Assembly: GCA_037447605.1 (NCBI GenBank)
Contig: CM074817.1
Coordinates: 2,108,001 to 2,172,000 of the forward strand
Origin: Zygnema circumcarinatum SAG 698-1b
Taxonomy: Eukaryota; Plantae; Zygnematophyceae
DNA length: 64,000 nt
Reading direction: 5' to 3'
A program made the position numbers and the translations under genes. Under the pieces are notes generated by a model. The model did not search any database, was not told the origin of the DNA, and saw only the letters and a program-made list of their open reading frames with translations. Below, piece after piece: positions 1 through 64,000 of this stretch (position 1 is its first letter; the number at the start of each line of letters is the position of its first letter).

Positions 1-285
1 AATCGTCCTCCTGCCCTCCGCCGACCTCCCCCTTCCTTCCCTCCCTTCCCCCCTCCAACTCTCACTCTCCCCTCTCTATCTCCTCTCTCTCTATACTCTC
101 TCTCTGTTCTCTCTCTCACTTTCACTTTCTCCGCATTATGACTCATGCACTCCTCCACCCTCTCTATCTCTATTCTCGTCACGTAGAACTCGAGACACAA
201 AACCATCCCTCCAAATACTCGATTCACTCTGTTTCCCTCCCATCCACCTCCTTCCCTTTCCAGGATTCTCCTCGCCCTCCCTCAC

Positions 286-456
286 CTGCATCCATTTCGA
301 AGTGTGTGTGATCTCGGTCGAGACACTGCGGGTCGACCCGAGGGGTGAGATGCAAACAGCAGGAGGAGGGCACCCCAGAGCCCGCCACGTGGCAGGCTGC
401 AGACGCCATACGCGGCCGAAGACCCGTCCTGCAGAGCGCAGGAGAGGGGGCGCCAT
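286..456 (-). CDS. NDUFS6: Mitochondrial complex I 13 kDa-A subunit (NDUFS6-like), first coding exon; remainder lies left of the window
   Basis: Arg/Ala/Leu-rich presequence followed by THTSKWMQ, matching the plant NDUFS6 motif NHTAKWMQ(DRSKKSP). gcggccATG context; CAG|GTGAG donor at 285. Confidence 0.8.
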
Positions 457-1827
457 GGCCGCCGCGACCTGTTAACCCTAAAATCCTCCGTTTTCTGGAT
501 TCCGCCTCTCCTCTCTCACCGTTCTTGAGTCCGTCACATGGTACGAGCCATCCCATCGCATGGTACCATGCATGCATGCATGGTTGCATGGTACATGCCA
601 TGCTTGTCCATGTAATAGTGTGAACTTTATGGTATGCAGAACCACAATGTTGCGCATTAACACGACATACATGCACATCACATTTCGGCATGTGCACAAT
701 CAATGGCGTGTCATTACATCGTTTTTGTTGCCAACAATAATGGCCTAATTTTTTTTTCAACAACCGAGCAGCAGTTTACAGTAGGGGGTTGCAGACTTCA
801 AGAAATCTTATGAACAAGAAAGGTTAGGAAGTACTTCGCCGCAGCAGGATCGCGATGTCACCGGAGTACTCGTTCTGGTCCAAACTTGCGAACAACTTTG
901 GAGCTCTGACATTCCCTAATGTTGATGTGACCTTCACGAACGTTTGGATCCAAGAGTGCCGAGAGTCCATTTTTCCACTTTATTAGTTCATTTTTTTTTT
1001 TCCCGTTCTCAATTGACAGAAGAGAAGGACCAGCCCTGCAGAACAGTGAGACAAGCAGTGATTTTTCGACCCTCAAAAAAGATGGCAAAACATTCGTCAT
1101 TTTCGTAACCACCAATATCACACTAACTTTGCCGATCGATATTGGCGGTTGCAGCTTACACATGGGGTTTTGGGGCCTTTAGGGTTTTCAGGCTTTCTAG
1201 GGTTTCTAAGGATTCTAGAGTTTTAAGGGCGTCCAATTTTTTTAGGTCAGCCTTACAACGAACATAGAAACGATCCGTACCACTGCATTTCAAAAATGCA
1301 TGAAAGTACTGCTACAAGGGGTCACTTGACCACTTCAGGTACCCCAAAAAAAACCCATCTCAGCCTCCCATCTCCTACTCGCCTACCTCCCGTCATTCTC
1401 ATATTCTCATTCAATCTCATCGTCTCTCTCATTCTCCCTCCCTCTATCTCCTCTCATTCTCACTCTCTCATTCTCTCCCCCTCATCCACCGACCCAACCC
1501 CCCCCCCCCTCTCTCTCCTCTCCCTTTCTTTCTCTCTCCGAGTGTACGACTGCAGAGTCTGCACCAATGCTGTAATTTCGGCTTTATATTACAGAAATAT
1601 TTACAGCAAGCGCCTCGTCAAAGTCTCCTTATAAATCTGCAACTAAAGCAGCCCCACATAACCAACCTGCTTATTCATACATGTAGAACCGCTTCCTTCA
1701 GAAACCTGCCTTGCTGGCAGTAGGACATACGCTCATACTTCGAAACTTGACGAAAAAAAAAACTGAAATCTTCAAAGGGGTCGCAACTTCCGCCTTTGCC
1801 CACAACACACAAATCCATTTGATAAAG

Positions 1828-4412
1828 TCACTTCCACTTCAGTTCGCGCCACACGTCAACTTTATTGAGGCGCTTGTTCTTCTTTGGGAAGAAGTCAAGC
1901 TTGAACTCAAGACCCAATGCCCCAAGGAGCAGCTCCGTGTCATAGTCAGTCGGCTCTTCTGAAGTTCGATCAACCCGTCGATTTGTTACAGTTAATATTG
2001 CCTCAGTACTGAGCCGAGTCATTTGAAAAATTCCCGGCAGCATAAAGGAGTTTTTGAAGGTTATGAACAGAGAGCTGCCTCGTAGATCCCTCCCACAACA
2101 GAGCTCCACTCAGCGAATGCAGATTGTGCATGGGTAAGAAGAATGCGAAAGTGGAGGAGAGAGTACAGCCCATGGAAGCTTAACAAACAGCAGATCCTGA
2201 TTCAAGAAAAGAGACTAAGCGCATCGAAAAGGTTTCTGAAACGAGCACATTCCTTAACTCTTCAGTAAGACGAGAAACATATGCCTGCGATGCATTTCCA
2301 CTCTTTCCCACTCTCACCTTCCCACGAGAGTGAGACTGTCTCCACGGCACTGCATCAAGTGAGCTGTTTTGTGATCACTTAACCGCAGCGCGATCACGTC
2401 AATGTTCAGAAGCTTTCCTGCACCTTCCGTGGCTCGTCGGGGGCTGCCCTTTATGCCCTGCAGATGCACTCCCAGCTGCACGCACAGCCCTCGCACTCCT
2501 GTATGTGAGCCTACACATGTTGGACTCACATGTGTGATGATGGATGTACGTTCAAGCGTAAGAGCTGCGGAGGATTCTCTGCTCTCTCTGTTTGTGGAAA
2601 TAATCTAACACGCAAGTGTTTGGCTAAACAAATGACTTTGCAGCGCTTTGTGTCCAGTGATGATTCCGGTCCCTTGAGAAGCAAACTTCATGTGGTAGGC
2701 AGCAAAGCCATTTGCATAAAAATGCCGTGTTTGAATGTAGAAATCCTAAACTTCCGGAGAACAGACTGAATGACATTCTCAGACATATAGACATGAGTAC
2801 TTGCTACAGTATTAAGTATGGATACTTCCAAGACAGGGTTTCACTCACATTCATATCCGGCAGTCGAAATGCGACACTGTCTTTGAGCAATATAGACTCT
2901 AAATCCTGTCCTCCGGCTATGCGGTGCGAGAAGACCGGTTTGTTCCGATAGGAAACATCGAGAAGGAACAAAATGTCGGCCAGGAATTTCTCCGTCCGGT
3001 TGGATGCCACATTCAACTGCAATTCACCACCTACGGAAAACTGCAGCTGATAAAACCTGCCGGAAAACGAAGAAAAAAAGAGCCTTCTTCACAGTGGATC
3101 CCACAGATAATATGGAAGTTAAGTCCATACAGGCATCTCACCAGCGGAAGTTGGAATCCCAGGGAAGTTGCAAATTATACCCTTGTTGTCGTCATGTCTT
3201 CCATAAGAAAACAGGAGAGTAACTTGCATTCAGTCTCTGATTATCTTACATTGTGTAATTCATGTAAAGAATCATAGGGTCACGAAAGATATGTGATTCT
3301 TACTTTCGATAACCACCCAAATACAATATGTGCTCTTCAGCCTGCGAGCAATGGAGGGAAGGCCACCGCTGAACGCATGCCATTTGCCATAGACCGTCGT
3401 CCTCACATGCCTGGCAGAAAGGACAAGGAACAGAAACCGAACAAGTGAGAACTGCACACATCTCCTTCATACAAAAGGAAACATTATGCAGATAAGTAAT
3501 GGGCAAGTAATTATCGAGTAAAGCCAGAGGGGGCTCTTGCTGCTTCAAATGATTTTGCTGAAAACGATTCGCGTTATTTCTAAGTAGACGAATTCTACCA
3601 GGCATTAGTTAAGTTCTTCTATTCGACTGGCCAAACTCAAACTACGTTGCTCACAGACATAGCAAATCCGAAGGAGCGAATAATTGTCAAAAAGGACCAA
3701 ATGTTGCACAACGGACTATGAAATGCCGACGCCAATAAGTTAAAAAAAAAATGGTTTCTCCGGCACTGTCCCATTCACCCATAGACTCTCAGAGAAGGCA
3801 CGAGCAAGCCCAAAAGCAGGGCTTTTGAGGGTATGTCCACCTGGCGGAAGGAGCGTGAAAGGCAGCAAAGGACGGCTAATCCAGGAGCTCCGAGTTGCCC
3901 TGTTTGTATGAGCAGCTCCACGACGGTGTGCTCAACAGTGCACGAAATCTCCACTCGACGTCTTTTCCGGGGGCTGCCCTCTCGCCTGCTGGTAGTCCCA
4001 CACACTGATTTCCTCGGAACCAGGCAACAAGCACCAAAAACTATCGCAACTTCTGAGCAGGTTTCACGACCAAGGGATGCTAAAAGGCACAGCCTCTTCT
4101 GACCTTCCACTGCTACCGTTTTCCTGTACAGATGGTTTGTTTTTCTACAAGACGTCAGCTTGAAGGCAGTTCACAATTGACATCGAAAGATGTGATGGAA
4201 ATCAAACACAGGTTCAGTTCTACTGATTACAAGGACGAAGCTCTGGACATAAGCTGAACGGAAATCCTAAGTTTCGACTGCGAAACTCCTACGGCTGCCC
4301 CGACTAGGACTGAGACTCTTTGAAACCGAGGCGGGTCAGAATCATTGCCGCTTACTGGAATTCGAAGCTCCATACAAACTACTGAAAGGCTGAACGCATA
4401 CATCATATTCAC
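1828..4412 (-). CDS. Multi-exon F-box protein (plant-type F-box with C-terminal domain); 5' start uncertain
   Basis: Spliced exons (~3841-4126, 3304-3410, ~2849-3056, ~2318-2462, ~1828-2070) give VELLIQTGQLGAPGLAVLCCLSRSFRQ|ACEDDGLWQMACVQRWPS...GGYRK|FY...DILFLLDVSYRNKPVFS. This is an F-box helix pattern plus the LW..C..RWPS/GG.R.FY signature of plant F-box proteins. The 4126/3410/3056 junctions are GT-AG and phase-compatible. Confidence 0.65.
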
Positions 4413-4889
4413 TTTGAAATACAGGATCGGAAGTGAATACCTGGAATAACTAGTTTCTGAAGACCCTAAAACTCTGAACCCTAAAAAACGATATAAAACA
4501 TCTAAGACGGAAAATAGACTCTACGAAATTCAAACACTTGTTACAAGACGAGTCAAAAACAGAGAGCGGGAGAGCGGCAGCTCACCGGCGGCAGAAGAGG
4601 ATGCCAAAGAAAGCACGCTGGAAACATAGCGACTCACAGAGCCCCACATGGCGTCTGGAGGCCGCGACGCGACGCGTGGCAGAAGACCGGCTGTTGCGTG
4701 CAGGGGACTGGCAGGCGTCAGCGCGAGAGGCGAAGCCTCAAGCCTTCACACCCTGAAATATCTGAAAACATTTCCAGAGGGCGCTGAAGGCCTTGCTGCT
4801 GCAAGGGCGGCGCTGCCGGCAGGAGGACCCACCCGGTCGCCATGGCCCACCCCTGAAAGCTGGAGGTGGGGGGGAAGGCGCGCAGGCGG

Positions 4890-5100
4890 TTGTAGGGTTT
4901 CGATACATTCGATACGAACCGCGATACCTCATGAACAGTATACTGTAAACGATGCGATGCGATACATTCACAGTACGATATATTATACGCCATTTGAACT
5001 AGAATATATCGTATCGTATCGCATCGGATTGAAGTGGAGTGCGAATCTTTTTCCAATTATTCGATACAGTACGATACATTCCGATATTGGACCTGCGCTT
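4890..5100. repeat. Degenerate CGATA/GTATCG-rich repeat tract
   Basis: Many copies of CGATAC/CGATGCGAT and their complements in ~210 bp. Confidence 0.55.
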
Positions 5101-5149
5101 GGACCTCGTTTGACCATGGTCAGCGGTCGACCCAAATTTTGTCTCAGTA

Positions 5150-5420
5150 GAGCCAACCAACTAGCCAGCCAGCAACCAAACAGCCAGCCAACTAACCAGT
5201 CAGCCCGCCAACTAAACAGCTAGCGAACCAATTAGCTAGCCAGTTAGCCAACCAGCCAACTAACCAATTATTCTCAGCCGGCTTACTAGCCAACCAACCA
5301 GCTAACCCGCTTCCGCCCGCCGGCCTACTAGCCCACCATCAACAAACCAACTATTGCCAACCAACCAAACAACCAACCTACAAACCAACCGTTGCCAATC
5401 ATTACCAACTGCTTGCCGCA
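5150..5420. repeat. Degenerate (AACC/AGCC)n tandem low-complexity tract
   Basis: Direct reading: aaccaactagccagccagcaaccaaacagccagccaactaacc... Confidence 0.75.
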
Positions 5421-6054
5421 ACCAACTGGCGCCACCATAGATATTATTTTTTTCAAGTTTGGAGAGTGCCCGAGTGACACCCATCTGGGCGGCCCTTCCT
5501 TGCGATGGCGGAGGCCATCCATCAAAGTCCAGAAAGAAAGAAGCACAGAAGACGGGGAAAAGGATTCATGGGGCAAAAAAAAAGCAGCGAAACTGACTAC
5601 GGTTCAGTTTTAAGGAAAAGTGGGAACGCGCTCTCTGATCCTGCAGCAAGCCATTTTCCTTTTTAAGCTGTAACCCCCCCCCACCCCCCCGACCCCCCCC
5701 CTTCTAAACCACCCGCCATCGTACTCAGCCGCCATAGTCTTCAAGTCTTCGAGTCTTGCCATTGGTTGATGCCATTGATGCTACCTCAGGGCATTGCCAT
5801 GATGCCATTATGCTCTACATTGCTATTTTTTTACATGGTATCCGAAGGCCTCATTGTCAAGTGCTTTGAAATGGTCAACGAAAGTCAACGCATTTATGCG
5901 CATGCAAAAGTTATTTTCAGAATAACTTGCATGCGTACCATGCGCCCTGTTCTTCTTCTATGGCCGAGTGAGTGAGTCACAGACACCTACAGCTCTAAAG
6001 CACAGACAGGAGCAAAAAAAAATCCCAATTCGAACTTGTACAGGAGCTCCTGGG

Positions 6055-6099
6055 CACGTCACGTCACGTCACGTCACGTCACGTCGTGTCACGTCACGT
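6055..6099. repeat. (CACGT)n pentanucleotide microsatellite just downstream of the cyanase stop
   Basis: cacgtcacgtcacgtc... run. Confidence 0.85.
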
Positions 6100-6113
6100 T
6101 GAGTCGAGTTCGG

Positions 6114-7910
6114 TCAATCCAATGACGTCGCCGAGAGCGTTGCCGTATTGTTTTCCGCCAACTGCAAATTTACAATGAGCAGGAGGAGCTGTATGAGCTG
6201 TCTGCATAGAAACCGCAATAAAAGCAGGTAAAGCACCCAACTTTTTCATACTTGAAAGCAGTTATCCGTTTCCTTGCAACTCCAGCAATCGAGAACTTAC
6301 CCCTTCAACATGTGGCAAAAATTTACCTGCCATGCACACCCATACCGGAGTACAAAGTGAGCGGTCAGCAGAAGCAAAGTGATGAGGACGAAAAGTCAAA
6401 CATAAAAAGAGCAGTTTCATCAACTATGTATATGCAGACTAAACAGGAGCACCGATGGTTCATCGACTTCAGCAAACAACAAAAAGGACAAATGATTTGA
6501 ATACCGAGCCCATCCTGCTTGCGAAAGAGCGCTGCAGTTTCTGGCAACATGGCCGAATCTCACAAGTTTTCTTCTGATTTCTATGTTGCAATCTGACTCA
6601 CCATTGAACGTGATCACTGCACGAGTCTCGCCATTTACACCCTTAATTTTATCAACCGTGCAGTAGAAGTCAATGGCTGACATGCTGCAACGCCACGTGG
6701 ACCCATATGAAGACAATTTCCCAAATAAATTTCATCCTTCAGCACTAAGCAGGATGGTAAAGATAGCACCCTTGAGGGACAAACCACCGGAGGTATTAAA
6801 TATGCCCCGTTTGTGAAGCATAATATACACTTCCTTCGTTTCTTTTCGTTAGGATCGCTATTGACAAAAGTAATGCCTAAACGGCTCATACCAAACAACT
6901 CACATGGAATCAAATTATATAAGTCAATCTGAAACGAGGGTCATTGATCCGTGCTTGAGTTGAGTAGCTCACATGCCATCACCGAACTTCTCATTTGCAA
7001 CTGCTCTCATAGCCTCTCCGTTATGCATAACCGCTTCATAAAGCCTGCAAGAACATCACGAGGATTTTATAAAGAAACTCAGTTAACATTATGACCCAGC
7101 GTCAGCGATTCGCTTGCGGACCAAATCAGTTCCCGAATAGCGCAAATTTGAAACATTGCGTGACGGTGAATCGTAAAACAGGAAAAAGGAAGACCTGCCA
7201 AAACATCACCAAATGAAGCAAACATATTTCATTTTTTTGGGTCTTAAAAACGCAAGATTGGTGGATTTTAAGGGGTTTGTGTCCTACCTATAAATGAAGG
7301 GATCCTGTATGAGTTCCTTACTGAAGCTGCGTTTGGGACATTCCATCATCTTCTGTATAACTTCGTCAGGGAGATCGGGCACGACTTCCAGGAGCTTCTC
7401 CATCGTCTTTGGCTTCAGCTGAGCCTGACATTATATAGAGCACAAAAGATAAAAAAAAAAAAAATTTAAGAAAAAATAAATACACAATGATTCACTGTGC
7501 CAGCTATACCTAAACGGCACTCCCACTTTCACCATCCCCTCCAAACAATCCCCGCCTATCCCTCTCCCTCCCACGTGTCCCTGTACATCAAAAGCTCGTT
7601 CTTTTTTCCTCTAACCCCCCCCGCACTCACCTTTTCTTTTCTCCGTCCACCTCCCTCTATCAATATTCTCTTCCCTCTGGCCATTCCCCTCTCTCTCTCA
7701 CTCTCTCTCTCTCCCTCTCCCCCTTTTCCCTCTTCTCTCCGTCTCCCCGCTCCCTCCAGCAGCGCGGCCTGCGCGAACCTGCAGATGAAAGAGCTGCGCC
7801 GCGTAGACGTTGGTCAGGCCCGTGGCGGCGGCGATCTCTTCGAAGCTTTTTGAGCTCTCGCGCTTTGCCTCCAGCGCAGCTGTCACGTACTCCTCCTTTA
7901 TGCTCGCCAT
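6114..7910 (-). CDS. CYN: Cyanate hydratase (cyanase), 6 exons: 7779-7910, 7288-7424, 6973-7044, 6602-6684, 6301-6326, 6114-6161
   Basis: Spliced protein [48 protein letters not shown]...[39 protein letters not shown]...VITFNGKFLPH. Contains the cyanase signatures P.IYR.YE and E.FGDGIMSAIDF; all introns GT-AG and in frame. Confidence 0.96.
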
Positions 7911-8540
7911 GGCTGCTCCCCCTCCCTCCCTCCTCCCTCCCTCCCTCTCTCCCTCCCCCTCTCTCCCTCTCCCTCCCTCACTCTCTCCCTCCCTCCCTCT
8001 CTCTCTCCCTCCCTCTCTCTCGCCCTCCCTCCTTCCTCGTCCCTCTCTCCCTTCCTCCTCCCTCGTCCCTCCGTCCCTGAAGAGCCGCAGCAAGTCCCCC
8101 CCTTCCTTTCCGTACGGTCCGCCTCCATGCCGTGCGCTGCTACCGTTGGCCTCTAGGCAATGCTTTGTTGTCGTCTTTTGTCCGTACCAAACATTAGTAA
8201 GGCCATTTTCTGGATCGATTGAATCGAAAAATGGGGTACTCTTTTATCCGCTAATCAGACAACGTCACGTGGAGAAATTCGCGATTGATTTCATTCGTAC
8301 GGCTAAAAAGTACGAATCAATCCAATAATCATTTTACGGCCCGTGCGCAGTTCAAAGCCGTTCCGTCCGCTGTCGGAATTTTTGATTTTTCGACCATGGA
8401 ACCAGAATGCCCTCACTTCCGTGCTCTCAGCCGTCCGATCCCCCATCACCGTTTTTGTCCTCCTATCGGACGGCTCTCCTCTGCCCATCCGCGGATGGCG
8501 TGGGGGCTCAAATCTCCACTCAAGCCTCCCCCGTAACCTC

Positions 8541-8599
8541 AGCCAATCAGATCCTGCCACATCTGCATACTGCATGACATGGCACTATATGATTGGTTT
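8541..8599. promoter_or_regulatory. Inverted pair of CCAAT-N9-CCAC-like composite motifs in the CYN/MTHFR divergent promoter
   Basis: AGCCAATCAGATCCTGCCACAT...ATGACATGGCACTATATGATTGGTTT; each half is one mismatch from CCAAT-N9-CCACG. Function is inferred. Confidence 0.45.
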
Positions 8600-8790
8600 A
8601 TCTAGATCCTACTCCTGCCCTGTGTGGTTCCGCCTGGCCTCCGCGCACCTTCCGCGTTCCTTCTGCTCCTGCCTGCCATAGGCCCTGCCTATCTGCTTCC
8701 TGCCACGCTCCCTCACTCTCCCTACCGCTCTCTCTCTCTCTCCCTCCCTCCCTCCCTCCCTCCCTCCCTGCAGGAGGCCCTCAGGCCGCC

Positions 8791-14341
<5,551 letters not shown>

Positions 14342-15599
14342 CGAAGGGTGCCCAAATCAGTTAGGAAGGTGTATTTCATGACCCTGTCTAGGCTCACTTT
14401 TTTGCAGGCAACCTATTGTCACAAGGTACATCTTGCTCCCCTTCAGGTAGTTAATTAGTCACAAGTTGGTGCGATAGTCTAAAGTGCAGTGCACAAGCAG
14501 AGCGCCTTTATTCATCACTTAATGACAATGCCGCCAAGTACTTACTGCATGGAGATTAAATCCCTTCAGTCGAGTTTCCTTTTTAAAAATCGATAATCCC
14601 ACTCTGTGCTCGCTATCAAGACTTGGACCTCTTCCCACTACTTCGTTTACTCTTTTTATTTGTCACCTTGCGCATGTGAGATTTTCATATGCATTAGGGG
14701 GTTCCAGATTTTCTAGAAAAAAGTCACCGTGGAACTTGGTTTTGAAGGAAGTACACATGGTTCACGTCTTTAGGGATATTTCGGTAAACAGTTGGACTGG
14801 TGATCGATGACCAATGACCGCCGACCGATGATCGATGTGCTTTCAGCTCAGGGAGCGCCTCGTACTCCTTGCAGCCGTGCCCATGGGCAAAGGGAACTGA
14901 TTCAAAATCTTGTGAACCAATACAAATGAACATCTCCGTGACTCAAGGACAGTGACAATGACAAGAATTGCCTTGATCAGAATGGCTAAACGTTTTTGGT
15001 TGTTGTCGTTCTCTGCTTGTGTTTGTCCATCTTTCTCTCTCTCACTCCCTCCCTCTCCCCCTTATCTCTCTCTCGACCTCTCACGCTCTGTCTGCATGTT
15101 CTTTTCTATCTCACGGGCCGTCGTTTTCCGTATTTGACTGTCTCTCTCTATCTGACGTGTTGGTACGTTTTACTATCTCTCTCTCTCTCCCTCTCTCTCT
15201 CTCTATGTATGTTACCATGACTCGTTGACTTAATCGTTCATTCGACAACTGACAATTCAGCAAGTCAAGTAAATGAACGATCTTGGCTTCTATAGACCAC
15301 TTGCCCGGGGCTCCATTGTGGCTAAACCTTGTAGTGTGCTTATATAAAATCAACCAACCGGCTCAAAAGACGGTGCAACGGTAACGGATAGCAACGGTAC
15401 TATATTACAAGTACAGAGAACGGTCCTCAAGCTTATTGAGGGTACCTCTGCCCAGATTATTCAAGATTCGTCCCAGAAAACAAAACAAAAAAAAAATTAC
15501 AAGGTTTGCCATTCCATGGCCTCCCACTTCTTCGGAAGAAGATAGCGCTCCCCATAACAAAAAAGGCGCCGGCAAAAAATACATTCATAGACCAACAAT

Positions 15600-18500
15600 T
15601 TAAAGAGGCCGCTGCGTACCCTTTGAAAGCAAAAATTGCACATCTTCATCGACAGGTTGATGCATAGCAAGAAGTGGATTGCTCTCATCAGATGCAAAAT
15701 GGGCCCTCTGGTTGAAAGTGGAGTTCTCAAGTCTCTGGATAATATCCATTGGTGAAGGATGGTAAAATAACCGGAAATACTTGAATGCCAACATGGGCCC
15801 TAAGCCCACCACCGTTACAAGCTGCCATCCGCCGTCCGGGAAAAATTCAGAATAAGCAGAAGTCCAAGGTTGGTGTTTGAATAAGTGTTACGGCAATGCT
15901 ACTTCAGAGAGAAGTGAGACAAAGCTTAGAGTGCAGACTCTGACTGTGCGGAGATGTTTGATGGGCATGCAACACATAAGAGAAAAAAAACGAGAAAAAA
16001 AAGGGGTTGAGAGAGAGAAAGAGAGACGTACCAGCATGGCTAGCCAATAACTAGGATCCACGATTAGGCGAAACATTATTGTATACATTCCCCCCCAAGG
16101 AAGGAGGCTGACAGCAAAATTGGCAATGTAGAAGATGATAAGACTGCCCCAGATGGCGAGGTGATGGTATACAGTGAAGGATCTGAGGGGAGGGCAGAGG
16201 GAGGAGGATAAGAAGAGGGGAAACAGGAGAAGAGAAAGAAGAGAGAACACACAGCAGTATTCACATGGGAAACACAGACATAAGATCACATTATTCCGCA
16301 CCCTATAAGCATTCGAAGCAGCTAAGCGCTCAGCTTCACTTTAGGTGCTCGCTTTGGCCCACCTTGTTTCCATGGCTGCAGTTAAGGTTGCCAACAGTAC
16401 GCAGCCGGAGACCGAGGCTACAGCCATTTCCTCGGAGTCACTACGCTCCTTTGAAAAAGTTCCAACCATCACGAAATAAACCACTTCTGCCTGCGAAGGG
16501 GGTACAAAGAACTCCATTCATTCAATAAAGAAAGTGATAAATACATCATCATTGATTCGCTTGTCGCACATGGCTGGAAATGCATGCAATGCTGTCCTCT
16601 ATGGATAGAACATTGCTGTGAAACAATGAACATGGCTTGTCCATTGCTGATATATATGTATATTTTTAAAAAGAAACAATAAGAAGCTCAAGCTTGCGAG
16701 TTTGGAGAGATGTTCGGGAAAGCAGCGCACATGGAACAGCGCAGTCACAAGCCAACCGGTGAAAGTGCGCAGGTTCAGTAACCTGAAAATGAACACAAGC
16801 AAAAAGGATTCCTCATCACAAAGAACAGCAGAGAGGCGAAGAGTGAGAGGGGAGACGAGTAGCGGAGAAAACAGAGCGAGGAGTGGCAGGGGGAGAGAGA
16901 ACGAGAAATGATCTTGTTCTGCATATACCCATCAAAGGCATGGAAGGCAGAAACATATTTCCCGACACATGAAACACATAGAGATGTTTCAGCATGCTAA
17001 AGGACTACTGAAGAAGAACTGCGAGCAGTCCTGGGATTACTATATCTGTCCATATTCATTCCTTTTTACCATCGTGTATGAGCATGCAGATAAAAACCCA
17101 CGTATGCTTGCCACCGATGCATGTGATTTTAAGGCTTTCGCATGCATGGCTGTGCGCGTAGAAGCGGCGGCTCACCTTCCCCTGTGGCTGTATTGCAAGA
17201 TGCGGGGATGTGACATGATGGTTGCTTCGGACACATCCTTTTCAAGAGCATACATGAAGCATGGAAGAGAAGTGTATAGTACATTGTAAGCCATTAGACT
17301 GAAGGTGTTAAACAAGCTACTGCCTGAAACATAGGAGAAAAGCGCATACCTGCAAAGGAAAAAAAATCAAAAAAAAAAAAAAGAAAAAAAAAAAACAATT
17401 CACATTACTCTCACAACTTCAGCACATCAATCACAACTTCAAATCAAAAACATACTTTGCGTAGAAATGAAGGCCTAAAAGTTTTCGAGAAGAGGACAAC
17501 ATACATGGCCTGCATCCAGGCGAGAAGCAGAGATTTGTAGAACGAGTACTGTGAAACCATCACAGATCGCATGTAGGCATATCGCCCGTGTATAAGAATG
17601 AGTCGGCTCAGGAATCGGAATTCTGCAGCATCGACAAATGCAGATAAAGTAAACGAAGTGAAAAGAACATCTCCAGCAGAAAAACCCCAGCTTCGCCACA
17701 TAGCATAACATGAAATCGACTTTCTTTCATGTACAAAATAAGTTCTAACTTTCCCGGAAGAGAAGGCACAGAAAATTCTGCTTTGGAGACTGTACAACAC
17801 AGGACATGCAAAAACAAGAAACATGCGAGGATGTTGAAAAGTGGGGTCGATTCCACCCCAAAAACTTCAAAGTTTTTCCAAAGTGGCTCCTTAGAGAGCC
17901 TTTCTCAACATCCATCACATGAATGCGCACTCTTAAACTGCTTACATCATCAATAGGGTGCTGCGAATTCACTAATTTACTCACTTCCAATGGAGAAATC
18001 TGCCGCTCGGGCTGCCTGACATCCCTCCTTTCCGCTTATCCCCACCCCAACATGTGCCAATTGGATCATGCGAACATCGTTCCCACCATCTCCAACAGCC
18101 ATGGTTCGAAAGTCGCTGTTCTTCACAAGCATGACCAGCTGTATACAGTTTTAGCCACAACAAATGACGTTAGTTAGTCATGTCGATAACGTGAATGTTG
18201 TGATGGTACATAGAGCTCCATTTCACACATGAAGTCCCATATGTGTACTATTATGTTTTCATGATTTTGCTATAGAAATTCAAGCCAATGCCATCTAAAA
18301 CAGCGCAGTGGGTTCGACAACGGCAAAAACGAGAATTCTCTCAATTGGAGCAGCCGAATTCAAAGGGAAGATGACCTCTTCTACCTGCGCCTTCTGTGAT
18401 GGCGTGACGCGACAACAAATTCCGGTCGCTACCTGCATAGCCAAAGCAGTGAAGGCCTCCCTCTGCTCGGACAAAACTAATTCTAAAGTCTCTCCTTCCA

Positions 18501-21500
18501 CGACAAAGGCTGCTTCCTGAAAGACAACCAACCAAGCATTTTAAAACTTGAAGCTCAATTTGAATAAAAATTGCAACATCCAAATGAACGCGCCAATCAG
18601 TTCATCGTCAGAACCCACTCTCTAAGTTAGCCCCTCAGTTCCGAATTGTTTTAAACGTTGGAAACATGTAACGTTACCCTGCGGACCTTGGGAGATGACG
18701 AAGGTAGTCCCCTAAGGGTTTCAAGCAGACGATCTAAGCAGGCCCCCAATTCTTCTGAGCTTTGCCCTGATATTTCCATCAGATACTCCTGCGATTCTGC
18801 ACCACTTGAAAGGGGAAGGGTCGATACGAGCCCGCTTTGCTAGAAGGAATGCAGACAGACAATAGCACAACATACGTGTTTAACATGCTTCTTTGTGGGA
18901 TACGATGGATCAGTAGTATATGAACTACGCACAAGCAATAATGTCGTAAGGTGAGTCGTTGTAAAGACTAGATTCATGTACTGCTTTATGTGAGTCTTCC
19001 ATGATATGCAAATACCTGGACGGATGAGGTTGCATGCAAGAGCAACTTGCACTGCAGTTGTTCGCTTGTCACCGGTCATCATCCAAAACTTTATTCCTGC
19101 CCGGCGGAGAATGTCAATTGTTTCAGGCACCCCTTCCTGCACACATTTATGTCCCCTCAAGGAAAAGGGGGGGGGGGGGAGAGAGAGGGAGAGGGAGGGG
19201 AGTTAGAGAGAGGCGGGGAGGGAGGTGGGGAAAAGGGAGTGTGAACGAGTGAGGTACACTGAGGTCTCCTTCTGGGCAAAAAAACTCTTCCACAACCTTC
19301 TCAGTAAACTTGGCCATTCCCTGTAACAGTAGTGGAACAGCAGAATTGCAGCTTCTTTAGAGTCGTCATGAGTGTCAAACCAGACGAGATTAGACATTCC
19401 TTTGTCATGGAATGTGCAGATTTTCAATAGTTATTGGATCAGGAAAAATCGCAAGACCTGTAATTTGTCTTCAATAGCGCTGATGCCCAGAAGCTCAAGG
19501 TCCTTCTCAACCAGTCGAGCCACGTCAGCCATTTTAAGCTGCAGAAAAACCAGTTTCACAACAACAACCACAAAAATTTGAATTTTGCAAAAAACGAGAA
19601 GTTATCACACTAATGGAACTGCAACCAAAGTCTTGTACTGTACCACTTCAGAAATCAGTACCTCGCGGTCAATAACGGAGGATGTTGCCTCCTTGAGTTT
19701 GGCAGCCCAGAATCGGTACTCCTCACTGCTCACCCTCCTCCATGCAAGACACAAAGTACGCAGTCCCTTCGCGGCAAAACTCTCCACCGTTGAAGCTGCA
19801 CGCTGCAACTCTGCTCCTGCAAGAGGAGGAAAAAAGGAAATCGAAAAGGAAAAGAAGCAAGTATCACTCTCAACGCTTTAGCGGTTACGAGCAACTTAGG
19901 CTTAAGAGTTTTTTAGAGCTTGTACTTTTCACGGCTTTAGGGGTTGGTTTCTTGGACTTTCAGGCCTTCAACCTTACCGAATCAAAGATCACTCACATCA
20001 TCTGGACATTGACATTGCTTGCTTGCAAGGTACATTCATGTCTGTGTGGGTCTTACTTTCGCTTCTTGAGAGAAGAGGAAAAAGGACCTCATCTGCTCCC
20101 TTTGTGAGGAGGAGGCAATCTCCATGAGGCATCCTCCTCACAATGACTGACATCCTCTTCCTGTCAGAGGTGAACTCGAGCACATCCAACAGCTCGTACT
20201 CCTCTCTATGGCCCAGAACTCGCAGCACTGCAATTACAGTTTCAGTTTCAGTTTCAGGTACAGATAGAACGCTGTTCGTTCTGTATTTCTTTGATTCTGT
20301 TGTTCTTCGACATTGCATTTCGACGGTACATGCCACTGAGCCAAGAAATGTTTGTCTCTAAAACACCAGGGAATCTCAGCTGAAAAGTTAGGGATGGTAT
20401 CCAGGTAATCGAGTTGAAGAATGAGTAATTACCACACACAGGCCCCTCTCTGGCGATAAAACAGACCCCTGCTTTTGCTGCAGCTTTCACCAGAGCCTCC
20501 TCATCTTGGGACTGTGCTTTATAGCTCAAAGTTCCACTTGAGCTGCATGCATCAATGGCAGTCATCCCTGCTGAACATGAGACTACTTTTAAAAATGCTC
20601 CTTGTAAGCTTCAGGTAAATTTTCATACATAGATTAGAGTCAAAAGAGGTGTACCTGTATCGAGGAATGACAGTATTGCAAAGTGCCATATTGAGAAGGA
20701 AACCTTTCACGCCTGAACGACCCACTTCTGCTGCCTCCCTCAGTAACATATCTGTCCCACATACAAACCTCTTAACCATGAACACAAATCGACGTATACT
20801 TCCCTACTCTGATGCAGAATTCAAACAGTTTGACGATTTTTCAGAGACTTTTTTACCTGAAAAGGTATCTTGAGGTTCCATGCTGTAGAAAAACCCTTGA
20901 ATAAAGCACATTCGAAACGCCATTTGGTTCTCTGTCAGTGTTCCCGTCTTGTCTGTGAGGATATAGTCAATGATGCCAAGGTCTTCTGGGATGGCAGTGC
21001 TGCCCAACACATCCTTAGCCACGAAACTGTCACTGATTACTCGTGCATTACGGGAGAATATGTCAGTATCTCCCATTCTTTCGATGTGTTTGAATTGGGG
21101 AAAATCCCAGATGTACTCACTTCATGGAGCATGCAGGTATGTCGGAGTCTTTGTCATACATCTGGAGGTCCCAATCGATAAGCTTTGAAAAGAATCCCTT
21201 CACCATATCCATTGAAACCTGTTGGGAATGAAATCCAGTAACTAATTTGCGATGTTTCAAGACAATAACAATGCTGAGCTGCATTTCTATTATATCATTG
21301 ACTTAAAGGGATGCATGATTAAGTTAATTGGGGTTCAAATAATCACGCGTTCGTTCCCTAGTGCTCCGTTCAAAACTGAGTTCAGCAAGAAACCCGAGAG
21401 AGAAAGTGGGGGAGGAGGGATAGGGGCGGGAGAGACAGAGAGGGAGGAAGAGGGAGGAGAGAGAGAGAGAGGAGAGAGAGAGAGCGTGAGAGGGGAAAGT

Positions 21501-24010
21501 GAATCTGTACTCACCTTCAGCGATATGGGGATCATGACAGAGCAAAGTAGCTCAAAGGCCAAGGGAATCTTGAGACCTTCATACCACGAAGGTCCATCCA
21601 GATACTTCAAGTACCATCTCTGCACGAGTTCGTAAAAGCAAGACATGCGGAGAATGATGTTCCAAGGTGAACATACTCAAGCTCGATCCAAGCAGCTTCA
21701 AGCTTATCAACCTAAGTTATAGAGGTGCCCAATCTGAGAGAGAACGATAGCTTCCTTCCCTCTCAATTTTGAGCCATAAATTTGCGGCGAAAGAAAGCCA
21801 CCTACCTTAGATGCTTCACTGAATCGCAGCGCGTTTCCTGACACTCCCAAGCTCAGCACCACTACGAGCTGGAAAACGAACAGTGCTCCCGATAACGCAT
21901 CGATAACTCCATCTATAGCAGCAACTTTGTTGGAAGGAGTGCCTTTACTTAATCCCACTTTCGTCTCATTCCCTGACTCCGTCAGAAAGAAAAAGGAAGC
22001 AAAAAATGGGAAAGACTACTCGTTTATGTTCACATTTATTAAGTGGAAAAAACAGAGGTAACTTCATGCTTTTCTGCAACTTTGACCTTCACATCTACTT
22101 CGAAACGAAGTGTGCCAATGCCACTGGGATTGAATTTCAGCAGACGTACCGGTGTATATTGCTACTCCACAGGCCCATTCTGTGTTGCGTAGCACACATG
22201 ATCGCCATAATGTGTTTGCCATGGAAAGGCTGCACGTTTCCGGTTCGTTAAATGGAAGTATCAACTCCATAACTGCATCGAAACGCCTTACATCCTTGCT
22301 AGGTATGGGGCACTCTACTGTTCCCTGCAAAAGACTAACTCGAAGTCACAAAGTTGCACTCTCCACTACATAATGAAGATTCTGTTTGTGTCCCCAAAAG
22401 AGTAACTACTGCTACACAGTAATTACCAATCTCTCTACTCAACAAATAGTAAAGCGCAGTCGCTCAGTGCGTAACAAGCAGCCTCGAAAGGAGAAGGGTT
22501 TCAGAAATGACGACATTTCGCTACATGATCTGACCTTAACTCTAGAGAGGATGTCAGCTGACAACCCGACGCATGGCGGAGAAGAATATCGCGTCTTTAA
22601 ATCTGTCTCACCGTCGAAAGAAGATGTCTGCCCTGCACCAGAGGTTAAACATAGCCAAAACTACAGATTTGCCAACAGCTTATGCGGAATGCAAGAGATA
22701 GCCTTGCACCATTGATCGTTTTATGCAGCACGTTTCTGACTGTTCCGCTACATTTTGCAAACAAGAATCAGTGTTGAGAGTGTTCCTTCCATACCTCAAC
22801 CAAAGCCAACCCCAGCTGGTCTGAAGATCCAAGAAACACCATATCACAAGGTGCAGCCTCATTCTCGTGCAACCATACGATGTCACCCACCCGTATATCC
22901 TCCGACCGTATCTGCACCTCGATTGACAGCAAATTGTTGAAGAGGAATCTCTTACACTACAGCTTGAGACTTAGAGAACGTTCTGGAAAGCGTCGAAAGT
23001 CCTGCAGAGTACCTGAAATTTTGATCCATTCCGGGTCACCCAAGTGAGCCTCTCATTCGCTACCTTGTCTTGGACGTAACGGTAGTGATCATCCCACGCC
23101 TCCTTTGCAGCTGTGACTGAGAAAATAAAGAGAAGAGGGCACCATACGCTGGCTGGGTTCACAGGGGCAATGGATGGCCAAAGTTGGAGTACGGCAATAA
23201 AAAGAAAATACTGGTTAAGAAACCTCCTGTTATCCCGCCCTCAGAAAGAAAACGCAGCAACAACAGCCATTCAGAAAGACTTGCATTTTTGTTGTTATTC
23301 GATTTTATCACAAAGGCTGTAGATTGGAATGCTTCATTAGGTTCAAGTCTAATCTTTACTTGGCAATTTTCCAAGCCGGCAAATTTGAATATTCCGAGAT
23401 CTAAAGTCGCAAATGATGCTGTGTAGAAGCCAGCTGTGAGTAAAATGTCATAATGAAATGCAACAGATGAGTGCAACTTTTTGTCAGCCTCACTGCTTCC
23501 AATTTAAAACTCTGTCGTTAAATGTGTTCGGCTGTTTTCAAAGATAACCGGTCGATAGAGCATCAAGAAATGCCGCCATGACTTCCGGCCTACTGTCACC
23601 CTCATGTCACTGACAACTATTTGCTATGTCTTTGCTTAGGTGACTGTGACCTACCACAAAGTATCGTGTGATTTTCTCAGCTGCCACAACTTTAGAGTAA
23701 GCTTAACTCCGCACTCTACGCCTGTCGGTAGGACACTTCATCTACAGCAATACATTCAAGGCCACTGCAACCCTGACAACATCTCATCAGCTCTGAAGCT
23801 ATACGCTTCCGAAAATGCGCCTAGAGCCTCCGGACGGTAAACTCACCCAAACTGCTCCATGAAGTTCTTGGGGAAGAAGTTCAAGTACGTGTATTTAGTG
23901 TTGGATATCTTATTTCTGCAGTACTGTGGTGTGGCGCCGCTATCGTTGATATACAAAACCCGAGTTCTTGCCACAATAGAGCTAGAGCAGGGAAAGTTTC
24001 CACCTTCCAT
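15600..24010 (-). CDS. ALA2: P4-type phospholipid flippase ATPase, ALA2-like, >20 exons; exact 3' end uncertain
   Basis: [99 protein letters not shown] and HGRYAY. Details such as [26 protein letters not shown] and GMYTIMFRL follow the ALA2 subclass. Confidence 0.93.
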
Positions 24011-25620
24011 TGCTAGAGACTGCTGCCTCCGCAATATTCTTTGCCAGTTTGAACCGTCGTCCTTCTTTGTAGAGCGACCAGAAAGGCGCACAAAAACCTT
24101 CCACATAGACAGAAATATAATTCTTTCGCATGCAAGAAGGTCCGCTTTGCAGATTAGGGTTATTGCTTGTACTCTGACGGCCACCTTCGTTGTGGAACTG
24201 TTACTGCGTTACCGGTGCATCGAACTGCTTGGCAATCATCTGCGTTTCCCGAACCTGAAACTCGACTGCATTTTTTCGTACATGTGATAAAACGCGACAT
24301 GCAAGGGTACAGCGAACGGCTCCACGATTTGGAGCCTCCCTACAAATCCTGCAGGCTAGAACGCGCCGTCGTGAAGGCATGGCCTCGCAGCACGCCAAAG
24401 GCGCAGCATTCCGCACCGTGTTCCGTGCAGCCGGGCGCAGGGAAGGCTCTCTCCAGGGCTTCATCCATGGCGGACGCGAGGGCCAGCTGGCGTCCTGCAT
24501 CCTAGGGAGGGGAGGTCAAACCAGCCACGTGGTCTTGATGCCACGTGGCGAAATGCAACTGGAATACATAAATGAAACATTGCTGCTACGTGGCGAGTTT
24601 CGATTCGCGGAGGTTAAAAAGGACGTCCTTGCAGGCTCCAGACTCGCTGACGTGGCGGGCCGTCGGGTGGAATATACTCCTAGCGGTCGGCACGTGCAAA
24701 CGTGTTCTGCGATTGGCGGAGGCGCAACAGCCGGCGGTTTCTGGGGCGGTACGGTACTGTCTGCCGTACGAAGGATATCTCGATACCTTCCCTGCGGGAG
24801 ATTCCGACCAGATTCTCCACATCTGATGGATGAAAACGTACGGAATTTTGGAAAACGACAGGCCGCTACCTTGAAGGGAGTCCGTGTACGAAATCCCCTA
24901 AATTCATCTACAGTACAGTGTAGTATAGATTCGTGGCCGTTCCTTGGGGAAAAAAAATTGAAGGAAAAATATGGATTATCAGACATAACAGAATTGTCAA
25001 ACAAAGTGACGATCACAGTTCTGTGAAAGTTACAGTTACTTTTGCATAAGCGACCGCTGTTACAGTTACAGTTATGGTTACAGTTACGGCTACATTATTG
25101 ACGGTGTAGCAGCTTGGCGAGGCTGCTTCGAGGGAGGGCTTGAAGCGTTATTGTTGGGCCTAGGCGTAGCTTTCAGCTCCAAGCCTTTTGCTTTTGTGCT
25201 TAGGTCTTTTGCGACGAGCTCTTCATGGTCCTACAAGAGCATCATCGCCATCGTGAGGTCAATGCCACACCCCACTCCTCCTTCAGCGTGTGATGGCCCT
25301 TCGTGAGGTCCATTGAAGTTAGAGTGGGGGGTAGAGTGGGAAGGTAGGTGGCAAGTGTTATTGTAGGGTAGTTAGATTTGTGATACGCTAAATTACTTGG
25401 TATTTAACTTATTGGGGTTTGCTTTTAGCTGAATAGAATAGTCATATAAGTATTGTGTCACAAAATATTGGTATGGTAGAATTATAGTGTTCAAGCTTGT
25501 AATGGGGTGCTTCAGTTCATTGTGAGTTGTTGAAGCTGGTGTTTGCAGTCCTTGGATGAGCATGTCCAAAGTATATCTAAGTTGTACGGCTCTCATTAAT
25601 ACAAAAGAAGCTTTCCTAAA

Positions 25621-26631
25621 GGAAAATTCTTTTCTCACACCTTTTTTGTCTACACACAGGCCTCTTTTCGACGGGCAGATTTTAAAATAGCACAAAAAAA
25701 GAACACACCTTTCACACCTTCTCACCTTTTTTTTTTTCACCATTTTTTTCCCACCTTTTTGAAATCGATACACACCTTTCTCCATCGGGCAGATTTTACC
25801 CCTTCTTGTTTTTTTCAAAGAAAAAAATATCGGCCTGCCCGAATCCACTCGGAGCAGAAGATCCGTCCGCCACGAGATCGTTCGCGGGTGGCCGTCCTTC
25901 ACACGTGCAGAAACTATACACCGTCGATTCTAGAGCAGATCACACCACGGCAGATCACCTTTCGATGGGCTCGGTTCCAGCGAATGGCACACGCCCACGT
26001 GTCCCACCCGAGCAGGCTCGAGGTCCGTACACATATCGTACGGTCGCAGCTTCGAGGAAAGTCTAAATTCCTTACATTGCGAGCTTGAACCAATCACCAT
26101 CTGCCGCGTGCTCTTTTTAAACGTGGCAAACTGTGATTGGTACAGGCACTCAACTTTAATTATTACGTTTTTTGACTTTCCTCGAAGCTGCGGGCGTACG
26201 CCTTTTGTACGGTCCTTGGAGCCGGATTGGGTGGGACACGTGGGACAGAGCTCGGCTGCTGATCGAACGGTGATCTGCCATGGTGCGATCTGCGTGAATA
26301 TCGACGGCGGAAAATTATTGCACGTGTGAAGGACGGCCACCCGCGAACGATCTCGTGGCGGACGGATCTTCCGCTCCGAGCGGATTCGGGCAGGCAGATA
26401 TTTTTTTCTCTGAAAATAAATGATAAGGAGTAAAATCTGCCCGACAGAAAAAGGTCTCACGGCGCTCGGCCGCTCAGGACTAGTAGCGTGTGTCGATTCC
26501 AAAAACATGTGAAAAAAAAGGTGAAAAAAAAAAAGGTGTGAAAGGTGTTTTCCTTTTTTGTCTATTTTAAAATCTGCCCAGCGAAAAGAGGTCTGTGTGT
26601 AGACAAAAAAGGTGTGAGAATAGAATTTTCC
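25621..26631. mobile_element. 1011-bp non-autonomous foldback/MULE-like element (family A); almost entirely palindromic
   Basis: Termini GGAAAATTCT...AGAATTTTCC; 8-bp TSD TTCCTAAA at 25613-25620 and 26632-26639; arms complementary to near the centre (~26115); no ORF. Confidence 0.9.
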
Positions 26632-26642
26632 TTCCTAAATTA

Positions 26643-26920
26643 GGGGGAGTCAGACCTTGACCAAGCGCCAAACCAATTCCGCGAGCCCGTCGGGCCAATT
26701 CCGCGTTGTACGGCAGGCCTTTTTCGCCAAAAGTGGACGTTCGACAGGCTCGGGCGCCGAGCCTGTTTCTCATTTTTGTAACCAATTTCGAAGTACGGAC
26801 GGGACAGACAGGTTCGGGGGGAGCCGCGGTTTCCGATCCGAATTCTGCAATCGAAATCAATACCTTTCCGCCGGCGGAATCTTTCAATTCCGCGGGCGAT
26901 GGTCAAGGTCTGACTCCCCC
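26643..26920. mobile_element. 278-bp MITE with perfect 21-bp TIRs and TA flanks
   Basis: GGGGGAGTCAGACCTTGACCA ... TGGTCAAGGTCTGACTCCCCC; TA on both sides (26641-42, 26921-22). Confidence 0.85.
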
Positions 26921-26976
26921 TATTTCTTTCTTCTACATTTCATTCGTGTGATTCTTTCATCTTTTGCTTTGGAGTT

Positions 26977-27056
26977 GCCATGCCATCATGCCATGCCATG
27001 CCATGCCATGCCATGCCATGCCATGCCATGCCACCATGCCATCATGCCATGCCATG
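26977..27056. repeat. (GCCAT)n microsatellite upstream of the SET-gene start codon
   Basis: Direct reading. Confidence 0.9.
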
Positions 27057-27126
27057 TCCAAAATATCTCGGCCCGCTCGTTGCCGCGAGGCCTCGAGCAG
27101 GAGCAGAGCATAGTGAGAAGGAGGCC

Positions 27127-30100
27127 ATGGCGGCCGCTAGCTGTCCCCCCGCGACGCTCGCGCCGGGGGGGCTCCACCATGAGCGTGGCGCCTCCCCCTC
27201 CCTTCTATCCTCCCTGCGCTCCTCGCCTCTCCCGCACCTCCTTTCTGAGAAGCTCCCTCTGCAGCAAAGAGGCCACCGCCAGTCGCCATGGACATGTGCT
27301 TCCCGCCCCGGAGCTTCTGGGGAGAGCGCGCGGGAATCCATAGCTACTATTCCGGGTAAGAAGGGGGGCCAGAAGGAGAAGCTCGAGAGCAATGGCAGGC
27401 AGCCACGTGGCAGCAAGGGGGTGAAGGAGGGCCGGCAGGGGAAGGCAGGAAAGACATGGGCGAAGTCATGGGTGCCATGGTGGGGATGGGATGGTACGGT
27501 CGAGGAAGACACGAGCAGCTTGGAGGGGTGGCTCAGAGCAGAGGGCCTTCCTCCTCAGAAAGTGACTTTGAACCCTGTCATGGAGGGAGAGAGGGGTTTA
27601 CTCGCCAAGCAAGACATTGGAAAAGGGGAAATGCTACTGTATGTGCCGGAGAAGCTGCTTATCACTGCTGAAACGGTGAGCAGATAGTTGTGAGGGGCTG
27701 CTAATTGAGTAGAGCTGTTTTTGTAGTGATGGTCTACACTTTCTCTTTTCCACGAATTTTGAAAGGTAAGCTAAGGTCTATAGTCCGTTCCGCCTAAATA
27801 TGCGATCCCATATTCAAGCCTAACCTTAATTTCTGCTTCGCAGGTATACAGATGTCCCAGAGTGGGTGCCTTCCTGAAGAAGACGAATGTCCCGGACTGG
27901 CCGGCCCTTGCTGTGTACATTCTGAGTGAGGCTGCACTGGGCAATCAGTCAGAATGGAGTCCTTACATAGAGGCTCTTCCGCAGAATCCAGGCTGCATTC
28001 TCATGTGGTAAGCTGCATGCGTTCAAGCAGCAATGTCTGAAAGTTTGAATGTCGCTTTCTGTTGTGGGTTTGTAGGACTTGAAAGCATCCTGGCACCAGA
28101 AACACACAGAATTTTCCCGGCTTAATTCAGTTCTATCGCAAACATGTCCGTAGCTGTGTGCTAAGGTCGTAATACTTCAGGTCCTATTTCTTCATTTCTT
28201 GTTTTTTGAGAGAAATCAGGTCATTGGAGGAAGTCGACACTCTCTTGGAGGGTTCACCGTTGCGACAAAAGGCCATTGAAGTTATTGCGGAGGTCACTGA
28301 AACGTAGGGCTGCTTTCCTCCCTTCCCTCTGTGTTTCTCGTTTTCTCTCTCTCGTACTCCCTTTCCCACCCCGTCCCTCCCCCCTTGCCATCTCGTTACG
28401 GCGTTTTCTCTCCCCATCTCTCCCCATCTCTCCCCTGCTTCTATGCTGGATATATGAATTGGAGGGCTTGATTTTCCTGCCTCCATTCTGAGGTGCTGTA
28501 GATAGACTTCAGTCACTTTAAAGGCACCATTTCAGACTTGACATGGCCAATTTGTGTTGCCGGTGCTTTTTTCTCTGTGCAGCTTTAGAGATTTGGACAC
28601 GGTTCTGTTTTCAAAGCATCCAGACGTCTTCCCTCCACAGGTATCAAAATTTCTACCGATGTAATCCCCTTTGAAGCCACTGTTCATACATTTCTGCTAA
28701 TTCGGAAGCAGGGGATCGGCAAGTAAAAAAATCGCCCACTGCATGTTCCGATAACCCCACTCACACCCTCTCCTACTTTTCTCCTCTCCAACGGAAATCA
28801 TTGAATTGACCTCTTCAGGTGTTCACATTGGGAGCATTCAAGTGGGCATTCAGCATTCTCTTCTCTCGTATGGTGAGGGAAAGAAACCCTGTTCACATTC
28901 GTTGCTCCTCTTCAATAATGTGGCTAAAAGTATTTGACGAAGTTTCGCTTCGAAAACTGGTCCGCGTTAATATTGCCTGAAAACTGAAACTGAACTGTCT
29001 TGTTGCATGGAACAGGTCCGCCTACAGTCTCTAGGGGGGACTTTGGCCCTCGTTCCATGGGCTGACATGATAAATCATAAATCTGACGTGAGTTCCAAAA
29101 CCCATGCACTATGAACAGCTGTTTTGCCCAACTTGCCCTCTGAAAACTCAACTACACCTTCACATGGAAACTTAGGAGACGAAACATGGGGTTTAGATTG
29201 CCAGAATTGAACGGTTGTGGCTATTCTTTCTATCTCATGCTTATTCAAAGTGAGAAAAAGCAGCTAATGCTGGGCAGCTGAGTGCAGGTTGGAGCTTATC
29301 TTGACTTTGATCCAAGCAGCCGAACAGTGGTTTTGAAGACCGACCGAACATATGGCAAAGGGCAGCAGGTGGACCACTTCTCTCTTTCTCCTCACTTTCT
29401 TCTCTCTCGTCTCCCTCCTCTCCCACCCCAGAACCTTCTTTTGTACAGTTAGATTTAGTGTTGGTGTGGAGGTATCTTTCTGAACCTCTCGTTCTACTCC
29501 AGTGATGCAATTTTTTTTCTAATTTATTTCGATTATGTTTCGCCACAAATCGTGGTGCCGACAGGTGTACGTTTCCTATGGGCCCCGACCCAATGGCGAA
29601 TTGCTGCTGGCCTATGGCATGGTGCCATCTGGCAGAAATCCACACAACTCGGTGGAAATTTCCCTTGGTCTGAACTCTGCAGACCCTCTCCTGGAAACAA
29701 AGCAGCGAGCTCTTGCGACATCTGGGGTCACATCGTATCCTGAAAATCAGAAAGACAAAAAATCTGCCCTTTTTCAGTGAAAGTCTATGTTGTTGCGAAT
29801 CGTATGCTCATAACACACTCAAATATTTTATCTCTTAATGGTTGAAAGAACAAGTCCTGGAAAGGTACGGGCATAGAGATTCACTCGCTGCATGCAGCCA
29901 TTCCTTAACCCCAATATCGACGCAGACCTTCCAGCTTCCCTCTTAAAATGGAGGGACTTCCGGCGCAGCTTGAAGCATATGCTCGTCTCGTTGCAGCCGG
30001 ACCCACCTCCTCCTCAGAGAGCCTTCAGGAGGTGAGCATCGAAATGCAAAATTCTCAAAAACTCTTTCATTCCAAGTTCTTGCAATTACAATGTACCATT

Positions 30101-31310
30101 AGTACTGCGTAAGTGGAGGCAACAACGCGCTTCATAGTGGAACTGTACCGTTAGTTTCCTTGAAAACTCGTTCCGTTGCCGGTCCATCGGCCCTGCATTT
30201 AGTGAATCCTAAAATACTATATATCGAGTCATGTTGTGTGTCAGATACGAGACAAACATTTCAAGTTGCTTTATTGTTTACGCCATAAGACAGTCCAAGT
30301 ATATTGCATATGGAAAGAGATGGAGGGGTCAATAGTGATGCTTCGTGCGGCGCTCGGGGTTTAACTGTATTGTCAAACTGGTCACACAATGTCACCCCCC
30401 TCTTTAATCTCGAAATCATCAGCCGTATTTTGATTTTGAGATTTTGAGATTTTGAGATCCAAACGGTGGGCTGTGGTGGCTAGCACGTGGCAGCTGGCGA
30501 AGGCTGCTGCAGCTAATTCTAGCAGTGAGCCCTTTGGAGGGTGGGATCTGAGAAGAGGGAGAGAGTCCCCTGAGGAGGGGGCAGCAGCAAGGGAGGTCAT
30601 CTTGGCTGCCTGCCAGGTGGCCCTCAAAGGTTACCCCACAACTTTGGAGGTGAGAAAATTTGTCTATGAGTTCATTTTCAGCAGTGGACTTAGAAATCTC
30701 TCTTCCCCTCCCCATCCCCCTCCCTGGTCGGCTAATGTGTTCCGAGTTTCTTTGCTGAGTTTCTCTTCCATCCATTCCTGCAGCTGGTTACCAACCTTAA
30801 GTTGAGTTTAGTTTAGTTTTAGTAGTTTGAGTTGTGGATTACAATTGGGGAGTCTTTGCTTGCAATGAATGTGCGGCTATGAGCAGTCTTCGAACACTGC
30901 TTGCCACCAATTGAAATCGAACGCTGTTGGTCGTTCTGATGGCAGGAAGACGAGGAGATCGCATCCCAACAGCGGACTACAATGGTTTCAACTGACATGG
31001 AAACAGACTTGAAAGAAATTGAGCAAGCTGCTGCTGCGCTTCGCGTGAGTGAACGGAAAATTTTGTACCGAGCGGACACGGTAAGGAAACCCTGTACCTT
31101 GTCTTGTTCAGTTTTTTTTTTCTTCCTTTTTTCTCTGTTCATCACTTTCTTTTTCTGGTATTTTTTCTGCAGATTCTCCGGTCCGAGCTGCGTGACCTGA
31201 AGAGATTGGAGGCGGCGAAGGCCGGACGGCCGACAGTGCCGCTCGGAAACAACGAACAGGGGAAAGGCCCTCTAGATGCTTTTCTGAGGAAGATTGTGAA
31301 CCCTTGGTGA
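27127..31310 (+). CDS. Plastid-targeted SET-domain / Rubisco-LSMT-family methyltransferase (most like Arabidopsis At3g07670/SAFE1)
   Basis: Transit-peptide-like N-terminus, then WLRAEGLPPQKV...GERGL, VPDWPALAVY, FSKHPDVFP, FKWAFSILFSR, LVPWADMINH, VYVSYG.RPNGELLLAYG and SERKILYRA..ILR..LRD. These match At3g07670 as recalled; exons in frame. Confidence 0.88.
29735..29925 (+). other. U12-type (minor spliceosome) GT-AG intron in the SET gene
   Basis: 5' site GTATCCTG; branch site TTCCTTAAC at 29901-29909; AG at 29924-29925; splicing keeps the frame (TS|PSSFPLKMEG). Confidence 0.8.
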
Positions 31311-31905
31311 TTTTTAGGGCTTTTTAAAGGGGGGGGGGAGGTGGGGGAGTATCGATAGGCATGGGAGGCGCGACACTTGTATTTCTTGATCTTTTTCTAT
31401 CACGTGTTCATTATTTTTGAATGTTTCTACGCACTGAAACTGTTGGAGACGAGCGAGACTGCTCTCGTGCGTTACAGGTCTCCACGAAGGTTTGCATGAG
31501 CCAACGGACAAAAATAAGAAAAAAATAAGGGCAAAGTTTGAAGAGACATGAAAGAAAGACAGAAGAGAACAAACTTCAGGACGGAAGAAGCAACAAATTT
31601 GATTTGCTGACATAGTAGTCATTTGGCAGGACCAAAAAAATGTTGACTACCCACATTTGGACTAAACGTAATTTTCGGCAAAAAGTACTTCCTACCTGTA
31701 CACGGCAGCGGGAAGGTAGAAGCCGACCAGGAGCTCCTGCAGGAGCTCTAAAAAATTGACCTAATGCAGTTCGTAGGGCTGCCGAAAGGATAACTCCGTG
31801 AGGAAGTAAAACTTGCGGAACTTGACTAAATTGCTTTTCTAACCTTCCCATTTCAGGAAGCGACTAAAGACTAAACTGTACTAAACTATAAATGTTGGGA
31901 GCATT

Positions 31906-34296
31906 TCACATACTACCCCTCCCTTTCTTACTAATATTACTCAACATCTGGTAGAGTCCTGATTCCAGATTTTCCCCGGCAGGCAGTCCCAACTCCTCCG
32001 CTGTTCCCACACTCCTCTGACCTAATGACCTCCTCCCTCTCCGTTTCACCCCCTGCAAGGGACTGCTGTGTGCCTGCTTCTCATCATGTGAGGAGGACGG
32101 TAATATACTTGTAGTCATATTCGGAGTCATATTGCTGCTCAATTGCAAGCTACCCATAACCGATTTCTTCCTCTCATCTTCTATAGCAGCCTGTAGCTGA
32201 AACCGGGCCACTCTCGCCATAGCATCAAAAGCTTCCTCTGCCTGCCTTGCTACTTCAGAAGGAGGCAGTTGGCTTACTCCTGCTGGAGATGGCGATGGCA
32301 GCACTTCTGCACATGGCCTGCCTTCATTTGCGGGACTTCTAAGGTTTAAAGGAAACATTTTAGGGTTTTGGGGGTCCGGAGAAGGGCTTGGAATTGCCCC
32401 TCCCCCAAAAATTATACCTCCAGGTGGTCGAGAAACCACCATGTTGGGCTGCCCCACTATGATCGACCATGCTCCCGACTCTTCCCTGGAAGGGAGACCT
32501 TCACTCTCAGAAGCATTACTCAGTACTGAAGGTGCTGTAGACAAAGTCCCACCTTGAGAAATAGCCGTTGCAGGTTTCAGGAGTCTGAGAGTGTCAGAGC
32601 GAGCAGCCATGGCTACATGTTGAGAGTCCTCCTCCTTCGCCACTGCTTCTGCTTCCGTCCTGTGGCTGGTGAGTGAAACATTACTTTGGCGGTTCACAAC
32701 TGAGGGAGAGGTCCATGTGTTGAGTGGCCATCCAGGAAGAGAGGCTCTCACATCTGCTCTACTTTGCTCATTAGCACTGCGGGGATTTCGCATCATTCCA
32801 CTCCGAACAGAAAGCTCTTGTGATAGCAAGGTTTCAGTAGGGTTCAGCTTCTCTTTGAGGTGCTGTCTACCCAAATGAGGGAGGGGAGAGGGAGAGGGGT
32901 CAATGCGAACGAGAGGCCCTGCTGGCAATATCGGAGTCATTGGAGTTAGAGGTCTTGAGGACTCCCCCACTGTGCCACTGATATTGCCCCAAACTTCCAC
33001 CCTTTGAGTCATCATCGGAATGGAGCTACTGGACCCCAACATCTCCATTGGCCACCCCCCATAACTACCCCTTTCAGACTGCCCTTGCTGCATGCTTGCA
33101 GGAGAGGGGTGGTGCTGCTGCTGCTGCATCTTCACAGCTGAAGGTTGCACATTTTGAGAAGAAGAATCTGCTTCAAGAACATCATCTGAAGCCCCTCGGT
33201 GAGTGGAATGCCTTGCAAGCCAAGCCATTGAGCTTCTGCCTTTCAAGCTTGGAGCTCGTTTGATTCCCCCCTTATCAGAGCCACCGGAGAGAGAGTGTGG
33301 GAGGGGAGGGAGCCCCTCTCCCTCACTCTCAAAGCGAAGGGGAGGGCATGTATGCGAGCTGCCTGCACCTCCCCCCATGATGCTGAGTCCGAGCTCAAGG
33401 TTTGGTCCACCCTCCTGTGCAAGAGGTAGAGATAGAGGTAGACTCTCTCCCCTTTCCTCCCTCTCTTCCCTGCACTTCTCCCTACTGCCTCTCTCCTGTC
33501 CTCCATCACGACCAGACTCTCGTTTAACGCTTTCTCTAAGCTGCACTGACCCATGAGATCGCCCTAAACTAAGCTCAAGGTTTGCATGATCCTCTCCCCA
33601 TACCATATTAACAGATCCATGCTTTTCAGGACTCCCTCGGCTGCTTGAAAGAAGCTCCAATTCCCCTCCAACCGACCTCTCCTTATCCATCAGTCTTCCC
33701 TGCTGCTGCTGCAGCCTAAGGGAGGGAACATCACCAGCTTCTCTCAATGTACTCTCAGTTTCCATTACACTCCCTCCCTCTTCAGTTTTCAGCTTTTTTT
33801 CTGCTGGTTCGAGCTCCTTCTCCCACCCTTCAAACCGCCGCTTCCAAACATCTTCTCGCCCTTGTGCAACTCTTATCCCCCATCCGTCCCTCTCTCTCCC
33901 TTCACCTATCCCCCTCTCTCGAAACTGTAGCTTTTCCAAACTCCCATCACCTTCTCCCTCACTGCCAGCCATATCTATCCAACCTTCTCTATTGTGTGGT
34001 ACAATCTTCTCACCTTCTCTCTGGCTAAATGCAGCCGATCGAGAATGCGCTGCATCTACAGAATTAGTCCCTTTGAGGCTGAGCGAGTAAGCTGTTGAAG
34101 AAGAATGCATTAGAACCTGTGGTCTATAAATTTGCCTGCGTCCATCACCGTCTCCTGCTTCAACGTTTCTCTCCCACACCCCTTTTTTGTCGTCCATTAA
34201 GAAGAATGGTTCAGAAGGGGTTGTGGGAGTGACTTCTCTAAGGACAGCAGAGAAGGGTTCAGGAGTCGGGACATCCGCTGGGCTTCTAAAGTCCAA
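31906..34296 (-). CDS. Large exon (~2.4 kb) of an unknown, largely disordered protein with two LxLxL motifs; probable extra exons near 34520-34590, 35915-36000 and 31680-31730
   Basis: 796-codon uninterrupted ORF, CAG acceptor just upstream (~34315) and protein-like S/E/G/Q-rich composition. No family recognised. Confidence 0.7.
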   Translation of the reverse strand: MDFRSPADVPTPEPFSAVLREVTPTTPSEPFFLMDDKKGVWERNVEAGDGDGRRQIYRPQVLMHSSSTAYSLSLKGTNSVDAAHSRSAAFSQREGEKIVPHNREGWIDMAGSEGEGDGSLEKLQFRERGIGEGRERDGWGIRVAQGREDVWKRRFEGWEKELEPAEKKLKTEEGGSVMETESTLREAGDVPSLRLQQQQGRLMDKERSVGGELELLSSSRGSPEKHGSVNMVWGEDHANLELSLGRSHGSVQLRESVKRESGRDGGQERGSREKCREEREERGESLPLSLPLAQEGGPNLELGLSIMGGGAGSSHTCPPLRFESEGEGLPPLPHSLSGGSDKGGIKRAPSLKGRSSMAWLARHSTHRGASDDVLEADSSSQNVQPSAVKMQQQQHHPSPASMQQGQSERGSYGGWPMEMLGSSSSIPMMTQRVEVWGNISGTVGESSRPLTPMTPILPAGPLVRIDPSPSPLPHLGRQHLKEKLNPTETLLSQELSVRSGMMRNPRSANEQSRADVRASLPGWPLNTWTSPSVVNRQSNVSLTSHRTEAEAVAKEEDSQHVAMAARSDTLRLLKPATAISQGGTLSTAPSVLSNASESEGLPSREESGAWSIIVGQPNMVVSRPPGGIIFGGGAIPSPSPDPQNPKMFPLNLRSPANEGRPCAEVLPSPSPAGVSQLPPSEVARQAEEAFDAMARVARFQLQAAIEDERKKSVMGSLQLSSNMTPNMTTSILPSSSHDEKQAHSSPLQGVKRRGRRSLGQRSVGTAEELGLPAGENLESGLYQMLSNISKKGRGSM

Positions 34297-35276
34297 ACGT
34301 TTTGAGCCATCTATATCTGCAGTGGAACGAGAGAAATGGGTTTAAGAGGTTTGTCAGTCGACCTTCCTTCAAAGCTCGGAGTTCAGCCACTCCTTCAGAT
34401 GCACTGTAAGCAAGAAACATACGAAATTCAGCCACTGCGTCCCTCCCACTTCCTTGAAAACACTGCGATAAAAAACAAGCAGATTCACATAGCTGTGATC
34501 ACTGTCAAGTATCATACTTAAAGCGATATTGTCGTCTGTCAGTACGATCATGGCAGGAAGTATGTTTGTATGCGTTGCCGCCCCCAAATTCACGCCCGCC
34601 TACAACTGCAGACCCCTGACAGCTGCACCTGCAACGTGAACAGGCAAGGGTTTCATTGTCAGTTTTCAGGTTCCCGAAAACCCGGTTTCCAGGTTTCCTG
34701 TTCGATTGAAGTTTTCCATTTCCTTATTGTCCTCACTCCTGTTGGAGCGTCAACGCCCTCATCCTGCTCTGTTGAAGTCTATATCTCGTTATTCTCAGGT
34801 TATTGTTCATTGCACCCACATACATTTTCTTCTCCTTCCTTTCATTAATCACGCAAGTAACGCTTCTCGCACCTTTCGCATGCATTGCCTACCCTTCCTC
34901 TTTCCAAAGTGACGACCCTAAATTCACACCGTCTGCATTGCCTCCTGGCTCAAATCTCAAAAGCCACCCTTATTAAAATGTTCGCTATATCCCCACATCC
35001 TCAGCCTTGTTGCACACAAATCCCTGATCATCCATAGAATTTTTTCAACAAAAAGACCAGCAGATCGCTCCCTCTTCCTTCCCCCTCGCCCAAAACCAAC
35101 CCCTCCCTCCTTCTCCATCCCTCACATTGCTCCTCAGTTCCCTAATGGCCCCACTTGTACCTGATCCAGGCCTTCCCTGCAAATTATAACATACTTCTTC
35201 ACCACCTCCCAGCCATCCCTTCCTCCTCTCCTCCCATATTGCAACAGACTTACGACACCTCCTTCTTACTCGAAGC

Positions 35277-35870
35277 CCTAACCCTAATCCTCACCCTCAC
35301 CCTCAATTTCACCCTAACCCTAACCCTAACGCTAACCGCTCACCTTATCCTCAAATCACTCCCCTTCCATGCTCCTCTCTCCCACTCCTCTCCCACAGCC
35401 CTCTCTCACACCCCTGTCCCACTCCTCTTCAACACCCTTCTCCCACTCCCTCTCCCACTCCTCTCCCACACCCCACTCTCCCACTCCCTCTCCCACTCCT
35501 CTCTCGCACCTCTCCCACTCCCTCTCCCACTCCCTCTCCCACTCCTCTACCACACCCCTCTCTCACACCCCTGTCCCACTTCTCTCCAACACCCTTCTCC
35601 TACTCCCTTTCCCACTCCCTCTCCCACTCCCACTCCCTCTCCCACCTCTCCCACACCCCTCTCTCCCACCCCTGTCCCACTCCTCTCCAACACCCTTCTC
35701 CCACTCCCTCTCCCACTCCTCTCCCACAGCCCTCTCTCAAACCCCTGTCCCACTCTCCAACACTTCTCCCACTCCCAATCCCACTCCCTCTCCCACTCCT
35801 CTCCAACACCCTTCTCCCACTCCCTCTCCAACTCCTCTCCCACCTCACTCCACCTCACCTCCTCCCCCCC
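35277..35870. repeat. Degenerate CCCTAA/CCCTCA hexamers followed by a CCCACTCCTCTC-type pyrimidine satellite
   Basis: Direct reading. Confidence 0.8.
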
Positions 35871-38068
35871 TCCCCCTTGCCAGCACTCCCCTCCCCTCCC
35901 CTCCCAGCGGCCGTACCGCCCGCCCGGCGGCTATGGCGGCCGCCCCCTCCTGCCCGCCCGCCCGCCTGCCCGCCTGGCGGCCTCCCAAAGCGCCACATGG
36001 CGGCGGCTCCTCCCTTTGGGGCCGCGCCGCCGTACGGACGACCATCGCTCGCGACAAAAAGCGCCACGGACAACCGCGCAACCGAACCGGAACTGTACGA
36101 GACAGGAAAAATCGGTGACCGACAGCCTTCAAAAAGTCGGAAGCTGTACGAAACGTGTACAAACAAGAGTTCGTACGGTACGGTTAACACTTTAGGCGGT
36201 GGCACCACTCGAGTGCCTCTGGGCTGCCCCTTCGTACGGCTGCAGCTGTACCGTATCTACACGATACGATACGGCCTGGTCCGTACGGTACCCAGGCGGC
36301 GAACATTCGCGTAGTCGCGTGGGGACCTCCACGGAGGCGGCGGAGGGACTCGGGGACCGGCTGGGGTCCCTGCGGGGACGGCATGATTGCCGCGGGGACG
36401 GCCTTCAATGCGGGCGGGGCTGAAAGTCAATTACGGCCGGGAAGAAGGGGGACAAACGGCCGCACGCTCTAATGGGAATCTATGTCACTGTTTCACGCTA
36501 GGTTTACAGGACGCTGATCCATGTGCAGAGGGACAGAGGGCCGCTGTCCCTCTGTCCCATTCAGAGGGACAGCGGCCGCAAGTCCGATTGGATGCACGCG
36601 TGGGGGTTAGCTGGAGGACACCTGGCAGTCCGTATGGGGGCTCTGGCACGCTCTCATCCGTCGGATCGACAGGGCGGGCCACCAGATCGTTGGCCCGCAG
36701 GGCCCAATGGGACCAGCCTGGACCGCGTCCACGAATAGGAACGAGACACGTCACCAAGTTGCGGCTCTCTGCAGCTCACGACCGTTTTGCGGTTGTGCGT
36801 GACGCGTCAAACGGGAACTGTCAATTTGAAAATGACTTTTTTTTTGTGTTTTTGAGAACTGAATTGGAGGGAGGGCATTGCAATCGACGATTCGTTCTTC
36901 AAAATTAGTACCTGCACTGCCACCTTGTAATCGGTCTCATATACTAGTTTCGAAATTGATTTTTTTCCAAAACTTTTCAGACGAGCGTCTGACCCAGACG
37001 CCTGCCAGTTGTTTCCCCTGACTTCTCACGTCACCGCCGGATCCGTACCCGCGCCAGTACCTGTACGGTTAATTTTGGACGCAGCGATCCTGTACACCAT
37101 ACCGGATCGGACGGAGAGCGTTTGTGCCATGTGCCATCTTGGATTTTTGTCATGCGCCAAAAGTTTTCGAATACACGTGGTCGCTTGTGGTTGCGAGCAG
37201 AGCGATCGGGTGGGTGACGTGGCAGCGCAGGGGCATGTACGCGTGGCTGAAGAATGATTGGCCGCCCGGGTGACCGTACGGATTGCACTGTTTTCGAAAC
37301 GTCCCTATCTGTACAGAATTTTCGTACGACAGGGAACCTTCGGATAAATACCACCAGAATGATTGAGACTCCTCAAAATTTCTATTTTAATAGCGCATTG
37401 TTCAACCTCATTGGACTTTCAGCGCTACCGTAGAGGCTCGCGAAATTGCGAGTATGCATAGCAATTTGAACAACATGAAAATAAAAAGGGTAGTGATATT
37501 TCCACCCCTTTTTTGGATCCAAACACCCCTTCCCGGCCGGGCAGATTTCAAAAGGGATTAAAAACGGAAAATGCGTTTTTCACACCTTTTTGGAACCGAT
37601 ATCCACCTTCTTCCGTCGGCTGATTTTATTTTTTCTAACCAAGGAAAATGATACCCCGTCACTGCATTTTGAATACTGTATCCCGCCTCCCTGAATTTTT
37701 TTTTTGGGGGAACGAAAATATCTGCCTGCCCGAATCCGCTCGAAGCGGAAGATCCGTCCGCCACGAGATCGCTCGTGGGTGTCCGTCCTTCACACGTGCG
37801 TGTCAATCGCATCTGTCGATTCCCTCGCAGATCCAACCACTGCAGGTCACCGTTCGATCTCCAGCCGGGCTCGATCTTAGCGAATGGAAAGCGCCCACGA
37901 GTCCCGTCAAAGCCGGATCGCACGTACGAGTGCGCGCGTCCCTCGGCCCGAGATCTCGTCATTGTTAGTTCCCAGCCAATAAAAATCTGCCACGTATTTC
38001 ATTTTTGACGTGGAAACTTTTGATTGGTCCAAGCTCTCATTGTACGAAATTCTGGGTTCCTTAAGTTG

Positions 38069-40073
38069 GGAAAATGATACAGCGGCCCCACTCTTTGGAT
38101 ATCGGCGCCCCTTTTGGGAAAAATTGTACTTTTTTTTTTGGCTAATCACCCCCCCCCTTGGATCTTTCGGGAGGAGAGATCTTGTAGACAATCGGACCCC
38201 GCGCCTCGCGCGCAGGATCCGACTGTGCACCGACGTACGGCGCCGCGCATCGCGGCGCGGCCCGCGAGATGCGGCGAGCCTACGGAAACGTTGTCCTCAC
38301 CTGACCCGTTTGGGTCGAGGTTGCCACGTGGCAGTCTGCCATTGGACAGCCCTGCTGCCGGTCCCCCATGCCGATACAGTGGACCCCCATAATATTTTCG
38401 CCATGGTTTCGGCAAATACTTGGCGAAAATATTGTAATTTGCAAATATAAGGTCCGTGTTACCAATAGGCGAGCGGTATTATGTTAGAGTTCATGTCTGT
38501 TTGTACGTATCGTATCGTGTCGTATCGTACCGTACCGTACCGTGATTTAGATACACGAGCTCCTATTGGTGTCGTACGTATACCGTACGAATTAGAGATT
38601 TTATTCGTACTTACCGTACAGCGTAAAAGCGTGACCCATGTTTGAAAGCCGTTTCGATTAACAGATTTTGTATTGGAGAATAGGTCAGGTTAGGTTAACA
38701 CCCCTAATACGTTAACATTGAGTTACCGTACAAAAAGGTGGTTTCGGCAAAATCGGGGCGAATTTCTTGGGGACGCACTGTACAAGGTGGAAAATATTAT
38801 GGGGGTCCACTGTATCGGCATGGGGGACCGGCAGCAGGGCTGTCCAATGGCAGACTGCCACGTGGCAACCTCGACCCAAACGGGTCAGGTGAGGACAACG
38901 TTTCCGTAGGCTCGCCGCATCTCGCGGGCCGCGCCGCGATGCGCGGCGCCGTACGTCGGTGCACAGTCGGATCCTGCGCGCGAGGCGCGGGGTCCGATTG
39001 TCTACAAGATCTCTCCTCCCGAAAGATCCAAGGGGGGGGTGATTAGCCAAAAAAAAGGGTAGTGATATTTCCACCCCTTTTTTGGATCCAAACACCCCTT
39101 CCCGGCCGGGCAGATGTCAAAAAGGATTAAAAACGGAAAATGGCTTTTTCACACCTTTTTGGAATCGATACCACCCTCCATCGGCAGATTTATTTCTGCG
39201 AAACAAGGAAAATGATAACCCATCACCCCATTTGAATATCCCGCTTACCTGAATTTTTTTTCACGCGTGCGGTCAATCGCAGCCGTCGATTCCCTCGCAG
39301 ATCGCAACACGGCAGATCACTATTTGATCGGCAGCCGGGCTCGGTCACAGCGCGGGGCACCTGCCCACGTATCCCGCCAAAGTCCTCTCAAAAGTTTGTC
39401 CGTACAAATGGCGTACAATCGCAATGTGAGGAACCCAAAATTTTGTACATTGAGATCTTGAACCAATCATAATTTTCCACGTCAAAAATGAAACACGTGG
39501 CAGATGTTGATTGGCTGGGAGCTAACAATGACGAGATCTCGGGCCGAGGGACGCGCGCACTCGCACGTGCGATCCGGCTTTGACGGGACTCGTGGGCGCT
39601 TTCCATTCGCTAAGATCGAGCCCGGCTGCAGATCGAACGGTGATTTGCAGTGGTGCGATCTGCGAGGGAATCGACAGCTGCGATTGACACACACGTGTGA
39701 AGGACGGACACCCGCGAACGATCTCGTGGCGGACGGATCTTCCGCTCCGAGCGGATTCGGGCAGGCAGATAATTCTTTCCCTCAAAAAAAAAATTCAGGG
39801 AGGCGGGATACAGTCTTCAAAATGCGGTGACGTGGTATCATTTTCCTTGGTTAGCAAAAATAAAATCAGCCGACGGAAGAAGGTAGGTATCGATTCCAAA
39901 AAGGTGTGAAAAAAGCATTTTCTGTTTTTAATCCCTTCTGAAATCTGCCCGGCCGGGAAGGGGTGTTTGGATCCAAAAAAGGGGTGGAAATATCACTACC
40001 CAAAAAAAAAAGTACAATTTTTCCCAAAAGGGGGCGCCGATATCCAAAGAGTGGGGCCGCTGTATCATTTTCC
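38069..40073. mobile_element. Family B long-TIR (~330 bp) element, middle layer of the nest
   Basis: Termini GGAAAATGATAC...GTATCATTTTCC; 8-bp TSD TTAAGTTG at 38061-38068 and 40074-40081. Left TIR 38069-38400 matches 38790-39056 plus ~40010-40073. Confidence 0.9.
39057..40001. mobile_element. Family A long-TIR element (945 bp), innermost layer, inverted relative to the outer copy
   Basis: Same GGGTAGTGATATTTCCACCCC termini; inserted in the poly-A of family B's right TIR with an A8 duplication. Confidence 0.88.
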
Positions 40074-41413
40074 TTAAGTTGCGACCGCACGACATTTGTA
40101 CGGACAAACTTTTGAGACGACTTTGGCGGGATACGTGGGCACGTGCCATTCGCTGTGACCGAGCCCGGCTGCAGATCAAATAGTGATCTGCCGTGTTACG
40201 ATCTGCGAGGGAATCGACGGCTGCGATTGACCGCACGCGTGAAAAAAAATTCAGGTAGGCGGGATATTCAAAATGGGGTGACGGGTTATCAGTTTCCTTG
40301 TTTCGCAAAAATAAAATCTGCCGATGCAGGGTGGGTATCGATTCCAAAAAGGTGTGAAAAAAGCATTTTCCGTTTTTAATCCTTTTTGAAATCTGCCCGG
40401 CCGGGAAGGGGTGTTTGGATCCAAAAAAGGGGTGGAAATATCACTACCCAATAAAAATTGAAATGACCAAGTTGCACGTTCTCGAAAATCCCTCTGCCGC
40501 CCTTTCCTGTACGGCCGACCGGCCGCATCCGCGAACGTTCAACGCCGCAATCATTTCGGGAGCCGTCCGTGGGCGGCCGCAAACGCGACCCGTTCCTCTG
40601 AACCTTGCGGCGCAAGGTCAACGTTGCCAGGTGGCGCTTATGCATGTCGTATGCGGCGGTACAGTCTGCCCTGGCGCTGCGTCCAGGACGGACCGTACTC
40701 CTGCGGACGAGGAGAATTAAGGACCTGGGCCCGCTACTGAGCGCTACGCGACAATGGAGTTAATGGGGGCGCGACAAGAAAGGATTCCCCGACAACTGGC
40801 AGGAGGTCGGTCTGGACAGGTCGGGCCATCCGAAAGGTTTCAGAAAAAATCGATTTCAGAACTGCGGTCCTTTGCGGTTATTTGGTCCTTTGCGACCAGT
40901 TCCTCGTGGTTCCCCATGAGGCTGACTTTGTCCATGTACATCTGATGGCATCATGGCCAGGCGTGAGATCCATGCCGCAACTTCTCCCTATTCACATGTA
41001 TCGTTAGAAAAAATCCGTTTCCGTACTTTAGCCCCCACCACGCGCATGGACACGCCCACAAAGCATCCATCCATGCGGCCGCACATCCGTGCACGTCGTA
41101 CCACGTGGCATCACGTGTACTCAGATGATTGGTCCGCCTGTCACCTTTACACGTGTCGTACTCCCGGTGCCGTACGTTCCGCGCCTTGCGGGACGGCCCG
41201 TTTCACACGTGCCGGCGCTCTCTTGCCAGGAGGGAGGGAGGGAGGAGGGAGCCAGAAGGGAGGCAGGAGGGAGGGAGGGAGGGAGGAGGGAGCCAGAAGG
41301 GAGGCAGGAGGGAGGGAGGGAGGGAGGGAGGGAGGGAGGGAGGGAGGGAGGGAGGGAGGGAGGGAGGACGAGGCAGGGAGGACGACAGCTGTAGAGGGGG
41401 GAGTGTCGCCGCC

Positions 41414-46650
<5,237 letters not shown>

Positions 46651-47986
46651 GGCAGGGCTCCTTAAGGCAGTTCTGTGAGAGGGGGGCTTGGAGGTTACAT
46701 GTACAGAAATTTAGTTTTTTACTGCTGCAGTTTTAACTGTCGCTTCATGCAGCGGAAAGGGTAGTGAAGCACCTCCAGTGCTTCTCTTGGTTGAGAGGAG
46801 TTGGCAGCACCAAGGGGGAGGGGGGGGGTCTATGTGTGAGCAGTTCAGTTCACTTCAGTTCAGTTCAGTTCTGTTTTGTTCCATGCAATAAACAAGGAAT
46901 GAAGGTAAATGTTAGGAGCAATAAATCAAATCGGTGCTGCCAAAGAATTTGGTTTTGCGTTTATGCCTCCTCTTTGCCCACTCGGATAGTCTTGGCGAAA
47001 TTCTTGAAATTTGTTTATGTAACACCTGAACCCTGGAAACCCTAAAACCCTTAAACCCTACACCACCAAAACCCTAAAACCCGCCTTTTCGATTTCTGTT
47101 GGGCCTAAAATTTGAAAATTTCCGCACATGGAACAGCGCTCGCGAACAGTCCCCAAAAGCAGCAAACGCGCCAGCCGGGAGATTCAAAAATAAAAAGGAT
47201 GAGTGACGTCATAGCGGCGTCATTAGTTGCTTTCGTTGTGCCACGTGGCGGCCATGCAGCGGCCCATCCCGGCCGGCAGCCCTGAGCTCATTTAATGGCG
47301 ATCCAACGGCCCAGATAGCGCGATCGTGACCGGCGGCCACCGGGGCCGATGTGTCGGTGCCGTACACTCACGCGGCCTTCCCGGGAAGGGGACGTGCGGT
47401 GTGGGCCAATGGGAGGACGGAGTGACACGTGTAAATTATACAGAACTGGATGACATGGAACGGCAGAGGATCAGCGTCGTACGGAAGCGGAGGGCCGTGG
47501 CCCGTGGGGCCCTCCGAGTCAATGCGCCGCCCGGGAGGGGAGGGATGAAGGGGCGCAGGGGGCGGGAGGGAGGGCGAGGAGAGAGAGGGAGAGGGAGGGG
47601 GAGAGGGAGAGGGAGAGAGAGAGGGAGAGGGAGTGGGAGAAGAGGGAGGGGGAGAGAGGAAGGGAGAGGGAGAGATCGAAGAGGGAGGGAGGAGGGAGGT
47701 GGGAGGGAGGAAGGAGGAGAGAGGCGAGAGGGAGGAGGGATAAGAGAGGAACGGGATAGAGGGTGTGGAGGGCAGAAGGGCGGCAAGGGGAAGATGGGCG
47801 GAGAGGGGGAGATGGGGTGAGACACGAAGTAGTCGACGAGAGGTGAGAGGAACTGGAGAGACGGTCACAACGAGCCTCCCTTTGCAGAGGGAGAGGGCAC
47901 GGCGGAGGGGGAGGTGACTGTGGAGTTGGGGAAGAGGGTACAAAAGAGGAGGAGTGAGGGGTGTGCGCGGAGGGGCTGAGTGGTGC

Positions 47987-50277
47987 ATGGAGGGGAGCGG
48001 CGGGTGCCGGCTGGTAGTGGTGGGCTCGCGCTTCTGCCTATCGCACAGCGCCACGTGGACGCTGCCGGTGGGCTTCGCCTCGCAGGGCGAGGGCCGCATC
48101 GCCGACGCCAAGGGGCGCCGCGTGTTCGCGCTCGACAGAATGTGGGCACATTGCTTCAAACGCTCCACTTTACTTAGTGCTCCTCTTTATTTCAAAGCAC
48201 CCCACTTAACATTAAGGGACTCAATTTGCCCATTTTTGCTTTCTTTTCTTGCTTAGTTTACTTCTCAGCCATGGTAAGAGAGCAGAGTATTCGGGTTAAA
48301 GGGCTGGGCTTTTTGAACGGAGCGTTCATTAGTTGTTCGCACTGGTAGTGATGTGATGGGTGTGGTGTAAGGAGGAGCTAAAATACGTCCTCTGCAGAAG
48401 GATTAGCGGTAAGATAGAGACGGGTTCACGGTTTGGTGGTGAACGGTAGTATCTCCGCATGCAGTAGACTCCGTAAGGCTGAGAATGCCCAAATTTGGAA
48501 ACCCTAATTTTATGTATGATATACAGTCGGCCTGACAGGTAGAGGGAGAGGTGCTAGTGGTTCTGATCGGGGAGAAGTAAGTGTCGGTACTTTCAGAACG
48601 GTCAACACTGCTAGACTTAGGTTAGAGTTGAGTTGTCAAAATGCAAAATTATCACGTGATTTAGGGTTGAAGCGTTCAAATTAGGGTTCACTCGATCTTT
48701 TACGCATCTCATCCGTACTCAGCGGTGCTGCATTATCGTATGGATCACTGCTGGGCTAAACCTAGCACATAAAATAAGGGGTTAGAATACCCTTTTTTGT
48801 GTGAGAATTGATTACAAATACGCCTGGCAACGCAGCTTATGTGAAAGGTCTTTTGAAGGACAGGATTTGGGAACTCTACAGCGTCTGAATGTGTACATAA
48901 GGTAGTTAAAAAGGGCCCTTATTTTGGGTCTCTGAGGCTCCTCTAGTTGTTAATATTCCCAAATTTCGTCTCACACCATGGAGATCACAACTATAAGTCT
49001 AATAGAAAGATTCGAAGATAGAATTGTGTCCACGTGGTGCGAGAAATTTGCGTGGTCTGCTACAGTGGGTTCTCCTACAAAACATTCTGATCTTTCTCTC
49101 TTCCCTTTTCCCCGATATGTGTGATCTCAGACCCAACAGTCAACGGGAAAAGAAGCGGCTGGTCGATGCAAATGGAAGCCCCGTGTGCTGCTGGTATTAC
49201 CCTTCAAAGAGTGTCCGTAACCTTCTCTATATTGGAGTAGGGGACAACTATGATCCGTCGGAGTATTTGGCGATTATGCAGCCAAGTTTTGCAACATTAA
49301 CAAACAAGTTTAAGCTTAAGGTGTGTGCTTAGCCGTGTAATCTTCGCGATGTTTGCACATCACTCTGCATGTGGCCACTGTGCAAGCATTCTCCCTTCTC
49401 CCGTTAAGCGAGAAGAATGGTCTTTCTGCAGATCTTCCTCTGCGGCAATCAGTCCGGAGAACCGGACTTTGAGGTCGCGGGTTCGAGATCGACCAAATGC
49501 TTTGCGGTACATCTCTCACTCTCTCGTTCTCGATCTCTCTCACCCCCCGCCCGTGCGTCTCCCGTTTCCGTCACTCTCCCCCTCCCTCCCCTCGTCCTTT
49601 TCTCTCCTCCTTTTCCCTCCATCCCCATCTCACTCTCCCTCTCTCATTCCTCTCTTTCTCTCTTTTTCTCCTTCTCTCTCTCTTTTCTCCCTCCCTCCCC
49701 CCTCTGTCACACTCTCTTCCCCACTCGCTCACTCTTTCCCTTCCCCCGTCTCCTCGCTACCCCTCTCCCTCTACCCCCCCTCTCACTCCCCCCCTCCTCC
49801 CACCACCACTCTCTCCCGTGCATGTTCCACCATGACTTCTCGGACCTTCTTCCTTTTCCTCCTACGAGCCTTTCATGCCCATCCTTAGTTAAGCATTACA
49901 GCTCATGTTATATGCTGCAACGCACAGACATTGCCCTTGCCCTTCCCGTTGACCCCTGCTCGGGGGGGGTTGTTCGGTCCGTACAGTTCTTCACTCCTGC
50001 GGGCGAGTCGGTGGCGGTGGTAAACGCGGTGGTGACGCGCGAGCGGACGTGGCTGACGGGGCCCGAAGAGGAGTACCAATGTACGGTCGCGCCAGGCGTG
50101 GACCTCGCCTTCGTGGCCATGGTGCTCTGCCACGTGGACGACATCTTCACACGTGGCAAGAGCCCCGGCGCCCCCCAGGCCGCCTCCGCCAGCTGTACTG
50201 GTTGCCCCGCCAATGGGACCGTCCTGCCCGGACCCAGCAAGAAGTGGAATGCTCGCGTGCAGAATGCCCTAGGTTGA
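47987..50277 (+). CDS. LURP-one-related / tubby C2-like protein, 4 exons
   Basis: VVGSRFC, IADAKGRRVF, KRLVDANGSPV, PDFEVAG and Y.CTVAPGVDLAFVAMVL..VD follow the LOR/LURP family pattern; junctions in frame. Confidence 0.8.
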
Positions 50278-50437
50278 CCCATGTTGACCTATATTGACCT
50301 ATGTTGACTTGGGTTGACCCTATGTTGATTTGGGTTGACCCTATGATGACCTTAGGTTGGCCCTATGCTGACCATAAGTTGACCCATGTTGGCCCTAGTT
50401 TTTGGCCCTAGGTTGACCCTAGGTTGACCCTAGGTTC
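50274..50437. repeat. Degenerate ~10-11 bp GTTGACCCTA(T/G) tandem repeat at the LURP-like stop/3' UTR
   Basis: Direct reading. Confidence 0.75.
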
Positions 50438-51015
50438 AGGGTTCCATAGGGTTTAGGTTCCAGCAGGGAAGTTGCCTATGCGGAGCTTTGCAGCACAATA
50501 GGCGCCCTGTAGGAAGCTCTGCAAGGTGCGCCTATTTGTTGGATGGTGAGAGAAGACGACGCGCGTGTAATTAGCACTGAGTTGAGCCGGGCCAAATGCA
50601 GCTTCAGCTCTCTCGCAATTCGCTTCACCTTCATCAGGTGAAGCTTTCTGCACTCTGCAGGTTTTACCTTTCTGGGGCGGTGTCCCCTCAGAGAGGGTGA
50701 GGATTACAGCCGGAGGAGGGCTAAGTTTAGGGCGGAGAGGCGTACGGGCTAGGGTTTGGATGTACCATTTTGTAATTGTTTTTGTTTTTATTTTTATTTT
50801 TAAGTAGCAATGAAGTCTCCTTTCGGGCACTGTTAACCGACTCTCAATGGTTGGAACCAGGACCTGAAATGCGCAGATTTTAAACGGGGACTGCTCTGGC
50901 ACGTGCGAGTCACGTCTCAACATTTTGCAGAAGGATGTGCTTTGACCATTACGTCGTTACTAGCCGTTAGTCATTATGTGGAAAACCTACTTAAACGAAC
51001 AATGGAGACCCCCTA

Positions 51016-51235
51016 ACCAATGAATGTATTGGCAAAGGTTGCCAACCATTGTATCCAATGCTTGCAACCACTTGAGTGCCAAACAGTTGCTAGCAACCAT
51101 TGGCGATGGTTGTTGACCATTGAGTCGATTAATTCCAACCATATACAATGGTTGGCTGAGTTGCCAACCAATGGTTCAACCATTGGCAATGGCAATGGCA
51201 TTGGTTGGTACCAATGGGTTTGCAACCATTCTTCC
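51016..51235. repeat. Cluster of CAACCATTGG/CCAATGGTTG motifs in both orientations
   Basis: Direct reading; the same motif family occurs at 54121-54430. Confidence 0.75.
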
Positions 51236-51413
51236 AACTGGATATTTACAATTCCATGCGTGAGCTGTATTTCTAGCTCCAAGAAATCGGCCTAACGGAT
51301 TTTGACGATACAGTAATTCATTTCTTTTTTGTGGAAGCTTAGAGTGTGTGGATTAGATTTGTGAACCTACAGAAGTTATTAGATACAAAATTTTTACTTC
51401 TACGTTTCCAAGC

Positions 51414-51534
51414 GTGGTGCGATCATACCTAGGCTACTACGCCGGATCCCATCAGAACTCCGCAGCTATGCGCCTGTGGGCCGAAATAGTACTGGGATGG
51501 GTGACCTCCCGGGAAATCCCGGTGTCGCACCCAC
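51414..51534 (+). rRNA. 5S rRNA: 5S rRNA gene (solitary, full length)
   Basis: GTGGTGCGATCATACC...GGATCCCATCAGAACTCCGCAG...TAGTACTGGGATGGGTGACCTCCCGGGAAATCCCGGTGTCGCACCC. Helices I-III pair, the C box is intact, there is a pyrimidine at -1, and T4/T5 runs follow. Confidence 0.9.
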
Positions 51535-51670
51535 CACTCTTTTGGTTTTTACGTTTTTCTTGAAAATGATATTCCATCCCCATCCCCCTGTTTTGGATAT
51601 CAGGAAATTACAGTAGAATGTAACGTTTGTCAAAAGTTTTAGATTTGTTTTGAGAGACAAATTAATGTTA

Positions 51671-52058
51671 GGGCCTGCCCGAATCCGCTCAGAGCGGACG
51701 ATCCGTCCGGCTCGCTCGTGCGAGTGCGCGCGTCTCTCGGCCCGAGATCTCCGCAAAGCTATGGAACTGGACAGGAGAGCCTGCGGCGGCTCGCCTTTGA
51801 CAACTGGAAGCCAATCATCATCAGCCACGTGGAATTATGTATGACATGGCACATTGTGACTGGTTTAGGCTGTACGGTGTGAAAGCCTTTCCTCGAAGCT
51901 GGGACCGTACGACCTTTTTACGGACCCGATTCGGTCGCCTATATCCGTACGGATACGTCCAGGCGCCGCCGCGTGCCGTCCGCGAACTATTTACCGTTTG
52001 ACGTCTTCCAATGGGGACAAGCCACGTAAGCAGAAATGGTTTAATTTACGTCTGGCCC
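51671..52058. mobile_element. 388-bp family-A-core derivative with short GGGCC termini (PIF/Harbinger-like MITE)
   Basis: Starts GGGCCTGCCCGAATCCGCTC (family A internal motif) and ends CGTCTGGCCC; flanks TTA/TGA (imperfect TSD). Confidence 0.55.
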
Positions 52059-52099
52059 TGATGGGGTCCGGCGTAGTAGCCTAGGTATGATCGCACCAC
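52058..52099 (-). pseudogene. 5S rRNA: Truncated 5S rRNA copy (first ~42 nt)
   Basis: Reverse complement GTGGTGCGATCATACCTAGGCTACTACGCCGGACCCCATCAG has one mismatch to the full copy; upstream flank also homologous. Confidence 0.85.
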
Positions 52100-52820
52100 A
52101 CTTGTTGTAACCATTAATTTAAATATAATAAAATTTTAGGTTCACAAATTTAACCACACACTGAAAGCCTCCACAAAAAAAAAAATTAGCGTCAAAAACC
52201 GTTACGCCGATGTTTTGGAGCTAGAAATACAGCTCACGCATGGAACTGTGCACATCCAGTTGCACACAACAGGACTACCCACCATATAGCTACAGTCGAA
52301 CGTTACATGTAACGGTACCCTTGGCGTTTCCGCAGAATGCGCTTCTTGCCGAACAGCAAAACGACAAAACTCCTCATAATTACAACGAGACCGTACGATT
52401 TGATTTCTCCCAACATGGGCGGTAGCAGATTCTGCTGGCTTCCCACCTCCTAACTTTGTCGTCTAGAGCCGTGGCCGACCCTTGGCCAATCAGCGCCCTC
52501 TTCCGCCCATGTGCTGCCGGCCGCGTTCCACTACCGACATAAAATCTTCATTGCGCACGTGCAAACTCAAGATTCGATTTTCTTGCCCTTCCCGCGAATC
52601 TTGGAAAGATTTTATCCTTGTCTTATTCACTGTCTGCGCCAGCGTTCGTACGTTTACGAAGCTTCCAGGTGGGTGCGGTCGCGGCGGGCGGCGGGCGGCC
52701 GCCACCAAAAATGGGCTCCTATGCATGGCGGTGGAGCTGAGGGCTGGCTCAAATTGGAGGGTTTTGGAGGGCGATTTTAGGGTTTGGGAGTGTGAAGTTT
52801 AGGGTTTTGGAGGGCGGAAA

Positions 52821-53510
52821 ATGGTGCTGAGGTTTTGGAGAGTGGCGGTTTCGGAGGGTTCAGAGGCAATGTACATCTTCAGACGGGCGGGCGAGCAGGG
52901 AGGGGCCGTCCATGGCGGCTCGCAGTTCGACCGCTTCTCCTCCCTCGGCCGCCCGCAGCTCCGCCACCCCTTCGTGTACCGCGGAGGGGCGGAGGCCTCA
53001 CTGGCGGACGGGGGAAGCTCTGGCCATGACGGAGCAGACCAAGGGGGAGCGGAGAGCCCTGAGTACGGGTGGGAGAAGAGAGTGGAGGACGGGGAGCGTA
53101 AAGCGCATAGCGCCATGGCGGGCGGAGACCCTCCACAGCACGTGGAGGCCATGGCTGCCGGTCCGGCCCGCAGAGGGAGGGCACGCCTGCGTGTGAGGGC
53201 CGGCCCGCTGAACTCGCTGAGGGAGGAGGTGGAGGCGAGCGTGGGAGAGGCGGAGGGGCAGGAGGAGGTCATGCAGTGGTGCTCCTCGTGGAGCTCCATG
53301 GCGGCCTTGTGCATCCTCTTCCTGCTCATAGTGGGCCTGCCGCCTCTCCTGCCTGTGCTCCCCCTGCCGCCCTACGAGCTCATGTTCTTTCCCGGCCTCC
53401 TCCTGCTGCTGCTGCTCGCCTTCGCGGCCATGCCTGACGCGGCCTCGCCATCGCCGCCGTCTCCTTGGCCTGTTGCTCCTTCTTCAAGAGGGCAAAAGTG
53501 GGCTCATTGA
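52821..53510 (+). CDS. Single-exon ARGOS/OSR-domain-like small membrane protein
   Basis: IVGLPPLLPVLPLPPYELMFFPGLLLLLLLAFAAMP aligns without gaps to the ARGOS OSR core LILPLVLPPLPPPPFMLLLVPIGIMVLLVVLAFMP; GC-rich coding-like ORF. Confidence 0.75.
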   Translation: MVLRFWRVAVSEGSEAMYIFRRAGEQGGAVHGGSQFDRFSSLGRPQLRHPFVYRGGAEASLADGGSSGHDGADQGGAESPEYGWEKRVEDGERKAHSAMAGGDPPQHVEAMAAGPARRGRARLRVRAGPLNSLREEVEASVGEAEGQEEVMQWCSSWSSMAALCILFLLIVGLPPLLPVLPLPPYELMFFPGLLLLLLLAFAAMPDAASPSPPSPWPVAPSSRGQKWAH

Positions 53511-54173
53511 CAGCGCACTTACAGCGCCAACAGCGCCAAGCTTTCAATATGGCTAGTTTGACTTCTGTCTAGGTGTAGTCATGAGCAAGAGCGAGCGAGT
53601 AAAGGGATGTGGTGGTCGCGGAGGCACATGTCTGAAGGCTCTTCCCCTGAAGGGGGAGATAGGTGATTGTTTATTTTCACATTCATGTTCATAGATGATA
53701 GTTTGCAGAAGCAGAATGGCTCTGACGCCCTTAGGTAACTTGAGCAGTAGGAGCTCCTTCCACGTTGTCAGAGGCAGAGGTAGTGTTCAGCAGAACGGAG
53801 TAGCATGCAGACCAGACGCTCACAAGTGAAAAGTAGGAAGCAGTAGAGCAGGGATATTTGGAAACTTGGTCTCGGTAGATTTTGTATAGTTCTTCGAATT
53901 AGATTTTAGTGTCAATACTTCAGAGACGCAGATCGGTTAGTCAGCTGCTAACCAGTTGTACTCATGTGCCACTGAAAGCTTGCTTCTCGGCCTTGAGTTT
54001 GCTTGCTTCGCCTGCAGGTTTTGATCTTTGTTTGCGGCAGGAACTGTTTCCGGATGCCTTTGAAGACTCTGAAACTTACACCTTCGTCAGTTAGTACTAA
54101 GAAGGCTGCAGGACCATGGGATCGGCAACCATTGGACAAATACTGGATACCAATGGTTGGCCGTCTAATGTTT

Positions 54174-54320
54174 GGCAACCATTGGAATGGCTGGCAACCG
54201 TTGGAATGGCTGGCAACCGTTGGTATGGCTGGCAACCGTTGGAATGGCTGGCAACCGTTGGAATGGCGGGCAACCGTTGGAATGGCTGGCAACCGTTGGA
54301 ATGGCTGGCAACCATTGGCA
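54174..54320. repeat. 19-bp tandem repeat GGCAACCGTTGGAATGGCT, 7 copies plus a partial, within a wider CAACCATTGG cluster (54121-54430)
   Basis: Units start at 54174, 54193, 54212, 54231, 54250, 54269, 54288 and 54307. Confidence 0.92.
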
Positions 54321-55038
54321 TCTAATGGTTGTCAAACCTTTGCAATGGTTGGGTTGTTTCAGTCACATGCAAATGGTTTGCAACCCATGTTGAATCCAAT
54401 GGTTGGCAACCACTGCAATGGTTGGAACTAATACATAGAAAGTGCAAAATTGTATTCACCAACTGCCGAATGCGAACTCATGTCTAGTAATGTATGGAAA
54501 CGACCCACTTTCAACCATTACAGAGCGTGTTGACGTGAATTTTTGCTATTAACACCCGCTTTACTGACAAAACTCTTTACCACGACCTCATTGCTTGTCA
54601 TTTTTTCGTCCTTTGATCCTTTGTGACCCGTTCCTCGTGATTCCCCCTGCTGATTTTGTCCACGTACATTTGATGGCATCATCGCCATCGTCAGATCAAT
54701 GCCACATCTTTTCCTTTAACCAATGGTTGGCACCCATTCCAATCATTGATCCAATGGTGCGACCTGTGATGTACACCAAGGACAAAAATCTCGTAATACA
54801 TTACCAACAATCAGGAGGAGTTTCCATGAATTAATTGCCTTCCATGATCACTCTTCTTCCTCACCCATTTCTGCCTTCGACATTGACAAGGCCTCTCTGA
54901 TCTCCTTCTCCTCTTACAAACCGCTCTGAGCAGTCCGAGCAACAACCCATCTACCTCCCTTTCCCTTTACTTTTTCCTTTTCCTTTTCTATTTTTTGAAT
55001 TTATTCCTCGCCGTTGCCTGAGCCAGCACAGTCCGAAT

Positions 55039-57531
55039 CTACTTCAAAAATGTGGTCGCCAACCAGAGGAAGACATATGAGACGAGAGCGGTCCCAAGTT
55101 CGAGGCTCCAAAACCGCGGAAGGATCGCCTCCGGAGCGAGAGGAACCACGAGGGAGCCCACCACCCACCCCACCACCAACGCTCCAAAACTGCAACACAG
55201 AACGGGGACCATGGAACGGCAAGATTAGGTCACACTCACGGCTTACATTACAATGATGCGCGCTCCATTTGGCTTCAGTACCGTTGAACAGAACACAACT
55301 GTGCGTCGAACTGCATGCATGGAAACTACCTCCCCTCCGCTGTAAAAACAGTTGCAGAAGGAAGTTGAGGGTAGGGCTTTACCCGAGGAGAAAGGCGCGT
55401 CCAAGGCTCTTAAGACGGTCATTCATGAAGTAGACAGAGGTGGCTAGGGCGACTGCCACCTGTCCAAACAGAGGTAAAACAAACCCATTAAACACACAGA
55501 ATAGGTTCGTATTGCCTAGAGTTATGACAAGCTTTACTCCATATTGAGAGAGAGATGTGTAATTATCTGCCATACCTGGAAGGCCGGGCCCCCTTCGGAG
55601 GGGTTCATGACACTCCACACCCCTAGCAGCACATAGAGAACCAATCGCTGCACAATGACGGCGCTTTTGGGCACCTCCACCATATTGAAGATGCCCTGAA
55701 TCCAAGGGGGGGACTCTGCCATTCGCTTCTTCAAGTCAGCCTGCATCCCTCCATACACGATACTCTCCAGATTAGCAGTGCATTAGCTGCATAGAAAGCA
55801 GTCTCGTAAGTATTCGGAGTTTCGGGAATCCATGGCTTCCTTTGAAATCAACGGATTCCGACAAAGCAAGGAGTTCTGAGCCGCTTGCAATCAGAAAGTT
55901 CAGAAATTCAGAGCGCAGTTGACCTAGATGGGAGAAACAAGACAAGGTTGGTTACACATAAAGCCTAACTGAGTGTTTCGAAGTGTTTGGCGATCCATTG
56001 TTTCAGCTAACAATAACCCCTCCAATTAGGAACTCAAGGGGAAACCAGCCATAGTTTCAACTACAAAAAACAAGATATTTCGTTTATTTTTTCCTTAGTC
56101 ACGAAAGCAGGGGCTCTTGATTTTCATTGAGTTGATTTCAGAAGCCAAACAAAATTTCAATCAGTTGCTTGGAGGAGCTCCTCCTGTCGACAAACTCATT
56201 CTTTCTAAGATGCTGCCCTGACTGCAATGAGAAATGACCCACCTTCAAATTGATCTTCGTCTTTTTCCTAAGCCTAAACTTCTCCGAGATAATTTTGTCG
56301 TAAGCATCCTCGATCGCTTCTCGGCTCCGCTCATGCCCCTCATGTTCCGCTAACAGATAATTTTTTGCTTCCTGAATCTCCTCAGTAGAGGCATCTCGTC
56401 CAAGGCCGAGCCTCTTGTAGGGATCTCTCACTCCTATCCGAGGGAACACTGATGGGGGACCTGCAGCATAACAGCAGGTATTCGAAACCCTTCATCAATT
56501 TTTTTTCTCTGTAGGACAATGCTCACATTTCTTCACTGCATTCTTCAAGCGGATAGCATAATTGCCTAGCTGAAACTTCACAGGCTGAAAGATTCTTACC
56601 CTAAAACTGGGAATACTTCAGCTTTTTACAAATGGGTTCGGTACTTAAGAATTGAGTATGAAGCCCATGTTGGAGTGGTGAAGCATTCATCATGTTTTGA
56701 TGTAAAGGACGTGAAGGGATGGAACCCCACTTTATACATACATCGGAGAATAAAAGAATTTCCAAACCCAAAGGGAGAGTCGAAAAAGCTGACGCTCACC
56801 TGAAGCCGACTCCTCTCCGCCTATTGAAGCATCCATGGCCATGACATGCATTCTCCGGAATGTGGACATGCCGCCATGGCGCCCTGCCCTGAAGCCCAGC
56901 CCAGGCTGAGTGAGACCTTTAGATTCTAGCAAGCAGCAGCCATTGTTTAAGCTGTTTAAGGTTGGAAAACCTCCAAAACTAAGCATGCTTTTCCTGTTTT
57001 CAAAAGTAGAGTCTCACCGAATGTAGACGATCAAATTCTTTTTCCAGCCCTTCAGCAATATATTATTGAGGAGATGCCCTACAGTTTAATTCCCCAGTTT
57101 ATCAATTCCATAAGTGTCTTTGCTGAGAGTACGCGTGAATGTGTATACGTGTGTGTGTGTGAGAGAGAGAGCGAGAGAGACAGAGGTAGGAGACCTCAGG
57201 TGTTCCAGCATTGAAGCTGCACATTAACCCTAAGACTCAACCCTAACCTAAATCCACGCAATATGCTCCACTACAACAGCACTTACATGCATCAGTTCAA
57301 TTAGAATCCCTAGAGAGACATCAATTCTACTCACTTCACCAGAGGCGAAATCTGCACGCCTAGAAGCTCCGACCGCAAGAAACGAGCCCTTTGCTCTCTG
57401 TGCGAGGAGGAGACGCCGCCATGGCTGACAGAGCTGCAGGAACAGGGGCCCACGTGGCAACTTCTGAAGTCCCGGGCCTCAGCCCGCAGCGGCGCAGCGG
57501 GAATCCGCGCAACGGCTGCGCAGGCAGCCAT
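55039..57531 (-). CDS. Chloroplast J-like CPP1/CDF1-family (DUF3353) protein, At2g20920-like
   Basis: FPRIGVRDPYKRLGL..DAS.EEIQEAKNYL, SPPW, SEGGPAFQVAVAL, KSLGRAFLLGFGALVVGW..GSL...WSLEL.TALVSYVFLWL.TTFLK*. Confidence 0.88.
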
Positions 57532-57649
57532 GGCTGCCGAGCTCGCCGGCTTCCCTCCTCGGGAGGAGGCCGAGCGAGAGAAAGAGGGAGAGGGAGAGGG
57601 CGGGGTTCAGGATAGGGTTGGGGGCACCGGGGCACGCGGGCGCATGTCC

Positions 57650-57890
57650 GGAAGGGGGGGCATGGAAGGGGCACGCGATGGATCGTGACCGGGGCATGAA
57701 ATGGGGCATGACCCCCCCCCCTGCCGGAGGGTGGGGGGGCATGGCCGGGGCACTTGAGGGGTCGTGACCGGGGAATGAAAAATGGGGCATGACCCCCTTG
57801 CCGGAGGGTGGGGGGGCATGGCCGGGGCACTTGAGGGGTCGTGACCGGGGAATGAAAAATGGGGCATGACCCCCTTGCCGGAGGGGGGAA
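57650..57890. repeat. 77-bp G-rich tandem repeat, ~3 copies, upstream of the CPP1-like start
   Basis: CCGGAGG anchors at 57724, 57801 and 57878 (period 77). Confidence 0.88.
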
Positions 57891-58354
57891 AGCACGTGCC
57901 GCGGGGCACGGGTCGGGGGGGTGTCGTGCCTCCAACGCTAACGGAGGGTTCATTTGCAGTGCGATCGGAATGAATGTCTTTTAGGACGATAAAAAAAGGA
58001 AAAGGAAAAGGGAAAAGGTAACCTTATGAAGATTTAAGCGGAACTCAGAAAAGCAGGTTCCATACTTCAATTCCTCTTTCATTTCATATTATATTTTTTT
58101 TGAAATTATTATTAAAAAATCATTATTCAATTCTTCTCTAATGCTTGTGAAAGTCCACGGAGAAAAAGACCTCTCTTCATGAAACGGATGAAAGTCAAGC
58201 ATGACTCCTTAACTATAACCTTTGAGAAAGGGAGGGCTCTGAACCCTAACCTTCACTCTTTATTGTACCGAAAGAAAACACAAAAAGAACGAACTAAAGG
58301 TAAACAAAAAAATTATACCCCCCCCCCCTCTCCTCCTCCCTTTGGCTCCACCCC

Positions 58355-61300
58355 CTATTCCGCCAAAAACCCAGTCAGAGCTTCCAAGTACTCGTCCACA
58401 TGCGCGAGGCAGGGCCAATAATCAGTCCTCATCCGAGCGGTGGTTGACCAGTCAGAAATCTCCAACCGCATAAGGAGATGAAATTTCGGAGGCAGAAAGA
58501 TTAGCAAATGAATGGTTCCCAGAATCGCGCTATCCCCACGCCTGTCCAGCAGAACTCCGGTCTCTGACCGACCTCGTGGTTTCCAACCACTCCCTTCAAA
58601 CTCTCTCTCTCTTCTCCCTCTCTCTCTCTCTCTCCCCTCTGTCTTGGAGACGCTCTCTCTCGCTTCAAGCCTGAGCAGCTTCAGATCTGATTCTCCCGCA
58701 CTTTTTCCGCTGCTGCTGTTGCTGCTGCTGCTGCCCTCTTCACCATTTCTTGCCTGCCTTTTTCGAAGGGATCCTTTTCGAGAATCTGCTGAAGATTCTT
58801 TCCAGGCAACATCCTTGAGAATCCCCCCCTTCCTAATGATGTGAACAAGGGGCCCACCTTCAACTGCTACCACAAAAGCTGCCAGTCTCTCCTCTACTGC
58901 CTCTACCACTCTCTCTGCCGCTACGTCCACAAGCTTCACAGACTCTGCGCAGCCTCCAAGTACAAGCTCCACATGCTGCAACACTGTGCCGTTACCCTCC
59001 CTCCTTTCCGTTGTCAAAACTGCAGCTTTCAACTCCTCTGAGAAAGAGGACTCCCCTGAAGTGGAGCATATTTCCCAGAGAGCGTTAAAGAGCTTCTCTC
59101 TGCTCTTCACTTCACTCACCTTCTCAGAGACTAAACCTACAGTGGGTGCCTGCAAAAAGAGGTCTTCTATGCCTACTGGAATACTGTCCAATGCCCCTTC
59201 AACTGTGCTCCCTTCCTCATCTGTAAACTCAACAGTAGCCATTAACAGAGCAGGTGCTGGTTGCTTAGGCTCCAACTCTATCACAACCAAATGTGGTGGT
59301 TTGAAGGCCCCTCCAAAGCCCTTTTCCTCTTCTCTCCTATCTGCTTCCCTCTCCCTTTGCCCTCCATTCCCCGTCTCCTGCCTTTCACCACTCACAACCG
59401 ACTCTTTGGCATCCCTACTCGGCCTTTCATTACCTCCAGTCGATACCTCCTTCACTCCACGACTCTCCCCTTGGTCGGATTCTCTCCCCTGATGGTCTCT
59501 TACATCTCCATCCACAAGCAGCTTATTCTGCCCAGACTCCCTCACCTTCCTCCCTCCCCCTCCCTCGTCAAACTGCTCCCTTCTCCCACGCTTCCGAGGG
59601 AGACCGTCCTCCACAAACCCCCCATCCCAGTGAGTCATTTCTGTCTCTCCTTTCATGCTTTGAAACCCTTCATTCCTGAATGCAATTTTCCCCTCTGCTC
59701 CATTCCTTCCGTCCTCTCTCTCTGTTTCCTGCTCCTCAACAGACTCTCTCCTTTGTTCTATGAGACCTGCCACTAGTGGCGCTCTCCCTCCCTTCCTCAC
59801 CTCTCCTCTCCCCTGCATGTCCTGCATGGCTTCTTCTACCGACTCTCTCACAAGGAACGGAACATGGACAGGCCCAACAGGAGCATATAAATTGCTGTTC
59901 TGGAAACGTACAACTGCTGCATAGATCACTGGCCCATCTACCCATGCCCCTCCATTCTCATCATTCCCCTCTCCACTCAGCCTCCTCTCCCTCTGCTCCT
60001 CTCCTTTCGCCTGGTTAGGCTCTCTCTTCGGCATATCTTTGGCCCTACCCGCACCCTCCTTCTCCCTCTCCCTCTTCTCGTCTCCCTCTCCCCCTTTCTC
60101 TCCAAAATCACCCGTACTCGTTTTTCCAGACTCGTCTCCTCCTGAATCAGATTCTTGCCGCCTCCTCTTAGCCTCCCCTGCTCTCACGTCGACATACCGC
60201 AGTGCACACTGCAATTTTATCTTCCTCTTCTCCTTTCCCTCCCCTTGAAGAAGATGAGTAAAATAACATCGTAGCAAAGCAACCATTTCTGGAGATTGGG
60301 TTCCGAGAGTAGGTTCGGCTGTTTCCCCACTGTCAATTTTCCCATCTCCCAATCCCTTCGCTCCCTGCTCTGTAACCACCCCTTTCCTCTCCTTCACCTC
60401 CTCATTCGCTGCCGTACTCAGAACTTCACCACCCTCTAATCCCACTCGTCCATTGCCTCTCTCTTCCGATTCCCCACCCATCTCACCCTTCGAATGCCCT
60501 TCAGTTCTGCTGCTACTACCATCTACTACACCACTCTCACTCCCACTCCCCCTCCCGCTGCTGTGCTCATTACTACCATACACTGTTGTGACATCTCCCA
60601 CCTCTCTCCCCCACAGACTCTCCTCCACAGCCGGCACTACCACCAGCTCCCACGAATGCTGAACCAACAGAGGAGTGACCCGTCTTAGCCACACACTCGC
60701 TCTCACATCCTCTCCCGCAGCTCCGCGACTCTTGGGAGGTTTAATGGACACATCTCCCAAAGAAGTTAAACGCGGAATTCCACTCGTTTCTATACTTGGC
60801 TCTGCTTTCTCGCCATCATATTGTAAGAGCTTACGAAGTTGCCATCCCGGGCAGCTGCTCAGCAAGCGGATGTAACGGCTGCATACATATATGAGAGGAA
60901 CATAACATTCCTTTAAGAGACGAGATGAGAAAAAAAGAGCGCATAGTATGGAGTTGACCAAAAGACTGGCCAAAGAAAACTGAGATTACCTCCTCCTCCT
61001 TCTCAGGAACATAAATAAGGGATAATAAGGGATAATAAGGGATTAGAAACTAACCGAGATGTGTCCCGCACCTCCAATTCGGGATATGCTTTCGCCATAT
61101 AGCCCAAAAGGGATTGCAATTGGTCGAACACTCGGGAAGTGGAGTGCTGCAAAAGGGCCGTCCTGTACAAAGCAAGCAACAAGCAAACAAGCTTCATTTC
61201 TCTCACTCTGCTGCACCTGAAAATTCGTCAATAGCAGATGAAGAATTTAACCCATGTGTGGCATGAAGAAAGCACACAGAACAACGAAAAAAACTTCTTT

Positions 61301-64000
61301 TGCTGAATGTTTATGAGCCCCCCCACCTGCATATTCCCAAAACTTGCTGACCACGCAACCACAGCCGAGAAGTTCTGCTCCTCCCTCCTCCTCTCCTTCC
61401 CCTCCACCTGATATAGTCCTCAAGTAACTGCAGTGCTGCCCTAGGAGGAATGGCGGAGTTTTTCACCAACTGCTCAAGCAGCCTAAAGTAGAGTGGTAGC
61501 TCCTTTGAGGGGCGGAGAGAGGGAAGGAGACGTTCTTGCAGTGCTTGCAGTAGCTCCTCTCCCACTGCGGAATGTTGCCGGCAATGTAGTAAACGCACAA
61601 GGAAGCTAAGCAGGTTACTAAGCAGCTTTGCGTGCTCTTTCGCAATCAGTGTGAGAGTCTCCTTCACCAGCTCGAACACTCCCGACCTCTCTGTTTGTAG
61701 AGGTGGGGGGGGGAATTTCGAAGGGTGCTGATTGGGTGGATGAGATTCTTCGGACTTTTCTGCTTCCAAAGAGTGGAAATTCTGTACGTTTGCTCGTGCA
61801 GATGCCATTAGAAAGTGGTGGAGTGTCCAGAAAGTGAGAGCTGCCTCCATACTGTGGGAGGGCTGATGCTTGAAGCCATTAGCACATACAAGGCTATCGG
61901 TCAGCAGCTGTCCAGCCCATTCAACAGCCACATCATGCCAGCCCTCACTCTCTCTCTCTCTCTCTCTCTCCGTCTCCTCTCTCACTGTGTTGGTGGCTCC
62001 CACTCTGATTGATGGTGCTTCCGAAACGATTTGAGCGAGAGCAGCAATTTTGGCAGCTTTGAGAGAGAGGGGATCAAAAAGGTCGGGATAGAGGAGGGGA
62101 GCGAGAGGAAAAAGAGGTGACCCCCTTCGGCTTGTGGGAGTGTCAGCCAATCGGGTGTCAGCGTCAGTGGAAATAAGCCAGTGGACTGCCAGGTGGCGGA
62201 AGATGAGAGGCTGGAAGGGCTCCTGCGTGAGCATAGCCAGACGGCGGACAAGCGGCTGAAGGTCACCTCGAAAAGAGTCCGAGTTGCGGTCCAAAAGGAG
62301 GGAGTACATCCAAAGTACTGCCACGCAGACCCCACAACAAAGGCGTGAGAGAAGGTCAGAAGGAGACTCAGGCCTCTCTGTCTCTCTCTCCCTCACCCTC
62401 ATTCTCACCCTCGCTCTACTCACCCAAAACCCGCCCACCTCCCCGGCCTTCTCTCCCACCTCCTCTACCCCTCCTCCCTTCACCTCTCCGACCCCCTTTC
62501 CCGGATCCCCTACGCCCCTTCCCCATCCTACCTGTATAGGCCTTTCCGTTAACCAGTCCCCCTCCTCCCTCCTCCCTTCCCCCTCCCCCCATCCTCCCTT
62601 TCCCAACCTCCCCCCCTTCTCTCACTCCACTCTCTTTCCCCCTCCCCCTCCCCCCATCCTCCCTTTCCCCACCTTCCCCCCTTCTCTCACTCCACTCTCT
62701 TTCCCCTCCCCCTCCCCCCATCCNNNNNNNNNNCCCTCTCCCTCTCCCTCTCCCTCTCTCAGAACAAGAGCAGGCACAAGAGTAGGGCAGAGGAGGGTGC
62801 AGAGTCTCCCTACAGGCATGGCATAGCAGCGGTCTGCTGCTGTGCAGGAGCGCCTCGCAGTGCGGGTGGTGCCGCAGGTGCGCCCCCCCCAGGCCCAGCC
62901 TCCGCGAGAGGCGGGCGAGGCCGCCCAGGAGCTCCGCCGCCCCGCTCTCCGTCGCGAGCAGACTCGCTTCAAGCAGCGCGGAAATGGCCCTCCGAAACTC
63001 ACGCAACACTGCAATGGGGTTTAACTCTACACAGGTTTGACTTTATACATGTTTAACTTTATAGGGGTTTGACTTTACAGAGGTTTAACTTGATGGTTTG
63101 CTCGCATGTGTTGAGGGGAGGAAAGCGAGTTTGAGGTTGGCAAAGTGGGTATAAGCTTTGGATGCAGATCTTTGGCGAGCGAATCAACACATCCAAATGA
63201 ATTGAAACAAAGAGAAGAGAAGAGAATTGAAGAGAAGAGAAGAGAAGAGAAAGAGAAGAGAAGAGAGAAGAGACGAGAGAAGAGTAGAGAAGGGAGAGAA
63301 GAGAAGAGAAGAGAAGAGAAGACAAGTACAAGAGAAGAGAAGTAGAAGAGAAGAGAAGAGAAGTATAAGGTAGTCTAATATTTGTGAGCGGAAGGATCAT
63401 TTGAGCGTATTTGCGACTTGAGCACTCACCACTTGGAGTAACCTCTTGCTGTGGAATAGAGCTAAGACTTCCATGTGCAGCCCCTTGACTGGCCCAGAAG
63501 GTAGGAAGAGTGTACGGAGCCAAAGGCTGTGCTGTAGACAAGAGAGCTGGAAGAATTCCGGGAGAGTTTCTCCTCTGAAGAAGGGGTGAAGCCATAGTTG
63601 CCGTTGCTCGCACTGGGGGGCGAGGTTTGGCAGGGGAGGGAGAGAGGAGGGAGGTGACTTGTGGGCTGCTACCGGGAGAAGAATTTGAGGAGGGAGGGAG
63701 GGGAGGCGATGATGCTGAGGCAGCGGAGGGAGGAGATGTGAAAAACAAGTGAGTGGCAGCATTCTGCACAACAACGGTACTCTCGAGAGTGACAAAGTGA
63801 CAAAAACAGAACATGCATGCACCCTTTCAGCACTATTAACCAGAAAGGAGGTAGGTCCCTTCGAAGCTTCCATTGCACTGTACCTGCAGAGTGGTGAGCA
63901 GAAGTAGAAGGTACGCTTGCACTGCGGGAGACCGCTCGCTCTGAAGGAGGGAGAAAAAGTGACCTGCACAAGGAGCCAATATGCAGGGCCATGCCGTCTC
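58355..64000 (-). CDS. AP5B1: AP-5 complex subunit beta, 5' part beyond the window
   Basis: FRRAISALLE...PLLCHA..VLWMY, PLIFRHLAVHWL, LYPDLFDPLSLKAAK, YPELEVRD, and the C-terminal GTIHLLIFLPPKFHLL...RTDYWPCLAHVDEYLEAL typical of plant AP5B1. Confidence 0.9.
62724..62733. other. Assembly gap (10 N) in a pyrimidine-rich intron
   Basis: Ns in the sequence. Confidence 1.
63208..63362. repeat. (AAGAG)n pentanucleotide repeat in an AP5B1 intron
   Basis: Direct reading. Confidence 0.85.

Follow-up and report, generated by a model that had tools for sequence, protein, structure and literature searches.

A fixed-spacing CCAAT-N9-CCACG motif, putatively of NF-Y/bZIP type, in nonautonomous TIR transposons and host DNA of Zygnema circumcarinatum

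The window analyzed here, a stretch of 64,000 nt from Zygnema circumcarinatum SAG 698-1b (GCA_037447605.1, CM074817.1, positions 2,108,001-2,172,000 of the forward strand), contains two families of TIR transposons, family A with four copies and one fragment in the 64 kb and family B with one copy. The first family A element, A1 (37488..40449), is a nonautonomous long-TIR element of 949 nt which carries GGGTAGTGATATTTCC at both ends and is bordered by the TSD AATAAAAA (37480-37487 and 40450-40457). It is split by the family B element (38069..40073; TSD TTAAGTTG at 38061-38068 and 40074-40081; termini GGAAAATGATAC), which has a TIR of about 330 nt and a loop of 390 nt; the A-run of its right TIR has in turn received A2 (39057..40001, 945 nt; TSD AAAAAAAA at 39049-39056 and 40002-40009). 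A1 and A2 are near-duplicates, 94% identical in opposite orientation, and A1 becomes colinear with A2 once B and one TSD copy are subtracted. A diverged symmetric subfamily is represented by A3 (25621..26631, 1011 nt; TSD TTCCTAAA, termini GGAAAATTCT). Finally, A4 (51562..51930, + strand), directly downstream of a 5S rRNA gene (51415-51533), is a fragment of family A: it is truncated, lacks the right arm, and has undergone an internal deletion.

Perfect 8-bp TSDs surround A1, B, A2, and A3, the first three forming a three-level nest. The terminal 25 nt are the same at both ends of A1, A2, and B, and 24 of 25 agree in A3, the long arms of the elements being 88-99.6% identical. These four are proven to be real mobile TIR elements, in agreement with the preliminary description of this DNA, which had considered the carriers of the motif discussed below to be mobile. 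Only short ORFs are found in the elements, one of which (134 aa, across a family A arm) had no protein relatives on search. The 8-bp TSDs of all four complete elements, their TIRs, the short subterminal repeats, and the lack of coding capacity are features shared with nonautonomous elements of hAT type. The hAT terminal consensus is YARNG, however, whereas the termini here are GGGTAGTG and GGAAAAT, and in their length, hundreds of bases, the TIRs are closer to those of MULEs; this comparison at superfamily level is based on termini and TSDs, the window holding no autonomous copy. The terminal heptamer GGAAAAT is common to A3 and B. Common ancestry of the B TIR with family A was considered and rejected, for there is no significant alignment between them.

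The motif CCAAT-N9-CCACG occurs exactly ten times in the window, against 0.07 expected from dinucleotide shuffles, in which the largest value was 1. The nine matches listed previously all lie at their reported coordinates and strands, and a tenth, 16044(+), had been missed; the latter is probably a chance match, with neither T after nor G before its CCACG and in a context that is neither promoter-like nor TE-like. The spacing is strict: scanning exact CCAAT-Nx-CCACG in the window for x from 0 to 30 returns ten sites at x=9 and 0-1 at each other value, while with up to one mismatch the count is 27 at x=9, as against 1-6 elsewhere between x=3 and x=19 and 11 at x=20. The sites of this x=20 subpeak are scattered, four of them within masked TE intervals. 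Nine distinct spacers are found among the ten exact sites, in eight of which CCAAT is followed by C/G and then A/G. A T directly follows CCACG in nine of the ten (giving CCACGT), whereas the complete palindrome CACGTG is present in only four, which favors a bZIP protein of ACGT-core type over an E-box bHLH. The extended consensus thus fits the preferences of NF-Y and bZIP factors. Not all sites are independent, because A1 and A2 are 94% identical and the two sites of B are copies within its TIRs; counting about four to five independent origins, the number is still far above chance.

Most of the exact sites lie in the transposons: 8 of the 10, and 13 of the 27 with up to one mismatch, fall within 6.9% of the window, a share that refers to this one window. 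In family A the motif forms a convergent pair at the element's center in A1, A2, A3, and A4, as had been described for the family. The A1 dyad (37976..38027, 52 nt) reads CCAAT-N9-CCACGT, 14 nt, ACGTGG-N9-ATTGG with both halves exact, and that of A2 (39463..39514, 52 nt) also has two exact halves. A3 has a dyad of 51 nt (26090..26140), at most 11 nt from the element midpoint, in which the right half is exact and the left half contains CCGCG; in A4 (51811..51863, 53 nt) an exact left half is paired with a right half that has decayed to CCAGT-N9-CCATG. The sequence CCACGTCA (= TGACGTGG), which we take to be the UPRE/P-UPRE core, is found in three half-sites of family A. The dyad and the element ends are separated by about 450-500 nt, too great a distance for the dyad to be a proximal promoter element of neighboring genes, except where transcripts initiate within the element itself. 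The variant CGAAT-N9-CCACG, which had also been noted, is present in the left arm of A1 (37881..37899, +) and again at 39591(-), 40134(-), and 25981(+), some 95-109 nt further out than the central half-site, whose orientation it shares; it is conserved, yet noncanonical as an NF-Y pentamer, and with CGAAT as its pentamer its competence for NF-Y appears doubtful. In family B each TIR holds one site, and apart from the motif there is no similarity to A, again as described: the left-TIR site CCAATGGCAGACTGCCACGTGGCA (38327..38345, - strand) includes a full palindromic G-box and has its CCAAT box towards the element interior, and the right-TIR site (38844..38862, + strand) is its mirror copy.

The motif is not confined to transposons. 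With up to one mismatch, the N9 peak stays outside the TEs, at 14 sites compared with a mean of 2.67 (Poisson 9e-7). The preliminary description had placed all its exact matches inside TIR elements, which is correct for the eight in A1, B, A2, A3, and A4 but is not borne out for 52008. This site, CCAATGGGGACAAGCCACGT (52008..52026, + strand), lies beyond the detectable end of A4 between the latter and a truncated mirror copy of the 5S gene, with no recognizable TE sequence; its attribution to family A or B was rejected, as homology to A stops around 51930; the site is in a 5S-associated inverted repeat. Another free-standing site, GCAATGGCAGGCAGCCACGTGGCA (27389..27411, + strand), matches the family B site in 21 of 23 nt within flanks devoid of homology. 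A P4-ATPase gene on the minus strand has, upstream of its 5' exons, a group of clustered ACGTGGC G-boxes (24520-24720), within which lie two tandem sites with one mismatch each (24544..24607, - strand). A convergent dyad with the geometry of family A is found in a divergent host promoter (8543..8596, 54 nt, one mismatch per half), between a cyanase-like ORF on the minus strand and MTHFR on the plus strand, whose ATG follows about 195 nt downstream of the dyad. The cyanase identity of the minus-strand ORF (7701-8093) had no Pfam confirmation on the piece tested, and for a 229-aa ORF at 52821-53510 there was no exact protein on record. When the flanks of the dyad at 8543-8596 were aligned locally with A1, A3, and A4, the scores were no better than those of shuffled sequences and so give no sign of a decayed insertion here, although an old one would be compatible with them. 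In metagenome scans, neither a conserved block of the family A arms nor a generic exact dyad had a match.

How have these boxes fared in the course of transposon divergence? The comparison rests on five family A copies, including the near-duplicates A1 and A2, and one family B copy. Between diverged subfamilies of family A the pentamers are 85-95% identical, whereas spacers reach 55-78% and flanks 28-52%, bearing in mind that the alignments were anchored on the motif and flank identity may be underestimated. For A1 and A3, 19 of 20 pentamer positions agree against 66 of 152 in the rest of the central region (Fisher 6e-6), and the corresponding contrasts give 18 of 20 for A1/A4 (7e-5) and 17 of 20 for A3/A4 (4e-4). 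The two halves of each palindromic center likewise preserve their pentamers and not their spacers. The excess identity of pentamers over spacers, which had been proposed as a test of the motif, and over flanks holds in the few copies available and indicates that the boxes have been selectively kept.

In evolutionary terms, we consider it probable that the motif is a composite promoter module of the host, of NF-Y plus bZIP type, and that nonautonomous TIR transposons carry it. CCAAT-N8-GCCACGT would then be a cis-regulatory composite of the host, by its sequence suited to NF-Y and an ACGT-core bZIP, and used in ordinary promoters, often as a dyad, 51-54 bp in length, of convergent sites. The two nonautonomous families carry it, A as a central dyad of promoter type with one CGAAT variant per arm, and B as one site in each long TIR. 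The lineages of family A have maintained boxes and spacing while the nearby central DNA diverged, which suggests that the module matters to the element. It could be what remains of the promoter of the autonomous parent, or else serve to recruit NF-Y and so keep the element accessible, and every insertion would place a ready-made site of NF-Y/bZIP type near genes. The factors that bind the module, its transcriptional activity, and its benefit to element or host are what we infer from these features of the DNA.

Another account, to which we assign a low but appreciable probability, is passive hitch-hiking, in which each family captured a fragment of a host promoter once and merely inherited it, without a role in the element or a regulatory effect after insertion. 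This would be consistent with most exact matches being copies of one another, as in the 94% identical A1 and A2 and the TIRs of B, and with the presence of free-standing host versions of both flavors. The conservation just described argues against mere inheritance, however, since pentamers at 85-95% stand out against spacers, inter-box DNA, and flanks at 28-78% across subfamilies that are identified by their arms, and the halves of the palindromic centers keep pentamers and lose spacers; moreover, two unrelated families carry the motif.

A further reading, which seems to us rather improbable, would have the families as the vehicle that created and dispersed a promoter architecture characteristic of this lineage, the convergent double CCAAT/ACGT dyad, free dyads of the MTHFR type being relics of insertions of family A with decayed arms, and NF-Y binding not only keeping the elements open for transposition but also steering insertions next to dyads, as might be exemplified by B lying 33 nt to the right of the A1 dyad.

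We give little credence to the proposal of the preliminary description, namely that these elements are mobile ERSE-I cassettes which recruit NF-Y together with a factor of ATF6/bZIP28 type and bring neighboring genes under an ER-stress or heat regulon, even with the three half-sites that presumably contain a UPRE/P-UPRE core on its side. The sequence and the strict N9 spacing are exactly those of the ERSE-I consensus (PMC5499772), and MITEs of Prunus have amplified a bZIP site of the unfolded protein response (PMC5950925). However, enrichment of the motif extends beyond the TEs, and the genes that adjoin its host instances in the window are of MTHFR/cyanase-like, P4-ATPase, and SMP-domain type instead of chaperones. 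There is no sign of stress specificity, and of the symmetric cassette envisaged for divergent promoters what stands is the central dyad, recurring in family A and seen once in a divergent host promoter.

Family A arms also contain subterminal GGCAGAT(T/C) repeats, mirrored and separate from the CCAAT/CCACG module, which we regard as better candidates for transposase sites. A copy of the subterminal heptamer, ATCTGCC, overlaps the left half-site of family A, and part of the spacer conservation in this half-site may be related to transposition. It is very improbable that the module itself serves transposition in cis, as a binding site of the transposase or another TE-encoded protein instead of host transcription factors: its conservation across the subfamilies, the heptamer overlap, and the GGAAAAT termini of A3 and B, which one transposase may serve, are outweighed by its central, not subterminal, position in family A, its enrichment outside TEs with free-standing copies in host promoter DNA devoid of TE remnants, the restriction of the conserved parts to exactly the CCAAT and CCACGT cores, and the presence of the different, properly mirrored GGCAGAT repeat in the arms.

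The reading of the motif as a host module of NF-Y/bZIP type can be related to three known systems. ERSE-I is defined as CCAAT-N9-CCACG; NF-Y binds it together with ATF6 in mammals, its partner in Arabidopsis being bZIP28 (PMC5499772). The motif studied here shares with ERSE-I both pentamers, in the same order and separated by the same strict 9 nt, and the T after CCACG produces the ACGT core expected for bZIP; the differences are that the Zygnema motif, known from its sequence, is abundant, often arranged as a convergent dyad, and located in transposons and beside genes other than chaperones. In mammalian promoters and in MLT1/LTR12 LTRs, NF-Y is stereo-aligned with E-box factors (USF1/2, MAX) at 10-12 bp (PMC4889920, PMC12065363, PMC3730095). 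These modules also combine CCAAT with a CACGTG-type site about one helical turn away, in promoters and TEs alike, but their carriers are mammalian LTR retroelements instead of TIR DNA transposons in a genome of the plant lineage. The equivalent spacing, CCAAT-N10-CACGTG, exists here where the hexamer is complete, and a full hexamer in only 4 of 10 exact sites, as against CCACGT in 9, fits a bZIP partner better than a bHLH one. Lastly, plant MITEs have amplified transcription factor motifs, such as bZIP60 sites in Harbinger MITEs of Prunus and G-box-type motifs in MITEs of Solanum (PMC5950925). Like the elements of Zygnema, these are small nonautonomous DNA transposons near genes, rich in bZIP/G-box motifs at a density far above the share of TE DNA; those motifs are single and short, in contrast with the bipartite, fixed-spacing composite found here as a dyad at the center of A or one site per TIR of B, in two unrelated families.

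Mobile DNA with a ready-made regulatory module of the host is thus a known kind of thing, and the present elements add one more case of TE-borne transcription factor sites; given the documented precedents (PMC5950925, PMC12065363), they do not constitute the undescribed system that had been surmised. If the module is bound and active, it would provide a natural system in which a two-factor site of strict spacing is copied around a genome. It could then serve to test whether, in a plant lineage that diverged early, bidirectional promoters are seeded by transposons, and whether the ERSE layout is a general NF-Y/bZIP grammar that preceded its stress specificity in land plants and animals.

The pattern CCAAT-N9-CCACG, in which the CCAAT and CCACG pentamers are separated by a 9-nt spacer, has ten exact matches in the window by pattern search, compared with a mean of 0.07 and a maximum of 1 in 100 dinucleotide-preserving shuffles. 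All nine sites of the preliminary description, with their fixed N9 and variable spacers, were recovered, plus a tenth at 16044(+). When all spacer lengths from 0 to 30 were scanned in both box orders, the exact pentamers matched ten times at N9 and at most once at any other setting; allowing one mismatch, there were 27 matches at N9 versus 1-6 at spacings of 3-19 and 11 at 20. Given these counts, the peak confined to N9 and the nine distinct spacers among the ten exact sites, the motif is real, and so are its coordinates, the fixed distance between its boxes and the variability of its spacers. The effective consensus is longer than the pattern first reported, namely CCAAT-N8-GCCACGT: T directly follows CCACG in nine of the ten exact sites and G precedes it in most, while C/G then A/G directly follow CCAAT in eight. 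Site 16044 is the only one lacking the ACGT core and has no special context, so we take it to be a probable chance match. Because several sites belong to recent copies (A1 and A2; the two terminal inverted repeats, TIRs, of element B), we count about four to five independent occurrences rather than ten, still far above 0.07.

Self-comparison and junction inspection of 37300-40600 resolved the carriers into a three-level nest. The outermost element, A1 (37488-40449; target-site duplication, TSD, AATAAAAA), contains B (38069-40073; TSD TTAAGTTG), and A2 (39057-40001; TSD AAAAAAAA) sits within the A-run of B's right TIR. Taking out B together with a single TSD copy leaves an A1 sequence whose 949 nt run colinear, end to end, with A2 in reverse complement, which is classical proof of insertion; the two are 94% identical. 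This self-nesting of the same two families occurs inside 3 kb, with B at the TSD 38061-38068, 33 nt to the right of the paired sites of A1. Family A also comprises A3 (25621-26631; TSD TTCCTAAA), a symmetric and diverged relative of A1/A2, and A4 (about 51562-51930), a truncated fifth element immediately 3' of a 5S rRNA gene. None of A1-A4 or B has coding capacity, and the longest ORF in the arms had no match in a protein search. The TSDs are AT-rich in all four complete elements and 8 bp long, a length compatible with hAT transposons and also found in a few other superfamilies; however, neither the termini, GGGTAGTG and GGAAAAT, nor TIRs that extend over several hundred bases look typical of hAT. 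Since A3 and B have the same terminal heptamer, GGAAAAT, a single transposase may mobilise both families. The natural candidates for transposase-binding repeats are the mirrored subterminal GGCAGAT(T/C) repeats of the family A arms (3-5 per arm at 37488-40449 and 25621-26631) and GATC, which are separate from the CCAAT/CCACG boxes. The masked transposon intervals, 6.9% of the window, hold 28 of its 71 GCAGAT hexamers, mostly in family A, and GATC reaches 12.6-13.8 per kb in A1 and A2 (4- to 5-fold enrichment) and 8.7 in A3 (about 3-fold), versus 2.7 in the window.

The family A sites are arranged as a convergent pair, or dyad, of 51-53 nt (CCAAT-N9-CCACGT, 13-15 nt, ACGTGG-N9-ATTGG), which in the symmetric A3 lies no more than 11 nt from the element midpoint; each arm bears a CGAAT-N9-CCACG variant about 95-109 nt outward, in unchanged orientation. 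Family B has one site per TIR, CCAATGGCAGACTGCCACGTGGCA, its CCAAT box pointing into the element, and its TIR shows no similarity to family A other than the motif. The suggestion that all sites reside in TIR elements was not confirmed, as 52008 falls beyond the detectable end of A4, within the inverted repeat that carries the 5S gene along with a truncated mirror copy of it. This gene (51415-51533; Rfam 91 bits) belongs to an inverted repeat at 51235-52262, about 220 nt per arm, whose right arm contains at 52058-52104 a mirror copy of roughly the first 41 nt of this gene; the two arms enclose both A4 and site 52008. Dense arrays of GCAACCATTGG (= CCAATGGTTGC) at 51000-51235 and 54110-54420, the latter with 7.7 tandem copies of a 19-nt unit (54173-54318), bracket a ~3-kb segment with the 5S gene, A4 and a 229-aa ORF (52821-53510; no record in an exact-protein look-up), and could represent either CCAAT-box arrays or the subterminal repeats of some larger element.

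A3 and A4 were assigned to family A through their arms, not the motif, and the dyads of A1, A3 and A4 were aligned pairwise with 80 nt on either side. The pentamers are more conserved than the spacers in every comparison: 19/20 versus 11/18 for A1/A3 (inter-box 8/14), 18/20 versus 10/18 for A1/A4 (inter-box 8/15) and 17/20 versus 14/18 for A3/A4 (inter-box 5/15). Flank identity, which the motif-anchored alignment may depress, is 19/60 and 28/60, 21/57 and 23/52, and 17/60 and 31/60, respectively, and Fisher tests of pentamers versus all else give p = 6e-6, 7e-5 and 4e-4, on a total of five family A copies. The A1 and A2 dyads differ at five positions, four in spacers, one inter-box and none in the pentamers. 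Two metagenome scans, with a family A arm block and a generic exact dyad, yielded no further DNA.

By sequence the module matches ERSE-I, in which CCAAT is bound by NF-Y and CCACG, nine bases away, by a bZIP of the ATF6/bZIP28 type (PMC5499772). As CCACGT is near-invariant and full CACGTG is present in only four of the ten exact sites, an ACGT-core bZIP fits better than an E-box bHLH as the putative partner; however, the spacing of the module also equals the mammalian alignment of NF-Y with USF/MAX, with CCAAT 10-12 bp from the E-box (PMC4889920). Three features argue against a simple proximal-promoter role: the family A dyad lies 450-500 nt from the element ends, one left half-site overlaps an ATCTGCC heptamer belonging to the subterminal repeats, and the conserved arm variant has CGAAT in place of a canonical NF-Y pentamer.

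Outside the transposons, 14 sites with at most one mismatch occur at N9 versus a mean of 2.67 over the other 30 spacings (Poisson 9e-7), the other 13 being inside. The window has five convergent dyads, compared with about 0.1 in shuffles, and four are in family A. The free-standing one (8543-8596) has on one side a minus-strand ORF that resembles a cyanase N-terminus and on the other the first MTHFR exon; Pfam PF02219 starts at residue 72 of ORF 8593-9090, which puts the ATG near 8791 and the dyad about 195 nt upstream. The flanks of this dyad resemble A1, A3 and A4 no more than shuffled controls do. A B-type twin at 27389 shares 21 of 23 nt with the B site and no flank homology. Two tandem one-mismatch sites fall inside an ACGTGGC-box cluster (24520-24720; five ACGTG(G) boxes in 200 nt, two with a near-CCAAT at N9) upstream of a P4-ATPase (flippase) gene, at its 5' exons (minus strand; exons about 17-23.2 kb), and a further site precedes the ATG of an SMP/PH-domain gene by about 300 nt. 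A-type and B-type modules are thus both found in the host's own regulatory DNA and not in transposons alone. That family A insertions were the source of the host dyads is unlikely, the sole hint being the unusual right half-site GTGCCATGTCAT common to the MTHFR dyad and A4.

No chaperones are among the genes identified next to the module. The window also holds an AP5B1 gene (AP-5 complex beta subunit; 58355-62606, minus strand; Pfam middle, barrel and C-terminal domains). The SMP-domain gene has a (GGA/GGGA)n tract just upstream of its first ORF and a (GA)n tract within it; the (CT)n/(GA)n and (CCCT)n/(GGGA)n microsatellites at 11480-12800 and 41200-42340 are very long, and local GC skew is strong (-0.34 at 32-36 kb, +0.25 at 40-48 kb).

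There is ample precedent for the carriage and spread of transcription-factor sites by transposons. In plants, bZIP60, ABI5/ABF and G-box motifs have been amplified by MITEs (PMC5950925); in mammals, NF-Y binds LTR12, MLT1 and MER elements, and in MLT1 the USF sites are precisely aligned with it (PMC12065363, PMC3730095). Here, in contrast, the carriers are DNA elements that have long TIRs and 8-bp TSDs, the geometry is strictly bipartite and ERSE-type, and a symmetric dyad lies at the element centre; partial literature coverage gave no description of such a transposon-borne module in a streptophyte alga. We infer that the module is a general host promoter module which transposons carry, and the conservation of its boxes across family A lineages would imply a benefit to the element. 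It could be a relic of an autonomous parent's promoter or, alternatively, NF-Y recruitment may keep the element accessible; in inserting, an element would add putative NF-Y/bZIP-type sites near genes.
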